A DNA stretch of 64,000 nucleotides from Fibrobacteria bacterium (GCA_050294405.1 JBNKOC010000012.1:463425-527424); one strand, 5' to 3'. Positions 1 through 64,000 are shown, counted from the first letter of the stretch. Notes: generated from the sequence alone by a model not told the origin. Numbers and translations: made by a program.

Positions 1-8
1 GCCAGATT

Positions 9-2768
9 TTGCCTTTGGATTTTAACATTCGAAACGCACAGCTCTTCGAAAAAGGCCTGCGGGCAGAAGTGGAATCCAAAGACGGTTCCCAAATCAAAGG
101 CAATTTGACCTGGTCACCCAAATTGAGGGCGGAATTTAAGGGCAATGTTTCGGCTACCGAAAGCTGGATGACGGCCTGGACCAAAGACCATGTTCATTTT
201 AAAAAAGGAAAAGTGAACGCCGTTTTTGAAAATAAATTGTTAAAAATTTATACCTCCATTAATAAGGCCACTGCTTATGGAGCTGAGGGAGACAGTGTTT
301 TTGCCATTGTGGGAATTAGAAAAGATGGGCTTACTATTGATTCTGGGTTGGTGGAGTACAATGAGGTGCCCTGGAATGTAGAAGGTGAAATAAACTGGTT
401 GGCACCAAATCGGGATTTAAAATTTACGGCTTCTAACCCCAATTATGGCCGTGCCATTTATGTTATGCCGGATTTTAAATCCATGTCCGCTTCTGTTTCC
501 CGTCTTCATGGTGATAAAACTCCGTACCGCAAAATTGAAACACTTTATAAATACAAGCCTGTGGTAACGGGCATATATCAATGGGACCTGGCGGAAAAAA
601 CAGGAAAGACCGACCTTGTGGCACAAATCACATTGGAAGATAAATCTTTGGAACTGAATTTGGCAGCTCAGTGGGATAGCAGTTATTTAAATATGGATAA
701 CATGGCAGTAAAACTGAGAGGCCAAGAGCTCGTTGGCAGTGGGCGATTTAAATTGTTCGGGCAACATTATTACAATCTATACCCTTTTGAGGAGGAAAAA
801 CTGGAAACCGTTCAATTGAATTTTAAAAACCTCGATGTAGCTCCCTGGATTCTGGAGCAAAGCAAAGCTGAGTTGGAGCGTTTGGTTTTAAATGGGCAAT
901 TAACATATAACCCGCTGGAAAAACTTCATGGTGAAGTCCATTCCAGGGAAATCGCAATTCCAAAAATGGACAGCATTTTTCTTTTAACCGGGGTAAGCGC
1001 GGTTTTCAAGGGCAACAATTTAAAAGTAAAGGCCTATACGCAATCTGAGAAAATGAATATGTTAAACGACACTGTTAGCATTGATGTGGCCAATATTTTT
1101 TCCAAAAACACTTTAGTGGAAATGGAAATCGTTTCCCAGGATAGTTTGTTTGCCAACATGAGCGGCCACATGATTCGGGCAGAAGCTATTAAAGGGGAAT
1201 TAAAAATATGGGGGAATACCGCTTTGCCATTTGGGCACGGGCATTTGAGCGCTATTAATTCTACAGGTACATTTTATGTTCCTCTTAATAAAGAAAAGAG
1301 CGGTGATTTGTTGTTTGAAGGGCAGGTGGAAAAGGTGAAATTTAAAAGGCCTGAATTTGAACCCTTGTCTTTAAATGCCTTTTGGAGATTTGCAAATAAC
1401 AAACTATTGATTGAAAAAGCGGATATATACAACCCCGCTGGCGAGGCTATTGCAGCCACGGGGCAAATTAGTTGGCCTTTGCGTCTTAACATGAGCGCAG
1501 TAGCTCCCAAGTTTACCCTTCCCTTTGAAGATAACGGAAGTTTGTTACTGGAAAATTCGCAGGCCAGTTTAACTATGGATTCGGCCGGTATGTTAGTGAA
1601 TTGTGAATGGGAGAACGGCTTTTTCCAAAGGAAGAATGAAGTGATGGAGCTGCGGTTTAATACCCGGGGGAAAATTGATTATGAACTTCCCCGCGCCCAA
1701 AAGCAACGTATTCAAACCCGGAAAATCACAGGACAAATAGAAATCGAAGACAGTTACTTTATGCACAATACATTTGGAATGGCAAACTTCAGAAATTTTT
1801 TCAGGCCAGCCCGAAAAGGCCATTCCCGTAATTTAAAAAAGAGCCTGCCTTATGACATTCGGGTATTAGTGGAACTCAAAGGAGGGAATAATATTATCAA
1901 TACATCTTTATTGAGAACCAAACTAGAAGGCGAAGTTCAGGTTTTGGGGGGAACCCCTCAAATAACCGCGCGGGGAGAATTGACATCTTTAACGGGCCAG
2001 TTCGGGTTTAGCTCCCAGTTTTATAAAATCAACGACTTGTCTTTGCGATGGAACGATGACCCTTTAAAAGAGGGCTGGGTGGAATTGGCTGCCCAGAAAG
2101 TTTTGGCAAAAGATTGCCGAAACCCCGAATCGGATAGTTGCATTGTGGATATCAGATTGGCGGGGCCTTTTTCCAAGCCTGAATTTTCTTTTGATGGAAC
2201 ATGCGGCCAGGATTTAGGGCAGAATACAGACCCCATGGTGTTTTTAAATTCCATAGGCCGGGGATGTTTTGATCCCTTAAACTCCGGAGAGGCGGCAGCT
2301 TTTGTGTGGATGGAAGGCCAAATGAATAAATACGCCACCAGCGGAATTCGAAAGCTGAGTGGAAACACCATAAAAAATTTAAGGGTAAGTGGAACACGAA
2401 ATATTTTGAGAAATAAAAGCTATGAAGAAACATCAAACAATTCCGAGTTTCAGGATTACTCCTTTGAAGATGAATCCATTTCTCTGGAAATAGAAACGGC
2501 TGAAAAAAAAGGTTTTCGCTTAAGAGCCCGCTCCGGATACATACCCTACTCTACCACCTCAAACTGGGAGCACGAAGGTGCGGTGGAGTGGAGAATACCC
2601 AAGGAAGATAGTGTTTCCAGGGAAAAAAACTGGAAAGACAAACTGAGCCTGGAGTCCAAGTTAAAATCCACCCCTCTTTTGGAAACTGAATACGAAACCC
2701 AGGAAGAAGATGAGCTAAGGTTTCAATTTGGTGTGCGCTATAAATATGATTTTTGGGATCTCTGGTGA
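9..2768 (+). CDS. AsmA/TamB-family translocation-and-assembly-module protein, C-terminal 919 aa; 5' end outside the window
   Basis: ORF is open to the window start. Long beta-rich, repeat-like sequence with no TM segment. The C-terminus ends in an amphipathic aromatic strand (...RYKYDFWDLW). It overlaps by 16 nt with a downstream Omp85-family gene, the pairing expected for a TamB-TamA/BamA-like module. Assigned by family resemblance only. Confidence 0.45.
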   Translation: MPLDFNIRNAQLFEKGLRAEVESKDGSQIKGNLTWSPKLRAEFKGNVSATESWMTAWTKDHVHFKKGKVNAVFENKLLKIYTSINKATAYGAEGDSVFAIVGIRKDGLTIDSGLVEYNEVPWNVEGEINWLAPNRDLKFTASNPNYGRAIYVMPDFKSMSASVSRLHGDKTPYRKIETLYKYKPVVTGIYQWDLAEKTGKTDLVAQITLEDKSLELNLAAQWDSSYLNMDNMAVKLRGQELVGSGRFKLFGQHYYNLYPFEEEKLETVQLNFKNLDVAPWILEQSKAELERLVLNGQLTYNPLEKLHGEVHSREIAIPKMDSIFLLTGVSAVFKGNNLKVKAYTQSEKMNMLNDTVSIDVANIFSKNTLVEMEIVSQDSLFANMSGHMIRAEAIKGELKIWGNTALPFGHGHLSAINSTGTFYVPLNKEKSGDLLFEGQVEKVKFKRPEFEPLSLNAFWRFANNKLLIEKADIYNPAGEAIAATGQISWPLRLNMSAVAPKFTLPFEDNGSLLLENSQASLTMDSAGMLVNCEWENGFFQRKNEVMELRFNTRGKIDYELPRAQKQRIQTRKITGQIEIEDSYFMHNTFGMANFRNFFRPARKGHSRNLKKSLPYDIRVLVELKGGNNIINTSLLRTKLEGEVQVLGGTPQITARGELTSLTGQFGFSSQFYKINDLSLRWNDDPLKEGWVELAAQKVLAKDCRNPESDSCIVDIRLAGPFSKPEFSFDGTCGQDLGQNTDPMVFLNSIGRGCFDPLNSGEAAAFVWMEGQMNKYATSGIRKLSGNTIKNLRVSGTRNILRNKSYEETSNNSEFQDYSFEDESISLEIETAEKKGFRLRARSGYIPYSTTSNWEHEGAVEWRIPKEDSVSREKNWKDKLSLESKLKSTPLLETEYETQEEDELRFQFGVRYKYDFWDLW

Positions 2769-4654
2769 AAATAACTGTTAGCTTTTTTGTTTCTTTGATG
2801 TTGCTGACAGTTTTTTGTCTGGCAGACACGCCTAGCCTGCAAATGGAAGGAAATTACCATTTAAAATCCGGTAAAATAAAAAATCTGGCAGTGCTTCCAG
2901 AAGATATGGCCGACTCTTCCAGGGAATATATATACCAGTGGTTGGTGGAGTTCCAGGAAATATTGCTGCTGGAATATGAACGATTGGGCTTTTTCGGGGC
3001 TTATGTGGATGTAAAGCTCACAAAAGACAGCACCGGGGAAAATCTCCAGGGCCAGCTTCATATTATAATTGATGAAGGGGAGCGTTATAACTTTGGGAAA
3101 GTTGAATTAAAAACCCTGGATAATTCCATTCCCCTTGTACAAAAATCCGAATTAAAAATTCAGCCGGGTGAGCCTTATAACGGCAATTTCCCCCAAACTG
3201 ATTTGCGGTATATTAGGCGAAAATACGGGGAGCAGGGTTATGTGAAACGAATAATCAGGCAAACCTTTAACATAAATGACAGCCTAAAAAATGTGGATGT
3301 TATATATCAAATCGATCCAGGCTATGTGATGGTATTTGATACTCTGATTATCCACAATAAAAGAGAGGGCAAACAGTCTGAAAAACCAGGTCTTACCAAC
3401 ATACAAATGATTCAAAACCTGCTTAGCATTGAAAAAGGTGAAAAAGTAATGCTAAGTAAGTTGGGCCTGTTTAAATCCCGCTTAAAAAGCACCCAGAATT
3501 TTAATTACATCCGCTTGAGAGATAGTAGTTTAGTTCAGGGAAAGCCTGGAAGCGCTTTGATTCTGGATTTGGAAGAACGGGTGCCCGGAAGGTTAAACAG
3601 TTCCTTGTTTTGGGAATCCCAGGATGGGTTGGGAGTGGAAAGTATTTGGCAAAGGCGTAATTTGATGGGGAGGTTTTACGAGGGAAAAGCCTTATTAAGG
3701 TTGGCGCAGAGAAGGCAACGGGTATTGCTTGGTTTGGCCAACCCCCTTTTATTTGGATATAAACTCCGCCTTAGCAATGAGTTGGATATGAACTGGAGAC
3801 AAAATGCCGGATTAAATGATAATGAATCTATCTTTGAAGCGAATCTTTCCTCTTCTCTCATTAAGCCAATTTATCAAACCAAATTTATATCCCGTTTGGA
3901 ATTTGAAAGCACTCCTGAAAACAGCCAATCCGCTGTTAGCCCGGATGTTATTAGACTAGGCAGGGAACAGGTTATAAAACTTAACTTTATCCAATCCTGG
4001 GATGTGCCTTTGGTAGACAATGATTTTAACCCTAAAAAAGGAATGCGATTTAAATTCATTTGGGGAAATGGCGGAACGGTGGTTCAGGATGAGGTGTTTG
4101 CCATTTCCAGGCAACGGCACAACTGGTTGGAATTAAAAAACTCTTTTTATTACTCCTTGCCTAGCTACTTGATTTGGGCCTGGCGTTTTGATGTGGGCAG
4201 TTTTTTTAGCGAAGGGGGCGCCAACTCCCGACGGTTTTTTATGGGAGGCAGAAACAGCATTCGCAATCAGGATTTATGGGATGTATGCCCTGAGATAAAT
4301 GAAGTTATAACAGGTGATGATAACTTGGAACAAAACTGTAACTTGGACGTGGCTCCTTCTTATTTCTTAACTTCTTTTGAATTCAGGTTGGAATTATTCC
4401 AACTATTCTCTTTTGCCCAAAGCAGTAATTTGCGCTTTATGGAAAACCTCCAACTGGTTCCATTTTGGGACTACGGTCGAATTTGGAATATGGGGAACTC
4501 CTATAAATCGGGTGGAAGGGGAATGGATGTGGGCCTTGGCCTTAGAATTCCAGTGGTGATTTTTAATGTCCGACTGGACTACGCTGTAGGCTATAAGGCT
4601 GGGCTTCAATGGGACAAGTGGCGAATTCAGTTCGATTTGGCCCAGGCCTTTTAA
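2753..4654 (+). CDS. Omp85/BamA/TamA-family outer-membrane beta-barrel protein
   Basis: N-terminal signal peptide (MGSLVKITVSFFVSLMLLTVFCLA). 633 aa. The C-terminal residue is Phe (...FDLAQAF), typical of OMP beta-signals. Alternating-hydrophobic strand patterns in the C-terminal half. Overlaps the preceding TamB-like gene by 16 nt. Confidence 0.55.
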   Translation: MGSLVKITVSFFVSLMLLTVFCLADTPSLQMEGNYHLKSGKIKNLAVLPEDMADSSREYIYQWLVEFQEILLLEYERLGFFGAYVDVKLTKDSTGENLQGQLHIIIDEGERYNFGKVELKTLDNSIPLVQKSELKIQPGEPYNGNFPQTDLRYIRRKYGEQGYVKRIIRQTFNINDSLKNVDVIYQIDPGYVMVFDTLIIHNKREGKQSEKPGLTNIQMIQNLLSIEKGEKVMLSKLGLFKSRLKSTQNFNYIRLRDSSLVQGKPGSALILDLEERVPGRLNSSLFWESQDGLGVESIWQRRNLMGRFYEGKALLRLAQRRQRVLLGLANPLLFGYKLRLSNELDMNWRQNAGLNDNESIFEANLSSSLIKPIYQTKFISRLEFESTPENSQSAVSPDVIRLGREQVIKLNFIQSWDVPLVDNDFNPKKGMRFKFIWGNGGTVVQDEVFAISRQRHNWLELKNSFYYSLPSYLIWAWRFDVGSFFSEGGANSRRFFMGGRNSIRNQDLWDVCPEINEVITGDDNLEQNCNLDVAPSYFLTSFEFRLELFQLFSFAQSSNLRFMENLQLVPFWDYGRIWNMGNSYKSGGRGMDVGLGLRIPVVIFNVRLDYAVGYKAGLQWDKWRIQFDLAQAF

Positions 4655-5085
4655 ATCTTTATCCATGAGTTGGAAAGGAGCGCCCGGTTATTGGTATAAT
4701 TAAGAGATGGATTTTCGAAAGCCACAATACTTGACTTCAAAAGGTTTTAGTCGCAATCGAAAGGCTGCAGGGCTTGGCCCAAAATCAATAAAAGTTCCTT
4801 CAAAGGCAAGTCTCCCCCAAATTTTGGGAGGGAATCTTCCCCAAAAATCCGGTCTCAAAAAAGTTCAGATTTCCGAAGAAGCAGCTAAGCAAATCGCCAT
4901 GGTCATACGAACCATGCTGCGCAGTAAATAGGCATTTTTGGGTTAATTTTTAGCTTTAATTGCAAAAAATTTCCAATTCAGCACTTAAATCAGCCAAATT
5001 TTATTAAATAGTTTATGGGGAAGCGGGAATCCCCAGGATTTTAATATTTTTTTCAAATAGGTCTTTTTCATTTGCAATAACTGAG

Positions 5086-5646
5086 GTGTGTATGGATAAA
5101 GTCAAAATGAATATGTTTGCGCTTAAAAGCGGATTGATTTCAATTGTTTTCGGTCTTTTATTTTCTTCTTTGGCTTTTACTCAGGAAGATGATGGATCCG
5201 ATATGGAAGTTCCCGAAAGAGGGGGCACAGGCCAGGTAACAGTTATCACTACTCCTAGCAAGGCTAAAGTATACCTTGGGGGAGAAGAAATAGGAATAAC
5301 ACCCATTGAGGAAAAATCCTTTCCCAGTGGAAGACATGATTTAACCATTATGTTACAGGGCGAAGAATTGGTTAGCAAAAGGGTTAATGTTTGGCCTAAT
5401 AAAACCACTAAAATTGAAGAAACACTGGTGATGCCTTACGGGACTGTGATTGTATCCGGTGCACCAAACAACACCCGCATACAAATCGACGACGTGGATG
5501 TGGGCAAAACAGAAGGTGGTCCTTTAACTATTAATAATGTTCAGCAGGGCGATCACATTCTAAAAGCTTCCAGGGGCGCGAAAAAGCGCAAATATGATAT
5601 ATCCGTATCTGGTGAAGATACTACCGAAGTTAAAATCAAATTTTAA
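5086..5646 (+). CDS. secreted PEGA-domain protein; the real start is probably the Met at 5107
   Basis: Signal peptide (MNMFALKSGLISIVFGLLFSSLAFTQ). PEGA-like beta-sandwich motifs (VTVITTPSKAKVYLGGEEIGITP; GTVIVSGAPNNTRIQIDDVDVGKT). Confidence 0.5.
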   Translation: MCMDKVKMNMFALKSGLISIVFGLLFSSLAFTQEDDGSDMEVPERGGTGQVTVITTPSKAKVYLGGEEIGITPIEEKSFPSGRHDLTIMLQGEELVSKRVNVWPNKTTKIEETLVMPYGTVIVSGAPNNTRIQIDDVDVGKTEGGPLTINNVQQGDHILKASRGAKKRKYDISVSGEDTTEVKIKF

Positions 5647-6992
5647 TTGATTTCGTATTCCTTGACTTTATAAAGCAAGGAACGTCTGCTTATGCCAAGG
5701 TCCTCAGCGGCCTTGGTTTTGTTCCAACGGTGTTTTTCCAGCGCTTTTATAATTTCTTCTTTTTCATGAAGCTGTCGGTTTTTCTTTAATCCGGTGCTCT
5801 CTACTCCATTCTCTGAAACGGGATTTGATTCCGCTCCAGGTAAATCAAGTTGCAGGCCTAAATCTGCATCACCCAAAACCACAGCTCTTTCCACGGTATT
5901 TTCCAGCTCCCGAATATTTCCAGGCCAGTTATAACTAATTAACATCTGGATTTGCGCAGGGCTTAAGGAAAGCCGGCAATTGTACCTGTTATTAAAATTT
6001 TCCAGAAAGAAATTAGCCAAATCTGCAACATCTTCTTTTCTATCTCGCAAAGGGGGCAGTTGTATGGGAATAATATTCAAGCGATAGTATAAATCTTCCC
6101 TAAAGTTTCCCAACGCAATTTCTTCTTTTAAGTCTTTGTTGGTGGCTGCTACCAGCCTAAAATCAATGGGTATGGATTGGCTGGAGCCCAGGGGGTCGAT
6201 GGTTTTTTCCTGCAATACCCTTAACAATTTAACCTGGAGCTGTAAGGGCATTTCACCAATTTCATCCAGGAAAATGGTCCCTGTATTGGCTAGAGCAAAT
6301 TTGCCAGGCTTGCTGTCCAAAGCCCCGGAAAAGGCTCCCTTTTCGTGTCCGAACAATTCGCTTTCAATAAGGTTTTCAGGAATGGCTCCACAATTAATGG
6401 CAATAAAAGGATTTTTAGCACGGGAACTGTTCTCGTGAATGCATCGGGCGAATACTTCTTTTCCCGTTCCGCTTTCTCCTAATATCAATACATTTGAATC
6501 CGTAGCGGCCGCTTTTAAGGCAATATTCAAACTCTTTTGAAAACTTTGGGACTTTCCAATGATACCCGAGTTTTCTTTGGATAATTCGGGAGCCTGAAGT
6601 GGCTCGGTGCGCATGGATTTTTCTTTAATGAGCTTGGATACAATCGAGCGCACATTTGCATTTTCAAAAGGTTTGGATAAAAAATCCGAAGCCCCGCTTC
6701 TTAGGGCCGAAATGACTTTGTCCACTGATGTATGTGCTGTTATCATTAAAAACTTAATGTCGGGCTGTTCTTGCTTTACCTTGCTCAAAAATTCCAGTCC
6801 ATCCATTCCAGGCATTTGGATGTCGCAAACTACAACATCTAAATTTTCTTCCAGGACGAGTTGGGTGGCCTTGTCAGCGGATTCTGCGGTAAAAATTTTG
6901 TTTGCAAGTGGAGTGAGGGTGGCTGCCAGGATTTCTCTGATGTGGATTTCATCATCCACAATTAAAATATTTCCCTTAATAACTTCAGTCAT
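5643..6992 (-). CDS. sigma-54-dependent two-component response regulator (NtrC/AtoC family enhancer-binding protein)
   Basis: N-terminal receiver domain (ILIVDDE...DVVVCDIQMPGMDG). AAA+ sigma-54 activator domain with Walker A GESGTGKE and the GAFTGA-like motif ESELFGHEKGAFSGA. C-terminal Fis-type HTH (AAEDLGISRRSLLYKV). Confidence 0.9.
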   Translation of the reverse strand: MTEVIKGNILIVDDEIHIREILAATLTPLANKIFTAESADKATQLVLEENLDVVVCDIQMPGMDGLEFLSKVKQEQPDIKFLMITAHTSVDKVISALRSGASDFLSKPFENANVRSIVSKLIKEKSMRTEPLQAPELSKENSGIIGKSQSFQKSLNIALKAAATDSNVLILGESGTGKEVFARCIHENSSRAKNPFIAINCGAIPENLIESELFGHEKGAFSGALDSKPGKFALANTGTIFLDEIGEMPLQLQVKLLRVLQEKTIDPLGSSQSIPIDFRLVAATNKDLKEEIALGNFREDLYYRLNIIPIQLPPLRDRKEDVADLANFFLENFNNRYNCRLSLSPAQIQMLISYNWPGNIRELENTVERAVVLGDADLGLQLDLPGAESNPVSENGVESTGLKKNRQLHEKEEIIKALEKHRWNKTKAAEDLGISRRSLLYKVKEYEIN

Positions 6993-7034
6993 TCTTTACA
7001 TTGCCCCCAATAACATAATAAAGCCAAAATTCAA

Positions 7035-9113
7035 TTAACTTCCTTTTGGCAATTCCAAAATAAACCGGGTGCCCGGTTCCAGCGGCTCAAAATATAAGTC
7101 CCCCTTAAGGGCTTTGGCAATTTTCCGGGAAATTGAAAGGCCAAGACCGGTTCCAGTAGTGGATGTTGTGTAAAAGGGAGTAAAAATTTTGTTTCTATCT
7201 TCCTCGGGGATACCTATGCCATCGTCTTCCACGGCGATTTTTATTTTTGATCCCGCACTGTATAAATGTATCTGAACGGGATTTTTGGATTTTTGGAATC
7301 TTTGCGCATTTTGAGTCAAATTGAGCATAATTTGCTCCAATCCGTTTTCATCTGAAAGAATTTCCAATTGCTTTATTTTGCAGTTTAGCTGGAGAGGTTT
7401 TTCTTCGTTGAGATGGTTTTGCCTTTCCACAAACTTTTCCAACCAGGAAATTAAATCAAAAGCTTTTAGGGAGGATTGGAAGGGAGAAGAAAAATCCAAA
7501 AAACGTCTCACCACATGGTTCAAACGCGTGGCGTCTTTTAAAATAATTTCGATGAACCTATCTGAATTGGGAATGCCTTCCTTTAAAACCTGCGCGGCTC
7601 CATAAATGCCTCCCAGGGGGTTTTTAATTTCATGGGCCATTGTGGCAGCCATCATACCGACCTGGCTTAGGTGCTCTTTTTCCGACTGTTCTTTTAAGAG
7701 TTTTATTTGATGTAAATGATTCCCTAAAATATCGCTAATGGATGTTAGTATAGGCATAACAATAGTCCAGGATTCCGGGCGAAACCGGGATTGGGAAAAA
7801 ATAAGCAGGGCTGCTACCTCATTTCTCGCCTTGACCGGGATAATCAAATCTCTTTTTAGCCTGTCTAAGAGACGCAGGCCCATTAAAATTTTAAACTTTG
7901 GTTCAGGATTGTTATCCAGTCTCAACTCATTAATAACATTTCGCCTGGATAACATGGATTCCAGATTGGCATTGGCGAATAAATTTCGTTTTAAATTTTC
8001 CGGCAGGGGAGCGCCGATAACCTTATAATGTCTCCTCAAAAATTGGTCGTCTACTCTTTCAAATAAAATCCCTGTTCCATTTTCGTAGTCGAACTCTTTT
8101 TCCATTTCCTGGATAACGGTTTGCACCATTTTCTCTTCGGAATCCAATTGGCTTAATTGGGAAGATAAAGTGGTGTAAAAGTCTCTGAAGTAATAGCGCA
8201 CGGGAAAAAAACGTTTTCGGGTTTTTCGCAACACAAACAAATATACCGGAGTGAGAATAAAAACAAAAAAGGAAAATAAGGTAATTAGAGTGGAGCTGGA
8301 GGGAGAAATATCCAGTACCTGGATAACAAACATAGTGGCGTGGTATATGAAAAAACTTACAGTTATAACGGTTCCCAAATAAAGCGTCCACAAAATAGTG
8401 GACTTCACAATATCTGAGGCGGCGATAAAATTGAATCGATAAATGGCCCAGTAAAAAATACTCCCAAATACCAAAGGCGATAAATCGGCAATAGGATACA
8501 CCGGATACCCGTATATGCTTACAAATTCTAGACTTCCCAGGGAAAAACCGCATAAGGCGCCAAAAAAAATGGTGTTCACCTGTTTTTTTAAATGGGGGAC
8601 TTTGGCATAAAATTTAGGGATTAGTACAAATATGCCCAGTCCCATAAATAGGCCGAAAGTAAGCACGTATAGGAAATACCACTTGCTGGGATCTCTAAAA
8701 TAACCATAAGCTGTGGCGATATCGCCATTGGAAAGCACGCCTTTAATTTCCAGATAGATGAGTATAAAGGCACTAAGGTAACCTAAATAGGAGAGCCAAT
8801 TGAATATACCTTTGTCGCGAAAGGAAATTTGGCAAGCCAAACGAAAAAAGGTGCAGTAACAAAAGGTGATACCGGCGAAAGACAGGTTGGACCAAAAAAC
8901 AGTGTTGATGTAAATGGGAAAATCTGGAACCAGGGTTAAATTTTTAATTACTTTGCCGCCCTGCCAAACCACCATAGTAAAACTTAAAATGGCAAAATTT
9001 ATTCCGCCCCTTCGTTTATACTGAAAGGTTAAGAGGATAAAGAGGTAAAACGCAGAAATTGCGGAGAGTGAGGAAAATACCAGTTGCGGATATTTGAGAA
9101 AAAAGTCAATCAT
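7035..9113 (-). CDS. sensor histidine kinase with a polytopic (about 10-12 TM) N-terminal sensor domain
   Basis: Many hydrophobic helices in the first ~300 aa. C-terminal HisKA H-box (MAATMAHEIKNPLGGIYGAAQVL). HATPase_c G-boxes (DDGIGIPEEDRNKIFTPFYTT; GTGLGLSISRKIAKAL). Adjacent to, and co-oriented with, the sigma-54 response regulator. Confidence 0.85.
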   Translation of the reverse strand: MIDFFLKYPQLVFSSLSAISAFYLFILLTFQYKRRGGINFAILSFTMVVWQGGKVIKNLTLVPDFPIYINTVFWSNLSFAGITFCYCTFFRLACQISFRDKGIFNWLSYLGYLSAFILIYLEIKGVLSNGDIATAYGYFRDPSKWYFLYVLTFGLFMGLGIFVLIPKFYAKVPHLKKQVNTIFFGALCGFSLGSLEFVSIYGYPVYPIADLSPLVFGSIFYWAIYRFNFIAASDIVKSTILWTLYLGTVITVSFFIYHATMFVIQVLDISPSSSTLITLFSFFVFILTPVYLFVLRKTRKRFFPVRYYFRDFYTTLSSQLSQLDSEEKMVQTVIQEMEKEFDYENGTGILFERVDDQFLRRHYKVIGAPLPENLKRNLFANANLESMLSRRNVINELRLDNNPEPKFKILMGLRLLDRLKRDLIIPVKARNEVAALLIFSQSRFRPESWTIVMPILTSISDILGNHLHQIKLLKEQSEKEHLSQVGMMAATMAHEIKNPLGGIYGAAQVLKEGIPNSDRFIEIILKDATRLNHVVRRFLDFSSPFQSSLKAFDLISWLEKFVERQNHLNEEKPLQLNCKIKQLEILSDENGLEQIMLNLTQNAQRFQKSKNPVQIHLYSAGSKIKIAVEDDGIGIPEEDRNKIFTPFYTTSTTGTGLGLSISRKIAKALKGDLYFEPLEPGTRFILELPKGS

Positions 9114-9174
9114 ATGAGCAGGGAGTGGTTAATATAGAAACTCCCTTCTCAATAATAGCTTTATTAAGACTCCA

Positions 9175-9798
9175 TTAAAAATTAGGATGCAATCCGCACT
9201 CTCTTTTGTCCAAAACTTTGGTGGGATCAAAATAATTTTTAACTGAGGGTAAATTGTGCTCAGCTAAATAGGCCTCCATGTCTTCATGGGTCCAATTCAA
9301 AACAGGGCATACTTTTACCATGTCGTATTTTCCAGGGGATACGATGTCGAGCCCTTGGCGAAATTCTGTTTGGTCTTTTCTCAAGGCCGTAAGCCAGGCT
9401 TTTGGTTTAAGCTCCTGTAAACCTCTGTCAAAAGGTTCCAACTTGACTTCTTCGGTAAATTTATCGTGGAGTTCCTTTTTTTCAATTTGGGGAATTCCAC
9501 CATACAGCGCATCTCTATAACCCACGGTGGTTTTGGGAACGTATAGCTTAATATTAAGATTGAGCATTTCGATTAGCTTAAAGGCGCAGTTGTAAGTTTC
9601 TCTGGTATTGTAACCGTGATCGGCCCATAAGACTGGGATATCCTTTTTGGCCTGCACTGCCATATGCAACAATACAGCCTCTTGAGGGCGAAAATTAGTG
9701 GAAATAAAAATATCCTCGGAGTATTGGGAAACGGCCCAATTTACAATTTCCTGAGGGCTGGCTTTTGCCAATTTTTCATTTACTTCTGATAAATTCAT
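9175..9798 (-). CDS. cysH: phosphoadenosine-phosphosulfate (PAPS) reductase family protein, CysH-like
   Basis: PP-loop ATP-pyrophosphatase-like fold region (FISTNFRPQEAVLLHMA...). Conserved C-terminal ECGLH motif (KRECGLHPNF), characteristic of CysH-type sulfonucleotide reductases. Confidence 0.65.
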   Translation of the reverse strand: MNLSEVNEKLAKASPQEIVNWAVSQYSEDIFISTNFRPQEAVLLHMAVQAKKDIPVLWADHGYNTRETYNCAFKLIEMLNLNIKLYVPKTTVGYRDALYGGIPQIEKKELHDKFTEEVKLEPFDRGLQELKPKAWLTALRKDQTEFRQGLDIVSPGKYDMVKVCPVLNWTHEDMEAYLAEHNLPSVKNYFDPTKVLDKRECGLHPNF

Positions 9799-9975
9799 AA
9801 TGCTGTCCTTGTTAGATTAAGTAATTTATTATCCCAAAAGCATATCCTCAACCCTTAGGGCAGGAGAATAATCCAAATTGTCAAAAACAGGCAATTGGAC
9901 AAAGGGATAATTTTTTCCATTTTTGAAAGGGAATGAGGCAGGCCGGGCTTTATCTATCTTAAAAAGGGAACAAAC

Positions 9976-11583
9976 ATGACTGAATTTATCTACGAACCGC
10001 TTTTTCAGCACGGAGAGGACAAAACAAAGTATCGATTGCTTAGCTCCGATTATGTAAAAACCTTTAATGTTAATGGAAAAGAGGTATTGGAAGTCGAACC
10101 CGAAGCCCTGGAATTATTGGCTGAACAGGCCATGAAGGACGTCTCTTTTTATTTGCGATCTGCCCATCTATCCAGCTTAAGAAAAATTCTGGAAGACCCC
10201 GAAGCTTCGGAAAATGATAAATTTGTGGCTCGCAACCTTTTGGAAAATGCCGTTATTGCCAAAGAAGGAAAACTTCCGTCTTGCCAGGACACCGGCACCG
10301 CTGTGGTTATGGCAAAAAAAGGAGGGCGGGTCTGGACCGATGAAAATGATTCGTTACATCTTTCCAAAGGGATATACAAAACATACGCAGAAAATAACTT
10401 GCGCTATTCCCAAGTTGTAGCCCAATCCATGTTTGAAGAAAAAAATACAGGCACAAACTTACCCGCTCAAATAGATATATCTGCTGTGGCTGGAAATGAA
10501 TATTCCTTTTTGTTCCTGGCCAAGGGCGGTGGCTCTGCCAATAAAACTTTTTTGTATCAAAAAACAAAATCCCTCTTAACGGAAAATGCCATGGTGAAAT
10601 TTGTTAAAAAAGAAATATTAACATTGGGGACATCGGCATGCCCCCCTTACCATCTAGCCATTGTAATTGGAGGCACATCCGCTGAGAGCACTCTTAAAAC
10701 AGTAAAATTGGCCAGCGCGGGTTATTTGGATAATCTGCCCACCAGCGGGAATGAACACGGCAGGGCTTTTCGGGATTTGGAATGGGAAGAAAAAATTGCA
10801 AATATCGCCCTCAATACCGGTATTGGCGCTCAATTTGGAGGCAAATATTTTATTCACGATGTAAGGGTAATTCGCTTATCTAGGCACGCGGCTTCCTGTC
10901 CTGTTGGCATGGGGGTTAGCTGTAGTGCAGATAGAAACATTAAGGGAAAAATCACATCGAAAGGAATTTTTCTGGAACAGTTGGAAACTGAACCTGAAAA
11001 GTATTTGGAAGGCATTGAAACCAGTGCCCAGGAAGCAGTGGCTGTGGATTTAAACCGGCCCATGGATGAAATTTTAAAGCAACTATCTCAATATCCCATT
11101 AAAACAAGGCTTTCGTTATCAGGGGATGTTATTGTGGCTCGTGATATGGCCCATGCAAAGGTAAAAGAGTTAGTTGATTCAGGAAAAGAAATGCCGGAGT
11201 ATTTTAAAAACCATCCCATATATTATGCCGGACCTGCTAAAACCCCTGAAGGAATGCCTTCGGGCAGCTTTGGTCCTACTACTGCGGGGAGAATGGACCC
11301 CTATGTTGATGGCTTTATGGCCCTGGGAGGATCTAAAATTATGTTAGCTAAGGGAAACCGAAGCAAAGCGGTTCGGGATGCCTGTAAAAAATACGGAGGC
11401 TTTTATTTGGGAAGTATTGGGGGACCCGCTGCAATTCTGGCTAAGCAAAACATCCTTAAAGTGGAAATGGTCGATTTTGAGGAATTGGGAATGGAAGCCA
11501 TAAGGAAAATTTCTGTCAAAAACTTTCCTGCTTTTATTGTTTGCGACGATAAAGGGAACGATTTTTTTGAAGGCCTCAGCTAA
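9976..11583 (+). CDS. fumA: class I (Fe-S dependent) fumarate hydratase, FumA/FumB/TtdAB-type
   Basis: 535 aa. Conserved class-I fumarase motifs: [15 protein letters not shown] in the N-terminal catalytic domain, and a C-terminal beta-domain ([14 protein letters not shown]..., YYAGPAKTP). Confidence 0.85.
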
Positions 11584-11591
11584 GAGGCCTT
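11570..11591. terminator. 8-bp stem hairpin at the convergent fumA/gpmA junction; possible bidirectional terminator
   Basis: AAGGCCTC-agctaa-GAGGCCTT is a perfect inverted repeat that spans the fumarase stop codon and sits 14 nt from the gpmA stop. Preceded by T7 on the plus strand. No canonical U-tract follows in either direction. Confidence 0.3.
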
Positions 11592-11604
11592 GGAAATTAA
11601 ACAA

Positions 11605-12366
11605 TTAAGCTTGGGCAGCCGCCTTGCCTTGAGCGGCAACAGCAGCCATGGCGGCCTTGATAGCTTCTTCATCACCCAGATAGTAATGTTTAGTGGGTTT
11701 TAAATTTTCATCTAACTCATAGACCAGCGGAGTTCCGGTGGGAATGTTTAATTTTAAAATTTCTTCCTGAGACATTTTATCCAGAAACATCACCAAAGCT
11801 CTGAGGCTATTTCCATGAGCGGCAATAATTAAGTTCTTGCCAGCTTTTACTTCGGGCACAATGGTGTTTTCCCAAAAGGGAACCACTCTTTCCACAGTTT
11901 CCTTTAAACTTTCAGTTTTGGGAAGCTCCGCTTCTGAAAGTGATTTGTATCTCGGGTCGTTGCCGGGATATCGCTCATCAGATGTATCCAATTCCGGAGG
12001 AGGAACATCGTAGCTTCTACGCCAGATTTTTACTTGCTCTTCACCATGCTTGGCCGCTGTTTCAGACTTGTCCAGGCCCTGAAGCCCGCCGTAATGGCGC
12101 TCGTTCAGCTTCCAGGTTTTTTCCACAGGAATCCACATTAAATCCATCTCTTTTAAAATATTCCAAAGTGTTCCAATGGCCCGTTTAAGAACAGATGTAT
12201 AAGCCTTATCAAAAACAAAGCCGTTTTCCTTCAGTAATTTTCCGGCGGTTTTAGCTTCGCCTTCGCCTTTTTCCGAAAGGGACACATCGGTCCAACCTGT
12301 AAACCTGTTTTCCTTATTCCAAACGCTTTCCCCATGTCTTACCAGCACAATTTTATACATAAGCAT
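11605..12366 (-). CDS. gpmA: 2,3-bisphosphoglycerate-dependent phosphoglycerate mutase
   Basis: N-terminal histidine-phosphatase signature [21 protein letters not shown]. 253 aa. Full-length similarity to the dPGM family. Confidence 0.9.
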
Positions 12367-12460
12367 TCCTTTCCATTTTCCTGTTCAATATATTACAAAT
12401 CGGGATGAATTACAAAATAGGGCAAAATTAGTTTTTTTTGCCTGTATTTAGCAGAACTGA

Positions 12461-13453
12461 CTATGGGGTGTCGGGCATTAGCACATCGATTTCCTTTATT
12501 TCCTTGGCCTTATCAGCGCCATCATCTGAAAAATAAAAGTAACCGGCGGCAGCCCCGCCTACCATAAGGCCTGTGCCCAATCCTAAATACCACCATTTTT
12601 TAGTGGAAGGGGGTTTCACATATTCCGGGCCTTCTCCGGATCGCTCGTATTTCACCAGGTTTTCTTCCAAATCCGGTTCGGCATTAGGATCAATTTTTTG
12701 CCCGCTTACCCCATAAAAGTCCATAAAAAAGCGGTTTGTTTCTTCAGCAACATCCATCAAAAGTTCCTGGTTGGCGTGGAATACTAACTTGGTATAACCT
12801 TGACCATTTTTTGCGATACCGCGTTTTGTCTGTATTTTGTTAACCAGATTGGAGTGCATGGGCTCCATTACATCAGCTTCTTCCTTAGTATTCAAGAAAC
12901 TCACAATGACTTTTTTCTTATCCATAGATAAAAACACAAACTTTTCTGGGGGAACCCTATCAAATTCGGATTTAACCGAGAGACTGTTTTCCTCGTTACT
13001 GCGAAAGGCCATGGATTTAAGTATAGAAGGCTCTTCCTTTCTGTTGACTTCCAGCCAACTGAAAACTGCGCTTAAATTGTTTTGGCTAACTTCGTTGCGA
13101 ACGGGTATTTTTTTTTCCAGGTAAATAGTGACCTGAGTTTGGGTAATTCCTTCTTTTTGAATTTGATCAGCCTCAATATGCTGGACCGGACGAAGAATTT
13201 CCAAATTGGGAACCACCGTAGTGGAGCATTCTTTGAATTGATACACCAATAAGGTGATGTTGCCATCTGAATTTGAATTTAAATTGTACTCTGGAACCAA
13301 GGAGCTAAATTCAAATTTAACATAGGGTCCGTCCCTGTTTTCCAGAACTTTAATTCCTTCTAAAACTGTAGACCAACTAGGCAATGCAGCCAAAAACAGA
13401 AATAATAAAATTGAGCCAGGTGCTGCCTTCCTGGATTTATACTTGAAAATCAA
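12461..13453 (-). CDS. hypothetical exported protein with a C-terminal membrane anchor
   Basis: N-terminal signal peptide (PGSILLFLFLAALPSWS). C-terminal Gly-rich TM helix (WWYLGLGTGLMVGGAAAGYFYF). No recognisable catalytic motif. Confidence 0.4.
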   Translation of the reverse strand: MIFKYKSRKAAPGSILLFLFLAALPSWSTVLEGIKVLENRDGPYVKFEFSSLVPEYNLNSNSDGNITLLVYQFKECSTTVVPNLEILRPVQHIEADQIQKEGITQTQVTIYLEKKIPVRNEVSQNNLSAVFSWLEVNRKEEPSILKSMAFRSNEENSLSVKSEFDRVPPEKFVFLSMDKKKVIVSFLNTKEEADVMEPMHSNLVNKIQTKRGIAKNGQGYTKLVFHANQELLMDVAEETNRFFMDFYGVSGQKIDPNAEPDLEENLVKYERSGEGPEYVKPPSTKKWWYLGLGTGLMVGGAAAGYFYFSDDGADKAKEIKEIDVLMPDTP

Positions 13454-13643
13454 AAATTGCCCTCGGAAAATTATTTTCTGCCAAAGCCCCTCGTCCCATT
13501 AATCCTAGCACAAGGTTTAATTTTCATCAATTTAAAAAACCGCGAGCCAAAATACCCAGGTTGAAAAGCTTAATTTGATAAAATTTAATTAAATCAAATA
13601 ACTAAAAAAAATAAAAAAACTAAATAATTGGATTTTTATTCCA

Positions 13644-13664
13644 TAATGGGAATTTTTCCCATTA
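13644..13664 (-). terminator. 9-bp stem / 3-nt loop hairpin immediately 3' of the TPR gene; possible terminator but lacks a U-tract
   Basis: TAATGGGAA-ttt-TTCCCATTA is a perfect inverted repeat at 13644-13652 / 13656-13664, 6 nt downstream of the gene end at 13670. No U-run follows on either strand. Confidence 0.25.
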
Positions 13665-13669
13665 AAGGC

Positions 13670-14698
13670 TTATTTGTTTGTGGCCAAATATTTTTTTCCC
13701 TCTTCGGATTGAGGGTAAGCCTTCAGCAATTTTTGGTATTCTTTTTTGGCCTTTTGTTTTTGGTTTTCGCTGGCCAGGGCATCGCAATACTGCTCCCAGG
13801 TTTTTTGATCCCGTTTTTCCTCAGGTATCTTGGAAAAGTGGCTGATGGCCTCCTTGTAATTTTCCCTTTTGAAATAAATTTTGGCCAATAGCCCGTGAAC
13901 AGTGGGGCTTGGGTTTTTCATATTGTTAAAAAATATTTTTGCATGAGAATAGTTGCCCTGGAAAAAATAAAGAATACCCTGTGCTTCCAACAGAGTTTCA
14001 TCATTGGGAGTGGAGGTAATCAGGGCCATTAATTTTTGTTGAAACTTAGCGGTATCGATCTTTGTTTTTTGAAGTTTGTTTATGGCGGCAATCGTTTTGT
14101 GGAACTCCATTTTTTTCCCCAACTGGGAATCCCTATTTTGGTTGTCCACAGCCAATTCTTCCATTTGGGCTTGTCCTAACATGTTGGCAAAAAACAAATG
14201 GCTTCCCGGTGTCATGCTCAACTCTTCCAGAACCTGAACGTAATCAGGGTCAGCCCCATTAGATCCCTGTTTTTCCATGAATTTTAAATAATTGATAGCC
14301 TGCACCATATCTTTGGGATTCATTTCAAATAACTTCTTATAGCACTCTTTTTGGCCCTGAATGGTTCCGGACTTTTTTAGGGATTTTAAATAACGGCTTA
14401 TGTTTCGATAGTCTTTGGGAAACATATCCACCAACACCTTGTATACGTCCCGGGCAGAGCTCCAGTTCTCATCGTACTCATAGGCTTCGGCCAAACCAGC
14501 CAAAATCATGGGGTTTTCCGGTTCTAACTTTTGGGCGATTTTATAGTTACTTATGGCCTTAGCATAGTCCTCTTCTTCCATAAATTTTTCAGCCTGCCCC
14601 AGCGCTTGTTTTAAATTATCTGGGCTAGGCCAGGCACAAATTATTCCGAAAACTATGCATATGTTGATTTTGCACAATAACTTTACAACGGAATTCAT
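13670..14698 (-). CDS. tetratricopeptide-repeat (TPR) protein, exported
   Basis: Multiple 34-residue TPR-like units (W-LG-Y-A-F-P motifs, e.g. AKAISNYKIAQKLEPENPMILAGLAEAYEY). N-terminal hydrophobic signal. Confidence 0.6.
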   Translation of the reverse strand: MNSVVKLLCKINICIVFGIICAWPSPDNLKQALGQAEKFMEEEDYAKAISNYKIAQKLEPENPMILAGLAEAYEYDENWSSARDVYKVLVDMFPKDYRNISRYLKSLKKSGTIQGQKECYKKLFEMNPKDMVQAINYLKFMEKQGSNGADPDYVQVLEELSMTPGSHLFFANMLGQAQMEELAVDNQNRDSQLGKKMEFHKTIAAINKLQKTKIDTAKFQQKLMALITSTPNDETLLEAQGILYFFQGNYSHAKIFFNNMKNPSPTVHGLLAKIYFKRENYKEAISHFSKIPEEKRDQKTWEQYCDALASENQKQKAKKEYQKLLKAYPQSEEGKKYLATNK

Positions 14699-14834
14699 AA
14701 ATTCAACTTTTCCTATAATTGATTACTTCCCAATATTTATAATAAGGAAAAAATCAATTTTCACCTTGGTCTTTTTTAAAAAACGCTGGCTGGTTTTATA
14801 AATAGACCCTTAAAATCCCTATTTTAAGGGCTTC

Positions 14835-15956
14835 TTAGGCGGCTACACCGCTTTTTTTATGGAGGGCCCATTTGTCCAGGGCTACGGCGGTAGTTAATAT
14901 CAGGCCTAATATCAGCTTTTGAACAGGAGAAGCTATTCCAACCTGTTCCATGCCATTGAGGATGCTTGCCATTAAAACGGCCCCTAGTAAAGACATCCAA
15001 ATTGATCCGGTACCTCCCTTTAAGCTGGCTCCCCCTAAAACGCAGGCTGCGATGGCGTAAAGTTCCTGGTAATCCCCTATATCCGGAGCGCCAGCCATAA
15101 GTTGGGTTGTGGCTACGGTTCCTGCGGCCAGAACCATTATAGCCATTAACATAAACACCAAAATGGTGATTTTAGAGGTGTTAACTCCTGCATAATATGC
15201 CGCCTCTGGATTAGATCCCACGGCGTACAATTGCCTGCCAAAACGGGTCTTGTTCGCTAAAAAACTATAAATTGCAGCCAGAACTACCATTAACATGGCG
15301 CAAAAAGGAATTCCCCTGTCCTGGTTGCAAACCAGAGTTATTCCAAGGCTTAATATACCAACCAGAAAAAACCTCGCAACCAACCCCAATGGAGCATCTG
15401 CTGGGATTTGTTTTGACTTTTGCCTTCTGATTTTAAGCAGGCCCGACATCAAAATTTGCAGGGGGATGTAGCAAGCAATAACCAGGGCTAATGTTTTTGG
15501 CAAGTATCCCTGGCCGATGTACAGATAGGTTTCATTTAAAATGGGAATAACGGGATTTGCAATTAAATGTTTAAGCCCCATATATGCCATAAGACCGGAA
15601 AGCGTTACAATAAACGATGGCACCTTTAAATACACCACACATATTCCATGTATAAGGCCCATGGTTAAGGCTAAGCAAATTCCAATTACAAATACAACTG
15701 GCAAAGGCAATTGCTGATTTGTTAGAAAGTAGGCGCCATAGGCGCCTAAAAGGCCTAGGCCCGAACCGACTGATAAGTCAATGTGGCCGTTTACTATGAC
15801 TAATGTCATGCCGATGGACAATAGGCCAACCACAGAAACATATTTAAAGAGATTTACGAAATTGGCCGGATTGAAGACGGCTCCATCCGATAAAAAATGA
15901 AAGAGTAAAAGTATAAGCGGTATAGCCACTAAAAGGGTTATTAGTCTTTGATTCAT
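14835..15956 (-). CDS. xylH: sugar ABC transporter permease (XylH/RbsC family)
   Basis: 373 aa, ~10 TM helices. Last gene of a three-gene operon downstream of an XylF-like binding protein and a tandem-ATPase subunit. Confidence 0.75.
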   Translation of the reverse strand: MNQRLITLLVAIPLILLLFHFLSDGAVFNPANFVNLFKYVSVVGLLSIGMTLVIVNGHIDLSVGSGLGLLGAYGAYFLTNQQLPLPVVFVIGICLALTMGLIHGICVVYLKVPSFIVTLSGLMAYMGLKHLIANPVIPILNETYLYIGQGYLPKTLALVIACYIPLQILMSGLLKIRRQKSKQIPADAPLGLVARFFLVGILSLGITLVCNQDRGIPFCAMLMVVLAAIYSFLANKTRFGRQLYAVGSNPEAAYYAGVNTSKITILVFMLMAIMVLAAGTVATTQLMAGAPDIGDYQELYAIAACVLGGASLKGGTGSIWMSLLGAVLMASILNGMEQVGIASPVQKLILGLILTTAVALDKWALHKKSGVAA

Positions 15957-17542
15957 ACCAGCATGGCCCCTGTAGCTAGTGATAAAATTTCTTCAGCCAA
16001 ATTAGGATTTCCTTCAAATTCTTTAACAATAGTCCCGCTGTTCATAACATAAATCCTGTGAGACAAATTTAAAACTTCTTCATTTTCAGAACTACATAAA
16101 ATAATGCATATGCCCATTTGAGCCAATTCGTTGATTAACTTGTATATTTCAAATTTTGCACCCACATCAATTCCCCGGGTAGGATCGTCCAGGAGCAACA
16201 ACTTAGGATTTGTAAGCAAGTATCGGCCAATAATTAATTTTTGCTGGTTTCCCCCGGATAATTTGCTAATAAGAGTATTATGAGATTCAAATTTAGCAGA
16301 TAACTTAGTGCGTATTTCCTCAACATTCTTCCATTCATTCGCTCCCTTTATTACTCCCCATTTTGAGATACGCTTTAAGGAGCTGAGTGTAACATTTTTG
16401 GCAACAGATTTATCCGGAAAAATACCCTTTTTCCTTCTATCCTCACAAACCAAGGCGATTCCTTTTGAAGCAGCCTGAGAGGGGCTATTTATTTTTCGAG
16501 TTTGTCCTTCTATATACATGGCTCCACTGAACTTTCCATTTTGAACTCCCCCAATACATTCCAGAAGTTCTGTTCGGCCGGAGCCCATTAATCCGGCTAA
16601 CCCAATAATTTCTCCTGGGTAAATTTTTAAATTAATATTTCGCAAAGCTGTCTGATTGTTCCTTTTTCCCGGGTTTAAGCATAAGTTCTTAGTTTCAAGA
16701 AATGGAATTGTATTTGCATCAATTTGCGGCGGGCTTGTTCGTGTCGGGAAGGCTTGGTTTAAAGGCTTTCCAATCATGGCCTGAATTATTTTTTCCGGCG
16801 CGAAATTTTCCCTGGAAAAGATATCCACCAGTTTCCCGTTTCGTAGAACATCAATGATATCTGCAATTTTGAAAACTTCATTTAGTTTATGGGTCACATA
16901 CATAATAGATGTGCCCTGATCTTTTAATCTCAATACCAAATTCAATAAATTTTCAGTTTCCGGTTGGGAAAGGGCGGAGGTGGGTTCGTCCAGAATTAAC
17001 AATTTGCATTTTGTGCGAAGAGCTTTGGCTATTTCTACAATTTGCATTTGTCCTACGGCAAGCCCGGAAACCATAGTAGTGGGTAACAGCTGGGGTTGGT
17101 TTAATCTGTTTAAAAGTTGCAATGTTTCGAAATACATTTTTTCAAAATCAAGGCTTATCCCTTTTTTTATTTCGCAGCCTAAAAAAATATTCTCCATTAT
17201 GTTCATGTCAGGCACCAGGGATAATTCCTGGTGTATAATGGATATGCCGGCGTCAAGGGCATCCTTGGTTTGGTGGAATGGATTTAATTTATTTTCAAAT
17301 ATTAAATCGCCACCGTAACTGCCTTTTGGCCAAATGCCTGCGATAATTTTAATTAGCGTGGATTTTCCTGCGCCATTTTCACCGCAGAGGCCGTGAACTT
17401 CTCCGGGTTTTATTTCCAGGCTGCAGTCTTCCAGAACTTTCAGCGCACCAAAAGATTTGGTCAGTTTTTGTATGCGCAATAGTGAGTTGCCGTTATTTAG
17501 AAAGCTATTCTCCAAATACATCCTTTTCGCTGTGGAATCCAT
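15953..17542 (-). CDS. xylG: sugar ABC transporter ATP-binding protein with duplicated ATPase domains (XylG/RbsA/MglA type)
   Basis: Two Walker A motifs (GENGAGKST; GLMGSGRTE). ABC signatures (LSGGNQQKL). Walker B (LLILDEPT; LLLLDDPTRGIDV). Overlaps the permease by 4 nt. Confidence 0.85.
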   Translation of the reverse strand: MDSTAKRMYLENSFLNNGNSLLRIQKLTKSFGALKVLEDCSLEIKPGEVHGLCGENGAGKSTLIKIIAGIWPKGSYGGDLIFENKLNPFHQTKDALDAGISIIHQELSLVPDMNIMENIFLGCEIKKGISLDFEKMYFETLQLLNRLNQPQLLPTTMVSGLAVGQMQIVEIAKALRTKCKLLILDEPTSALSQPETENLLNLVLRLKDQGTSIMYVTHKLNEVFKIADIIDVLRNGKLVDIFSRENFAPEKIIQAMIGKPLNQAFPTRTSPPQIDANTIPFLETKNLCLNPGKRNNQTALRNINLKIYPGEIIGLAGLMGSGRTELLECIGGVQNGKFSGAMYIEGQTRKINSPSQAASKGIALVCEDRRKKGIFPDKSVAKNVTLSSLKRISKWGVIKGANEWKNVEEIRTKLSAKFESHNTLISKLSGGNQQKLIIGRYLLTNPKLLLLDDPTRGIDVGAKFEIYKLINELAQMGICIILCSSENEEVLNLSHRIYVMNSGTIVKEFEGNPNLAEEILSLATGAMLV

Positions 17543-18554
17543 CTTTTATTACCGTCTCTTTTAAATTTTCTTTTGTAACGGGGATGGGAGGGAGAAATAA
17601 GACAGGAACATCGAAAGGGCCGTTTTTAATGTTACTGTTAGGAGGGCTGAATGAGCCTTCTTTTATTTTTTTCACTGCCTCTGCGGCCGCAATTTCGGCC
17701 AGTTGCTTAATGGGCTTATATACAGTAACGGTTTGGAGCCCTTTGGCCACGTTTTGGCAAGCTTGCAAATCCGCATCCTGGCCGGATACGGGAATTTTTC
17801 CAGCAAGGCCCTTGTCTTTAAGGGCGGCAATAGCTCCCGAGGCAGTTCCATCATTGCTGGCAATAATGGCGTCAATTTTGTGCTTGGATAAGGCGTCGGC
17901 GGCAATTCTCTGTGCTTCGCTTCGCATCCATTTATCGCAATACTGGTTTACAACCACATTGATTTCTTTTTTGCCTATGGCCTCTTTGATGATGTTCATA
18001 TGGCCTTGATGTATCATATCAGAATTCTTGTCCCCTGGGTCGCCTTTTAAAATTAAATAGTTTCCTGAAGGCACTTTTTCCATAATGGCTTTAGCCTGGA
18101 TTTCGCCAACCACAACGTTGTTAAATGACAAGTAAAGATCCACAGGGGCGTTTCCGATTAATCTATCATAGGAAATTACCGGCACTTTGTACGTTTTCGC
18201 ATTTTGAACAATGGGTCTGGCCGCGTCTGCATTTTTTGGGATAACCACCAGTAACTTAACCCCTTTGGCCAACAGGGCATCGCACTGTCTGAGCTGCGCA
18301 TTTGGATCGCCGCCTGCATCTTGTACAATAACATCTGCGCCCAACTCTTTAGCCTTGGATACAAAATAATCCCGATCTCTTTGCCAGCGTTCTTCTTTTA
18401 AATCGGCCATAGACAAACCGATCAAAATTTTATCTGATTCATTTGCTTGAGTTTCGCCGCTTTCCGATTTTTTTTCATTACATCCCGATAAAGTGAATGC
18501 TACCAGGAGCAGGTTTGTTACTAACATAACCACATTTTTAATTTTCCAAAACAT
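17505..18554 (-). CDS. xylF: periplasmic D-xylose-binding protein (XylF-like)
   Basis: Lipoprotein-type signal (LLVAFTLSGC). Collinear similarity to XylF family, recalled from E. coli XylF: KILIGLSMADLKEERWQRDRDYFVSKAKELGADVIVQDA...; GVKLLVVIP; NDGTASGAIAALKDKGLAGKIPVSGQDADL. Confidence 0.8.
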   Translation of the reverse strand: MFWKIKNVVMLVTNLLLVAFTLSGCNEKKSESGETQANESDKILIGLSMADLKEERWQRDRDYFVSKAKELGADVIVQDAGGDPNAQLRQCDALLAKGVKLLVVIPKNADAARPIVQNAKTYKVPVISYDRLIGNAPVDLYLSFNNVVVGEIQAKAIMEKVPSGNYLILKGDPGDKNSDMIHQGHMNIIKEAIGKKEINVVVNQYCDKWMRSEAQRIAADALSKHKIDAIIASNDGTASGAIAALKDKGLAGKIPVSGQDADLQACQNVAKGLQTVTVYKPIKQLAEIAAAEAVKKIKEGSFSPPNSNIKNGPFDVPVLFLPPIPVTKENLKETVIKDGFHSEKDVFGE

Positions 18555-19091
18555 TTATACCCCGAATTGTTTTTAAATGGCAAAATCCCCATGCCAGTAG
18601 AATTTAAAGTTGTCCAATTAAAATTAATAAATATTGCTGGGAGATGAAAAGAATCCTCATTTCGTAGTTGATGTTTTTTTTCGCTCCATTATATGGCTCT
18701 TGGGGTGAACTTTTATTTTGGCTAGAGCAGGCGTTTAATTGCCAGGCTTTGATTATTGAATATGAATTAAATTTAAACAGGCTGGAATTATAAGGATAGT
18801 GGAGTATGTTATGGAGAAAGAAGAAAGTAAGACTGGTGCCTTTTGAAGTACCCGTTAGTGAATGATGATTTTGTCTGGCTTTTATAATCCTCATGAATGA
18901 TTAGAAGTTCTAAGTTTATTACTCAAAACGGGTGTCGAAAAAATTTACACTCATCTTAATAGAGGTTTTGCGCCTTAATTTTGCTAAGTTCCCCACAATT
19001 ATTGGTCTAATCTTCCTGAATACATTTGAATAGGAATTTTAATTTGTTAACTTTTTGAGGTTAGAAGCTGAATTTTTGATTTGAGGGATTT

Positions 19092-19850
19092 ATGAAAATT
19101 TTTACAAAATTTTGCGGTGTTGCATTTGTCATGTCCTTGTGTGTTTCCACTCAAGCCAGCATTATTTTTGATGATTTATCTTCTCAAACAATTCTACGGG
19201 CTGATGACGCCTTAGGGGCTTATAACTCTTCCACGCAATCTTTGCTGAGTTCTTTCTCTGATACTTTAATAGATGGCGAAAACCTGAATTTAACTAGTCT
19301 TGTGGCAAATATTAGCGAATACGAAGCCAGTTTTGATATTGATATGTTTCATCGACGCAGTGCGGAATTAACCGCAATTTCATTCAGCTCCGGGGCGCTT
19401 TATTTTGATGTGGATCAATTAACAGAGTACAGTTTGGCAGGGTACTACACCCAGGATGGGGCCAACGATTTTTACCAGTATGTGGTTTTGAAAAACATTT
19501 CAACTAATCAGATTTATTTTGAGGGTGGAGCGCAGGATTTGCTGGGAAATGAGAATTATTTCACTTTAGGTAATATTAATAATAGCGATTACTATTCCGT
19601 GGTTACCGGAGATTTGTCAGGCTCACTGTCTGCTGGAAGCTACATGCTTGAATATCGTTACCATACTCAGAACCATCCAGCTGGTGCCATTACTCGGCTC
19701 GATGCCGCAGCTCAGGGCGATTTGCATTTTACTTTAGCTCAGGCTCAAGGCCCAGGAACTGTTCCCGAACCCTTATCCCTAGCCTTATTTGGAATGGGGA
19801 GCTTGGTATTTGGTTTTTTCGGATTCAAAAAAAAGTCAAATAAGGCTTAA
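19092..19850 (+). CDS. PEP-CTERM sorting-domain protein (exosortase substrate)
   Basis: N-terminal signal peptide. C-terminal VPEP motif followed by a TM helix and basic tail (VPEPLSLALFGMGSLVFGFFGFKKKSNKA), coding about 19761-19847. Confidence 0.75.
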   Translation: MKIFTKFCGVAFVMSLCVSTQASIIFDDLSSQTILRADDALGAYNSSTQSLLSSFSDTLIDGENLNLTSLVANISEYEASFDIDMFHRRSAELTAISFSSGALYFDVDQLTEYSLAGYYTQDGANDFYQYVVLKNISTNQIYFEGGAQDLLGNENYFTLGNINNSDYYSVVTGDLSGSLSAGSYMLEYRYHTQNHPAGAITRLDAAAQGDLHFTLAQAQGPGTVPEPLSLALFGMGSLVFGFFGFKKKSNKA

Positions 19851-19969
19851 ATCCCTTTAAAACCGGGGTATTTCCCAAACTTCCCAATTTTTTTTTGTGG
19901 CCCAATCGAAATTGGCGTGAAAAGCTTTGTAATAATTTATAGCTTTTTAATGTCAATAATCGAGCAGTC

Positions 19970-20773
19970 ATGAATATTCGCTTTCTAATAGTATCTGCCT
20001 TGTTACCCTTCATTGTTTGGGGAAGTGGACTTCAGGAAAGTCCCAGGTTTGTGCAGTTTCCCTCTATGGATGGGGTTACCATAAGTGCGGATTACTATTC
20101 AATTTCTAACGATTCCTCCATGCCTTTAGCCATAATGTTTCATCAGGCAGGTTATTCCCGGGGGGAATATAAAAGTTCTGTGGGTTTATTTTTAAACAAA
20201 GGCTTTAATGCCCTGGTGGTAGACCTAAGATCAGGGAAAATGGTAAATGGAGTAGTCAACGAAACGCAAAAAGTAGCTTTACAAGCTGGAAAATCAACTC
20301 GCTATATTGATGCGCTTCAGGATATTGAAGCCTCCCTCATTTACGGGAGAAAAATATCCAGGGGCAAATTAATTACAGTGGGTAGTTCTTACTCTGCCGG
20401 ATTATTAATCCATATAGCCGGAAGTATTCCCGGGGTTATGGATGGGTTGTTGCTTTTTTCTCCAGGTGAATATTTTTTCAATCAAGGCAAAGCTTCTAAC
20501 TGGGTTCAAAGTTCGGCAGCTAACATAAATATTCCGGTATTCGTTACCTCAAGCAAGCAGGAAACCTATTCCTGGCAAGATATTTTTGAAGCTATTCCCA
20601 GTTCAAAAAAATTATCCTTTGTTCCCAAATCCTCGGGCCAACATGGGGCACGAGTATTATGGAATGATTCGCCCTATCGGGATGAGTATTGGGCCACCAT
20701 AAGCCCTTTCTTGTCTCAATTTATGCAAGACGAGTCTCCTCCTGACCCTTCAGGAAGTATTAGCGTTAAATAA
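19970..20773 (+). CDS. secreted alpha/beta-hydrolase-fold protein (dienelactone-hydrolase-like)
   Basis: Signal peptide. Candidate nucleophile elbow ITVGSSYSAGL. Length and predicted beta-alpha alternation fit small alpha/beta hydrolases. Weak call. Confidence 0.4.
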   Translation: MNIRFLIVSALLPFIVWGSGLQESPRFVQFPSMDGVTISADYYSISNDSSMPLAIMFHQAGYSRGEYKSSVGLFLNKGFNALVVDLRSGKMVNGVVNETQKVALQAGKSTRYIDALQDIEASLIYGRKISRGKLITVGSSYSAGLLIHIAGSIPGVMDGLLLFSPGEYFFNQGKASNWVQSSAANINIPVFVTSSKQETYSWQDIFEAIPSSKKLSFVPKSSGQHGARVLWNDSPYRDEYWATISPFLSQFMQDESPPDPSGSISVK

Positions 20774-20942
20774 AATACTTTAGGGATTGATATTCCATAT
20801 ATTGACAAAACAAGTCAATTAATCACAATTTAAAACTTTCCGCATTGCTTTTTAGGCAAAAAATCGGGTTATTACCAGGCATGATTATTGATTATCCAGA
20901 AGTATTGGCTTTTGGATACAACACGAACCTGAGAGGAAATTC

Positions 20943-21902
20943 ATGAATTTAATTAGAAAAATTTTAATTACTGCTTTACTGGCTGGTGGAACTCTTTTAC
21001 AAGCGGGACCTTTAAAAATTGGATACTCAGATTGGCCTGGATGGGTGGCTTGGGATATCGCTGTTCAGAAAGGTTGGTTCAAAGAGGCCGGGGTTGATGT
21101 AGAATTCATTTGGTTTGAGTATGTTCCTTCAATGGACGCTTTTGCTGCTGGAAAAGTAGATGCGGTAGCCATGACAAACGGTGATGCCTTGGTTACAGGT
21201 TCCACTGGAGCTCCGAGCGTGGCTATTTTAATTAACGATTACTCAAACGGAAATGACATGGTGGTAGCAAAGCCAGGTATAAAAAATGTAAAAGCTTTAA
21301 AAGGCAAAAAAATTGGAGTTGAGGTTGGGTTTGTTTCTCATCTATTATTACTCAATGCGCTTCAGGCAGGCGGTTTAAAAGAAAGCGATGTAACATTGGT
21401 TAATATGCCAACAGATCAAACTCCACAGGCTTTGGGTAGTGGCAGTGTAGATGCGATAGTGGCATGGCAGCCAAATTCTGGCCAAGCTTTAAAGGCTCTA
21501 CCTGGTTCTAAACCTATTTTCTCTTCCGCAAATGTTCCTGGAGTCATTTACGATGTATTGGCAGTTAATCCAAAATCATTAGCTGAGAAAAAAGCAGAAT
21601 GGAAAAAGGTTGTTTCTGTATGGTTTAAAATTGCAGATTTTTTGAAAGATGATAAAAACAAAGCAGAAGCATTAAAAATCATGTCTGCGAGAGTAGGCTT
21701 AACTCCTGCTGAATATGAGCCTCTGCTCAAGGGAACTTATTTTCTTGGGAAAAAAGGTAACGAAAAGTCTTTCAAAAAAGGTTCGGACTTATCTTCCATT
21801 TATCACAGCAATAAAGTTGTTGATGAATTCAATGTAAAATATGAAGTGTACAAAGCTCCTCTGAAAACAGAAGACTATTTGAATCCTGAATTAATCAAGT
21901 AA
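20943..21902 (+). CDS. ABC transporter substrate-binding protein, NitT/TauT (NMT1-like) family; urea-carboxylase-locus associated
   Basis: Signal peptide ([14 protein letters not shown]). NMT1/SsuA-like periplasmic binding fold. First gene of a co-directional operon ending in urea carboxylase and allophanate hydrolase. Confidence 0.7.
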
Positions 21903-21936
21903 TTGATTAATCAAATTTAACTAAGGATGCTGTAAA

Positions 21937-22974
21937 ATGAATAGCTGGTTTGCGGTTCGAAAGCCGCTTTCAAAAACTCGCTCCGCTGGCTTGGCTATTC
22001 TATCTTTTATCCTTCCTTTGCTAATATGGTCAGCCTTCAGTTACTTTGAATTCCTATGGCATCCCTACATGGAGGTTACCAATGTGGGTGACAGCAATGT
22101 TGAGGGTGATTACGATTATATCACTCAGGGTATGTTAGTGGAAAAAAAAGTTTTCCAAGAACGTAATAAAACGCTTTTAGCAGCCGGGGCGCCTTCAGTT
22201 CAAGGGATAGCGCGAAATCCAATATACTTTCCCGCGCCCCATGAAGTTTTTAAAGCTTTTTATTATGCCTTTAAAACAGAACCTCAACGTACGGGAGATC
22301 AATGGCTTCACTCTAGTCTATTACATAGTTTTCGGATTATTTTCCTGGGCTTTTTTTGGTCCGCCATTTTTGGGATACCCGTAGGGATATTATGTGGCAC
22401 ATTCTCTTTTTTTTCAAAGTTAATAGAGCCCTTTGTGGATTTTGTTCGTTACATGCCGGCTCCTGTGTTCGGGGCCTTGGCTGTTTCCATCCTTGGGTTA
22501 GATGATGGTCCGAAAATTACCATTATATTTATAGGCACATTTTTTCAAATGGTTTTGGTTGTGGCAACAACAACATCAAAATTGGATGCCTCTTTATTAG
22601 AAGCCGGGCAAACTCTTGGAGCCCGAAATAAAGACCTAGTATTAAAAGTGGTTATACCAGGGATTTTGCCCAATTTATATCGCGACATAAGAATTCTTAT
22701 CGGATGGGCATGGACCTATTTGGTCGTGGCTGAATTGGTGGGTGCGAAATCCGGTATTTCAGCCTTTTTATATCAATCGCAGCGCTATAAGCAATTTGAT
22801 AATGTTTATGCCTCGATATTAATGATTGGAATTGTTGGGCTTATAACAGACCAAGTGTTAGCTTTTTTTGGCCGGAGGCTTTTCCCATGGGAAAGTGGCA
22901 AGCCTGCACTTTTCTCCAGGTCCATTAAAGCCATTCGTAAATTTGCGGACCCTGCAACAGTATGGGTGAAATAA
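21937..22974 (+). CDS. ABC transporter permease, NitT/TauT family
   Basis: 6 TM helices. BPD_transp_1-type EAA-like loop region ([22 protein letters not shown]). Confidence 0.75.
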
Positions 22975-23879
22975 TGAATAGCTTACATGGAATAAATTTA
23001 CCTGATTATAAAATTCTTCCAGCTGATGTTGAATCCAGGTTTGAAAAAATTTTTCAACGCCCTAAACAACTGGAAGTGAAAAGTATTCACAAATCATTTG
23101 ATTCTAAAAATGGAAAGGTAAAAGCACTGGATAATATTTCCTTTGATGTGCATCGCAGAGAATTTGTTTGTGTGATAGGCCCCTCTGGATGCGGAAAATC
23201 CACCCTTATCCGTGTTTTGGCAGGCCTGGAACAACCTACAGAAGGAAAAGTTGTAGTAGGTGGTCAAGAAATTAAAGGACCAGGCAGCGATAGGGGAATG
23301 GTTTTCCAGGGTTATACCTTATTTCCCTGGCTAACTGTAAAGGGTAATGTTATGTTTGGTCCAAAAATCAAGGGGCGGGGAGGGGCGTCTCTGGATTCAG
23401 AAGCATTGCAGCTACTGGAAATGGTTGGTCTGGAAAAATTTGCCAACAGTTATCCTCATGAGTTATCTGGAGGCATGAAGCAAAGGGTCGCTATTGCCAG
23501 GGCATTGGCCAACTATCCAAAGGTCCTTTTAATGGATGAGCCTTTTGGTGCATTGGATGCGCAAACACGATCTCATATGCAAATGCATTTAATGGAAATA
23601 TGGAAAAATGTTGATGTTACTATTTTGTTTATTACTCATGATTTGGATGAAGCCATTTTGCTTGCTGATAGAATAATAGTATTATCTGCTAACCCTGGTC
23701 GGGTGGCGGAAATAATTAAGGTGCCTATCATGCAACCCCGTAGCTCAGATGTTTTATTGAGTCCCGAATTTTTGGCCACTAAAAAAAGGTTAGACGAATG
23801 GATCCATCCAGGAGGCCATAAGGCAAAATTCGAAGTGCCAATAATGCGTATGACAAATATAGGGGATGATGTATATTGA
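22962..23879 (+). CDS. ABC transporter ATP-binding protein, NitT/TauT family
   Basis: Walker [10 protein letters not shown]. Signature [15 protein letters not shown]. Walker [13 protein letters not shown]-loop ITHD. Confidence 0.85.
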
Positions 23880-23895
23880 ATTGTTATAAATAGGA

Positions 23896-24627
23896 ATGGG
23901 AATGACAGATATAATTTTAAGTGAAAGACTAAAACCAAATCAAACCTGGAGTTGGGTAGTAGAAAAAGGACTGAGTCTTCGGGTTACAGATGTTTCTGGA
24001 GATGGCAACCTTTCTATGTTGGTGTTTAACAACGATAATGTGTTGGAAAAATACAATATGCCCGATACTTTAAAGGCTCAGCACACGGCTCATTTAACTA
24101 AAGGCCATTGCATTTACAGTGATATGGGCCGTGTCTTGTTTTCAATTACAGAAGATTCTGTAGGATGGCACGATACAATTTGCGGGGTTTTAAATAATGC
24201 GCAAACGGAAAAAAAATACGGGCCAAGCTCCTATCAGGAACTCCGCAACGACTACCATAGAAGTGGTCGCCAAAATTTGTTGGTTGAAATGGGAAAGAAT
24301 GGCCTTAATAAAAAAGATTTTGGCCCATGCTTAAATTTGTTTAGCAAAGTTTGGGTAGATGAAAAAGGTGGGATGAATTTCTCCGAGCACAATTCAAAAG
24401 CAGGGTCCCAAATTATCCTCAAAGCAGAAATGAATTGTCTTATGGTGGTTTCCAACACGCCTCACCCTCTAAACCCATCCCAAAAATGGGAAGCAGGCGA
24501 AATAATATTGGAAATTTTTAAATCTGAAAATGAGCTAGACAGTGAAATTTGCAGAACCCATTGTCCTGAAAATGAGAGGGGCTTTTTAAATAATCAAAGG
24601 TACTTCAGCACAAAGGTTCAACTATGA
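23896..24627 (+). CDS. urea carboxylase-associated protein, DUF1989 family, first paralogue
   Basis: ~240-aa protein immediately upstream of urea carboxylase. Position and size match the conserved pair of DUF1989 genes found in urea amidolyase loci. Call made from established synteny and sequence-family resemblance. Confidence 0.55.
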
Positions 24628-25283
24628 CAACATTGAATTACATGGAAAGTTCATTAGAAGAAAAAAACGCAATTTATAACGAAATCGTTCCAGCCGGGGA
24701 AGGTTGGAAACATATTGTAAAAAAAGGGCAGGTAATAAGAATTGTGGATTTAGAAGGTAACCAGGCCGCAGATACCTTGTTTTATAATGCACACGACCCC
24801 TCCGAACGTTATAGTTCTGTAGATACTATCAGGGAACAAAAAAATATTTACCTTACCACCGGGACCCAGCTAGTCAGCAGCGAGGGAAATCCTATGCTAA
24901 CTATAGTAGCGGATACCTGCGGAAGACATGATACATTAGGAGGAGCCTGCGCGGCTGAGTCGAATACGGTTCGATATTCACTGGATAAAAAACATATGCA
25001 CGCCTGCCGGGATAGTTTTTTGTGGGTGATCATGAATTGGCAGGATGGACTAGGGAAAAGGGATATAACCAGTAATATTAATTTTTTTATGAATGTTCCT
25101 GTGACCCCAGAGGGAGGATTAACATTTGAAGACGGAGTTTCAAACCCGCTCAAATATGTGGAACTCAGGGCGGAAATGGATGTGATGGCAGTGGTTTCAA
25201 ACTGCCCTCAATTAAATAATCCATGTAATGCATACAATCCAACTCCTGTAAAAATGGTTATTTGGGATTCAATTTCCGTATGA
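24624..25283 (+). CDS. urea carboxylase-associated protein, DUF1989 family, second paralogue
   Basis: Paralogous to the previous gene and overlaps its stop by 4 nt. Shared motifs (...[15 protein letters not shown] / ...[14 protein letters not shown]). Confidence 0.55.
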
Positions 25284-25291
25284 GTTTATAA

Positions 25292-28200
25292 ATGGACAAA
25301 TTATTTTCAAAAGTTTTAATAGCAAATAGAGGAGAAATCGCCTGCCGCATAATAAAAACCCTTAAAAAGATGGGAATAAAAAGCGCAGTCGTTTATAGTG
25401 ATGCAGACAGGAATTCTCTTCCAACCCAACTAGCTGACGAAGCGATACATATCGGAAATTCTCCCAGCCATGAAAGTTATTTGGATTTTAACAAAATTAT
25501 TTCTGTGGCTAAGAGCATATCTGCAGAGGCGATTCACCCAGGATATGGCTTTTTAAGTGAAAATGTTGAGTTCGCTAAAGCCTGTGAAATAAATGAAATA
25601 TGCTTTATCGGCCCTACTCCCAGCCAGCTTAAAGATTTTGGTCTCAAACATGTATCAAAGGAAATTGCCAAAAAAGCCAACGTTCCTTTAATTCCCGGGA
25701 CAGGGATATTGACTGAACTTTCGGAGGCTATTGAGTCTGCTGATTTCATTGGTTATCCGGTTATGCTGAAAAGTAGTGCGGGAGGTGGTGGAATAGGCAT
25801 GCGGTTATGCCATAACAACTTTGAATTGGAAGAAAGCTGGGAAAAGGTCTTGCATTTGAGTAAAACCCACTTTGGAAGCGCAGAAGTGTTTCTTGAAAAA
25901 TACATCGAAAAAGGAAGGCATATAGAAGTTCAGATTTTTGGCGACGGAAACGGAAAAATAATAACATTAGGAACCAGAGATTGCAGCGTCCAAAGGAGAA
26001 ATCAAAAGGTTATAGAAGAGGCTCCTGCGCCAAATCTGGATGTGGATATTGAAAAAAATATTGTTGCCTCGGCTCAAAGCCTAGCAGAATTTGTGAAATA
26101 CAAATCTGCCGGAACAGTTGAATTTATTTATGATATTACTAGTAGCCGACATTATTTTTTAGAAGTAAATACCCGTCTGCAGGTGGAACATGGGGTAACT
26201 GAAGAAGTCTATTCCGTAGATCTGGTAGAGTGGATGGTGCGCCAGGCAGCTGGCCCAAATTTTTTAAACAGCCAAAAGATTCCTGAACCTGATGGGCATG
26301 CAATGGAGTTCAGATGGTACGCGGAAAACCCTCTTAAAAATTTTATGCCTTGTGCGGGAAAAATCACGCGGCTTAAAATTCCCGAAGAAATACGTTGCGA
26401 TAGCTGGGTGCAGGAAGGGCAAGAGGTGAGCACTTTTTATGATCCGCTCCTCGCTAAGTTAATCTCCAAAGGAAAAAACCGACAAGAAGCAATTTTACGT
26501 TTAAAATCCGCATTGGAAAAAAGCGAACTTCAAGGACTGTATTCAAACAAGGAATATGTAAGTAGTATATTATCTCACCCGGATTTTATAGAAGCAAATG
26601 TGCACACCCAATGGGCAAACACCCATCATTGGAAAAGTAATGTTATTGAGGTATTGGAGGGCGGAGCGCAAACTACGATTCAAGATTTTCCAGGTCGATT
26701 AGGATATTGGGAAGTTGGAGTGCCTCCTTCGGGGCCCATGGATAATCTGGCCTTTCAATTAGGTAATAGCTTGCTGAAAAATAACTCTGATGCCGCTGGA
26801 TTGGAAATTACCCTTAAGGGCCCATCTCTAAAATTACATTCGAGTTGCGAATTTTGTCTTACCGGGTCCCAGCTTAATGCCTTTTTAGAAAAAGCAGATG
26901 GAACAAAATTGGAATTACAAATGTATACCAGCTATCATGCGAATTCCGGAGATATTTTAAATTCAGGGTCTGTTATTGGACCGGGGATGCGTGCTTACAT
27001 TTTATTTAAAAATGGGCTGAATGTTTTTCCTTTCCTGGGGTCCTGTTCCACTTTTACTCTTGGCCAGTTTGGCGGGCTGGATGGAAAAATTTTAAAGCCC
27101 GGGGATATGTTGCCTATAATTCCTACAAAGGAACATAAAACATTTGTTTCAGAATCGATGCCCAAAAATCTGCAACCTGAAATAACCAACGATTGGAAAA
27201 TTGGTTGCATGATAGGGCCTCATTCCACTTCTGAATTCTTTTTGCAGGAGGATATTCAGAAAATATTAGAGGCTAAATGGAAAGTCCATTTTAATTCCAA
27301 CCGAACAGGTATTCGTCTCATTGGTCCCAAACCCACTTGGGCAAGAAAAGACGGCGGCGAAGCGGGGTTGCACCCTTCCAATATACATGATAACGCCTAT
27401 GCTATCGGAACTATGGATTTTACCGGCGATATGCCGGTTCTGTTAGGCCCGGACGGCCCTAGTTTGGGTGGCTTTGTTTGCCCCTTAACTTGCATTCAAT
27501 CGGAAGTTTGGAAGTTGGGCCAGTTAAAGCCAGGAGATAGCGTCCAATTTTACCTGGTTGGGGGGGCAGAAGCTAACTCCCAATTAAAAAGTCAAAACGC
27601 ATATATAACGAACTTCTTAAATAATCTACCATCAGCTATTTCTCTGTATAAGCCCGAAAACACGCTTCCAAGTCCCATTTTAAAGGAGTATGTTAATAAA
27701 GATGGATTGCCCATAACAATCCGTCAAGCTGGAGATAGCTACATGCTTTTGGAAATTGGTGAGCTCCATTTGGATTTGGAATATAGGTTTAGAATTCAAT
27801 GGATATGGAACGAATTGAAAAACAGGAGCATTGAGGGAATAACAGATTTGACTCCGGGTATTAGAAGTTTACAGATACATTACGATTCCTTTTTACTGCC
27901 ACAGGAAAAAATCGTGGCCATTATTTCTGAATTGGAAACCAACACGCCTCCTGTAGAAGATATGACGGTTGAATCAAGGGTTGTGCACTTGCCCCTTTCC
28001 TGGAATGATGAAGCTATACACAAAATAATTGATAAATACATTAAAACAGTGAGAAGTGATGCGCCCTGGTGCCCGGATAATATTGAGTTTATCCGAAGGG
28101 TAAATGGAATGCCCGATGTTGAATCAGTTAAAAATGCGATTTTCGATGCGTCTTATTTGGTTATGGGGTTGGGTGATGTTTATTTGGGTGCGCCAGTAGC

Positions 28201-28927
28201 CACCCCTTTGGATCCCCGGCACCGCTTTGTCACCACAAAATATAACCCTGCCAGAACCTGGACTTTGGAAAATGTAGTCGGAATTGGCGGCGCTTATATG
28301 TGCATATATGGAATGGAAGGCCCTGGAGGCTATCAGTTATTTGGCCGAACTTGCCAGGTTTGGAATAGCTATTGCCAAACAGATAGTTTTAAAGATGGAT
28401 TGCCCTGGTTGCTAAGGCTGTTTGATCAAATACGCTTCTATCCCGTAAGTGAAAATGAATTGCAGGAGTTTAGAAAAGATTTTTTATCAGGAAAAATTAA
28501 TGTTCAAATTGAAAAGACTAAGCTCAATTTAGGGGAGTATAAACAATTTTTAAACAGAGAGCAGGAATCCATTCAGGAATTTCAAACTTCCCAGAGAAAA
28601 GCCTTTCAGGAGGAAAGGGAGCAATGGGAAAAGGCTGGGTTGATGAAGTTATCCGAAGAGATATCCGATACCCAGATGTCTGAATTGGGAAGTGAATTGG
28701 GAGAAGGGCAAAAAGCGGTTTCATCAAATATGCCGGGAAATATTTGGAAAATCCTCGTTGAGGAGGGAAAACAAATTGAGGAAAATGAAACTGTCATGAT
28801 ATTAGAAAGTATGAAAATGGAGTTTCCAATTAAGTCTGAATATAGCGGCGTAATAAAAAGGATATTTGCCGAAGAAGGCCAGATTATTGAAGCTGGACAG
28901 ATGTTATGTGTACTTGAAGAAAAATAA
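25292..28927 (+). CDS. urea carboxylase (biotin carboxylase + carboxyltransferase/allophanate-hydrolase-subunit-like + biotinyl carrier domains)
   Basis: 1211 aa. N-terminal biotin carboxylase (KVLIANRGEIACRIIKT; ATP-grasp GGGGIGMR). Central AHS1/AHS2-like domains. C-terminal biotinyl domain with the E(S/A)MKME attachment motif (ILESMKMEFPI). Confidence 0.9.
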   Translation: MDKLFSKVLIANRGEIACRIIKTLKKMGIKSAVVYSDADRNSLPTQLADEAIHIGNSPSHESYLDFNKIISVAKSISAEAIHPGYGFLSENVEFAKACEINEICFIGPTPSQLKDFGLKHVSKEIAKKANVPLIPGTGILTELSEAIESADFIGYPVMLKSSAGGGGIGMRLCHNNFELEESWEKVLHLSKTHFGSAEVFLEKYIEKGRHIEVQIFGDGNGKIITLGTRDCSVQRRNQKVIEEAPAPNLDVDIEKNIVASAQSLAEFVKYKSAGTVEFIYDITSSRHYFLEVNTRLQVEHGVTEEVYSVDLVEWMVRQAAGPNFLNSQKIPEPDGHAMEFRWYAENPLKNFMPCAGKITRLKIPEEIRCDSWVQEGQEVSTFYDPLLAKLISKGKNRQEAILRLKSALEKSELQGLYSNKEYVSSILSHPDFIEANVHTQWANTHHWKSNVIEVLEGGAQTTIQDFPGRLGYWEVGVPPSGPMDNLAFQLGNSLLKNNSDAAGLEITLKGPSLKLHSSCEFCLTGSQLNAFLEKADGTKLELQMYTSYHANSGDILNSGSVIGPGMRAYILFKNGLNVFPFLGSCSTFTLGQFGGLDGKILKPGDMLPIIPTKEHKTFVSESMPKNLQPEITNDWKIGCMIGPHSTSEFFLQEDIQKILEAKWKVHFNSNRTGIRLIGPKPTWARKDGGEAGLHPSNIHDNAYAIGTMDFTGDMPVLLGPDGPSLGGFVCPLTCIQSEVWKLGQLKPGDSVQFYLVGGAEANSQLKSQNAYITNFLNNLPSAISLYKPENTLPSPILKEYVNKDGLPITIRQAGDSYMLLEIGELHLDLEYRFRIQWIWNELKNRSIEGITDLTPGIRSLQIHYDSFLLPQEKIVAIISELETNTPPVEDMTVESRVVHLPLSWNDEAIHKIIDKYIKTVRSDAPWCPDNIEFIRRVNGMPDVESVKNAIFDASYLVMGLGDVYLGAPVATPLDPRHRFVTTKYNPARTWTLENVVGIGGAYMCIYGMEGPGGYQLFGRTCQVWNSYCQTDSFKDGLPWLLRLFDQIRFYPVSENELQEFRKDFLSGKINVQIEKTKLNLGEYKQFLNREQESIQEFQTSQRKAFQEEREQWEKAGLMKLSEEISDTQMSELGSELGEGQKAVSSNMPGNIWKILVEEGKQIEENETVMILESMKMEFPIKSEYSGVIKRIFAEEGQIIEAGQMLCVLEEK

Positions 28928-28938
28928 AGGAAACATGG

Positions 28939-30804
28939 ATGTATACCTATGATGATTTGACTCCTGTTCTTTCCTTAGCTGATTTAAAATCCTATTACCG
29001 TTTTAATGGGCGAATTGAGTACATATTAGACGGAATTCATAAGCGCTATAAAAAATTAGACGATCCCGCTATTTTTATTAAGTTACTCAGCAAAGAAGAA
29101 ACATTAAGGTTATTTAGCGAGTTCCATGGGCACAGGAGTAAAGAAGAACAAAAAAAGCTCCCCCTATACGGAGTTCCTTTTGCTGTTAAGGATAACATAG
29201 ATGTAAAAGGCATTCCTACCACGGCAGCTTGCCCCTCTTTTTCTTATATTCCCCAAAAACACGCCGTATCCGTGGAAAAATTACTTAAGGCTGGTGCATT
29301 GTTGGTAGGTAAAACCAACATGGACCAATTTGCCACAGGTTTAGTTGGTGTTCGCTCTCCCTTTGGCATACCTAAAAATCCTTTCAACCCTGAATATATT
29401 CCTGGCGGGTCAAGTTCAGGTTCGGCTGTAGCCGTTTCTAATGCAATTTGCTGTTTTAGCCTTGGCACAGATACCGCAGGATCCGGCAGGGTTCCGGCAA
29501 GTTTTAATAATATAATAGGGCTAAAACCACCTATTAAAATGGTTTCCAATCAAGGCGTGGTTCCTGCAGTTGCCTCCCTGGACTGTGTTAGCGTCTTTGG
29601 ATTATCTGTTTATGATGTATCTGAAGTTTTGAAAATCATTTCCGAACAAGATTTAGAAGACATTCTGGATCCTGAATACCAAAAGGGTTTTCATGAAGAT
29701 TTAGATTTTTTTAATAAAATCGAATTTATTAATCAGGGAGCTCAAAAATTTAGGTTAGGGGTTCCAGGGGATAAATACATTGAATCTTTGGAAGACCCGA
29801 AAAACAAAAAGAGCTACCAATTAGCCGTTAGGCGATTTGAAAGCCTGGGGTGGGAAATTGTTCCTCTGGACCTGACATTTTTAAATAACTGCGCCAAACA
29901 ACTTTATGAAGGCCCCTGGGTTGCGGAGCGATATAGTGCGGTTGGCGAATTTATTGAATCTAAACCGGATGGTTTGGATGCCACCGTTGAAAAAATAATT
30001 AAAGCGGCAGGCAGTATTAGAGCCCATGAATTTTCAAAGGCTATACATCAAAATTTTGAGGATCTAAAATACATGGATTCAGAGTGGAAAAAAATGGATG
30101 CCTTTATTTTGCCTACTACCCCTAGTATTTACAAAATTGAAGAAGTTAAAAAGAGACCTGTTGAGTTGAATAGTCAATTGGGAACTTTCACAAATTTTGC
30201 AAACTTACTCCAAACCTCGGCCATATCCCTACCTGCGGGACACCAGAGGGATGATATGCCAACTAGTATTACTTTGTTTACCCGTAAGACCCGTTTGAAC
30301 TGGATGTTGAAATGGGCCGATGATTTTTTTAAAAATGAAAAACTAATGTGTGGAAAGCAAAATCCGCTTAACTCCACCAATAGCCCAAATGTTTCCTCTC
30401 CTAAAAATGGGACCGTGCATCTGGCGGTGGTAGGGGCTCATTTAAAGGGTCAGCCATTACATTGGCAAATTGAAAAATGTAAAGGTAGATTTGTGGAAAC
30501 GGCCCAAACGGAAAGCTCCTATGAGTTGTTTGAAATAACCAATTCCATTCCTCCCAAGCCTGCTCTTCGTTATGTGGGACGAAATCATGGTAAATCCTAT
30601 TCCATAGAAATTTATTCTCTTCCTTATTTCGGTTTAGGCCAATTTATGGAATGGATTCCAGCTCCGTTGGGAATTGGGACTATTTTTCTGGAGTCCGGTG
30701 AATCGGTTAAAGGGTTTATTTGCGAACCGGTGGGTTTTGAGGATTCCAAGAATATTTCTAGGTACAAAGGATGGAAAGCTTATCTTCGGACAAAGAAAAG
30801 TTAA
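28939..30804 (+). CDS. allophanate hydrolase (amidase-signature family, AtzF-like)
   Basis: Amidase signature (GGSSSGSAVAVSNAICCFSLGTDTAGSGRVPA). Catalytic K in VPFAVKDNIDV. 621 aa with the C-terminal AtzF extension. Immediately downstream of urea carboxylase. Confidence 0.85.
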   Translation: MYTYDDLTPVLSLADLKSYYRFNGRIEYILDGIHKRYKKLDDPAIFIKLLSKEETLRLFSEFHGHRSKEEQKKLPLYGVPFAVKDNIDVKGIPTTAACPSFSYIPQKHAVSVEKLLKAGALLVGKTNMDQFATGLVGVRSPFGIPKNPFNPEYIPGGSSSGSAVAVSNAICCFSLGTDTAGSGRVPASFNNIIGLKPPIKMVSNQGVVPAVASLDCVSVFGLSVYDVSEVLKIISEQDLEDILDPEYQKGFHEDLDFFNKIEFINQGAQKFRLGVPGDKYIESLEDPKNKKSYQLAVRRFESLGWEIVPLDLTFLNNCAKQLYEGPWVAERYSAVGEFIESKPDGLDATVEKIIKAAGSIRAHEFSKAIHQNFEDLKYMDSEWKKMDAFILPTTPSIYKIEEVKKRPVELNSQLGTFTNFANLLQTSAISLPAGHQRDDMPTSITLFTRKTRLNWMLKWADDFFKNEKLMCGKQNPLNSTNSPNVSSPKNGTVHLAVVGAHLKGQPLHWQIEKCKGRFVETAQTESSYELFEITNSIPPKPALRYVGRNHGKSYSIEIYSLPYFGLGQFMEWIPAPLGIGTIFLESGESVKGFICEPVGFEDSKNISRYKGWKAYLRTKKS

Positions 30805-30912
30805 CCTCTCAATTGCTAGTGTAATTTGTGACAATTTCTTTCAAAATCTGACAGACAAATCGACATGCAGCTTATTTTTGGCAAAAAAATAGGATTGAAA
30901 ATGGCTTAAATT

Positions 30913-32394
30913 TTGCGCTGTTTTATAAATATGGATCCAGTTTTTGATACCTACGAAATCGGTCAATCCTATGACGAGTATTTCGAAGAAGATAAAAAAA
31001 TTAAAAACCATTTATACCCCCTGGTAAATCGCCTTGCAAAGTTAGGGAAAACTGAAATCCTCCGACGCCAAACTGCAGCCGAATCCTTGTTGTTAAATCT
31101 TGGGGTAACCTTTAATGTTACTGGGGATAGCAGCGGACCTGAACGCATATTTCCTATGGATATTTTGCCCCGCCTGATTGAATTAAATAAGTGGAAAAAC
31201 ATTGAAAAAGGTTTGCGGCAAAGAACTTATGCCTTAAACGAATTTATTCAGGATATTTATAATAATCAAAACATACTAAAAGACAGGATTATCCCTCCCG
31301 AAGTTATCTATACATCTCCTGGATATAAAAACCAGTGCAGAGGTGTGACTCCTCCCGGCAAAACCTGGATTCATGTCGGGGGAATGGATATGGTTTCCGA
31401 TGAAAAAGGCAATGTTTATGTGCTTGAGGATAATTTGCGTTGCCCTTCCGGAGTATCTTATGTATTGGAAAACCGGCAGGTGATGAAAAGGACTCTCCCG
31501 CAGGTTTTTGAAGAAATGAATCCTCTTCCGGTAGAAGATTACCCCATACAACTATTAGAAACATTAAGGAGTACAGCTCCAAATACTTCTACAGATCCAT
31601 GCCTGGCTGTTTTAACTCCTGGAATTTACAACTCCGCCTACTTTGAGCATAGTTTTTTGGCGCAACAAATGGGAGTTGAGCTGGTAACCGGAGATGACCT
31701 GTTTGTTGAAAATAAATTTTTGTTTATGCGCACCACACGTGGGCCCAAGCGCATAGATGTATTGTACCGTCGCATAGACGATGATTTTTTAGATCCAAGA
31801 GTTTTTCGACCCGACTCAATGCTGGGAGTACCGGGGATAATGGAGTGTTTTACTTCAGGAAACCTCACTTTGGCAAACGCTCCGGGAACTGGGATTGCCG
31901 ATGACAAAGTGATTTATGCATACATACCTGAAATCATTAAATACTATTTGGGCGAAGATCAGATTTTACCGAATGTTCCCACTTATTTATGTCAAAACCC
32001 TTCGGATTACAAGTATGTATTGGAAAACATGGATAAACTGGTGATAAAATCAGCAAATGAATCTGGAGGATATGGAGTGCTTATTGGTCCCCATGCTTCT
32101 AAAGAAGAATTGGCGAAATGGAAGACCCGTGTTCAATCTGATCCAAGAAATTATCTGGCTCAGGTAAAACTGAATTTAAGTATGGCCCCGTGCATAATCG
32201 GGGAGAATTTTGAACCACGCCACATTGATTTGCGTCCCTTTATCTTATTTGGCAAAGAAATTTTTATTCTGCCTGGGGGGCTGACCCGTGTGGCCCTGCG
32301 AAAAGGCTCCTTAATTGTAAACTCTTCTCAAGGTGGTGGTAGTAAAGATACCTGGGTAGTGGAACATTTGCCCACGGAGGAAAACGATGCTTAG
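30913..32394 (+). CDS. circularly permuted ATP-grasp (type 2, DUF404/DUF407) amidoligase
   Basis: 493 aa. Clear paralogue of the N-terminal half of the 38498-41077 protein (VLEDNLRCPSGVSYVLENR vs VIKDRTQAPSGMGYALENR; LANAPGTGIADDKVIYAYIPEIIKYYLGE vs IVNPIGSRILENSGLNPFMPALCKYFLDE). Conserved neighbourhood with alpha-E, Anbu and transglutaminase genes. Confidence 0.7.
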   Translation: MRCFINMDPVFDTYEIGQSYDEYFEEDKKIKNHLYPLVNRLAKLGKTEILRRQTAAESLLLNLGVTFNVTGDSSGPERIFPMDILPRLIELNKWKNIEKGLRQRTYALNEFIQDIYNNQNILKDRIIPPEVIYTSPGYKNQCRGVTPPGKTWIHVGGMDMVSDEKGNVYVLEDNLRCPSGVSYVLENRQVMKRTLPQVFEEMNPLPVEDYPIQLLETLRSTAPNTSTDPCLAVLTPGIYNSAYFEHSFLAQQMGVELVTGDDLFVENKFLFMRTTRGPKRIDVLYRRIDDDFLDPRVFRPDSMLGVPGIMECFTSGNLTLANAPGTGIADDKVIYAYIPEIIKYYLGEDQILPNVPTYLCQNPSDYKYVLENMDKLVIKSANESGGYGVLIGPHASKEELAKWKTRVQSDPRNYLAQVKLNLSMAPCIIGENFEPRHIDLRPFILFGKEIFILPGGLTRVALRKGSLIVNSSQGGGSKDTWVVEHLPTEENDA

Positions 32395-33394
32395 CCGCGT
32401 GGCGGATTCAATTTATTGGATGAGCAGATACATCGAAAGGGCTGAGAATGTGGCCCGCTTTATTGGAGTTAATTTGTCATTAAACATGGATACGCCTCTG
32501 GTTGTTAAAGAACAATGGGAGCCCTTGTTGCATGCAACTGGAGATTTGGAGTCTTTTATTGAAAAATTTAAGGATTACGACTCTGAAGGCAGCAAGTTCC
32601 ATCCAAATGAACATAAAACAAATGTTTTAAATTTTTTAACCTTCGATTTTCAAAATTCCAATAGCATTTATTCCTGTATAGCCAAGGCTCGCGAAAATGC
32701 CCGTTTGATAAGGGGATACATAAGCACAGAAATGTGGGAGCATATTAATAAGCTTTACCATTTTATAAATAACAAGCAAACCGAAATGAAAGCGCAATCC
32801 GACCCCATTAATTTTTTTATTGAATTGAGGATGTCTATATATACCCTAATAGGAATGACGGATGCTACCTTTTGCCGGGACGATGGCTGGAATTTCCAAC
32901 AGCTTGGCACTTATTTGGAAAGAGCGGATAAAACGACGCGCATTTTAGATGTTAAATATTTTATTTTACTGCCCAAAGTAGGCCATGTTGGTAGTGTTAT
33001 CGAAGATATTTTGTGGGCAGCTCTTTTGCAATCCGTAAGCGGATTTCAAACATTTAAGCAAAAATATCATAAATTGACCCCCGATAGTGTTGTTGAATTT
33101 TTGTTATTGGATAGAGAATTTCCCCGTTCAGTCTTGTTCTGTTTAAAACAGGCCGAAAGCAGCTTGTTCAAAATTTCGGGTACAAGTCCGGGGTATTTTT
33201 CAAATTCTGCGGAGCAGAAATTGGCCAGGCTTAGAAATGAATTAGAATTTAGCAGCGTTGAAGAAATAATTATTCGAGGGCTGCATGAATACTTGGAAAG
33301 TCTCCAAAAACGCATATATGAAATCGGACAGGATATTTTTAGCTTTTTCTTCAAATATCCCCAAGAAGATTTTGCATATGGCGCAAGCCAATAA
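32387..33394 (+). CDS. alpha-E domain (DUF403) protein
   Basis: All-alpha 335-aa protein. N-terminal motif SRVADSIYWMSRYIERAENVARF is paralogous to FWAGRYIGRTLSLARF in the C-terminal half of the 38498-41077 fusion protein. Overlaps the upstream ATP-grasp gene by 8 nt. Confidence 0.65.
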   Translation: MLSRVADSIYWMSRYIERAENVARFIGVNLSLNMDTPLVVKEQWEPLLHATGDLESFIEKFKDYDSEGSKFHPNEHKTNVLNFLTFDFQNSNSIYSCIAKARENARLIRGYISTEMWEHINKLYHFINNKQTEMKAQSDPINFFIELRMSIYTLIGMTDATFCRDDGWNFQQLGTYLERADKTTRILDVKYFILLPKVGHVGSVIEDILWAALLQSVSGFQTFKQKYHKLTPDSVVEFLLLDREFPRSVLFCLKQAESSLFKISGTSPGYFSNSAEQKLARLRNELEFSSVEEIIIRGLHEYLESLQKRIYEIGQDIFSFFFKYPQEDFAYGASQ

Positions 33395-33410
33395 TTTTTA
33401 GTAAATTTAC

Positions 33411-34193
33411 TTGGGTTTATTTTCAAATTTAAGATTTGGAGGCATTATTACTTTTTGTTTGGGAATTAAAGTAAAAGATGGTTTAGTTGCTTTATCTGAT
33501 ACAAGAATTACATCAGGGGCTGAATGTATTACAGCCCGGAAACTTACCATTTTTCAAGGAAAAAATTATTTCTTTTTTGTAATGACTTCGGGTTTACGCT
33601 CTTTAAGAGATAAATCATTAATTTATTTTGACGAGTATTTTAGTAAACATAAAAATAGCCATGATCAACTTTACAAAGTTGTGAATACGATGGCTTCTCA
33701 AATACGAAGAGTTTATAAAGAAGATGCAGAAGCTCTAAAGGAAGCAGGGCTGCAATTTAATATTCATATGATTATCGGCGGTCAGATGTCCAAAGATGCG
33801 GACCATCAATTGTTTTTTATCTACCCCCAGGGAAATTGGGTCGCCGTTGGAGTTGGGACTCCTTATCAAATAATTGGAGCAACTCCATATGGTAAGCCGG
33901 TATTAGACAGAACCCTAAAATATGAGGACAGCATTCCCTTTGCTTTAAAAGTGGGTTGCTTGGCATTTGATTCCACCCGAATTTCTGCTGCAGATGTTGA
34001 TTTTCCTTTAGATGTTGTTCTTTATGCGAAAAACTCCTACGAATGTGTGGAACATAGATACGAGAAGGACGATTTGAAAGAGGTATCAGAATGGTGGCAG
34101 GGGAAACTCAGAGAATCTGTAGATTCCTTTCCAGGAAGTTGGTTCAACGATATTTACAGGGAACTGCCAAAGCCTAAACGCATGAAAAAATAA
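33411..34193 (+). CDS. Anbu-type proteasome-like (Ntn-hydrolase, beta-subunit homologue) peptidase
   Basis: Motif T-FCLGIKVKDGLVALSDTRITSG matches the Thr1...D17...R/K pattern of proteasome beta/HslV/Anbu N-termini. ~260 aa. Sits in the Anbu-characteristic neighbourhood (CP-ATP-grasp, alpha-E, transglutaminase). The ORF starts at a TTG, with a 13-aa leader before the putative catalytic Thr. Confidence 0.6.
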   Translation: MGLFSNLRFGGIITFCLGIKVKDGLVALSDTRITSGAECITARKLTIFQGKNYFFFVMTSGLRSLRDKSLIYFDEYFSKHKNSHDQLYKVVNTMASQIRRVYKEDAEALKEAGLQFNIHMIIGGQMSKDADHQLFFIYPQGNWVAVGVGTPYQIIGATPYGKPVLDRTLKYEDSIPFALKVGCLAFDSTRISAADVDFPLDVVLYAKNSYECVEHRYEKDDLKEVSEWWQGKLRESVDSFPGSWFNDIYRELPKPKRMKK

Positions 34194-34205
34194 GGATTAT
34201 GTAAC

Positions 34206-35018
34206 ATGAAATATAAAATCAATCATGTTACAGAATATTATTATAATAATTTGGTCGTTTTAGGCCCCCATGTAATCCGTCTTATTCCCAAATCCACGGC
34301 AATACAGCATTTAATAAATTGCGAAATAGAAGTTTTTCCAGAGCCTGCGGGGAAATCAGAAATTGTGGACTTTTTCGGGAACAGATGTTTGTCTGTTTGG
34401 TTTACCGGAAAAACTGAAAAATTAACCATTAGCGCAATATCCGAAGTTGAGGCGATAGCTTTTAACCCTTTTCAATTTCTTTTAGATTCCAATTGGCTGA
34501 ACCTTCCCTTGGGAAAACCTGTGATAAGATCAAATAATACCGGAATACTCCGGGAAATGGAAAAAGATTTTGGGGTGGAGTTTACCGGAAATACGGTTCA
34601 TGTATTGCAGTTATTATGCAACATCATTTACCAAAAAATATCTCAAATTAAAAGGTTGGAAGGCGTTCCACATGATCCAATGGTTACTTGGCATAAAAAG
34701 GAAGGGGCTTGCAGAGACTTAGCTGTATTATTCATGGAATGTTGCTCATGTCTGGGTATACCTTCCAGATTTGTCAGTGGATATTTACATCATCGAAGCG
34801 AAGAGGAACAGCACATGCATGCCTGGGTTGAAATATACCTGGAGGGAGCGGGCTGGAGGGCGATGGACCCCACAAACGGCTTATTTGTTGAAAATGAACA
34901 TATTTCAGTGGCATCAGCTCCCGAATCTGAATTAGCGAGCCCAATTACCGGCAGTTATGGCGGAAAAGCTAATTTGGAGAAGATGGATATTTCTATTGAA
35001 ATGATAAAGACACGCTGA
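34206..35018 (+). CDS. transglutaminase-like cysteine-protease-fold protein (Bact_transglu_N + transglutaminase core)
   Basis: Catalytic Cys GACRDLAVLFMECCSCLGIPSRFVSGYL. His in HAWVEIYLEGAGWRAMDPTNG, followed by the Asp. 270 aa. Confidence 0.75.
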   Translation: MKYKINHVTEYYYNNLVVLGPHVIRLIPKSTAIQHLINCEIEVFPEPAGKSEIVDFFGNRCLSVWFTGKTEKLTISAISEVEAIAFNPFQFLLDSNWLNLPLGKPVIRSNNTGILREMEKDFGVEFTGNTVHVLQLLCNIIYQKISQIKRLEGVPHDPMVTWHKKEGACRDLAVLFMECCSCLGIPSRFVSGYLHHRSEEEQHMHAWVEIYLEGAGWRAMDPTNGLFVENEHISVASAPESELASPITGSYGGKANLEKMDISIEMIKTR

Positions 35019-35156
35019 TAATTCGATGTATAGGCTTTTGAGCCTGACAATACTGCTGTAGGGATGTATCTTTATAATACCTGTTAAGGGTTTCCCCAGG
35101 CTCAACGGAATGCTTCCAGTTAAGAAAAAGCGGGAACTTTCAAAGGAGAATATGTT

Positions 35157-38100
35157 ATGACGCTAAAGGTTGTTATATCCCATAAAACATTTTATCAGTT
35201 TGACAGATTGGTGACCATTTCTCCCCATGTATTCAGGCTCAGGCCCGCACCACATTCCCGCACGCCGATATATGCCTATTCAATGAAGATTAAACCTGAA
35301 AAACAATTTTTTAATTGGCAACAAGATCCATTTGGAAATTACCAGGCCAGATTGGTTTTCCCTGAAAAATCCAGGGAGATGAGTATTGAGGTAGAAATCA
35401 TCGCCGATTTAACAGCTATAAATCCCTTTGATTTCTTTGTTGAAGAATCTGCCAAGTACTTCCCTTTTAAATATGACAGATTAACAAAAAGAGAATTAAA
35501 CCCCTATTTGAAAACTTCCCGAAAAGGCAAACTTTTTTCTGAATGGCTAAATAGCATTGATAGGTCTAAGAAAATAACTATAGATTTTTTAATTGATATT
35601 AATCAAAAAATTAATAACATGTTAAAGTACAATATTCGCATGCAGCCTGGAGTGCAAAGCTGTGAAGTTACGCTGAGAAAAAAATCTGGATCTTGTAGAG
35701 ATTTTGCCTGGCTGCTTGTGCAAACACTGCGGCATTTGGGGTTTGGTGCCAGGTTTGTTTCCGGTTATTTAGTGCAGCTTAAAGCCGATGTTAAATCCTT
35801 AGATGGTCCATCCGGTCCGGAAGAAGATTTTACAGATTTACATGCTTGGGCAGAAGTTTATGTTCCGGGTGCTGGTTGGATAGGTTTAGATTCCACATCC
35901 GGACTACTTGCAGGAGAGGGGCATATTCCACTTGCATGCACTCCATCTTTTGAAGGAGCAGCTCCGGTTACCGGGACAACTGATATTTGTAAAACAGTGT
36001 TTTCATATGAAAACACTGTTAAAAGAATCTTTGAATCGCCAAGAGTTACAAAACCTTACACAGATAATCAGTGGTTGAAAATCAACCAGTTAGGGGAAAA
36101 AGTCGAAAATGAACTCCAAAAAAATGATGTTAGATTAACCATGGGGGGAGAACCTACTTTTGTTTCTATTGATGATATGGAGTCCGCTCAATGGAATACG
36201 GAAGCTGATGGAGAAGAAAAAAGAAAACGGGCAATTGATTTATCGAAAAAATTATTGAAACGTTTTGGAAAAGGAGGGGTACTGCACCACCCGCAAGGCA
36301 AATGGTATCCAGGTGAAATATTACCGCGCTGGGAAATTGCCTTGTATTGGAGAAAAGACGGAAATCCAATTTGGAAAAATCCAAATTTATTAGGTACACC
36401 AAATTCAAATAATCAAAATATAAACATAAGCCTGGCAAAAAACTTTTTGCAAAAGTTATGCGATAAGCTATCTGTGGATCAAAAATATTTGATTCCCGGT
36501 TACGAAGATGCCTTTTATTTTTATTGGGAAAAAGAGAAATTACCTACAGATTTAGAACCAGAAAATATTGATTTAAAATCACCGCCAGTAATGCAAAAAC
36601 TGACAGAACTACTAAACAAGGGCTTAAGCGAACCTGCCGGATTTGCGCTTCCATTACATTATGGGAAACAGGGCTGGGATTCTAGCGATTGGAAATTAAA
36701 AAGAAAACGCTTGGTTTTAATTCCAGGAAATTCCCCTATGGGTCTTAGGCTTCCCCTTGAATCTTTAATGTTAAAACCTGAGCGGGAGCCGGGTCCGGTT
36801 ATGCCTAAAGATAATTTCTCTTCATTAGGGAAGTTGCCGGAATCATCTCAGATAATAGAGCGAAGAAATAAAACTGAAAAATTTTCCACTTTTGATGCAT
36901 CATCGGGAAATTTAATTCGAACAGCTCTTTGCATAGAACCTAGGGCAGGTTCTCTTTACGTTTTTTTGCCCCCTCTGGAAAGTTCAGAGGCTTTTTTGGA
37001 TTTGGTTTGTTGTATTGAAGCCGTTTCCGCTCAGTTGAATGTGCAAATAATATTGGAAGGTTACTCCCCTCCCGAGGACCACCGAATTCAAAAGTTAAAG
37101 GTAACTCCAGATCCTGGGGTTATTGAAGTAAATATACATCCTTCGCAGAGCTGGAGTGAATTGTGTGAAAACACCTTTGCTTTATATAAAGAAGCTGAAT
37201 TATCACGGCTGGGAACTCAAAAGTTTATGCTGGATGGAAAGCATACTGGGACTGGTGGGGGCAATCATGTGACCTTAGGCGGGGCCACTCCTTCTGATAG
37301 TCCTTTATTACGAAGGCCCGATTTACTTCGAAGTTTAATAACATATTGGCAACATCACCCCGGACTGTCTTATTTATTTTCCGGCGCCTTTATTGGGCCA
37401 ACTAGTCAGGCTCCAAGAGTGGACGAGGGAAGAGCTGAGAACTTGTATGAGTTGGAAATTGCCTTTAGCCAAATTCCATCTTCAAAAGAGGTGCCCTTTT
37501 GGCTCACGGATAGATTGTTTCGCCACTTACTAACGGACATTACTGGAAATACCCATAGGTCGGAATTTTGTATTGATAAATTATACAGTCCTGACTCCAG
37601 CTCAGGAAGGTTGGGAATATTGGAACTAAGAGCCTTTGATATGCCCCCCCATGCCAGAATGAGCCTTACCCAAATGCTTTTGGTAAGAACCCTTGTTGTT
37701 TGGTTTTGGCAAAAGCCTTATAAGCATAAGCTCATTCGATGGGGAACGGAATTACACGACAGGTATTTGATGGAGCACTATGTCAGAGAAGATATGAACG
37801 ACATTGTGGAACAGCTGAATAGGGAAGGCTATCCTTTGGAATTGGACTGGTTTAACCCGTTTTTTGAATTTAGGTTCCCCCTATACGGCATTGTACATAT
37901 AAATAGGGTAGAATTGGAGTTAAGGGCTGCAATTGAACCTTGGAATGTGCTGGGCGAAGAAATGACAGGCAGAGGAACCTCAAGATATGTAGATTCATCT
38001 GTGGAAAGGTTGCAGGTAAAATTGAATAATTTCATAGAGGATAGGTATATACTAACTTGTAATGGAGTTCGGATTCCGCTTAGCTCTACAGGAAAGGCTG

Positions 38101-38501
38101 GAGAATACGTGGCCAGCATCCGATATAAAGCCTGGCAGCCATGGTCCGCCCTGCATCCAACCATTGGAGTAGATACCCCCTTGATATTTGATATTTTGGA
38201 TAGCTGGAATAGCCGATCATTGGGAGGCTGCACTTACCATGTTTCTCATCCAGGGGGAAGGAGTTATGAAACATTTCCTGTAAATAGTTTTGAGGCTGAG
38301 TCCAGGAGAATAAGCCGGTTTTGGGATATTGGCCATTCCCAGGGTGAAATAACTCCCCTTCAACATTCCAGTAATGTTGTTAGTCTGGGAAGGGGTGTTA
38401 GCATCAAGAGCCCATCGGCAGGATTTATATATCAGGAGCCTCCAATTAACCTTGAGTTTCCACATACGCTTGATTTAAGGAAAAGCCATAAAGTAAGATG
38501 A
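35157..38501 (+). CDS. large transglutaminase-family protein (N-terminal transglutaminase-like domain + ~800-aa DUF2126-like C-terminal region)
   Basis: 1114 aa. N-terminal ~270 aa paralogous to the two small TGase-like proteins (GSCRDFAWLLVQTLRHLGFGARFVSGYL; HAWAEVYVPGAGWIGLDSTSG). The long C-terminal extension has no other recognisable motif. Architecture recalled as that of mycobacterial Rv2566-type proteins. Confidence 0.7.
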   Translation: MTLKVVISHKTFYQFDRLVTISPHVFRLRPAPHSRTPIYAYSMKIKPEKQFFNWQQDPFGNYQARLVFPEKSREMSIEVEIIADLTAINPFDFFVEESAKYFPFKYDRLTKRELNPYLKTSRKGKLFSEWLNSIDRSKKITIDFLIDINQKINNMLKYNIRMQPGVQSCEVTLRKKSGSCRDFAWLLVQTLRHLGFGARFVSGYLVQLKADVKSLDGPSGPEEDFTDLHAWAEVYVPGAGWIGLDSTSGLLAGEGHIPLACTPSFEGAAPVTGTTDICKTVFSYENTVKRIFESPRVTKPYTDNQWLKINQLGEKVENELQKNDVRLTMGGEPTFVSIDDMESAQWNTEADGEEKRKRAIDLSKKLLKRFGKGGVLHHPQGKWYPGEILPRWEIALYWRKDGNPIWKNPNLLGTPNSNNQNINISLAKNFLQKLCDKLSVDQKYLIPGYEDAFYFYWEKEKLPTDLEPENIDLKSPPVMQKLTELLNKGLSEPAGFALPLHYGKQGWDSSDWKLKRKRLVLIPGNSPMGLRLPLESLMLKPEREPGPVMPKDNFSSLGKLPESSQIIERRNKTEKFSTFDASSGNLIRTALCIEPRAGSLYVFLPPLESSEAFLDLVCCIEAVSAQLNVQIILEGYSPPEDHRIQKLKVTPDPGVIEVNIHPSQSWSELCENTFALYKEAELSRLGTQKFMLDGKHTGTGGGNHVTLGGATPSDSPLLRRPDLLRSLITYWQHHPGLSYLFSGAFIGPTSQAPRVDEGRAENLYELEIAFSQIPSSKEVPFWLTDRLFRHLLTDITGNTHRSEFCIDKLYSPDSSSGRLGILELRAFDMPPHARMSLTQMLLVRTLVVWFWQKPYKHKLIRWGTELHDRYLMEHYVREDMNDIVEQLNREGYPLELDWFNPFFEFRFPLYGIVHINRVELELRAAIEPWNVLGEEMTGRGTSRYVDSSVERLQVKLNNFIEDRYILTCNGVRIPLSSTGKAGEYVASIRYKAWQPWSALHPTIGVDTPLIFDILDSWNSRSLGGCTYHVSHPGGRSYETFPVNSFEAESRRISRFWDIGHSQGEITPLQHSSNVVSLGRGVSIKSPSAGFIYQEPPINLEFPHTLDLRKSHKVR

Positions 38502-41077
38502 GCACCACCCCTTTAAATTCCAAGTCTATGTTTTCTGATTATTTCAAGGAAAATGGTTATGATGAATTGGGAAGTTCCATTGGGAATATAAAAGCCGTAT
38601 GGAAACCACTAATAAAAAATTTACAAAATTTAGGGCTGGATGGACTGGCTGAAAAACAAAATCACCTAAGCTGGCAACTTTCAGAAAATGGAATAACCTA
38701 TAATGTATATGGCGATCCAAAGGGAATGAACAGGCCGTGGAATTTAGATGTGACCCCTCAACTAATCCATGAATCTGAATGGAAATTACTTGAAAAAGGA
38801 TTAAAACAAAGAAGTGAACTGCTAAATCTTATTTTTAAGGATATATACGGAAAAAGAAACTTGTTGAAGTCGGGGATAGTTCCCCCTGAGGTTATTTATA
38901 GTCATGGAGGTTTTTTACGGGTTTGTGATCAGGTTTCTTACTCTTGTGAAAAACCTCTTTATGTGCATGGCTGTGATATGGCCAGGGGACCGGATGGAAA
39001 TATGTGGGTAATAAAAGACAGGACCCAGGCGCCATCTGGAATGGGGTACGCGTTGGAAAATAGGCTAAGTCTGGATAGGGTAGTACCTGAGCTGAGTTTA
39101 AATATGTATGTCAGGCAAATTGCAAATTTTTATGATAATTTTAAAAATCTGCTATTGGAATCTCATTCTCAAAATAACGAGAATCCCAATATCGTTGTTA
39201 TGACGCCCGGTCCGCACAATGAAACCTACTTTGAACACTCTTATTTAGCTGAATATTTTGGTTTTTCTCTGGTTCAGGGAAGAGATTTAATTGTGCGGGA
39301 TGGCTATTTGTGGATGAAAAATTTGAATGGCCTTAAAAAAGTCGATGTCGTTTTAAGAAGGGTTGATGACATATATGCAGATCCCCTTGAATTAAAAGAG
39401 GACTCACAACTCGGAGTTGCAGGATTACTGGATGTTATACGTAAAAATAATGTGACTATAGTTAATCCCATAGGAAGTCGGATCCTTGAAAACAGTGGGC
39501 TAAATCCGTTTATGCCGGCATTATGCAAGTACTTTTTAGATGAAGAGCTAATAATTCCCCAAATCGCAACCTGGTGGTGCGGGCAGGAGCTGGAAAAAAA
39601 TTATGTAATGGAAAATCTTTCCCAATTGATTGTAAAAAGAATAGATCACGGGTCGGGCCATCCAATATACTACGGTTTTGACTTAACGAAATCTGAACTA
39701 ATCCAGTTGAGAAATCAAATTCTTGCAAAGCCATATCTTTTTGTGGCCCAGGAAAAGGTAAGTTTCTCCACCTCACCTACATTTACCGGGAATGGATTTG
39801 AGCCGCGTTATAGCAGTTGGCGCACTTTTTCAATTGGAACAAAAGATGGCTACAAAGTCATGCCTGGCGGTTTGGTGAGGGTTTCGCCCCAACATGGAAA
39901 TATATTAGTGTCTAATCAAAAAGGTGGCACTAGCAAGGATATTTGGATTATTGCAGACTCCCCTGAACCTAAATCCAAGATTTTTAAAAAGCCCATAAGT
40001 TCCTCTATGGCGTTGCCTGGCTTGAATGAACTTCCAAGTTTAACTGCTGAAAATTTGTTCTGGGCAGGCAGATACATTGGAAGAACATTGAGTTTGGCGC
40101 GATTCACCAGAATGGTTGTTAAAAAGTTATTGTACAATCCCTATGAAGGGGGTAACAAATTTAAACCGCAAATTAATCATTTGTTCCAAACCTTAACAGA
40201 TTTAACATGGTCCCATCCAGGTTTTTATAAGCCTGAAAATTTAAATACAAAAGCCGCAGCCTATGAAGAATTAAATTCAATTTTATTTGATGTTAATAGG
40301 AACGGAAGCCTTTCGCAGACTATTTCCATGTTTACAAATACCTACTATTCAATTCGATATTTATGGTCTTCGGATATGTGGAGGCTGTTTGATCGAATTG
40401 AAATAATATGGTCTGATATTCAAAACAATGCTTTTAGGGATTTGCAGGATATGTCTCAAGCGTTGGATCAGCTAATTACAAGAATTATTGCATTTATGGG
40501 TCTGGTTGAAAAAAGCATTTTGATTAATCAGGGTTTATTGCTTTATTTTATAGGGATGCAATTGGAACAAGCCATGCAAAATGTAACTAAGTCCTATTGT
40601 ATACTAACCCCTTCTTTTGAAGACGCAGTGGAATATGAGCTCCTTGAGTCCCTATTAATAAGCCATGAAAGTCTTAACATATATAGATATAGTTACAGGA
40701 CCTATATCAACCCCCTAAATGTGATTGATTTAATTTTACTTCATAAAGACTATCCTAATTCTTTAATGTTTCAATTATCCAGAATGCAAAAAGATTTGAA
40801 AAAGATGCCTAAAGAAGGAGGAGAATCTAATTTAATGCCCCACGAGCACGGAATTTTTGAAGCATACTCCCTTTTAAGGCTGGCAAACCCCCAGAATTTG
40901 GCTGAGCAAACATTGTTGAACGGAAATCGGGCTATGTTAGGTGATTTGTTGTTGAAAATTAAACAAAACTTAATGGATACCAATCTGGAATTTAGCAATC
41001 GATATTTTAGCCATAGCTATTCTCAAAATCAACTTCTCCAACGCAACCCTAGCCAAAGCCTTGATTTACTCAGTTGA
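38498..41077 (+). CDS. fusion protein: circularly permuted ATP-grasp (N-terminal ~480 aa) + alpha-E domain (C-terminal ~330 aa)
   Basis: 859 aa uninterrupted ORF. N-half paralogous to 30913-32394 and C-half paralogous to 32387-33394 (motifs above). ATGA overlap with the upstream gene. Confidence 0.7.
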   Translation: MSTTPLNSKSMFSDYFKENGYDELGSSIGNIKAVWKPLIKNLQNLGLDGLAEKQNHLSWQLSENGITYNVYGDPKGMNRPWNLDVTPQLIHESEWKLLEKGLKQRSELLNLIFKDIYGKRNLLKSGIVPPEVIYSHGGFLRVCDQVSYSCEKPLYVHGCDMARGPDGNMWVIKDRTQAPSGMGYALENRLSLDRVVPELSLNMYVRQIANFYDNFKNLLLESHSQNNENPNIVVMTPGPHNETYFEHSYLAEYFGFSLVQGRDLIVRDGYLWMKNLNGLKKVDVVLRRVDDIYADPLELKEDSQLGVAGLLDVIRKNNVTIVNPIGSRILENSGLNPFMPALCKYFLDEELIIPQIATWWCGQELEKNYVMENLSQLIVKRIDHGSGHPIYYGFDLTKSELIQLRNQILAKPYLFVAQEKVSFSTSPTFTGNGFEPRYSSWRTFSIGTKDGYKVMPGGLVRVSPQHGNILVSNQKGGTSKDIWIIADSPEPKSKIFKKPISSSMALPGLNELPSLTAENLFWAGRYIGRTLSLARFTRMVVKKLLYNPYEGGNKFKPQINHLFQTLTDLTWSHPGFYKPENLNTKAAAYEELNSILFDVNRNGSLSQTISMFTNTYYSIRYLWSSDMWRLFDRIEIIWSDIQNNAFRDLQDMSQALDQLITRIIAFMGLVEKSILINQGLLLYFIGMQLEQAMQNVTKSYCILTPSFEDAVEYELLESLLISHESLNIYRYSYRTYINPLNVIDLILLHKDYPNSLMFQLSRMQKDLKKMPKEGGESNLMPHEHGIFEAYSLLRLANPQNLAEQTLLNGNRAMLGDLLLKIKQNLMDTNLEFSNRYFSHSYSQNQLLQRNPSQSLDLLS

Positions 41078-41954
41078 ACATATAACCGAATATAAATATT
41101 CGGATTATGTAAGTTATTGCCATAATATCGCTATGTTAAAACCCCGGAGTTATAGTGGTAACGAATTAATTGACTTTACCCTTGAAATTGATCCGATTCC
41201 GGCTCAAATCAGCGAAGGGTTGGATTTTTTTGGAAATAATTTAACCCGTTTTTCCATACACGAAATGCATCAAATGTTGCGAGTTCGCTCTCACAGCTTG
41301 ATTTCCAGGGGAGTGTTGCAATATGAACTAGGTGAAGGAAGAAAAATGCCTTCTCCTATTACCGTTGCCCAAACCAGAGAAGAATTAAAAAAAATTAATC
41401 CAGACTACATTTTGGCCAGGCAATATATAATTGAGTCTCAATTGATTAATAATTATCCGCAATCTATTTTAGAATATTCCAGTAAATTTTTCGGACCAGA
41501 AACACCCTTGTTTGAAGCGTCCTTGGAATTAACATCTGGCATATATAACGATTTTGAATTTGTTCCTGGGTTTACCACTATTACCACTCCTTTAAATGAA
41601 GTAATGGATGGGAAAAAAGGCGTATGCCAGGATTTTGCGCATATAGCCATTGCCTGTCTTCGTGCTCAGGGATTAGCCGCCCGTTATGTTAGTGGTTATA
41701 TAGAAACAATTGCTCCTCCAGGCCAGCCTAAACTTACAGGGGTAGATGCCTCTCATGCCTGGTTTGCAGTTTTTATTCCTGGAATGGGCTGGGTTGATTT
41801 TGACCCAACCAATAACCAACTTCCTGGAGAAAATTATGTGACAATGGCTTGGGGAAGGGACTACTACGATGTGCCCCCTTTAAAAGGAGTAATCTATACA
41901 AATGGAGCGAACAGTTTAAAGGTCTCCGTCCATATGGAACAGGTTAAATCATAA
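41061..41954 (+). CDS. transglutaminase-like cysteine-protease-fold protein (third paralogue)
   Basis: GVCQDFAHIAIACLRAQGLAARYVSGYI (Cys). HAWFAVFIPGMGWVDFDPTNN (His/Asp). 297 aa. Overlaps the upstream gene by 17 nt. Confidence 0.75.
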   Translation: MIYSVEHITEYKYSDYVSYCHNIAMLKPRSYSGNELIDFTLEIDPIPAQISEGLDFFGNNLTRFSIHEMHQMLRVRSHSLISRGVLQYELGEGRKMPSPITVAQTREELKKINPDYILARQYIIESQLINNYPQSILEYSSKFFGPETPLFEASLELTSGIYNDFEFVPGFTTITTPLNEVMDGKKGVCQDFAHIAIACLRAQGLAARYVSGYIETIAPPGQPKLTGVDASHAWFAVFIPGMGWVDFDPTNNQLPGENYVTMAWGRDYYDVPPLKGVIYTNGANSLKVSVHMEQVKS

Positions 41955-41955
41955 T

Positions 41956-43380
41956 TTAAAATTGCAATTGAGGAAAAGTGGCAAGTTGTACTCCCAGGGC
42001 CATTTGGGCGAATATTTTGCGGGACTGTATAATTTTAGAACATTCCTCGTTGTTATATTGAGTGCATAGAAATTCCGCTTGTAACATTTCAGGGCTGTTA
42101 TCATGATTAACGGCAGCAACCGCTAGGAGAGTTTCACCATTTGTAGCTAAAGTTTCGAATAAATATTTTTCAGTTTGCCATTGGTAGTTTTCCATTGTGT
42201 TCAGATAAAGCCCTTTACGGTTTACGGTAACTCCGTATCTTGTCACGGGTTCAAAATAGCTCCATGCCTGGTCAGGAAACAATTGTCCGTTGGGGTAATC
42301 TTCCGTAAATTTTTTTTCAAACTTTATTGATTTTTGTTGAGCATCTATTAAATCGTTAGTTGGAACTATCATAAAATTGACTTCCATTCTTGTATCACCA
42401 ACGCTTGCGATATGATAATCCCCTTCATTGTATATTTTCGCCCCTTCTGGCAGGACCAGGGTGGCCCCGGATGTTTCTTCTTGGTAAATATCGTATCGAA
42501 AGGAAAATGGATCAAAATTTGAAAATAATTCTGCAAGCTGGCCAAGACTTAATTTATCATCGGCTGTTAGGGAAAGTTCTAGGAAACTTCTGGTCTTAAG
42601 TTTGGTCAGTTTTAAATTTCCAATTTTCTTGGTTTTTTCCACATCTACTTTCAAATCCGCCGCGAATAGTTCTTTAATTCCCTTCGCATTGGGCACTTTG
42701 GTTTCTACTGAATTTTCTAATTCGAGAATTTGGTTGGAAGGAATTCCCCAACAAATACCAATAGCTCCATTTTCCAGGCCTCCGTCCACAACTCCAATGA
42801 CCTTTCCCTGTTTATCTAAAATTGGGCCGCCAGATAGGCCCGGGACTAAATTGCCTTCAAGGTTGATAATTTCAATATCAGTACTGGGGTATTCTTTTAT
42901 GTTGTTCAATGCTTTGGCAGGCAAAATAGTTTTGAGTTTATTGCCTCCAAACCTCACTTTAATTTCCGTACTGCTGGCGCTGGAAATGTTTAAGGGGAAG
43001 CCAAGAGCATCCAGAGTTTGCTTTGCCTTTGGAAGCTCAACATTAAGACTAAGAGCTGCGCGATTTAAAGGTGCTAGAAGGGATAATAATACCAGATCAG
43101 ATTTTTTGAGCACTTTAATTACTTTGGCCTTGGAAGTTTTGATGATTTTTCCATCATCATTGATATATTTGACTAATATTTTTGATTTTCCATCTACAAC
43201 ATGCAAAGATGTTACGACCCAATCAGTTTGTTTCCAAATAAACCCTGAAGCGTTACTACTTTCTGTTTCAACCTTAACTACAGATAAACTTGCGTTTTTT
43301 AATATTTCAGTCCCATATATGTCCAGGTTTAATATCAGGGCATATAAAAAAACAACCGATATATATATTCTTTTGTCCAT
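41956..43380 (-). CDS. secreted trypsin-like (S1/chymotrypsin-fold) serine protease with an uncharacterised ~250-aa C-terminal domain
   Basis: Signal peptide (ISVVFLYALILNLDIYG). Catalytic triad context: His (WVVTSLHVVDG), Asp (SDLVLLSLL), Ser (GNLVPGLSGGPILD). No PDZ motif recognised. Confidence 0.7.
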   Translation of the reverse strand: MDKRIYISVVFLYALILNLDIYGTEILKNASLSVVKVETESSNASGFIWKQTDWVVTSLHVVDGKSKILVKYINDDGKIIKTSKAKVIKVLKKSDLVLLSLLAPLNRAALSLNVELPKAKQTLDALGFPLNISSASSTEIKVRFGGNKLKTILPAKALNNIKEYPSTDIEIINLEGNLVPGLSGGPILDKQGKVIGVVDGGLENGAIGICWGIPSNQILELENSVETKVPNAKGIKELFAADLKVDVEKTKKIGNLKLTKLKTRSFLELSLTADDKLSLGQLAELFSNFDPFSFRYDIYQEETSGATLVLPEGAKIYNEGDYHIASVGDTRMEVNFMIVPTNDLIDAQQKSIKFEKKFTEDYPNGQLFPDQAWSYFEPVTRYGVTVNRKGLYLNTMENYQWQTEKYLFETLATNGETLLAVAAVNHDNSPEMLQAEFLCTQYNNEECSKIIQSRKIFAQMALGVQLATFPQLQF

Positions 43381-44036
43381 TACTCCGGGCTGCAGTAATC
43401 CTTTAGAATGGAATTTAAAATTTGCTCTTTATCTTCCTTATTGATGTTGCTGCTTAATAAGGAATTTGTAGTACTGGCTAAGTGTTTCAAGTTGAATGCT
43501 TGATAATATTCATAGGCAGATTGCAACCCGTCAAATTTATCTAACTGGATTTTATCGCAAAGGCTGGTATCTTTTTCTGAGAACAGTACCGTTTGCTTAA
43601 TTTGACTGGCAATTAGTGTGGCCGAATCTGCCACTGTTGCATTTTTAGGCAAAAGGTACTTTTCTTTTATTATGTCTCTGGATTCTGATTCACTATATCC
43701 CAAATTTAATAGTTCCTGATAATTTTCTTGCAGACTTTTGTCTCTAGGAGATAAAAAGTCATGTGTGCGCATATATATCCCCATAATAATTCCGAGTATA
43801 CATGCTAATCCAAAGGACCCTGCCCGCACCCCTACAATTTTCAGTTGTTCAGTGGAAACTTTAGGCTCAGATTTCTTGTCGCCTGCAAGGCCGGGAAGGT
43901 CAGCCCCTATTAATGAGGATAGCAAAGCTGTTATGGACCCGACAACCAAGCCTACAATAGGCGAAGAAGACAACCCTAAAAGGAAACCAATTAGTAGCCC
44001 TAAACCTACTCCCGAATAAACTTGAGAAAAAATCAT
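43380..44036 (-). CDS. small membrane protein (2-3 N-terminal TM helices + soluble C-terminal domain), function unknown
   Basis: Gly/Leu-rich helices (GVGLGLLIGFLLGLSSSPIVGLVVGSITALLSSLIG; FGLACILGIIMGIYM). Its stop shares a nucleotide with the start of the downstream protease gene (translational coupling). Confidence 0.4.
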   Translation of the reverse strand: MIFSQVYSGVGLGLLIGFLLGLSSSPIVGLVVGSITALLSSLIGADLPGLAGDKKSEPKVSTEQLKIVGVRAGSFGLACILGIIMGIYMRTHDFLSPRDKSLQENYQELLNLGYSESESRDIIKEKYLLPKNATVADSATLIASQIKQTVLFSEKDTSLCDKIQLDKFDGLQSAYEYYQAFNLKHLASTTNSLLSSNINKEDKEQILNSILKDYCSPE

Positions 44037-44110
44037 TTCTTAAAAATTGTTGTGATTTTCAAAATATAGAATATTGAAATATAAAATAGTGCTTCAATTT
44101 ACCAGAGGGG

Positions 44111-44749
44111 TTACCTATCGAAGAAACCGATTCCTTGGAAAATTTTATCCATACATTTTTCAATTCGGGAGGTTCGCGTAGCAGATTGCTTAGGCTGGGA
44201 AAAATAAATTAAATAGCCTTTTTGCCGACCAGGAGTTAATTTTTTAAACGCCTTTTCAAATCTTGGGTTATTTAAAAAAATTTCATTCAGTTCCTCTGGA
44301 ATAGGATATTCATCAACAGATTTAAAGGAAACTTTAAGCCCTTTCTTTTCTATTTCAATTGCCTGGGAAATAAAAGAGGATATTGTTTTTTCCATTCTTT
44401 TTATTTCGTTTGTGTTTGTGAATTTGAGTAGTCGGGAGGCTTGTGAATGGTCTCCTGGGCTAAATAATTTATTATCGGGGTCCTTAATTAGGGAACCTTT
44501 AAAAAAACTAATGGAAGCGTATTCCTTGAATGCGCTAATAATACATATGTTTTTTTTGCCTGATGTATAACAGGGTACGCCCCATTTTATTTCTTCATGC
44601 AAGTTCATTTTAAGGGCTATTTTCCGCAGAGCTTTTAACTCTTGTAACCAGCTGTTTACTTTACATTGGGGAGTGCTGGCGTAGGAGCAGCGCCCACAAC
44701 CTTTTTTTAAATACTCATCTACAGTTAAAGGTTTTTTATCCATATTCAC
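44111..44749 (-). CDS. DUF1801/YdeI-like domain protein with an N-terminal Cys cluster
   Basis: 212 aa, cytosolic. CGRCSYASTPQC motif near the N-terminus. Remainder resembles YdeI/DUF1801-family proteins. Weak assignment. Confidence 0.35.
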   Translation of the reverse strand: MNMDKKPLTVDEYLKKGCGRCSYASTPQCKVNSWLQELKALRKIALKMNLHEEIKWGVPCYTSGKKNICIISAFKEYASISFFKGSLIKDPDNKLFSPGDHSQASRLLKFTNTNEIKRMEKTISSFISQAIEIEKKGLKVSFKSVDEYPIPEELNEIFLNNPRFEKAFKKLTPGRQKGYLIYFSQPKQSATRTSRIEKCMDKIFQGIGFFDR

Positions 44750-44918
44750 TACCCTATCGGATTAAGCTCAATTTGTACATAAAACCTAAATAAAAATACA
44801 TTTAAAGCCAGGAAATCAAAAAATTTTTCGAATCCAGTTGGCCAGAGTAAATTTTCGTTTATTTTAAAAAAAGAATTGCCGGGAAATTTTTTCAATCGGC
44901 GATAATCCGGGGGGATAG

Positions 44919-46316
44919 ATGAATATAAATCCAAAATTGGCTTTTTCTTTTGTTTTGATTGGTTTTTTCTTTGCACATGCCCAGAAAGATAAGTTTGAAA
45001 AAGTTCAGCTTTCCGATGAATATTGGGCCGAAGCCGCCTATGCGGCAGATTTAAATAATGACGGCAATGTGGATGTAGTTGCAGGGGCGGCCTGGTGGGA
45101 GGGTCCTGATTTTAATCAGCAGCATAGTTTTTATAATCAAGGTCCCTATACAGGCCAATATTCCAGTTGCTGGAGGATTTATGCTTTTGATATTAATGAC
45201 GATGGGTTTAAAGATCCCATTGTAATTAAGGGGCCTGGAAATGACGCTCACTGGTACCAAAATAATGGAAGTACCGGAAATTGGCAGGGTCATAGAATCT
45301 CCGGTGGCAATCAGAATGAAAGCCCCATGATGTACGATATAGATGGGGATGGGTTGGTGGATTTGTTATCCGGACAAAGCGGGCGGATAGGAATTTACAA
45401 GGCGGGCTCCAACCCAACTCAGGGATGGTCCTTTATCCAGGTTTCTGAATCTGGTTTCACGGAAACCAATCTGCACGGAATTGGGGGAGGGGATGTAAAT
45501 GGGGATGGAAGGGATGACGTTTTACATAAAAATGGTTGGTGGGAACAACCTCAAAATTTGAACGGCCAGTGGATACATCATGAGCATGATTTTTTTGCCC
45601 CTGATTTTGTAAGGGAAAAAACAGGGGGAGCGGATATGTATACTTATGATGTGGATGGTGATGGCGACAACGATGTCATTACGAATTTGCAGGCTCATGG
45701 ACGGGGAATAGGTTGGTTTGAAAATTTGGACGGGGATGGTGAAGAATTTAAGATGCATATTATATTGCCGCCTCATTCAAGTTCCACAGGCGAAGCGGAT
45801 ACGGCTGGTTATGGTGTCTCCCTATTGGCTGTTCATGCGCTTGCTCTGGCAGATATGAATGGAGATGGACTTATGGATTTGGTGGCTGGCTCCCGTTACT
45901 GGACTCATCATATTCCCATACCGGAAGGAACGGGGGAACCTCAGGTTTGGTGGTTTGAGCTCACCAGGGGGGACAGTGTTAAATATATTCCTCACGAAAT
46001 AAGTGACGAAGCCAGCGTGGGTACAGGATTACATGTAACGGATATTAATGGAGATGATATGCCAGATGTTGTTGTTGCAGAACCAAACGGGGTTTTCATG
46101 TTTATTAATAAATATGAAAAGCCTGTATCAACCAAGCCTTTTGTAATTAAGCCTTCGCAGGCACTTAATAGGCCTTTAAAATTAAATGGGAAAAATGGGA
46201 TATTTGCAGTGGAAATAGATTCAAAATGGGGGCTCAGGCATATTAACGGAAGGGCTATAAGAAGCATGCATAATAAAAGTATTCCTTTAACCAGGAAAAT
46301 TCCTGGTTCAGAATAA
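44919..46316 (+). CDS. secreted FG-GAP repeat (integrin-alpha-like 7-bladed beta-propeller) protein
   Basis: Signal peptide (LAFSFVLIGFFFAHA). Six or more Ca-binding DxDGDGxxD loops (DINDDGFKD, DIDGDGLVD, DVNGDGRDD, DVDGDGDND, DMNGDGLMD, DINGDDMPD), each preceded by hydrophobic beta-strands. Confidence 0.7.
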   Translation: MNINPKLAFSFVLIGFFFAHAQKDKFEKVQLSDEYWAEAAYAADLNNDGNVDVVAGAAWWEGPDFNQQHSFYNQGPYTGQYSSCWRIYAFDINDDGFKDPIVIKGPGNDAHWYQNNGSTGNWQGHRISGGNQNESPMMYDIDGDGLVDLLSGQSGRIGIYKAGSNPTQGWSFIQVSESGFTETNLHGIGGGDVNGDGRDDVLHKNGWWEQPQNLNGQWIHHEHDFFAPDFVREKTGGADMYTYDVDGDGDNDVITNLQAHGRGIGWFENLDGDGEEFKMHIILPPHSSSTGEADTAGYGVSLLAVHALALADMNGDGLMDLVAGSRYWTHHIPIPEGTGEPQVWWFELTRGDSVKYIPHEISDEASVGTGLHVTDINGDDMPDVVVAEPNGVFMFINKYEKPVSTKPFVIKPSQALNRPLKLNGKNGIFAVEIDSKWGLRHINGRAIRSMHNKSIPLTRKIPGSE

Positions 46317-46780
46317 ATTTATCCATTATGCCTCCATAGAAGCAAAATCAATTGGTGAAGGGGAATATGTTTAAGAACATTCAAAGATGCTTAGCTTTTG
46401 GGTTTGACCTACCACTTCACCCTACGGGCATATGAACAACTTTGGGTGCCCTATGGCAATTTATTTCTTTCCATGCTGCTAATTGTCATGGCCACAGTAA
46501 AACTGTGGCATCAGGTTTCAGCTTAATTTTCTAAAACACAAGACGCAGGTAATAGAACCCTTCAATTCGCAAAAAAGGCTGGTTAGGCACCGGGTTTTTG
46601 CAAATTGATTTTGTTTATAATGGCGTGACCGGCCCTGTCTATTAACATTTTGGATCCTTTATCGATCCTCGTTTTTTTTTTGGTTGCATTTTTGTCTGGA
46701 TTATTCGTCGGATTTAAAGATACGAGGATGCTGTGTGGTTTCGTAATAAACTGTTAAACTTTTGCAGCGCAATTTAATAT

Positions 46781-47860
46781 ATGAACAAAAGGAGTTTTAA
46801 AATGAAGTTGAAATTAAGGAAATTTTATCAAGCAGGGTTAGGTATCACAATACTGTCCATGACAGGTTGTCTAATGTCAAAAACAGATAAAACACCCGAT
46901 ACAACAAAAGTGTCCAGTTCACAGGTAGAGAATGACATCATTGATAGGGATCCAAACGCACTGTTAGAATTAAAGGCTAACAACGGAAATATTATCCGAT
47001 TTTATGATCGAGGAACCTTTATGGTGGCCACAGAAATTGGCGAGAATGGAAAGGAACATTATATAGATCCCCAAAACAGTAAATCTCAATCCCTAAGCGA
47101 ACTCTATTCTGAATTACATCCGGGAGAGGCGGTTCCGCGGGAACTGCTGCTGGCCGAAAATACTATAACTGAATTAGATGAAGAACAACTGGAAGATATT
47201 CCTGAATCCGAAGAAAACATGTTTGAAAAAGATGATACGGATCTGCCGCAAAAAGATGGGGCGCTCGGAAAGGCCGGGGTCACAACTTCTGAAACGACCT
47301 TTAAAAATAATTACTGCAATAACAGTAAAATGGTAGAATATACAGGATCGGGCCATAACTTTCGGACGCTCAAATGCGGCTGGCATCGGACTAAAGTGGG
47401 ATCTGGTGACTCGTGGCAAACGGCGGAAGAAACCAAAGAAATGTATGGTCGTGTGGAAGTTTACCGCGGCACCTTGAAGTTTTCGGTTTCTGAACGAAGA
47501 AGTCTGAGCGGAAGTTCATTCAAGGAGTCGGTGTCTCCCACAACGGTTAGTTCAGGTAATTCGGCTTCAAAAAGGGTATATGTTAAGCATGGTGTGAAGT
47601 ACAGATATGATTTTCGATATTTTTTAAAAAACCATGAAAATGACGGTTTTAACTGGGCGGTACAACAAGAAACATTCAACAATAAAAGATACTGCCACGA
47701 ACAAAAGAGGTATTATTGTCTTTGGGCTCCCTTGACACAACCGGTAACCTTTAAGGAATGCCGCAGTACTTTGGATGAAGCCAGAAGGGTGGTGGCTGCT
47801 CAAAAGGATCAGTGGGGAGATCAACATGGATGTTGGGAAAGCCGTTCATGGGTTGAATAA
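46781..47860 (+). CDS. hypothetical lipoprotein with an acidic linker and a Cys-rich C-terminal domain
   Basis: Lipobox LSMTG-C. An acidic stretch (EEQLEDIPESEENMFEKDDTD). A C-terminal domain with 8 Cys. No recognisable family. Confidence 0.4.
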   Translation: MNKRSFKMKLKLRKFYQAGLGITILSMTGCLMSKTDKTPDTTKVSSSQVENDIIDRDPNALLELKANNGNIIRFYDRGTFMVATEIGENGKEHYIDPQNSKSQSLSELYSELHPGEAVPRELLLAENTITELDEEQLEDIPESEENMFEKDDTDLPQKDGALGKAGVTTSETTFKNNYCNNSKMVEYTGSGHNFRTLKCGWHRTKVGSGDSWQTAEETKEMYGRVEVYRGTLKFSVSERRSLSGSSFKESVSPTTVSSGNSASKRVYVKHGVKYRYDFRYFLKNHENDGFNWAVQQETFNNKRYCHEQKRYYCLWAPLTQPVTFKECRSTLDEARRVVAAQKDQWGDQHGCWESRSWVE

Positions 47861-48138
47861 CCTATTGACAATTGAGTGATGAAGTAAGGGTTTCACAGGT
47901 TGAAACCCTTATTAGTAGTGTTTTCCCATTCATATTTTGCGCGTCAAAAAATGGCAAGACTTCGCCTTTAATACATGAACAGCAGTAATAGGCATTTTAT
48001 TTGTGTGTAGAGTTAAATTAATAACTCTTGGAGTCTCCATGGCCATACCGCATTATTGCTCAACTGTCAGGTGAATACGATCACTGTACACCAATAAGAA
48101 TTATTGGAATTAATTTTCGGTTAGATTTTTTTGATTCC

Positions 48139-49038
48139 TTAGCTTCTTTCATCGGCTGTATTCATGTTACTTTTTTTCCATTCATCAAATGGTTCCATAT
48201 TAATCATATTTTCAATATTTAAATTTAATTTCCAATTTTTAGAAAAATACATATGTGGTTTAATGTTTTCAAAAGTTTCTTTTTTATCATCCATAGAATA
48301 AATATTTTTCATTGAGTATCTTTCAACTGCTGAAATAAGAGCTGATACATTTATTCCGCACCATTTAATTCGTTTTGATAATTTATTAATATCAAATAAT
48401 ATCACATTTTCCTCTTTAATAACAGTTTGGTATTGTTTAGTAGGAATATTAGGATATTTATTTTTAAAAATATTATACATATGCTCACAATAGAGCATTA
48501 TGTCAAAGGCTTCTTTTTTAATTATTTGAACTGTCTCAGCAAAGTTGTTGTAAATTGTGGGATGTGAAGAAAATGTTTCGTACCATTTATTTATTGGTTC
48601 ATATGGGTTTTTAAATGCTAATTCGCCTGTCACAAGTTCACTTGTGTATGCACGCCCATCAAATTTTGGAATTTGGAAAAATTTTTTGCACTTATCATTA
48701 AAAACATTGAATAATGCTATTTGATCCCTAAATTCAAGTAATAATGGTCTAAGCTCTTTATAAACATTTAAGAGTAAATTGGATTCTATTTCTTCTTTCT
48801 TTAATTTTTTATTAAATCCATGTACAACAAACCAACCAAAGACAGATAACAATAAAGAAATGCTTAAAATTATATTTCCAATAGAAATTGATTTGTCAAA
48901 TTTTATGAGCTTTAAAAAGTCAAGCTGTGAAATTATTACCAAAATAAACAGAGCTACTAGGGCAAATTGATTAGCCCAAAATAACCAGTTATTTTGCATA
49001 TTAAAACTAGCCTTTATTTTGTTGTCTAATTTTTGCAT
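48139..49038 (-). CDS. hypothetical membrane-anchored protein in an AT-rich islet next to the tRNA-Arg gene
   Basis: Two N-terminal TM helices (WLFWANQFALVALFILVIISQL; IGNIILSISLLLSVFGWFVV). Lys/Asn/Ile-rich composition. Local GC visibly lower than the flanks. No recognisable motif. Confidence 0.35.
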   Translation of the reverse strand: MQKLDNKIKASFNMQNNWLFWANQFALVALFILVIISQLDFLKLIKFDKSISIGNIILSISLLLSVFGWFVVHGFNKKLKKEEIESNLLLNVYKELRPLLLEFRDQIALFNVFNDKCKKFFQIPKFDGRAYTSELVTGELAFKNPYEPINKWYETFSSHPTIYNNFAETVQIIKKEAFDIMLYCEHMYNIFKNKYPNIPTKQYQTVIKEENVILFDINKLSKRIKWCGINVSALISAVERYSMKNIYSMDDKKETFENIKPHMYFSKNWKLNLNIENMINMEPFDEWKKSNMNTADERS

Positions 49039-49341
49039 GGTTTTAAAATTTAGCTCCTGTGGTTCTGTAAACCACTTAATAATTTAGCGTAATTTGAGAA
49101 TGAACAATTCTTTTAACTTGACAAAAATAGTCAAGCCAACATCCATAAAAAAGGACCATTTGAAAATCCATTCAACGTTACTGAAATGTTACGAATTTGA
49201 CCCTAAAAATGCTCTTTTATCTCACTTTGTCACAACTTATGACAACCCTTTTAATTAACATCTATCATAAAAATTCTTTTAAAATAAAGATTTATGATTC
49301 TGCTTGATAAAATTGGCGAAATTTTGAAATGAGCGAAAGAG

Positions 49342-49415
49342 TACACCCGAGAGGATTCGAACCTCAGACCTTCTGCTCCGGAGGCAGACGCTCTATCCAG
49401 CTGAGCTACGGGTGC
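49342..49415 (-). tRNA. tRNA-Arg (anticodon CCG)
   Basis: Reverse complement GCACCCGUAGCUCAGCUGGAUAGAGCGUCUGCCUCCGGAGCAGAAGGUCUGAGGUUCGAAUCCUCUCGGGUGUA folds as a cloverleaf: 7-bp acceptor with a G1-U72 wobble, GCUC/GAGC D-stem, anticodon stem UCUGC/GCAGA with loop CU-CCG-GA, T-loop UUCGAAU, discriminator A. CCA is not encoded. Very similar to the E. coli argX tRNA recalled from memory. Confidence 0.85.
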
Positions 49416-49597
49416 ATTTTCGAATTCAAATATATATTTTCGACCCGGCCTTTCAATTCCAAATTATTCCCCAATTTATCATTGGGCTTGGCCCGATAAA
49501 AACAGATTGACCCTGTTTGCCAAGGTATTTTATCATCAAATAAAGTCACAAATATCTCAAATCTGGACCAGGATATTCAACCGGGGTTTCTTTTGAA

Positions 49598-50626
49598 TTG
49601 AGTATTGGGAAAGTCTTTCAATTTTATATGCCCGACATCCATACAGTAACGCCTTCATTAAGTCTAAGAAAAAAAAAAGATTTTTCTCCGTTAACATTAG
49701 GGCATATTCATAAAGCTGTTGTGGGAGTCGGTATTGAGTGGGATTTCCACTGCATCCATTGCGCTTTGCTTGTTTGTAATAATAGGGGACAAGTAAGTAT
49801 TGAAGCATTGGAGCAACGACAGGGAGATTTTTCGAAGCCTGAAACATTGATTAAAAATATAAAAGACTGTAGGGAATCACTTCCAGAAAATGGCAATGAG
49901 CAATGGAGCTGTTCTGCCGAGGGAAAATACAGTTATGCATCTCAGGTTAAAATAACAGCTCATTCAAAATCGCAGGAAAAGGAACTCATACAAAAAGCTG
50001 TTCAAAATCAACTTCCCTTTGACATTGAATTAGCCTCGCTTGACTACCATAAGCTTGAAAATTTAACAACACAGGCTAACCAATCACATTACATTGTGGC
50101 TGCGATTGAAAATGGTCATTTAAACAATCTGATAAACATTTTGCAACGTTGTGGAGTTTCTCAATTTAAATTAGATACCAAAATGTTGAGTTTAGCGAAT
50201 AGCTTGTATTTACTGCCTGGAAGCATAGGTCAATCGAAATCTCAAATTGTATTGCATATAGGTTTAACGGAAGCCTTTATATTGTTTGAAAGTAACTACG
50301 CTCCTTTTTTTTACCATAGATTTTTGCTGAACACACCAAGTAATAAGCATAGTCCTGAACAACATTTGGAAAAGATGGAAATTATTGTTGAAGAAATAAA
50401 TAATTCAGTTCGGTTTTATCAAAAAGAAAACCCTGGAATCCTGTTGGAAAATATTTGGCTATCCGGTAAAAACAGCCATAATCCAACGTTTGTAAAGTCG
50501 CTTACTGAAAAAATATCCTTAAAAGTTCATTGTATGGATTTAATAGATGTGCTTGGGTTTAGCCTAAAAGAAGGAACTGGGGATTTTAATCTAGCGATTT
50601 CCCTTGCCATGCGGGGACTGGAATGA
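49598..50626 (+). CDS. PilM-like (actin/HSP70-fold) type IV pilus / T2SS-type assembly protein, divergent
   Basis: ~340 aa. N-terminal VVGVGIEWD resembles the PilM phosphate-1 motif. C-terminal block (ILLENIWLSGKNSH...FVKSLTEKISLKVHCMDL...DFNLAISLAMRGLE) resembles the PilM C-terminal subdomain. First gene of a pilMNOP-like array ending in a GspE-family ATPase. Confidence 0.4.
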   Translation: MSIGKVFQFYMPDIHTVTPSLSLRKKKDFSPLTLGHIHKAVVGVGIEWDFHCIHCALLVCNNRGQVSIEALEQRQGDFSKPETLIKNIKDCRESLPENGNEQWSCSAEGKYSYASQVKITAHSKSQEKELIQKAVQNQLPFDIELASLDYHKLENLTTQANQSHYIVAAIENGHLNNLINILQRCGVSQFKLDTKMLSLANSLYLLPGSIGQSKSQIVLHIGLTEAFILFESNYAPFFYHRFLLNTPSNKHSPEQHLEKMEIIVEEINNSVRFYQKENPGILLENIWLSGKNSHNPTFVKSLTEKISLKVHCMDLIDVLGFSLKEGTGDFNLAISLAMRGLE

Positions 50627-51162
50627 GTCCCTTTAAGTATCATATCAACTTAGCTCAGCCATCTAAACTGGATTCAAGGCCCATTGATAACAAAGATCAT
50701 ATTAGGTTTATTATCTCTTATTCCTGTTTGGTGCTGCTATGTATTCTAGCCGCATACATTTCCAGTAACTTTTATTCCGTTTGGAGTCTAAAGGAAAAAG
50801 AAAAAACACTATTGTTGAATCTGGACGATTATGCAGTTAGAAATGCCTCTGCAGATTTTAATCTTTCTTACCCTCTGTTAAAAAGCATCCATTACTCTCA
50901 GGTAAACAGAAGTTTTTTTCCCATTAACATTGTCCAATTAAGGGACTATTTTAAACAAGAAGTAGAAATTGAAAGCATCCAATTTAACCGGGATAGTTTG
51001 ATAATTAAAGGAGCGCCAAAAAGTTTTCCTTTGAATAAAGCTAAATTGGATGAAAAAGTGGCATCTATTTATAGCTGGAAAGCTTTCCGCTATAACTTCA
51101 ATTCTCTAAGCCTGCATATTTTAGACAATAGACAATTAAAGCTTATTGCACTTAAAAGCTGA
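50623..51162 (+). CDS. PilN-like bitopic inner-membrane protein
   Basis: 179 aa. One N-terminal TM helix (IRFIISYSCLVLLCILAAYISSNF) followed by a periplasmic domain. Overlaps pilM-like by 4 nt. Position second in the array. Confidence 0.4.
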   Translation: MSPFKYHINLAQPSKLDSRPIDNKDHIRFIISYSCLVLLCILAAYISSNFYSVWSLKEKEKTLLLNLDDYAVRNASADFNLSYPLLKSIHYSQVNRSFFPINIVQLRDYFKQEVEIESIQFNRDSLIIKGAPKSFPLNKAKLDEKVASIYSWKAFRYNFNSLSLHILDNRQLKLIALKS

Positions 51163-51167
51163 GTATT

Positions 51168-51725
51168 ATGTTTTTAAAACCAAATTTTTTATTAATCGCA
51201 ACGGCAAGCGTATTAATTATCTGGTTTGGGTTAGACTTCTTATATATTTCGCCAAGTAAACTGGAAATTCAAAATATTATTCAACAAAGGATCAAGCGCT
51301 CCGCTGAAATTGCAAATCAGAAAATCATAGATGGTAACTATCCCCATGTGCAAAATTTTTTGTCGGATAACATAGTGGATGGTTCAATTTTGGAATCGGA
51401 TAAATTGGATGCTTTGGCGGCAGATTTCTTTAATAGAATTTCAGAAAAGTCCGGCACAAAATTAGAGTCTATTCAATTGGAAGATTCTCATCTGGACCTA
51501 TTAAAAAAAACGGCATATTACAGTTTGAATTTTTATCCAACTTCAATGGAAAATATTGAAGTTTTGTTAAATCATCTTGCTCAGGATTTGAAAATCAACA
51601 ATTTGGAAGAACTAATCATTCGTTACTCCAAAACCCAGGGGCGTAAAAATTATTTTCAACTTCAACTAAAAATAAGTCTACCCTATTATTTAAATAATTT
51701 TGGATATGAACTCTCTGCACTATAA
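51168..51725 (+). CDS. PilO-like bitopic inner-membrane protein
   Basis: 185 aa. One N-terminal TM helix (FLLIATASVLIIWFGLDFLYI), then a coiled-coil-like region (QNIIQQRIKRSAEIANQKI). Position third in the array. Confidence 0.4.
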   Translation: MFLKPNFLLIATASVLIIWFGLDFLYISPSKLEIQNIIQQRIKRSAEIANQKIIDGNYPHVQNFLSDNIVDGSILESDKLDALAADFFNRISEKSGTKLESIQLEDSHLDLLKKTAYYSLNFYPTSMENIEVLLNHLAQDLKINNLEELIIRYSKTQGRKNYFQLQLKISLPYYLNNFGYELSAL

Positions 51726-52212
51726 AATTTTAATTGCCATAATTTTTTTGGCAGGCTGGGTGATATTCCGGGCCCATAAACATTCTGCAGATTACCAAAA
51801 AATAGATTCAGCATCTCTGGAAAGTGCTAATGGCTATGTAAATGTTTTTTTAAACCTTTGTAATGAACTGGAAATAACATTAAGCCAATGGGATAGTTAT
51901 CAACCGGATAAGTCAGCTCAGGAAGCAAAAAAAGGCAATTCTTTAATATTGGCCGACCCGTTAGTTCCCATTGGGAAGGTTATTTCTCAGCCAAATGATC
52001 CTTTAAGCTTAAAAAAAATAGGGTCGGACACGCTCAACAATTGGTATGCCATTTTCAAATACGGAAATCAATTTTATACGGTGGCAGCAGGCGATAATTT
52101 ATTGGGGCGAAATATTGTTAAAATCACAGAAGATAAAGTGTATCTTAGTTCTCAAATGACTCATTTTCTATACCACATAGATGGAAAAAAATTAATTAAG
52201 CGAAAGAATTAA
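51700..52212 (+). CDS. PilP-like / hypothetical small membrane-anchored protein
   Basis: 170 aa. N-terminal TM/signal anchor (ILIAIIFLAGWVIF). Fourth position of the pil-like array. Overlaps the PilO-like gene by 26 nt. No diagnostic motif. Confidence 0.3.
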   Translation: MDMNSLHYKILIAIIFLAGWVIFRAHKHSADYQKIDSASLESANGYVNVFLNLCNELEITLSQWDSYQPDKSAQEAKKGNSLILADPLVPIGKVISQPNDPLSLKKIGSDTLNNWYAIFKYGNQFYTVAAGDNLLGRNIVKITEDKVYLSSQMTHFLYHIDGKKLIKRKN

Positions 52213-52216
52213 AAAT

Positions 52217-54097
52217 ATGGACAGTTCTTCTAATCAGAATAAGAAAGTCATTTTTTATGCGCAGCGACCAGAAGCCTCGGCAAAGCTTCTGGATGTTTTG
52301 AACAAAGGACTCGGAAAACTAAATGTGGAATTTTCCTACCAAGCCTTTTCACAAATGAATGGTGAAAGTTGCAATCTTGCTATTTTATTGTTACCCCAAG
52401 AAGGTGATCTCGAAAATTTCAAAGAAATTTTGAAAAAGATACAAAGCGAGACACAAAGAACCTTAGCCATAGTAGATGCAAAGCGAAAGGCCATATTTGA
52501 GGATCAAATTAAAAGCACAAACGTAACCCAGGCCATATATTTTCCAGTAAATTCGGGAAGTCTGCTTAAAACCATATCCAGCCTGCTAACTCCGGATATT
52601 TTTAATAGGAATAATTTGCCTTATGATTTAATACGAAACATTGAGAGAAATGCAATAGATTTGATTCCAGCTTCTATGGCTCATTCTCATGTTTGCATCC
52701 CCATTAAAATATTAGACAACCATCTTCATGTTGCGGTCACAGATCCAGGGGATGTTAGGCTTCTTGATTTGCTGCGTGATAGAAGCAGTTATTTGATAAA
52801 AGCCCATGGAGTGGATTCTTCAACTATTTCTAAGGCGATTGAAATTTTTTATCCCTTGCCCGGTGATGATTCCGCTTCTATCAGCAAGCAATCACAAAGT
52901 TCCAATATTTCTTTTAAAGCCCCTCCAACTCCCCAGGCTCAGGAAACGGAAGGTATTGCCGGAATGTTCAATTCTATTGTAGCTCAAGCTATCAAGGAAA
53001 AAGCAAGTGATATCCATTTTGAAATTCAAACCACAGGACTTTCACTAAAATACAGAGTGGAAGGGGAACTTCGAAAAATTATCGCTCCACCATCCAGTAC
53101 ACATCGAAGCCTGGTGGAGCATATAAAAACTCTGGCTTCTTTAAATTTAATGGAAAAAAACCTTCCCCAAGAAGGGGCCTTTCAATTAAGAATATTGAAT
53201 ATGGATTTGCATTTGAGGGTATCCTGCGTTCCCACCATCCAATTTGAAAAAATAGTAGTTACTATCATTAAAAAGGAAGAGTTTAAATTAGATATAAATC
53301 ATTTGGGCTTTTCTTCGGAGTCCCTTTCCCTTATTCGGAAATATTTAAGCTCCCCCTATGGGTTAGTCATTGTGGCGAGCCCTATTCGTTCGGGGAAAAG
53401 CACCACCTTATATTCCATGGTGCAGGAAATAATATCCGAGGCCAAAAATATTGTTTCGGTTGAAAATGTTATTGAATTCCAATTGCCGGGCATGACTCAA
53501 TTTAAATTGGATCCAGATAAGGGGTTTACCGCTAAAATAGCTATGGAACATATTTCTTACCAGGACCCTGATGTTGTTCTCATTGATCCTATTCGGGATC
53601 ACGATACGGCGGATTCAGCAATTAAGTTTTCTCTCACGGGGCACCAAATTCTGGCTGGAATATCTGCTTCGGGAATTCTCCATAGTTTTTCCCAATTGAG
53701 AGACTTAAATGTCTCTTCATTAACATTGGGGTCGGCTTTGACTATGATCATCTTTCAAAGGTTAGTGAAAAAAATATGCCCCTATTGCAAGGAAACCCAT
53801 AGCATTTCAGAAGAGCTTTTGCCCCAATTGCCAAAAGAGCTTCAAGACAATCCTCTCTGCTTTATTGGAAAAGGCTGCGCGCGCTGCAACCAAACAGGAT
53901 ATTTAGGACAAACCGGAGTCTTTGAGGTGCTTCCCATTGGCAAAAACTTAAGGCAATTGCTTTATCAAAACCGGCCATTGGAAGAGTTTCAGGAGGTGCT
54001 GGACAACAGCCAATGGAGAGATGTTAAATCTATGGCATTCGATCTGGTCCAAAATGGTGTGACTACCATTGAACAAGCCATTTCCTTGCACGGTTAA
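52217..54097 (+). CDS. GspE/PilB/MshE-family secretion ATPase with an N-terminal extension
   Basis: GSPII_E_N-like region (LIPASMAHSHVCIPIKILDNHLHVAVTDPGDVRLLDLL). N2 domain (DIHFEIQTTGLSLKYRVEGELRKI). Walker A (VASPIRSGKSTTLYSMV). Tetracysteine Zn motif (CPYC...CARC). ~110 extra N-terminal residues of unknown nature. Confidence 0.8.
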   Translation: MDSSSNQNKKVIFYAQRPEASAKLLDVLNKGLGKLNVEFSYQAFSQMNGESCNLAILLLPQEGDLENFKEILKKIQSETQRTLAIVDAKRKAIFEDQIKSTNVTQAIYFPVNSGSLLKTISSLLTPDIFNRNNLPYDLIRNIERNAIDLIPASMAHSHVCIPIKILDNHLHVAVTDPGDVRLLDLLRDRSSYLIKAHGVDSSTISKAIEIFYPLPGDDSASISKQSQSSNISFKAPPTPQAQETEGIAGMFNSIVAQAIKEKASDIHFEIQTTGLSLKYRVEGELRKIIAPPSSTHRSLVEHIKTLASLNLMEKNLPQEGAFQLRILNMDLHLRVSCVPTIQFEKIVVTIIKKEEFKLDINHLGFSSESLSLIRKYLSSPYGLVIVASPIRSGKSTTLYSMVQEIISEAKNIVSVENVIEFQLPGMTQFKLDPDKGFTAKIAMEHISYQDPDVVLIDPIRDHDTADSAIKFSLTGHQILAGISASGILHSFSQLRDLNVSSLTLGSALTMIIFQRLVKKICPYCKETHSISEELLPQLPKELQDNPLCFIGKGCARCNQTGYLGQTGVFEVLPIGKNLRQLLYQNRPLEEFQEVLDNSQWRDVKSMAFDLVQNGVTTIEQAISLHG

Positions 54098-54116
54098 AGT
54101 TTATTAATTTAAACCC

Positions 54117-54887
54117 ATGGCCACTTTGCAATCCGAAGGCATTTTACTTCATAAAATGCCTTATTCGGAATCCTCAACCATAGCAAAAATCTACACCCGA
54201 GAATCTGGGTTGCTAAGTTTTATTGCCAAAGGGGCCATGAGACCCAAATCCAAAATGCGCGGGCAAATAGATTTTTTTCGTCTGCTGGAATGCACATACA
54301 ATCTTCGCAACGACAGCAGTTTAATTATTTTGCAGGATGTTACTGGTATCAAGCATTTTGAAAATATTCAAAAGGATTTAATTCGAAGTAGCTTGGCTAA
54401 TGTTATCCTGGAAATATATCTGCGATTTTTATATGGGCCTGAACCCTCTCAACCTTTATACGAGTTATTGGCCCATCAGCTTGATTTTATTGATTCAGTT
54501 GTCTTTCACGCTCCGAGCAGTTCGGGTTTGCTCTGTGATTTTATAATTCAATTTTGTTCTATTATGGGCTTTAAACCCCAGTTCAGCCAATGTGTTTTTT
54601 GTGAGGCCGCCTTACAGGATAGAGTCCTGTTTTTTTATCCTGAATTAGGAGGGGCGGGTTGCTTTCGCTGTTCAAATCAGCAAAATTATTCCTACATAAA
54701 GTATTCGCAAAAAATAATTAAATGGCTGGATTCCGTTCTAGTAAGTGGCGGTTTAAAAAATCTGGCCGCGAAAAGCACCATGGATGGGGGGGAATCTTTA
54801 TTGCTGGATTTTCTTAAAAGCCAATCCGGCCATAATAACTCTTTAAAATCTTATTCTTTTTACAAAAAAATGGTATTTGAGAACTAG
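54117..54887 (+). CDS. recO: DNA repair protein RecO
   Basis: N-terminal OB-fold region (ILLHKMPYSESSTIAKIYTRESGLLSFIAKGA). C-terminal zinc motif (CVFCE...CFRC). 256 aa. Confidence 0.8.
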   Translation: MATLQSEGILLHKMPYSESSTIAKIYTRESGLLSFIAKGAMRPKSKMRGQIDFFRLLECTYNLRNDSSLIILQDVTGIKHFENIQKDLIRSSLANVILEIYLRFLYGPEPSQPLYELLAHQLDFIDSVVFHAPSSSGLLCDFIIQFCSIMGFKPQFSQCVFCEAALQDRVLFFYPELGGAGCFRCSNQQNYSYIKYSQKIIKWLDSVLVSGGLKNLAAKSTMDGGESLLLDFLKSQSGHNNSLKSYSFYKKMVFEN

Positions 54888-54945
54888 TTGTCCGTCGGAT
54901 TTAGGCTTTGCACAGTTTTACAAAGTTACTATTTTATTCAACCTT

Positions 54946-55704
54946 ATGTTGAGCTCTTCCCATATAGCGAACCACCGGGGCAAGCCTTTAGTAATGGTAA
55001 CGGCATACGATGTATGTTTTGCAAGCATTGCCGAATCAGCCGGAGTGGATATTATCCTGGTGGGGGATTCCCTGGCTAATGTTATGCTTGGGAAAAATAG
55101 AACATCCGAATTAAAAACAGAGACCATGTTGCTGTTTGTGGAAGCCGTGGCAAACGGGGCGAAAGATACGCACATAGTGGCTGATATGCCTTATTTATCA
55201 TATAACACGGTGGATGATGCCCTGCGTAATGCGAAATCATATATGGAAGCCGGAGCCCATTCCGTAAAACTGGAAGGCTTAAAGCCTGAGATTATTGAAG
55301 CTTTAATTGGGGAAAACATCCCGGTTATGGGACATCTGGGTTTGCTTCCTCAAACCGCCACCAGCCTTAAGCAGGTGGGGGCGAACAATAAAAGCGCGGA
55401 ACAAATTTTTGAAGAAGCCAAGGCTTTGGAATCGCTGGGGACATATGCCATGGTTTTAGAGCATATGGATTTTCAACTGGGAAAAAAAATAACCCATTCT
55501 CTTAATATTCCTACCATCGGAATTGGGGCAGGGCCAGACACATCAGGGCAGGTTTTAGTCATGCACGACTTACTTGGCCTTAGGAAGAAAAAACTTCCCC
55601 CTTTTGCAAAAAAATTTGGAAATTTATTTGAAGCGGCACAGGAGGCTTTTATGAATTACGCCGCCGCAGTGCGGGAAGGATCTTTCCCAAAAGCCAACCA
55701 ATAA
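54946..55704 (+). CDS. panB: 3-methyl-2-oxobutanoate hydroxymethyltransferase (ketopantoate hydroxymethyltransferase)
   Basis: GKPLVMVTAYDVCFASIAESAGVDIILVGDSLANVMLG and downstream catalytic-Lys region. The six-frame ORF begins at 54877, but the Met at 54946 (MLSSSHIANHRGKPLV...) avoids overlap with recO and matches the PanB N-terminus. Confidence 0.85.
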   Translation: MLSSSHIANHRGKPLVMVTAYDVCFASIAESAGVDIILVGDSLANVMLGKNRTSELKTETMLLFVEAVANGAKDTHIVADMPYLSYNTVDDALRNAKSYMEAGAHSVKLEGLKPEIIEALIGENIPVMGHLGLLPQTATSLKQVGANNKSAEQIFEEAKALESLGTYAMVLEHMDFQLGKKITHSLNIPTIGIGAGPDTSGQVLVMHDLLGLRKKKLPPFAKKFGNLFEAAQEAFMNYAAAVREGSFPKANQ

Positions 55705-57202
55705 ACCAGAAACTGTTTAGGGCTGCAAAAAACAGGAGCAAGCCCCATTCCATAGGTGTTCCGATAATGTTGTATAGGGTTTTTCTGGTAGTGACATCAA
55801 TTTTTTTTCGCAATACCGTTTTTTCAAATAAGGATGTCTTTTCCAGAGTACGCCCCCGGTTGTCGTAAAAAACGCTAATACCAGCGTTGGAGCATCTTGC
55901 AATGGGTATGCCAGATTCAATGGCCCGGAATTTTGTAATGTTTGCATGCTGAAAAGGGGCGGGACTCCGGCCAAACCATCCGTCATTGGTAATGTTTATT
56001 AATAACTGGGCTCCCTTTTTAACAATCTGGCGGATGTATCCGGGATACACTACTTCGTAGCAAATGGAAGGGCTATATTTGAATTTTTCTCCCCATAAAA
56101 ATATTTCTGTGCCGGAGGAAAAATCTCCTTCGCCAAAATTCACATAGTTTAACAGAGGGAAAATATTATCGAAGGGAAGGCGCTCACTGAAGGGCACTAA
56201 ATAAAGCTTGTTGTATTGCTCTGCCCCTTTTAAACTGTCTTTGGAAAATAAAAAGGCGGCGTTGTAAAAAATATATGGCTTTGCAGGGTGGTTGTTAATT
56301 TTAAAATCTAAAGATCCAACAATTAAATCGCTGCGGTATTCCATAGCTCTTCTTTTAAATTCGGCATACACTTCGGGGCGTTGAGATAAAAAAGCGGGGA
56401 TAGCTGTTTCAGCCAATATAATGATGTCGCTATTTTTTAAATTAGCCTCATCCATTACTCCGTAAGTAGATTCCATCACCGATTGAAAATAACCTTCATC
56501 CCATTTTTTGGTTTGCTCGATGGAGGGCTGCACCAAGGAAATATCGGCGCTGGAATGAAATTCTCCCGAGGGCATAAGTTTTAATTCCACAACACCGTAA
56601 AGGAGCATTAATGCTGGAACTAAAACCAAAAATTTTAATGCTCCGTAATGTTTTTGATAAAGAAATACGGCTCCCAGGTAATTTGCCAAATAAATTAAGG
56701 CAGAGACGCCAAACACCCCTATAAGAGAAGAAATTTGAATAAAAGGCAAATAGTGTCCCAATGTATAGGCTAAGTGGCTCCAGGGAAAAGACATCTGGCC
56801 GGAGGTGCGAACCACCTCAAGGCCCGTGGCCAATAGGGTAAAAACCAGCCAGCCATAAGATTTTTTTTGCAGACGAACTGCCAGCCAGCCCAGGTATCCA
56901 TTAAAAAGCGAGAGCGCTACAACTAAAAGTAATACTCCAAGTAATATGACTACAGCCGGTCCAACCTTCATAACATTGTACAGCCAGAAGTACATGATGA
57001 TGTTATAGGCCAACCCGGCACTGAAATGATACCAAAAAGCTTTGCGAGGGCTAAGTGAAAAACTGGCCTGCCACATTATGGCGGGCAAAACAAAAATCAA
57101 GGGACCTAAGTTAAAAGGGGGGTAGCAAAAGGCCCAAAGCAAATGACAAAGCAAAATGGTTATAAAAGGACGGCCTCTGGTACTTGCTAAAAACGGTGGC
57201 AT
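55649..57202 (-). CDS. lnt: apolipoprotein N-acyltransferase
   Basis: ~7 N-terminal TM helices. C-terminal CN-hydrolase domain with the catalytic Cys context SICYEVVYPG and E/K residues (AILAETAIP; NITNDGWFG). 517 aa. Confidence 0.85.
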   Translation of the reverse strand: MPPFLASTRGRPFITILLCHLLWAFCYPPFNLGPLIFVLPAIMWQASFSLSPRKAFWYHFSAGLAYNIIMYFWLYNVMKVGPAVVILLGVLLLVVALSLFNGYLGWLAVRLQKKSYGWLVFTLLATGLEVVRTSGQMSFPWSHLAYTLGHYLPFIQISSLIGVFGVSALIYLANYLGAVFLYQKHYGALKFLVLVPALMLLYGVVELKLMPSGEFHSSADISLVQPSIEQTKKWDEGYFQSVMESTYGVMDEANLKNSDIIILAETAIPAFLSQRPEVYAEFKRRAMEYRSDLIVGSLDFKINNHPAKPYIFYNAAFLFSKDSLKGAEQYNKLYLVPFSERLPFDNIFPLLNYVNFGEGDFSSGTEIFLWGEKFKYSPSICYEVVYPGYIRQIVKKGAQLLINITNDGWFGRSPAPFQHANITKFRAIESGIPIARCSNAGISVFYDNRGRTLEKTSLFEKTVLRKKIDVTTRKTLYNIIGTPMEWGLLLFFAALNSFWFIGWLLGKILPALRRRNS

Positions 57203-57215
57203 AGATGTTTTTTAA

Positions 57216-57926
57216 TCATCCTTTATTTTGAGGATGGAATAGGAGCACAAATTCGCCCTTAGGATTTTTGTTTTGGTAAATGGCAATATGTTCCTGGACG
57301 GATTTTACAGATATTTCTTCAAATTTTTTAGTAAGCTCTCTAGCCAATGCCACAATGGTATGGGAGCCAAACACAGTTTCAATTTCATTTAAAAATTTTT
57401 TTAACTGCATAGTGCCGATATAGTAAACAATGGTGGGAGCCCATTTTACATCCTCGTGATACATCTCTTTGTATGCCTGAAGTTGGTTTAGTCTCGCTGC
57501 AGATTTTTTAGGCGGGAAATTGGCAAACAAAAAATGATCCGTAGGCAAGCCTGAGGCCACTAAAGCAGAAATGCCAGCTACTGGCCCTGGAATTGGATAA
57601 ACGGGGATGCCCTCTTGCCGGGCCATTCTCACCAGATAAAAGGCAGGGTCAGCAATGCCTGGAGTTCCTGCATCGCTAATCAGAGAGATTGTTTTTTTTT
57701 CTTTTAGCTCTGCTAATATGCCCGGACTTCTTTTTTCTTTGTTAAAATCGTTATAGGATTCGCATTCCACAGAAATTTGATAATGGTTTAAAAGCCATCT
57801 GGAGTGCCTGGTATCCTCGGCCAGGATTTTATCAGAGGCTTTTAAAGTTTCCACAGCCCTAAAAGTGATGTCTCCCAAATTTCCAATTGGGGTAGCTACA
57901 ATATATAATCCGGGTGTCAGGCTCAT
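57216..57926 (-). CDS. rsmI: 16S rRNA (cytidine1402-2'-O)-methyltransferase
   Basis: Tetrapyrrole-methylase-fold N-terminus LYIVATPIGNLGDITFRAVETLKASDKILAEDTRHS, typical of RsmI. 236 aa. Confidence 0.85.
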   Translation of the reverse strand: MSLTPGLYIVATPIGNLGDITFRAVETLKASDKILAEDTRHSRWLLNHYQISVECESYNDFNKEKRSPGILAELKEKKTISLISDAGTPGIADPAFYLVRMARQEGIPVYPIPGPVAGISALVASGLPTDHFLFANFPPKKSAARLNQLQAYKEMYHEDVKWAPTIVYYIGTMQLKKFLNEIETVFGSHTIVALARELTKKFEEISVKSVQEHIAIYQNKNPKGEFVLLFHPQNKG

Positions 57927-57981
57927 TTAATTTCCGGTTTTAAAAATAACCGCGAGCCGTAAATATTACAATAAAAGAAAG

Positions 57982-60900
57982 CTATTTGCGCTTCATTCGA
58001 AACATTTTAAACAGGGAAGAGCTGTTTTCACTCCCTGAGCTGGCCACAACTTTTAAATAATAAAGGCCATTGGATACCGGACGTCCGCTTTCATCTTTTC
58101 CGTTCCAAACAATTTCCCGATATCCGGTTCCCGCCGGTTCCTCCAGCTTTTTAACCAACCGTCCTGCTCTGGAATAAATTTTAAGGCTCACTTTGTCAGC
58201 CCAATCGGTGAGTTGGTACACAATTATGACGCTATCGGCAAAGGGGTTGGGGTAGGAACCATAAAGCCGGATTTTTAATCCTTGTCCCTTTTTATAAACC
58301 AGGCTTTCTTCTATTCGGTTTCCGCTAATATCATAGGCCACAACAGTTAAGGAATCCCTTTGTATTTTACCCTTGGGTTCGTATTGGATCACACCTGATT
58401 TGGCGAGGGCACCCACAGGAGCATTTACGGTAGTTGTGCTGTCAATTTCCCGATTGCCGCTAATAATTTGGGGAGGGTGGAGGTAGTAGTCCAAACCAAC
58501 ATCATCTTTTAATGTGATTTGCAACGGAGAGTTTTGCGGAATATAATCTTCCTGTAGTAAGAATTGTCCCTGGGCTGAAAACTGCACCTTGGGCAGTACT
58601 TTGTCCTGATTATAAAACATACCATATACACCGGGTACATATAAACTAGCCCCAGACAAACTCCCACTTAAGCTATCCAGTTTTAACCATTGGGACTGGG
58701 GAGGTAAATTATAGTGCCAGTAAGCCCTTTCAAGCGCGGCTTTTTTTAAAACGGAAGGCTGGCTGGAGTAGATTTCATATTGTGTGTTAGCACTGCCATT
58801 CCAACTGATAGAATAATAACCGGAGTTGGCCTCCTCAAATTCGGCAGGAGATAAGTGCTCTGGAAGTGCAAAGCTGTTTTGGGTTTTGGCCTCAATGAAA
58901 AATCTTTTGGCCGTACCGGAACGGTTGATTATATACATAGTGGAATCTTTAGTATAAAGGCGTTGGGATTCGCTGTTTAAATTTTTTGTGTATATTTCAA
59001 AGCTGCTGTCTTTTTGATTGTTTAACATGTTGCTTTCCAGCAGGCTGTCAGAAGGAGATATAAAGAATTGCAGAGTCTTTAATAAATCTCCATCTTTCAA
59101 ATCAAAAAACATAGAGTCAGACGCCCCTGAACCCAATTTTTGGCTATAAGTCTTAGTTTCGGTTTTTTGAACCACTCCATTGTCTAAAACATTGAGTTGG
59201 AGCTTAAAGGCCGAATCGCTACCAGCGCCATTATTGCTAAAGTGAACCCAAATTCCGAGTTTGTTTTGTACGGGAATGGTAAAACTGTTTTTTCCCAGTT
59301 CTAAATCCGATGGCAATACAATCGGAGCCGTATAAACTTTGGTTTGAATTCCCGGTAAATCAATGATTGAGCCATTGTTGGATTGAACGCTTAAAGACAT
59401 TCGTATTCTGTAAAATAAAACGGGATCTTTTATGTTGCTGGATAAATCAAGGATGGGAACAGCGGATAAAGTTTCGAAAACTCCAGGAGATTTTTGAGTT
59501 AACAATACTTCTTTTTGAGGGATGAAATCCGTGCTGGCGGCGCTACCTAAATAAAAAGAAACACTTCCTCCGTTTAAGGTTATTTCTCCATCAAGTTTTT
59601 CCAGCTTAAAACCAATTCTCACCGAGCTGTTGAGCCTTAATGGATTGGGTTTTACTACCAGCGAGTCTAACATCCAGTCCAAAGAATTAAAGGCGGCGTA
59701 CTTTACTGTGGACTTTTTACTGTCCCACATATGGCTGATAACTTTTCCCTCTTCGATAACGGGGAAGTTTCCAGAATTATTTGTGCGAAATTGAAAGGAC
59801 TCCGAATATTCGTCCCCGGAAATTTCCAAGGCCCGGCTAAAATAATTGGAATCATTTCCAATAACAGATATCACAGCTTCCGGGTTTTCCAGGCTAATAT
59901 TGCCATCGCTTACAAAAAGACCTGGTGTAGATGCTGTGGGAGAACCCTCTACTGTCAAAGCTTTTGTTGCCAAGGGAAACTCAATGGGAAGGGCGGGGTC
60001 TCCCAATAAATCAAACTCTCCCAGAATAGGGGCAAAGTCAAGGCCTGTTAATAAGCTGACCATGTTTTCGGCTGAGGCAATAATTTGGCCCGAAGTTTTT
60101 ATCCCACCACTCAGTGTCTGTTTAAAGACCTGCTCGGAAAGAAGTGAGGCCGCCACAGAACTGATGTATCCAGAAGCTCCGTAAAAAGACAGCGCCCCTG
60201 CTTTCGGATAGCGAAGCATTTCTTCTCCCAAACTGCGGTAATCCGTGTCTTCAAAAAAACCGGTTAAACAGGTAAAGGATGTAATTAAAGGAATAGCAAA
60301 TTCCCCCCGCAGAGAATCTCTATCTATTTCATCCATAGTTAACATACCCGCATCAGACCAGACCGAACCGCCTCCATGTCCGGTAAAACTCACCAAATTA
60401 AAAGCGGAATCCATCATATCAAAAAGAGAAGGCCCTTGCCCCCTTGATCTGTAATAAGGGCTATTGGATTCCACATCCCATCGGCTGTACTGCCTGTTGT
60501 TGTCAATTAGCAGACTTTGCAGATTATTGTTGTTCTTGGTGAATATGCTCTCAAATCCTCCCAACAAAAGGGCTTTGTTTTGCCAATGTCCATTGGGGCG
60601 CTCTTTTTCGTAATTTAATATTTTTTGAATCACTATTGAAAGACTGGGTTTGTCAATTACGGGTATGCGGCCAATCCACAAATCCTGAATATTATCTTCT
60701 CCAGAGATTTTCGCATAGTAATCATCGTTACTGGTAACTCCCCAGCCTGGAATATGTATTAAATGCGTTGGTACAATATTTTGGCTTCGGCCTGCGTCAG
60801 TTTTATCAAATAACATAGTTGTTTCCCCCAATAGTAATACATATATGGGAGCCGGCCTTTTCCACTGATGGTAAGCGTAGTTAATAAAACTTTTTATGCT

Positions 60901-62799
60901 GGATGGGTTTGCGGTTCCATCACCAAAATTTGCATATATGTGGTCCGCCAGAACGGTTTGTACGCTAAGTCCCGATTCTTCTCTGAGATTAACCAGGGAA
61001 TCCAAGGCTGTTCCCAATAGTTTTTTTTGAGTGATAATTAAATAATCAGCTTGCAGAATGCTGGTCTTTAAATTTTGTATGGTATCCAGATATATACCCG
61101 GAGTTAAAAAATCTTCTTTCTGCATCAACAAATATTCGGTAAAAGAGTTTTGGTTGTCCGAAAAGGAAATTTGCAGCGTTTTGCCAGTTGAAATGGTATT
61201 AAAACCGGAAAGTTTTCGGCCTTCCATATCCCATAAGGAAAAATTGTTACCAGTTAAGTTTTGGATCGCAAAATTTGTAGAGCCTTGTTCTGAGGGAAAA
61301 TTATTGTTGAACCTTAAATAGTTGCCAACTGCTTTTAACTGAGAGGAAAATTCAATTTGAATCCAATCCAGGTACGCGTCCTGAACTTCTACCAGGCCTC
61401 CTTCAGCAGTTCTCAAATCATTTATTTTTTGCAGGGTTAATATATTGCCACCGGATTTTAAAAGATCTGAGGGAAAGTAATCCGAAGTCCATATATAGGC
61501 ATCTGTCCCTGACCAAAGAGCCTCGTTTTGGCGGCCGTTTATAAAGGAAATATCGTTGGAGTTTAATAAAAATTTAACATGGTGGTCCAAAGGAGCGGTG
61601 AGAACATCGGTTATTCCCTGTAAACGCAAGGTTACGCGCGCCGAATCCCCGCCTAGTTCAGAATTTTCTTTGTTTACAGGGCTATAATTCAACTGAAAGG
61701 CGATATCCTTGGCATCCTCATTGGGACCCTGATTGTCCCAAAACCAAAAATCAGACACAGAGGAACTGCCCACATTATTTCCCAAATCCAAAACATCAGC
61801 TACAGCCACTCCACCCAGGCGGATGATTTTATTATCCTGTTCCAAATGAAGTTTTACCGGATAATGGGAAAGGGGTTTTATTTCTTTTTCTTCCTGCACA
61901 ACGCCTGCGATGGCCCCTGGCACCGGGCTTAAAGGAGCCCGTAAGCCGTACTTGCTGTTATTCCAACTCATGTATAATACGGCATCTTCCGTATAAAAGG
62001 AGTTGTAAGATTGGGTTCCGTTGCTGAGCAAACTTCCCTCGGGCCTTACTCCCAAAAATTCTATGTAGTCCTCTTTATCAAATTTTCCGTCATTTTCCCC
62101 GTGTATGTATATGGGTATTTGCCTTCCTTGAAATATCAATTTGATGTATCGTGGATCTATGTTATTTAAAGGCAAGCCTGCATTTTTCAGTTCTTCAAAT
62201 CCAAGCGTGTATATTTTTTCTTCACTGGTTCGGACGACGAGCCGTTCTCCTGTGATATCTTCCTGGACTGATGTTTTGGCCAGCGGGTTGCTGAAACTAT
62301 TTTCCACAAACCTCCATTTTCTGCTTTGGGAGTAGTTAAGCAAGTAGCTTTTTAAAAACTGCTCAGAGGGATGGCTTTCTGCTGGGGGAAAACTTGGCCT
62401 GCTGCTGTTGGAAAACAAATTTTGGGGATTGAAAAAAATGTTGAACTCTACTTTTTGTAACAGGTATTGCTTAGCTCCCTCCTGGAATAAAGGGTTAAAA
62501 TAAATTCCGGCCAATTCCAAATCCCTGAAGCGGCCCATTTTTTTTACTCCCGGGGAAAAGGCTTCCGCTTTTTTAGATTCGGTAGGAACAGTTAGCAATT
62601 GTTTTTCAATAATTTTGTATTGGAGGGATGGATTGTGGTTAAAAGGAAGGGCAATCACCCTTTCTACTTTTTGTTTTGAGCCATCGCCCATAGATTGCTG
62701 CCATTTAAGCTGCAACATCCCAGAGTTTTCTTCCAGGATTTGCCAGGAAGCCCAGAGGGGGGAAAGGAGTACCAAAAAGGAGAATAAGTACTTCATCAC
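57982..62799 (-). CDS. giant (1605 aa) secreted peptidase-C25 (gingipain-like) family protein with a T9SS type-A C-terminal sorting domain
   Basis: Signal peptide (MMKYLFSFLVLLSPLWAS). C25-like catalytic His/Cys contexts (VSFTGHGGGSVWSDAG; ITSFTCLTGFFED). C-terminal ~90 aa match the T9SS CTD consensus (SYPNPFADSVIIVYQL...KVSLKIYSRAGRLVKKL...NGLYYLKVV), coding about 57985-58260. Confidence 0.7.
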   Translation of the reverse strand: MMKYLFSFLVLLSPLWASWQILEENSGMLQLKWQQSMGDGSKQKVERVIALPFNHNPSLQYKIIEKQLLTVPTESKKAEAFSPGVKKMGRFRDLELAGIYFNPLFQEGAKQYLLQKVEFNIFFNPQNLFSNSSRPSFPPAESHPSEQFLKSYLLNYSQSRKWRFVENSFSNPLAKTSVQEDITGERLVVRTSEEKIYTLGFEELKNAGLPLNNIDPRYIKLIFQGRQIPIYIHGENDGKFDKEDYIEFLGVRPEGSLLSNGTQSYNSFYTEDAVLYMSWNNSKYGLRAPLSPVPGAIAGVVQEEKEIKPLSHYPVKLHLEQDNKIIRLGGVAVADVLDLGNNVGSSSVSDFWFWDNQGPNEDAKDIAFQLNYSPVNKENSELGGDSARVTLRLQGITDVLTAPLDHHVKFLLNSNDISFINGRQNEALWSGTDAYIWTSDYFPSDLLKSGGNILTLQKINDLRTAEGGLVEVQDAYLDWIQIEFSSQLKAVGNYLRFNNNFPSEQGSTNFAIQNLTGNNFSLWDMEGRKLSGFNTISTGKTLQISFSDNQNSFTEYLLMQKEDFLTPGIYLDTIQNLKTSILQADYLIITQKKLLGTALDSLVNLREESGLSVQTVLADHIYANFGDGTANPSSIKSFINYAYHQWKRPAPIYVLLLGETTMLFDKTDAGRSQNIVPTHLIHIPGWGVTSNDDYYAKISGEDNIQDLWIGRIPVIDKPSLSIVIQKILNYEKERPNGHWQNKALLLGGFESIFTKNNNNLQSLLIDNNRQYSRWDVESNSPYYRSRGQGPSLFDMMDSAFNLVSFTGHGGGSVWSDAGMLTMDEIDRDSLRGEFAIPLITSFTCLTGFFEDTDYRSLGEEMLRYPKAGALSFYGASGYISSVAASLLSEQVFKQTLSGGIKTSGQIIASAENMVSLLTGLDFAPILGEFDLLGDPALPIEFPLATKALTVEGSPTASTPGLFVSDGNISLENPEAVISVIGNDSNYFSRALEISGDEYSESFQFRTNNSGNFPVIEEGKVISHMWDSKKSTVKYAAFNSLDWMLDSLVVKPNPLRLNSSVRIGFKLEKLDGEITLNGGSVSFYLGSAASTDFIPQKEVLLTQKSPGVFETLSAVPILDLSSNIKDPVLFYRIRMSLSVQSNNGSIIDLPGIQTKVYTAPIVLPSDLELGKNSFTIPVQNKLGIWVHFSNNGAGSDSAFKLQLNVLDNGVVQKTETKTYSQKLGSGASDSMFFDLKDGDLLKTLQFFISPSDSLLESNMLNNQKDSSFEIYTKNLNSESQRLYTKDSTMYIINRSGTAKRFFIEAKTQNSFALPEHLSPAEFEEANSGYYSISWNGSANTQYEIYSSQPSVLKKAALERAYWHYNLPPQSQWLKLDSLSGSLSGASLYVPGVYGMFYNQDKVLPKVQFSAQGQFLLQEDYIPQNSPLQITLKDDVGLDYYLHPPQIISGNREIDSTTTVNAPVGALAKSGVIQYEPKGKIQRDSLTVVAYDISGNRIEESLVYKKGQGLKIRLYGSYPNPFADSVIIVYQLTDWADKVSLKIYSRAGRLVKKLEEPAGTGYREIVWNGKDESGRPVSNGLYYLKVVASSGSENSSSLFKMFRMKRK

Positions 62800-63575
62800 T
62801 CTGGCTTTAGCCGATAAAAATACGAGCAGCTTAAGGTTTGATAACGGTTAACAGGGTTGTTATTTGGCACTTCTGTGGATTTTATGCACCATTTTACCAT
62901 GACTGTATCGGAAGGAAAAGGAAACTGCAAGGAATCTTTGGCCTCGTCGGTCCGGTAATATATGGAGGCATCAGTGGAGTTAAAAGGAAAATTTTGCTTT
63001 TGAATGTATTCGCGCTTGCCATTAACATACAAGAAGGCGTAAAAGTCGTAGTGCACGCCGCGGTCGTGAGCGGACTGGACCTGGAAAATACTTTTCAAGC
63101 TGTTGCTGTAGCTGCCTTGGGCTGGTGATAACATATTCACTTTGGGTAGCAAACCTATTTTTTGATATACAATATCCCGGCTTCTCCATTCCTGCCCGGT
63201 AAATTCTTCATAAACTCCTTCCACTCCAAAATAAATTTGAGACCAACTGCTATCCAATGAAGGAAAATTCAAAATTAAACTCCTGCGCTGGGCGGAAACT
63301 TTTTTAATCAGGATTTCCGAGGTACCCGATTCCTCCAGGCGGTAATAAATATCAAAATAGCTAAGGCGCGAAGAATCTTTTTCGCTCACCTCCCAATGAA
63401 GCTCCACTCCAAGAGAAGTTTCAAGACTATCGGAAAGAGCCAACTGGACGGAGATTATATCCACCGCATCGATTAAAATATCTTTTTGCTCGGAACAGGC
63501 GATAAATGCCCATAGAAAAACAGGAGTTAAACTAATTAACCCAAAAGCATTTTTGAATTTGGCCGAAAACTCCAT
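62796..63575 (-). CDS. hypothetical lipoprotein, probably co-transcribed with the C25 peptidase gene
   Basis: Lipobox LWAFIA-C. 259 aa. Overlaps the start of the downstream C25 gene by 4 nt. Confidence 0.4.
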   Translation of the reverse strand: MEFSAKFKNAFGLISLTPVFLWAFIACSEQKDILIDAVDIISVQLALSDSLETSLGVELHWEVSEKDSSRLSYFDIYYRLEESGTSEILIKKVSAQRRSLILNFPSLDSSWSQIYFGVEGVYEEFTGQEWRSRDIVYQKIGLLPKVNMLSPAQGSYSNSLKSIFQVQSAHDRGVHYDFYAFLYVNGKREYIQKQNFPFNSTDASIYYRTDEAKDSLQFPFPSDTVMVKWCIKSTEVPNNNPVNRYQTLSCSYFYRLKPE

Positions 63576-63602
63576 GATTTTGGAAGGAACATATTCGGGC
63601 CT

Positions 63603-63995
63603 TTAAAAACGCCACAACACAATGCCAACTCCCAGGGACAATACGGATAATAACCCCATTGCATTGCGTTTTTTAATATGATCTTCCAATTCATTGTACA
63701 ATTTATCGTAATCTGATGCACCGTCTACTTTGTGCCTATCATATGCTTCGTTGGCGTCTCTGGCAAGTCTCTCTTCGTTTAATGCCAAGACAAAAGATAG
63801 AGCGGAGAGGGAAAATGCCGTGATTTTTCCGATTTTTTTCCAATTGAGAGGGGGCTGTTCTGGAGCCGCTGGTCCGGTGGCGAATTCGCCAGTGACCAAG
63901 TTTCTCAATTGCACTTCTTTATTCAAGACCTCTGAAGTTTTGATTAAAACTTTAAAACTGGTGTCCGCATAACCCTCAGGGCCGGTTATTTCCAC
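63603..63995 (-). CDS. hypothetical protein, C-terminal fragment; the gene continues past the window end
   Basis: ORF open to the 3' window boundary. C-terminal hydrophobic helix (GLLSVLSLGVGIVLWRF). No motif. Confidence 0.25.
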   Translation of the reverse strand: MEITGPEGYADTSFKVLIKTSEVLNKEVQLRNLVTGEFATGPAAPEQPPLNWKKIGKITAFSLSALSFVLALNEERLARDANEAYDRHKVDGASDYDKLYNELEDHIKKRNAMGLLSVLSLGVGIVLWRF

Positions 63996-64000
63996 CCAAT

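Follow-up and report, generated by a model that had tools for sequence, protein, structure and literature searches.

The closest described system to the first part of our locus is the Anbu operon (ATP-grasp COG2308, alpha-E COG2307, transglutaminase-like COG1305 and Anbu; Valas & Bourne 2008; Fuchs et al. 2017; Piasecka et al. 2018), which combines the same four families as genes 1–4 described below; in both cases the genes lie on one strand, are tightly spaced and keep their catalytic residues intact. Anbu forms an open-ring or helical dodecameric assembly, and the ATP-grasp protein of Y. bercovieri releases phosphate from ATP. Purified Anbu proteins showed neither peptidase nor amidase activity and formed no stable complexes with their operon partners (PMC6376114), and Anbu operons have been reported to be induced under nitrogen limitation in P. 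putida (PMC3235984; PMC6376114). The second known system is the Rv2566-type locus, whose type example, Rv2566, is a giant in which a transglutaminase-like (TGase) domain is fused to a carboxylate-amine ligase (PMC2588565). Its architecture and gene order are those of genes 5–7, which follow directly after the Anbu operon here; a likeness to mycobacterial Rv2566/Rv2567/Rv2569c themselves is predicted from the description in PMC2588565. Both modules are thus already known from comparative genomics, and only their side-by-side placement is unusual.

The window analysed is a stretch of 64,000 nt from a Fibrobacteria bacterium (GCA_050294405.1 JBNKOC010000012.1:463425-527424), of which the part at 30,913–41,954 is shown. 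Seven co-directional genes on the + strand span 30931–41954, and their ORFs were confirmed at the coordinates of the original prediction. Module A consists of a stand-alone class A circularly permuted (CP) ATP-grasp ligase (gene 1, 30931..32394), a stand-alone class A alpha-E protein (gene 2, 32387..33394), Anbu, a proteasome beta-type Ntn Thr hydrolase (gene 3, 33447..34193), and a small TGase-like cysteine hydrolase (gene 4, 34206..35018). Module B consists of a 1114-aa giant with an N-terminal TGase-like domain and DUF2126, a predicted carboxylate-amine ligase (gene 5, 35157..38501), an 859-aa fusion of a class-B CP ATP-grasp with a class-B alpha-E (gene 6, 38498..41077) and another small TGase-like cysteine hydrolase (gene 7, 41061..41954). 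The succession of an Anbu-type module and a TGase-DUF2126/fusion/TGase module within one window is therefore as originally predicted. The genes had also been described as mostly overlapping, which is true of just three of the six junctions (8 nt between genes 1 and 2, 4 nt between genes 5 and 6, and 17 nt between genes 6 and 7); the remaining gaps are 52 (or 16, from the upstream start of gene 3), 12 and 138 nt. For gene 1, the mechanically called ORF begins at TTG 30913, and ATG 30931, which is also the start in the NCBI annotation, is probably the right one. For gene 7, TTG 41061 is better than NCBI's 41133, because it regains the full Bact_transglu_N domain (Pfam profile positions 1–79 of 80), from which the NCBI start cuts ∼24 residues.

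All seven family assignments of the original prediction hold, six of the seven with scores far above the Pfam gathering scores and Anbu through solved structures. Gene 1 matches CP_ATPgrasp_2 (E 5e-160, 533 bits) and CP_ATPgrasp_1 (E 6e-137, 457 bits), and the ATP-grasp part of gene 6 matches CP_ATPgrasp with 470 and 340 bits, above the gathering score. Gene 1 has the fold of the solved family member PDB 3N6X, which it matches over its full length (E 7e-160). The original prediction had named a glutathionylspermidine-synthase-like identity as grounds for rejecting the ATP-grasp assignments, and at the family level no such identity appeared: neither the GSP_synth Pfam model nor genuine GspS/TryS chains matched the window ATP-grasps at E<=10. 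It should be added that 3N6X itself, Methylobacillus flagellatus Mfla_0391, is labelled ‘putative glutathionylspermidine synthase’, which is the depositor's label and not a tested function, and that, among characterised folds, GS/GspS enzymes come nearest. The closest structural relatives that have been characterised, namely glutathione, trypanothione and glutathionylspermidine synthetases, YgiC and Cp1B, are small-molecule or peptide ligases. They share just 10–13% identity with the window ATP-grasps and, unlike them, have neither an alpha-E partner nor TGase or Anbu neighbours.

The alpha-E family is equally clear, with gene 2 covering the full Pfam profile (PF04168, E 1e-94, 318 bits) and the C-terminal half of gene 6 scoring 166 bits, above the gathering score. 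Gene 2 keeps the canonical ‘ER’ motif (RYIER) and gene 6 has RYIGR. RYxER was present in all 63 module-A alpha-E proteins in which the motif was located, and the fusion-class proteins all retain the Arg, but 49 of 59 carry another residue in place of the Glu. A partnership of alpha-E with ATP-grasp is supported by their invariable adjacency and by their fusion in module B, such fusions numbering 59 in 80 DUF2126 loci. Bact_transglu_N and Transglut_core both score above the gathering score in gene 4 (E 1e-21 and 7e-17, respectively), at the N-terminus of gene 5 and in gene 7, and the catalytic triad C169-H205-D221 (gene 4 numbering) is invariant in all three TGase-like domains of the cluster. 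Behind both TGase domains, gene 5 covers DUF2126 at profile positions 1–826 of 826 (1271 bits). Sequence searches, including one with a diverse profile, gave no link between DUF2126 and any solved ligase, and the evidence for its fold comes from a poor predicted model (pLDDT 57).

The Anbu ORF aligns over residues 14–242 with the solved Anbu structures 5LOY, 5NYW, 5NYJ, 5NYF and 5LOX (phmmer, E 1e-32 to 2e-22). Its score against the Pfam Proteasome model (PF00227) is 19.2 bits, under the gathering cutoff of 22.4; this model is insensitive to Anbu, since a precomputed hit is likewise missing from many database entries that are clearly Anbu homologues. The residue that aligns to Thr1 of the solved structures is T14 of the mechanical ORF, which begins at TTG 33411, and Thr1, Asp17 and Lys31 are invariant among 16 homologues, the residues looked for having been Thr1, Asp17 and Lys32/33. 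The DNA before the catalytic Thr1 codon at 33450 reads GGAGG-catt-ATT-ACT, so that the codon directly before Thr1 is ATT rather than ATG, and the TTG 13 codons upstream is also a possible start. Judged from this context, Anbu most likely starts at the non-canonical ATT 33447 rather than at TTG 33411, and in four related loci ATT or ATC must be the Anbu start because of in-frame stops. An N-terminal threonine, as originally predicted for 33411–34193, is thus obtained only with the ATT start or after removal of a 13-residue leader. The protein is 55–75% identical to homologues in the same operon type across dozens of phyla.

The cluster is not a chance arrangement: dozens of unrelated genomes contain module A as a conserved unit, and the same is true of module B. 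Module A is a standard Anbu operon, as the order ATP-grasp, alpha-E, Anbu, TGase was found in most of 80 Anbu loci, and module B is a standard Rv2566-type trio, the order TGase-DUF2126, ATP-grasp/alpha-E, TGase being that of most of 80 DUF2126 loci. In the published enterobacterial Anbu operon, as seen in Klebsiella, Anbu comes last, whereas in the window the TGase is last, as in 52 related loci; the apparent ATT start of Anbu and the second module directly behind also set the window operon apart from the published one. The original prediction expected paralogue pairs for every component, and these exist for ATP-grasp (two copies), alpha-E (two) and TGase (three), while Anbu and DUF2126 are single. 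With identities of 34% between the two ATP-grasps and 24% between the two alpha-E proteins, sequence comparison identifies modules A and B as ancient paralogues and not as a recent duplication. Orthologues in other genomes resemble each copy far more (57/46% and 54/44%) than its paralogue does; for gene 1, the median identity to ATP-grasps from 67 Anbu operons is 57%, and to class B it is 34%.

The configuration was originally called unusually complete, and the survey agrees: among 47 related Anbu loci with 8 kb or more of sequence downstream, no full module B follows Anbu (one of them, L075, carries a lone DUF2126 gene only), and none of the 80 DUF2126 loci has Anbu. This side-by-side layout is peculiar to the lineage of the window. 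Such rarity is also what would be expected if two independent operons, each with a job of its own, had come to lie together without functional meaning, through a rearrangement or because one was acquired laterally. Several observations point in this direction. In the two closest relatives by Anbu (75% and 69% identity), module A stands alone and is followed by unrelated genes, which indicates that the two modules can work apart, and in Azospirillum, Caballeronia, Burkholderia and Ralstonia the Anbu and DUF2126 markers are far apart or on different replicons. Moreover, gene 5 is preceded by the 138-nt gap, which could be the site of its own promoter, and by a Shine–Dalgarno sequence (AAGGAG), and the best matches of module B are all from Bacteroidota, to which the host apparently does not belong, as argued from its Shine–Dalgarno use and a PEP-CTERM protein. 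Scans of the cluster DNA for promoters, terminators and sigma-54 sites were uninformative; no terminator was found in the gap between genes 4 and 5, and neither module shows a compositional anomaly, both of which speak against independent operons. So do the partial versions of the tandem, in which parts of the two modules adjoin repeatedly and in varied order and orientation. Class-A ATP-grasp/alpha-E pairs adjoin module B in an Enterobacter plasmid, in locus L159 and in ∼10 of 80 metagenome loci, and in the A. caldus megaplasmid Anbu adjoins a giant-type TGase-DUF2126. On the plasmid, p1_120063 of Enterobacter roggenkampii (NZ_CP116251.1), a class-A-like ATP-grasp and alpha-E are followed by giant, fusion and TGase in five co-directional, overlapping genes; unlike the window, it has neither Anbu nor a module-A TGase, and its alpha-E is just 33% identical to gene 2. 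Repeated adjacency of this kind is hard to explain without shared function or regulation. Hence we consider a meaningless juxtaposition possible but rather unlikely, and the recurrence of class-A pairs beside module B and of Anbu beside the giant suggests a functional link between the modules.

What is established here is the family of every part, the integrity of the catalytic residues where checked and the deep divergence of the paralogues. Our preferred reading, to which we give a probability of roughly 45%, is that the locus holds two ancient paralogous modules, each combining ATP-dependent amide ligase with thiol or Thr hydrolases. The CP ATP-grasp, with alpha-E as its obligate partner, would activate a carboxylate as acyl-phosphate and couple it to an amine. 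A second ligation, of the kind that glutamine synthetase performs, would come from DUF2126. The resulting amide bonds would be cut or transferred by the TGase-like proteins, with their Cys-His-Asp triads, and by Anbu as a Thr1 hydrolase. The substrates would most likely be small compounds of the gamma-glutamyl, peptide or polyamine type and not proteins, and the whole set would probably be co-expressed with the urea-amidolyase genes upstream under nitrogen scarcity. That the families co-occur is in line with the literature (PMC3235984, PMC5666114, PMC6376114).

The original prediction had instead drawn an analogy with ubiquitin/Pup tagging. In such a system the ligases would put a peptide or amino-acid tag on proteins, the TGase-like proteins would edit the tag and Anbu would degrade the tagged proteins. 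This idea has been proposed before in the literature, and the locus does share with the Pup-proteasome (PafA/Dop, Pup, Mpa, 20S) a proteasome-family hydrolase, since Anbu, whose Thr1/Asp17/Lys triad is intact, is homologous to proteasome beta subunits, and a predicted ligase of the glutamine-synthetase-fold superfamily, since DUF2126 was placed in the ligase superfamily of the Pup ligase PafA (PMC2588565). The locus lacks an alpha subunit, however, and also encodes ATP-grasp ligases and TGase-like hydrolases. No free-standing tag-sized or Pup-like ORF was found on the + strand in the cluster gaps or beside the cluster, and the Rv2566 family likewise has no co-encoded small tag (PMC2588565); an AAA+ unfoldase gene was absent from the cluster and its immediate flanks. 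The open rings of Anbu, for which no peptidase activity was shown, and the small-molecule and peptide chemistry of all characterised structural neighbours of the ATP-grasp count against tagging as well. Furthermore, the Aravind group, who defined the Rv2566 family, predicted peptide/glutathione-like synthesis ‘rather than conjugating proteins’ (PMC2588565). Thus the tagging analogy is not sustained, and we regard protein tagging as improbable.

A further alternative is a biosynthetic cluster whose product, a modified peptide or a secondary metabolite resembling a peptide, would be made by amide assembly without NRPS, for which the E-64 and dapdiamide pathways are examples. The cluster contains no tailoring enzyme, exporter or precursor peptide gene and more hydrolases than a biosynthetic route needs, and the modules are nearly unchanged across many phyla, as housekeeping or stress genes are, unlike variable biosynthetic clusters; such a role is very unlikely. 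Anti-phage defence, for which the one argument is that sets of ligase and protease genes in general sometimes serve defence, is effectively excluded, as none of the seven proteins is matched by a PADLOC model and neither mobile-element nor defence-island neighbours are present within the window.

For the preferred amide-ligase/hydrolase reading, the upstream neighbours are of interest. At 20943..30804, on the same strand and 126 nt from the cluster, lie an ABC transporter, UAAP1, UAAP2, urea carboxylase and allophanate hydrolase, which form a nitrogen-scavenging cluster of the urea-amidolyase type, with NCBIfam equivalog scores of 312 bits for UAAP1 (cutoff 206), 347 for UAAP2 (285), 1699 for urea carboxylase (1304) and 656 for allophanate hydrolase (511). 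This fits the nitrogen-limitation induction of Anbu operons noted above, and the A. caldus cluster sits among glnA, amt, P-II, ntrBC and amidase genes. A nitrogen-gene neighbourhood is not general among related loci: Amt/P-II adjoin 3 of the 80 Anbu loci and none of the 80 DUF2126 loci, and urea carboxylase was beside none of either set. In a more specific version, the urea-amidolyase genes and both modules would form one nitrogen-starvation pathway acting on one small nitrogen-rich amide of the gamma-glutamyl or polyamine-peptide type, which the three ligases would build and the TGase-like proteins and Anbu would dismantle. We think this version a long shot; if it were true, Anbu would be a small-molecule amidase and not a protease, and this would account for the fact that peptidase activity was never found.

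As an uncultured MAG, the window organism is a poor experimental entry point, and cultured, tractable carriers of combined clusters are offered by the Enterobacter roggenkampii plasmid and the A. caldus megaplasmid. The locus sharpens, without answering, the question, standing since 2008, of what the Anbu operon and Rv2566-type loci do, and adds to it a nitrogen-scavenging neighbour consistent with the reported induction. Small-molecule amide chemistry is better supported than protein tagging, and the two modules appear as separate ancient paralogous units that different lineages have repeatedly brought together.

All seven ORFs of the original prediction were present on the forward strand with identical coordinates, and its family assignments were right, six of the seven scoring far over the curated Pfam cutoffs. 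Gene 1 (+) matched CP_ATPgrasp_2/1, gene 2 (+) matched Alpha-E, and genes 4 (+) and 7 (41061–41954, +) each matched Bact_transglu_N plus Transglut_core; gene 5 (+), the giant, carries Bact_transglu_N and Transglut_core with a full-length DUF2126 (1271 bits) C-terminal to them, and gene 6 (+) encodes CP_ATPgrasp and then Alpha-E, with the alpha-E half at 39998–41077. The product of gene 3 scored slightly under the Pfam Proteasome cutoff, and searches against solved Anbu structures gave five matches that covered the whole domain (E 1e-32 to 2e-22). Thr1, Asp17 and Lys31 of Anbu were invariant across 16 homologues, and a Cys-His-Asp triad was found in all three transglutaminase (TGase)-like domains. 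Neighbouring genes overlap at three junctions (8, 4 and 17 nt) and are separated by 52, 12 and 138 nt at the other three. For comparison with the NCBI gene calls, the analysis placed the window in assembly GCA_050293925.1 (contig JBNKNQ010000001.1). The reading of the row as an Anbu-type module (genes 1–4, module A) followed by an Rv2566-type trio (genes 5–7, module B) also holds. A defence system was considered and rejected, as PADLOC returned zero matches for the cluster proteins. A convergent gene for a trypsin-like peptidase (474 aa; 41956–44036, −) ends 2 nt from the stop codon of gene 7 and is followed by an unassigned 218-aa ORF; both are kept in the near-identical contig L002, and neither was seen beside module B elsewhere.

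A recent tandem duplication as the origin of the two modules is ruled out, because the paralogues inside the window are only 24–34% identical (34% for the ATP-grasp domains, 24% for the alpha-E domains and 24–33% between pairs of TGase domains). Each copy has orthologues in other organisms that are much closer than its partner in the window: stand-alone ATP-grasp and alpha-E proteins of Anbu operons have median identities of 57% and 46% to genes 1 and 2, against 34% and 21% to the fusion, and ATP-grasp/alpha-E fusions from elsewhere share 54%/44% identity with gene 6, against 33% with gene 1. The two alpha-E classes also differ in the ‘ER’ motif after which the family is named: RYxER is present in 63 of 63 module-A proteins with a locatable motif, whereas in the fusion class 49 of 59 domains have another residue, usually Gly, in place of the Glu. 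Gene 6 itself reads RYIGR, with Gly in this position, and no domain of either class has lost the Arg. Taken at the level of sequence, modules A and B are two ancient modules. The prediction of paralogue pairs for every component was thus overstated, since it stands for ATP-grasp, alpha-E and TGase, while Anbu and DUF2126 each have no paralogue in the opposite module.

The claim that the configuration is unusually complete was borne out by scans of related loci. When one genome per species was scanned among relatives of the window Anbu (10 kb on each side), the usual locus was a four-gene operon of ATP-grasp, alpha-E, Anbu and TGase, and module B was present in none of the 47 related Anbu loci having at least 8 kb downstream, with a lone DUF2126 gene in a single one (L075). 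In the two loci whose Anbu is nearest to that of the window (75% and 69% identity), only the four-gene operon occurs, and the genes after it are unrelated. Conversely, in a scan of metagenomes anchored on the gene 5 giant, the trio of TGase-DUF2126, fusion and TGase was the norm and Anbu was found in none of the 80 loci. Hence, among the loci scanned, no lineage but that of the window (L001 and the near-identical Logan contig L002) showed all seven genes in exactly this layout. Partial combinations do occur: some 10 of the 80 loci anchored on the giant have an additional stand-alone ATP-grasp/alpha-E pair, in varied orientations, and the pair of L159 truly belongs to class A, the module-A type. 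An Enterobacter roggenkampii plasmid carries ATP-grasp, alpha-E, giant, fusion and TGase as one co-directional overlapping row, the A. caldus megaplasmid carries Anbu, then a giant-type TGase and DUF2126, then ATP-grasp and alpha-E, and in Azospirillum, Caballeronia, Burkholderia and Ralstonia Anbu and DUF2126 are both present and far apart. We read the modules as self-sufficient units with a functional or regulatory affinity, which are fully juxtaposed in the window's lineage.

Anbu loci themselves vary in arrangement. In a Klebsiella plasmid (NZ_CP084831.1, L170), L060 and L071 the operon follows the published order ATP-grasp, alpha-E, TGase, Anbu. The window and 52 related loci place Anbu third and TGase last, after ATP-grasp and alpha-E, and these two arrangements may reflect the two subtypes of Anbu mentioned in the literature. 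Orphan Anbu genes, which lack an ATP-grasp, alpha-E or TGase neighbour, were found in L005 (a Kiritimatiellia MAG), L003, L004, L007, L008, L013 and L169, and their carriers include several of the closest named relatives. The orphan of L005 (9872–10723) lies among ParB, a gene with no assignment, Der GTPase and ribonucleotide reductase, and that of L169, an Azospirillum plasmid, adjoins amidase, dihydropyrimidinase and amidohydrolase genes.

The best matches of module B were all from Bacteroidota (66–69% for the giant). The host is a diderm that uses Shine-Dalgarno sequences and encodes a PEP-CTERM protein; the last two features speak against its being a Bacteroidota, so that module B may plausibly have been acquired laterally. 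Composition gave no sign of such a transfer, as modules A and B resemble the flanks in GC3 and in codon usage. Further downstream, GC content dips to 0.316–0.338 at 48001–52000, against ∼0.40 elsewhere, in a segment that contains a tRNA gene (49342–49415, −), an unassigned 299-aa ORF and the beginning of a gene row for a pilus or secretion system of the PilM/T2SSE type, and this dip may mark an island boundary. Near the window end, a 1605-aa Peptidase_C25 (gingipain-like) protein with an FlgD_ig domain is encoded at 57982–62799 (−).

The start codon of the Anbu gene needed revision. In the mechanical ORF of gene 3 the Anbu alignment starts only at residue 14, and the DNA at 33438–33452 reads as a GGAGG Shine-Dalgarno sequence and then catt-ATT-ACT, where ACT is the codon of Thr1. 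Among 80 related loci the codon immediately 5′ of Thr1 was ATG in 68, GTG in 5, TTG in 1 and ATT or ATC in 3. Four independent lineages (L166, L029, L048 and L006) have an in-frame stop shortly upstream of Thr1, zero canonical start codons between this stop and Thr1, and ATT or ATC abutting the Thr1 codon (start regions at ∼9890–9910 in L166, ∼9985–10003 in L029 and L048, and ∼2455–2472 in L006). A strong Shine-Dalgarno sequence lies 5–6 nt 5′ of the ATT or ATC in L166, L029 and L048, and L006 has only a G-run at ∼7 nt. Altogether, ATT or ATC replaces ATG, GTG or TTG before Thr1 in at least six lineages, and AUU/AUC initiation appears, from these codons, to be used repeatedly by Anbu genes; gene callers either lengthen such ORFs at the 5′ end or choose an internal Met. 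Because the extra peptide implied by a start at TTG 33411 is unconserved in the closest relatives, and because four lineages offer ATT or ATC only, gene 3 most likely starts at ATT 33447, which would give the Met-Thr N-terminus of other Anbu proteins. For gene 7 the predicted TTG at 41061 (17-nt overlap with gene 6) proved the better choice, as it restores a complete Bact_transglu_N domain, whereas the NCBI start at 41133 truncates it by ∼24 residues. Gene 1 probably starts at ATG 30931.

A complete urea-amidolyase-type cluster (20943–30804), comprising an NMT1-type ABC transporter, UAAP1, UAAP2, urea carboxylase and allophanate hydrolase, lies on the same strand 126 nt upstream of gene 1, and the last four proteins all scored over their NCBIfam equivalog cutoffs. 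Clusters of this type can act on guanidine instead of urea. No riboswitch, for guanidine or otherwise, was found before the cluster, an Rfam search over the window returning one tRNA only. The Anbu operon of P. putida is reported to be strongly induced under nitrogen limitation (PMC3235984, PMC6376114), and the A. caldus cluster lies amid glnA, amt, P-II, ntrBC and amidase genes. A nitrogen-gene neighbourhood as a general feature was nevertheless rejected, since Amt/P-II genes adjoin no more than 3 of 80 Anbu loci and are absent beside all 80 DUF2126 loci, and urea carboxylase adjoins none of the related Anbu or DUF2126 loci. Motif scans gave 33 sigma-54 promoter matches against 31 expected, 27 sigma-70 promoter matches against 31.9±5.5 and 18 terminators against 12.3±3.6, all at or near background, and none of these sites fell in the relevant gaps. 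The nitrogen link of the seven-gene cluster is suggestive, not established. The A. caldus locus (ATCC 51756 megaplasmid NZ_CP005987.1, 1–28705; L163) is a nitrogen-control island with two Anbu paralogues, two P-II genes, amt, glnA, ntrB/C and an aliphatic amidase gene; its giant-type TGase and DUF2126 ORFs are apparently split or partly unannotated, its ATP-grasp and alpha-E are class-A-like, and IS elements are interspersed. In the window, a sigma-54-dependent response regulator and a 7TM-type histidine kinase are encoded at 5643–9113 (−), ∼12 kb upstream of the nitrogen cluster.

The original prediction proposed a tagging system analogous to Pup or ubiquitin. This mechanism is less likely, since neither a tag-sized ORF nor an AAA+ partner was found in or beside the cluster, and since PMC2588565, in its section on the Rv2566-type genes, notes the absence of a Pup-like ORF alongside them and predicts glutathione-like peptide synthesis ‘rather than conjugating proteins’. 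Purified Anbu had no peptidase activity, Anbu and its operon partners formed no stable complexes, and the Anbu-operon ATP-grasp released phosphate from ATP (PMC6376114). A literature search found no recent functional papers on these families. The depositor name of 3N6X, a solved CP ATP-grasp structure, is ‘putative glutathionylspermidine synthase’, which is a label only. The proteins of genes 1 and 6 gave zero matches at E≤10 to the GSP_synth model and genuine GspS sequences. The alpha-E fold search returned generic helical bundles and nothing specific. DUF2126 showed no sequence-level link to solved ligases by single sequence, narrow profile or diverse profile, and no cross-matches to other Pfam ligase families, although DUF2126 is a large family of over 5,000 clusters at 50% identity; fold matches of the giant count weakly because its structure model is poor (pLDDT 57).

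The missing tag and AAA+ partner, the published peptide-synthesis prediction, the inactive Anbu and the phosphate release by ATP-grasp together favour amide chemistry on small compounds. Up to three ATP-dependent amide ligations, by two ATP-grasp/alpha-E units and DUF2126, would be offset by four amide hydrolases or transferases, namely the three Cys-His-Asp enzymes and the Thr1 enzyme Anbu, and the substrates may be small gamma-glutamyl, peptide or polyamine-type compounds. In this best account of the cluster, family membership and catalytic residues are observed directly, and the ligation and hydrolysis are inferred from them. The tandem arrangement is rare and specific to this lineage, and comparative genomics had already defined both of its units. 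The window's own organism is uncultured and the component families will not surprise a specialist; the comparison across loci provides tractable carriers and a testable small-molecule hypothesis.

Follow-up and report, generated by a model that had tools for sequence, protein, structure and literature searches.

The window, a 64,000-nt stretch of DNA from a Fibrobacteria bacterium, carries at 35157-41954 an ordinary copy of a widespread three-gene bacterial operon (hereafter the triad), placed here directly behind an Anbu operon (module 1). The triad is of a known kind, described computationally in 2008-2009. The features of the region, from 5' to 3', are:

20943-30804, + strand: nitrogen-scavenging cluster upstream of module 1 (Pfam; gene calls with Pfam labels)
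30931-35018, + strand: module 1, the Anbu operon, in the order ATP-grasp, alpha-E, Anbu, TGase (Pfam; PDB matches)
30931-32394, + strand: free ATP-grasp gene, read from the ATG at 30931
32387-33394, + strand: free alpha-E gene (Pfam)
33447-34193, + strand: Anbu gene if started at ATT, the maximal ORF running from 33411 (PDB matches)
34206-35018, + strand: module-1 TGase gene (Pfam)
35019-35156, no strand: non-coding spacer of 138 nt separating the module-1 TGase gene from the giant gene (sequence read)
35157-38501, + strand: giant TGase-DUF2126 gene, 1114 aa (Pfam)
38498-41077, + strand: ATP-grasp/alpha-E fusion gene, 859 aa (Pfam; paralogue alignment)
41061-41954, + strand: small TGase gene, 297 aa, TTG start (Pfam; start and stop sequences read)

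All seven genes of the two modules are co-directional on the + strand. The first-pass annotation of this DNA had described a 138-nt spacer with AAGGAG 8 nt 5' of an ATG, followed by ORFs of 1114, 859 and 297 aa overlapping by 4 and 17 nt, and reading of the sequence gave the same coordinates, ORFs and junctions. The AAGGAG lies at 35143-35148, exactly 8 nt before the ATG of the giant gene at 35157; the giant gene/fusion junction is an ATGA at which the ATG of the fusion overlaps the stop of the giant gene by 4 nt, and the TGA stop of the fusion (41075-41077) sits 17 nt inside the small TGase ORF, given the TTG start at 41061. The NCBI annotation starts the small TGase at ATG 41133, giving 273 aa. 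This drops 24 residues whose alignment with the module-1 TGase and orthologues begins at residue 1, and the Pfam domain Bact_transglu_N covers the protein from residue 3 of the 297-aa reading, so that the TTG start, and with it the 17-nt overlap, is better supported than the NCBI reading.

The giant protein consists of Bact_transglu_N (residues 7-82, 2e-22), Transglut_core (133-245, 4e-17) and DUF2126 (276-1108, E = 0). Its catalytic triad is intact (C180/H229/D245, in the motifs GSCRDF, HAWAEV and GLDST), and alignment A3 shows no variation in the Cys, His and Asp columns. Homologues number 2408 representatives at the 50%-cluster level (E <= 1e-30), the closest being 66-69% identical proteins of Bacteroidota annotated as DUF2126/transglutaminase family. 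The N-terminal domain matches 3isr and TgpA; a PDB search with the DUF2126 sequence of the giant protein, profile included, returned no sequence match. An AlphaFold model of residues 276-1114 (pLDDT 73, pTM 0.77) was compared with the PDB by Foldseek, and 49 of the 50 top hits belonged to the glutamine synthetase/GmaS/glutamate-cysteine ligase/Dop superfamily, with probabilities of up to 0.85 and none individually significant (E only 0.035-0.6, TM-score about 0.3). These matches include 3ln7 (bifunctional glutathione synthetase), gamma-glutamylmethylamide synthetase and 7oy3 (Dop/PafA-type fold). DUF2126 is most likely a putative glutamine-synthetase-like, ATP-dependent carboxylate-amine ligase, the placement in the glutamine-synthetase superfamily indicated by the structure model agreeing with PMC2588565, which assigns the Rv2566 family to this carboxylate-amine ligase superfamily. 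GlnA, GmaS, glutamate-cysteine ligase and PafA/Dop are the best structural neighbours of the model, although structural scores are weak (E >= 0.035) and DUF2126 has no detectable sequence similarity to them; it also differs from glutamine-synthetase-fold ligases in being joined to a peptidase domain and in having no Pup-like substrate gene nearby. The DUF2126 domain is also said, by Iyer et al. 2009, to be circularly permuted relative to those ligases.

The fusion protein carries CP_ATPgrasp_2 (residues 87-463) and Alpha-E (512-837), and its layout is a circularly permuted ATP-grasp part at about 6-489, a linker of about 24 residues (490-513) and an alpha-E part at 514-843. Aligned across its domain boundaries with both free proteins of module 1, as the first-pass annotation had proposed, it proved colinear with a short linker: residues 6-489 correspond to residues 5-487 of the free ATP-grasp protein (34% identity, E = 1e-106) and residues 514-843 to residues 3-335 of the free alpha-E protein (22% identity, E = 2e-11). 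The N-terminal half matches PDB 3n6x (E = 1.6e-86), deposited as a putative glutathionylspermidine synthase. Homologues number at least 7951, and the best 120 of them are all fusions of 827-874 aa (~850 aa); the fused form is kept in 80 of 80 species loci and occurs also in Actinomycetota loci (Nocardioides, Microbacterium). The earlier argument that a single 859-aa fusion shows the two domain types to work as one unit is upheld by the colinear paralogue alignments and by these 120 homologues; joint action of ATP-grasp and alpha-E had already been inferred in the literature and in the Pfam domain definitions. That the 859-aa ORF might be an assembly or frameshift artefact joining two genes was considered and ruled out, the chance of it being vanishingly small given the same alignments to the free proteins and the fused form of the best 120 homologues, the 80 species loci and the Actinomycetota loci.

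The small TGase comprises Bact_transglu_N and Transglut_core and has a catalytic triad at C189/H232/D247 (motifs GVCQDF, HAWFAV and DFDPT). Cys-His-Asp is kept in all three TGase domains, i.e. those of the giant protein, the small TGase and the module-1 TGase, with the motifs mutually aligned. Over its full length the small TGase is 52-53% identical to the TGases of other triads and only 25-28% identical to the Anbu-type and module-1 TGases.

Module 1 is a complete Anbu operon with the same four families as the canonical operons of Yersinia bercovieri, Pseudomonas aeruginosa and P. putida (PP_2685-PP_2688), although its order of ATP-grasp, alpha-E, Anbu, TGase differs from the published order of ATP-grasp, alpha-E, TGase, Anbu (PMC6376114). 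The Anbu protein matched the PDB chains 5loy, 5nyw, 5nyj, 5nyf and 5lox by phmmer (E = 1e-32 to 2e-22), with Thr14, Asp30 and Lys44 of the maximal ORF aligning with Thr1, Asp17 and the conserved Lys (~32/33) of the solved chains; the Pfam Proteasome match alone scored 19.2 bits, under the family cut-off of 22.4. An ATP-grasp start at ATG 30931 is more likely than one at the start of the maximal ORF, and an Anbu start at ATT 33447 likewise appears the more likely. This bears on the earlier description of genes 1-4 as separated by 16 nt or less or overlapping, which stands for maximal ORFs (an 8-nt overlap, a 16-nt gap and a 12-nt gap) and fails between alpha-E and Anbu if the latter starts at ATT 33447, where the gap is 52 nt. 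Compared with the canonical Anbu operon, the triad has a fusion and a small TGase that are paralogous to three of its families, adds the DUF2126 ligase domain, joins ATP-grasp to alpha-E and lacks an Anbu gene of its own.

In a survey of 80 species, the gene directly 5' of the fusion is the giant gene at 61 of 71 loci, and the gene directly 3' of it is the small TGase at 74 of 75. The triad is spread over Bacteroidota, Actinomycetota, Proteobacteria, Campylobacterota and Chloroflexota, and an IS-flanked Enterobacter plasmid carries a copy as well. Free ATP-grasp/alpha-E pairs are recurrently linked to the triad, one being located no more than 10 kb away in 15 of 80 loci. Anbu is near it in only 2 of 80, so that the triad does not need Anbu. 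The closest relatives carry each module alone: locus L089 has the four-gene order of module 1, standing by itself and identical to it at 70% (ATP-grasp), 64% (alpha-E) and 70% (Anbu), and L084 has the triad without module 1. Since, in addition, the exact seven-gene array was seen nowhere else among the loci compared, it looks like a juxtaposition of two operons. From its sequence relationships the triad appears to be an ancient paralogue of the ATP-grasp/alpha-E/TGase core of the Anbu operon and not a recent duplicate of module 1, because the fusion retains only 34% and 22% identity to the free proteins, and the small TGase is 25% identical to the module-1 TGase as against 53% to the TGases of other triads.

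A closely comparable arrangement is a five-gene operon of free ATP-grasp, free alpha-E, giant gene, fusion and small TGase, found in Sunxiuqinia indica, Mangrovibacterium diazotrophicum, the Enterobacter roggenkampii plasmid p1_120063 and locus L050, and on a Caballeronia plasmid with an opposite-strand metallopeptidase gene between alpha-E and the giant gene. The giant protein of the window is 68% identical to those of Prolixibacteraceae and 56% identical to that of the Enterobacter plasmid. As in the window, the free pair lies upstream of the triad and is co-directional with it; unlike the window, there is no Anbu gene or extra TGase between alpha-E and the giant gene, which are 21 nt apart in Sunxiuqinia and Mangrovibacterium and 42 nt apart in L050 or else overlap, compared with a window spacer of 138 nt. 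For the free pair of the window, identity is also higher to the Anbu-type pair of L089 (70%, 64%) than to pairs of the five-gene type (54-57%, 46-48%).

An internal promoter in the 138-nt spacer, dividing the seven genes into two transcription units, is plausible on the pattern seen among relatives. The giant gene is, in most genomes, the first of a triad that stands by itself, preceded by 150-300 nt and often beside a divergent gene, so that a promoter may have travelled along with it. The separate occurrence of the two modules in their closest relatives points the same way; most simply, the spacer would be a remnant of the triad's own 5' region and may hold such a promoter. An isolated TATAAT is present at 35073-35078, 78 nt 5' of the ATG and without a -35 element. 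The sole sigma-70-like match in a promoter scan of the spacer agreed at 9 of 12 positions and was not above background (31 sites observed over the region, 35.8 expected from shuffles), and no Bacteroidota-type promoter motif was found in the spacer. Neither a terminator after the module-1 TGase gene nor a + strand ORF of 20 aa or more was found within the spacer, its RNA fold was unremarkable (z = -0.22), an Rfam search of it gave no match, and no conserved element was shared with the regions 5' of the giant gene in relatives. Two short minus-strand ORFs cross the spacer and look spurious. As no terminator precedes the spacer, read-through from module 1 is likely, and it is possible, if on balance doubtful, that the seven genes, or fourteen from 20943, form one transcription unit in which the spacer is a promoterless untranslated leftover of the juxtaposition and a strong Shine-Dalgarno sequence restarts translation. 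The shared direction of the genes, the missing terminator and the promoter scans are consistent with this, as is the operonic joining of the giant gene to an upstream ATP-grasp/alpha-E pair in the nearest named relatives (21-nt gap), in L050 (42-nt gap) and on the Enterobacter plasmid (overlap), and the AAGGAG of the giant gene, the strongest Shine-Dalgarno sequence in the window, would suit re-initiation past a long untranslated gap. However, the leading position of the giant gene in most genomes and the perfect TATAAT argue for a promoter that came with the triad, and the Bacteroidota consensus is nowhere enriched in the window (5 matches, 5.2 expected) and may not be the promoter type of this lineage.

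The triad had also been likened to the Rv2566-Rv2567-Rv2569c locus of Mycobacterium tuberculosis. In standard Rv nomenclature the suffix "c" marks the opposite strand, so Rv2568c and Rv2569c lie opposite to Rv2566-Rv2567; Rv2569c is therefore convergent with that pair, with Rv2568c between, and is neither co-directional with nor adjacent to Rv2567. The parallel thus fails for the placing of the small TGase gene in M. tuberculosis itself and holds for the protein families, Rv2567 being, as we take it, an ATP-grasp/alpha-E protein. In the literature, the large protein Rv2566 combines a TGase-like domain at its N-terminus with a carboxylate-amine ligase domain at its C-terminus (PMC2588565). Rv2567 was selected, together with the ATP-grasp enzyme Rv1722, as a candidate with an ATP-binding domain (bioRxiv 10.64898/2026.04.15.718621), and CDD classes Rv2569c as a YebA/TGase-like cysteine protease (PMC11081392). 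Searched with a profile, the high-GC representatives gave hits in Nocardioides, Microbacterium and Aeromicrobium and none in Mycobacterium, and the Nocardioides and Microbacterium loci served as a proxy for the M. tuberculosis locus. In both, giant gene, fusion and small TGase are co-directional with 4-nt overlaps and in an order identical to that of the window, so the parallel also holds for co-directional order in these genera; unlike the window, they have a fourth gene in the same direction (Zn-ribbon + Peptidase_Mx, 332 aa), and neither locus has an Anbu gene up to 9 kb from the triad. Mycobacteria have a 20S proteasome and are not known to carry Anbu. The earlier statement that a link to Anbu is undescribed is correct only in a narrow sense, for mycobacteria. 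Iyer et al. 2009 reportedly predicted a system in which an NTN-hydrolase peptidase and alpha-E are combined with a circularly permuted ATP-grasp and a glutamine-synthetase-like ligase. Parts of that predicted system are confirmed by the passages of PMC5666114, PMC6376114 and PMC3495828 that cite it.

For Rv2569c, cleavage of E-cadherin and the behaviour of a serine-type protease have been reported (PMC11081392), which would be in keeping with a small TGase secreted to act on external or host proteins and a cluster serving as a virulence or adhesion-degrading module. This is very improbable for the triad, which is found mostly in free-living marine and soil bacteria; its small TGase gene is translationally coupled to two ATP-dependent, presumably cytoplasmic, ligases, and the conserved N-terminus of the small TGase aligns from residue 1 with other TGases, without an N-terminal extension.

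Our preferred reading, to which we assign a probability of about three in four, is that of a translationally coupled triad of predicted ligases and peptidases, linked to nitrogen metabolism and set behind an Anbu operon and a urea/guanidine cluster. In this model the giant protein would join a TGase-like Cys-His-Asp peptidase domain to a glutamine-synthetase-like ATP-dependent ligase domain, the fusion would unite a circularly permuted ATP-grasp ligase with its obligatory alpha-E partner, and the small TGase would be a second TGase-like peptidase. The gene content, the intact catalytic residues, the conservation of the triad across phyla and the separateness of the two modules in their closest relatives are shown, and the mechanism that follows is inferred. 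The two ATP-dependent ligases may build an amide-linked product, possibly a small peptide metabolite or, on proteins, a tag of peptide or gamma-glutamyl type, which the TGase-like peptidases, and Anbu where present, would trim or remove. A peptide-ligase-plus-peptidase model of this kind is given in the passages of PMC3495828, PMC5666114 and PMC6376114 that cite Iyer et al. 2009. In vitro, Anbu showed no peptidase activity and formed no stable complex with its operon partners (PMC6376114), and lysates with Rv2567 and Rv2411c made no GABA-trehalose, which excludes that reaction only (bioRxiv 10.64898/2026.04.15.718621).

The nature of the product could be otherwise, and we regard it as a tentative option, somewhat on the unlikely side, that the triad makes or recycles a small nitrogen-rich metabolite in place of protein tags, such as a gamma-glutamyl- or glutathionylspermidine-like amide or a short storage peptide, with the TGase domains acting as amidases on it. 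The match of the ATP-grasp half to 3n6x points this way, as do the best fold hits of DUF2126 to small-molecule ligases (glutamine synthetase, gamma-glutamylmethylamide synthetase, 3ln7), although the glutamine-synthetase-like fold is shared by Dop and PafA (hit 7oy3), whose substrates are proteins. No Pup-like small ORF has been reported beside these ligases (PMC2588565), nor does the spacer hold a + strand ORF of at least 20 aa, and the neighbouring genes belong to small-molecule nitrogen metabolism (urea/guanidine carboxylase, oxoprolinase-type hydantoinase, arginine decarboxylase, uricase). However, Anbu, a self-compartmentalising Thr-protease homologue, and three papain-fold peptidase domains suit peptide or protein substrates better, and the published prediction is of a peptide tag (PMC3495828).

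The nitrogen link in the preferred reading comes from the genomic setting, in which the triad lies directly downstream of a complete Anbu operon that itself follows the urea/guanidine carboxylase and allophanate hydrolase cluster. That cluster, co-directional with module 1, comprises the three genes of an NMT1-type ABC transporter, a pair of DUF1989 genes, and genes for a urea/guanidine-carboxylase-type protein of 1211 aa and an allophanate hydrolase of 621 aa, and together with the Anbu operon and the triad it makes up a 14-gene co-directional array. Elsewhere, the triad is neighboured by a hydantoinase/oxoprolinase-type gene and an arginine decarboxylase, and by urate-degradation genes including uricase in an actinobacterial locus. 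A nitrogen-related context is shared with the canonical Anbu operon, which is induced under nitrogen limitation in P. putida (PMC3235984, note added in proof) and whose level with nitrate is 16- to 22-fold above that with ammonium (PMC8050072, Table 2). A nitrogen-regulator site, a sigma-54 promoter above chance and a riboswitch were looked for in this DNA and none was found. Judged from gene context only, the 14-gene array is probably expressed under nitrogen limitation, and this nitrogen-scavenging context is the most useful lead to come from the locus.

The triad of giant TGase-DUF2126 gene, ATP-grasp/alpha-E fusion gene and small TGase gene follows the Anbu operon (module 1) on the same strand. 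The spacer, AAGGAG motif, ORF sizes and overlaps described in the first-pass annotation were reproduced by the ORF map and the sequence, the 17-nt overlap between the fusion and small TGase genes holding if the latter starts at TTG 41061. Overall its observation was accurate, and its interpretation was right only in part.

Features of the triad and its upstream region (window positions)
20943-30804, forward strand: complete nitrogen-scavenging cluster, upstream of and co-directional with the Anbu operon
35019-35156: spacer, 138 nt, non-coding by ORF map and sequence reading
35143-35148, forward strand: AAGGAG, 8 nt before the giant-gene ATG at 35157
35157-38501, forward strand: giant gene, 1114 aa; Pfam Bact_transglu_N, Transglut_core and DUF2126
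38498-41077, forward strand: fusion gene, 859 aa, with an ATGA overlap with the giant gene; Pfam CP_ATPgrasp and Alpha-E
41061-41954, forward strand: small TGase gene, 297 aa; Pfam Bact_transglu_N and Transglut_core

The deposited annotation (GCA_050293925.1, JBNKNQ010000001.1) has the small TGase gene begin at ATG 41133. The 24 residues by which the 297-aa ORF is longer fall inside Bact_transglu_N and can be aligned, from residue 1 on, with the module-1 TGase and orthologues; TTG 41061 is therefore the better-supported start. NCBIfam contained no model matching any of the seven proteins of the two modules. Shine-Dalgarno-like sequences are weak or absent ahead of most genes in the window, the AAGGAG of the giant gene being the strongest. 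A convergent trypsin-like serine peptidase gene (474 aa; region 41954-43380) ends 1 nt past the small TGase stop codon, and the sole terminator-like hairpin for the forward-strand operon (41993-42008 plus a T-run, to 42018) lies within it.

An origin of the fusion gene as an assembly artefact joining two genes was ruled out by its occurrence in the species loci described below and by a search of 5.8 billion proteins, which recovered at least 7951 homologues; each of the best 120 is itself a fusion, 827-874 aa long, and has the same three Pfam domains. The proposed domain-boundary alignment succeeded for both halves: residues 6-489 are colinear with the free ATP-grasp protein of the window (34% identity), and residues 514-843 align with its free alpha-E protein (22% identity), with a variable linker of approximately 24 residues between them. 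The Rosetta-stone argument that the fusion is a sign of cooperation between ATP-grasp and alpha-E proteins is sound, though not new. The module-1 and small TGases are 25% identical. That module 2 might be a recent tandem duplicate of the adjoining module 1 is ruled out by these identities of only 22-34% between paralogues; module 2 is instead an ancient paralogue of the ATP-grasp/alpha-E/TGase core rather than a product of local duplication.

The four genes ahead of the spacer were assigned by Pfam as CP_ATPgrasp, Alpha-E, a protein whose Proteasome match is sub-threshold, and TGase. The third of these is Anbu, as it matches five solved Anbu chains (E = 1e-32 to 2e-22), with Thr14 of the window ORF aligned with Thr1 of the crystal chains and with Thr1, Asp17 and the conserved Lys all kept. 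A metagenome scan with Anbu returned a single close relative, locus L089 (70% identity), a stand-alone Anbu operon in which ATP-grasp, alpha-E, Anbu and TGase genes are followed by a convergent gene. In the published Anbu operon order TGase precedes Anbu, whereas in both the window (33411-35018) and L089 (10010-11688) Anbu precedes TGase, and the sharing of this variant order with the closest relative indicates a lineage feature rather than an error. The Anbu start is probably the non-canonical ATT at 33447-33449, right before the catalytic Thr1 codon, rather than TTG 33411, and a GGAGG at 33438-33442 lies 4 nt ahead of it (window 33411-33452). In L089 (9990-10030), an in-frame TGA lies two codons ahead of the same ATT-ACT pair, with AAGGA 6 nt upstream, and no canonical start codon precedes Thr1. 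With the ATT start, loss of the initiator Met would bare Thr1 with no need of a propeptide. The module-1 ATP-grasp gene most likely starts at ATG 30931 (487 aa; NCBI annotation and L089 alignment) rather than TTG 30913; just ahead of it, at 30902-30916, is a sigma-54-like TGGC-N7-TTGC, matches of this kind occurring at chance frequency in the window.

The distribution of the triad was assessed by scanning GTDB species, each represented by one genome, with an alignment of the fusion as query, and the resulting 80 loci with 10-kb flanks were annotated using the window's domains. These loci came from Flavobacteriaceae, Balneolaceae, Chitinophagales, Cytophagales, Methylomonas, Chromatiaceae, Sulfuricurvum, Arcobacter, Desulfuromonadales and Caldilineaceae. 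The giant gene lay directly upstream of the fusion in 61 of the 71 loci with enough sequence and elsewhere within 10 kb in 4 more, and in 74/75 the small TGase gene followed directly downstream, usually 0-15 nt away. A free ATP-grasp/alpha-E pair was found within 10 kb in 15/80 loci, often convergent with the triad, Anbu was found within 10 kb in just 2/80, and the seven-gene order of the window in none of the 80. Among named organisms, the Prolixibacteraceae Sunxiuqinia indica and Mangrovibacterium diazotrophicum have the giant proteins nearest to that of the window (68% identity), encoded in a five-gene operon of free pair plus triad in which the alpha-E and giant genes are only 21 nt apart. 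The five-gene set is also present on an IS-flanked IncFII plasmid of 90 kb, p1_120063 of Enterobacter roggenkampii (L082, NZ_CP116251.1), and the module is therefore horizontally mobile. The host of this plasmid is a human blood isolate; the set is flanked by IS6/IS26 and IS110 transposases, near arsC, and its giant protein is 56% identical to that of the window. A Caballeronia plasmid carries the same five genes interrupted by an opposite-strand metallopeptidase gene. The locus with the closest fusion homologue (L084, 58% identity) carries the triad alone, and the window's free pair is 70% and 64% identical to that of L089 versus 54-57% and 46-48% to the five-gene type. Most simply, two complete units, an Anbu operon and a triad, would have come to lie side by side. 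The triad is an instance of a known, widespread operon, its only oddity here being the adjoining Anbu operon and nitrogen-scavenging cluster.

The first-pass annotation had also likened the module to the Rv2566-Rv2567-Rv2569c arrangement, which is borne out for gene content and for the phylum, given the order seen in Nocardioides and Microbacterium, and only partially for M. tuberculosis itself. By Rv nomenclature, Rv2568c and Rv2569c lie on the complementary strand, and the M. tuberculosis TGase gene is therefore convergent with Rv2566-Rv2567 rather than third in a co-directional triad. Rv2567 is taken here to have an ATP-grasp/alpha-E make-up. Rv2566 exemplifies large proteins in which a TGase-like domain at the N-terminus is joined to a carboxylate-amine ligase domain at the C-terminus (PMC2588565), while Rv2567, Rv2411c and the ATP-grasp enzyme Rv1722 were chosen as ATP-binding-domain candidates (bioRxiv 10.64898/2026.04.15.718621), and Rv2569c falls by CDD in the YebA/TGase-like cysteine protease superfamily though serine-protease behaviour has been reported for it (PMC11081392). 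The profile search with high-GC representatives recovered Actinomycetota other than M. tuberculosis. Actinobacterial plasmids gave no copy of the gene. In contrast to M. tuberculosis, the giant, fusion and small TGase genes of Nocardioides and Microbacterium are co-directional with 4-nt overlaps, and a Zn-ribbon/Peptidase_Mx gene comes after the triad.

Zn-ribbon (DZR_6) plus Peptidase_Mx genes in relatives' loci (positions within each locus)
15704-16702 in L087 and 15703-16701 in L088, the Nocardioides and Microbacterium loci: metallopeptidase gene, 332 aa, behind the triad
7814-8875 in L083, the Caballeronia plasmid: between the alpha-E and giant genes

The encoded protein may be a further accessory of the triad system, and going by size and position the gene may be the counterpart of Rv2568c.

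The spacer had been read as separating two transcription units, with an internal promoter. In relatives, the giant gene usually has 150-300 nt of intergenic DNA upstream, often beside a divergent gene, so a promoter normally ahead of it could have travelled along with the gene. Within the spacer, the one sigma-70-like match is 9 of 12, in a region with 31 such sites against 35.8 expected, and an isolated TATAAT at 35073-35078 lacks both a -35 and an extended -10. Sigma-54 -24/-12 matches are at chance level only, and the Bacteroidota-type -33/-7 promoter is absent from the spacer. This last motif is enriched nowhere in the window (5 versus 5.2 expected), even though its proteins find their best matches in Bacteroidota; a divergent position within the FCB group is possible for the host lineage. 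The RNA fold of the spacer is unremarkable (z = -0.22), Rfam identified no riboswitch or other structured RNA in it, it contains no forward-strand ORF of at least 20 aa that could encode a small Pup-like protein, and no conserved element is common to it and the upstream regions of relatives. With or without an internal promoter, transcription is likely to read through from module 1 into the triad, since the genes all point the same way and the spacer lacks a terminator.

The Cys-His-Asp triad is kept in all three TGase domains, and the ATP-grasp half of the fusion matches PDB 3n6x (E = 1.6e-86). DUF2126 had no sequence match among solved structures, and a first full-length model of the giant protein was poor (pLDDT 58), giving only TGase matches and weak glutamine synthetase matches. 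In a second model, of residues 276-1114 from a more diverse alignment (pLDDT 73, pTM 0.77), 49 of the top 50 Foldseek PDB matches to DUF2126 were to the glutamine synthetase/GmaS/glutamate-cysteine ligase/Dop superfamily, with probabilities up to 0.85, yet E of 0.035-0.6 and TM-scores of approximately 0.3. The model agrees with the published carboxylate-amine ligase assignment, but is not decisive. A circularly permuted glutamine-synthetase-like ligase reportedly belongs to the peptide-tagging system as well, according to the abstract of Iyer and co-workers from 2009. In the published model, ATP-grasp ligases attach peptide tags and TGase-like peptidases take them off, with Anbu a peptidase in that system (PMC3495828, PMC5666114, PMC6376114, all citing Iyer et al. 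2009). Biochemistry so far comprises ATP turnover by one ATP-grasp protein only, with Anbu inactive in vitro (PMC6376114). A small-molecule role for these proteins is equally open.

Further downstream, GC content falls to 0.32-0.34 at 48001-52000, against approximately 0.40 elsewhere. This stretch contains the window's only tRNA gene (49342-49415, reverse strand), beside a run of small forward-strand genes, one with a faint PilM_2 match, and could be an island or integration site.

The cluster at 20943-30804 encodes an NMT1-type ABC transporter, two DUF1989 proteins, a urea/guanidine-carboxylase-type enzyme (1211 aa) and allophanate hydrolase, and, with 30931 as the start of the ATP-grasp gene, ends 126 nt before the Anbu operon. 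Clusters of this type break down guanidine or urea, and a ykkC riboswitch often controls them. Rfam identified no riboswitch for this cluster, and no regulator site or riboswitch was found to back nitrogen regulation. The Anbu operon of P. putida is strongly induced under nitrogen limitation (PMC3235984, note added in proof), and Anbu operon expression is higher on nitrate than on ammonium (PMC8050072, Table 2). Elsewhere, triad neighbours include oxoprolinase-type, arginine decarboxylase and urate-degradation genes. Together, the upstream cluster, the published induction and these neighbours make a role in nitrogen limitation the best-supported physiological guess for the triad and Anbu systems. 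A more specific reading, that 20943-41954 forms one nitrogen-starvation supra-operon in which both paralogous ligase systems and Anbu act sequentially on one substrate, is unlikely; one possibility under it is that proteins would be tagged and that Anbu- or TGase-mediated breakdown would then free nitrogen. If true, the organism would offer a compact genetic handle on Anbu function.

Among bacterial clusters without known biochemical function, the triad and the Anbu operon count as two of the more widespread; homologues of the giant protein number in the thousands, M. tuberculosis and a clinical Enterobacter plasmid being among their sources. The window presents no new kind of system, but rather a natural experiment in which paralogous ligase/peptidase modules adjoin behind a nitrogen-scavenging pathway. 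This placement strengthens the case that they belong to a nitrogen-limitation response, and the arrangement suggests conditions and partners for biochemical reconstitution.
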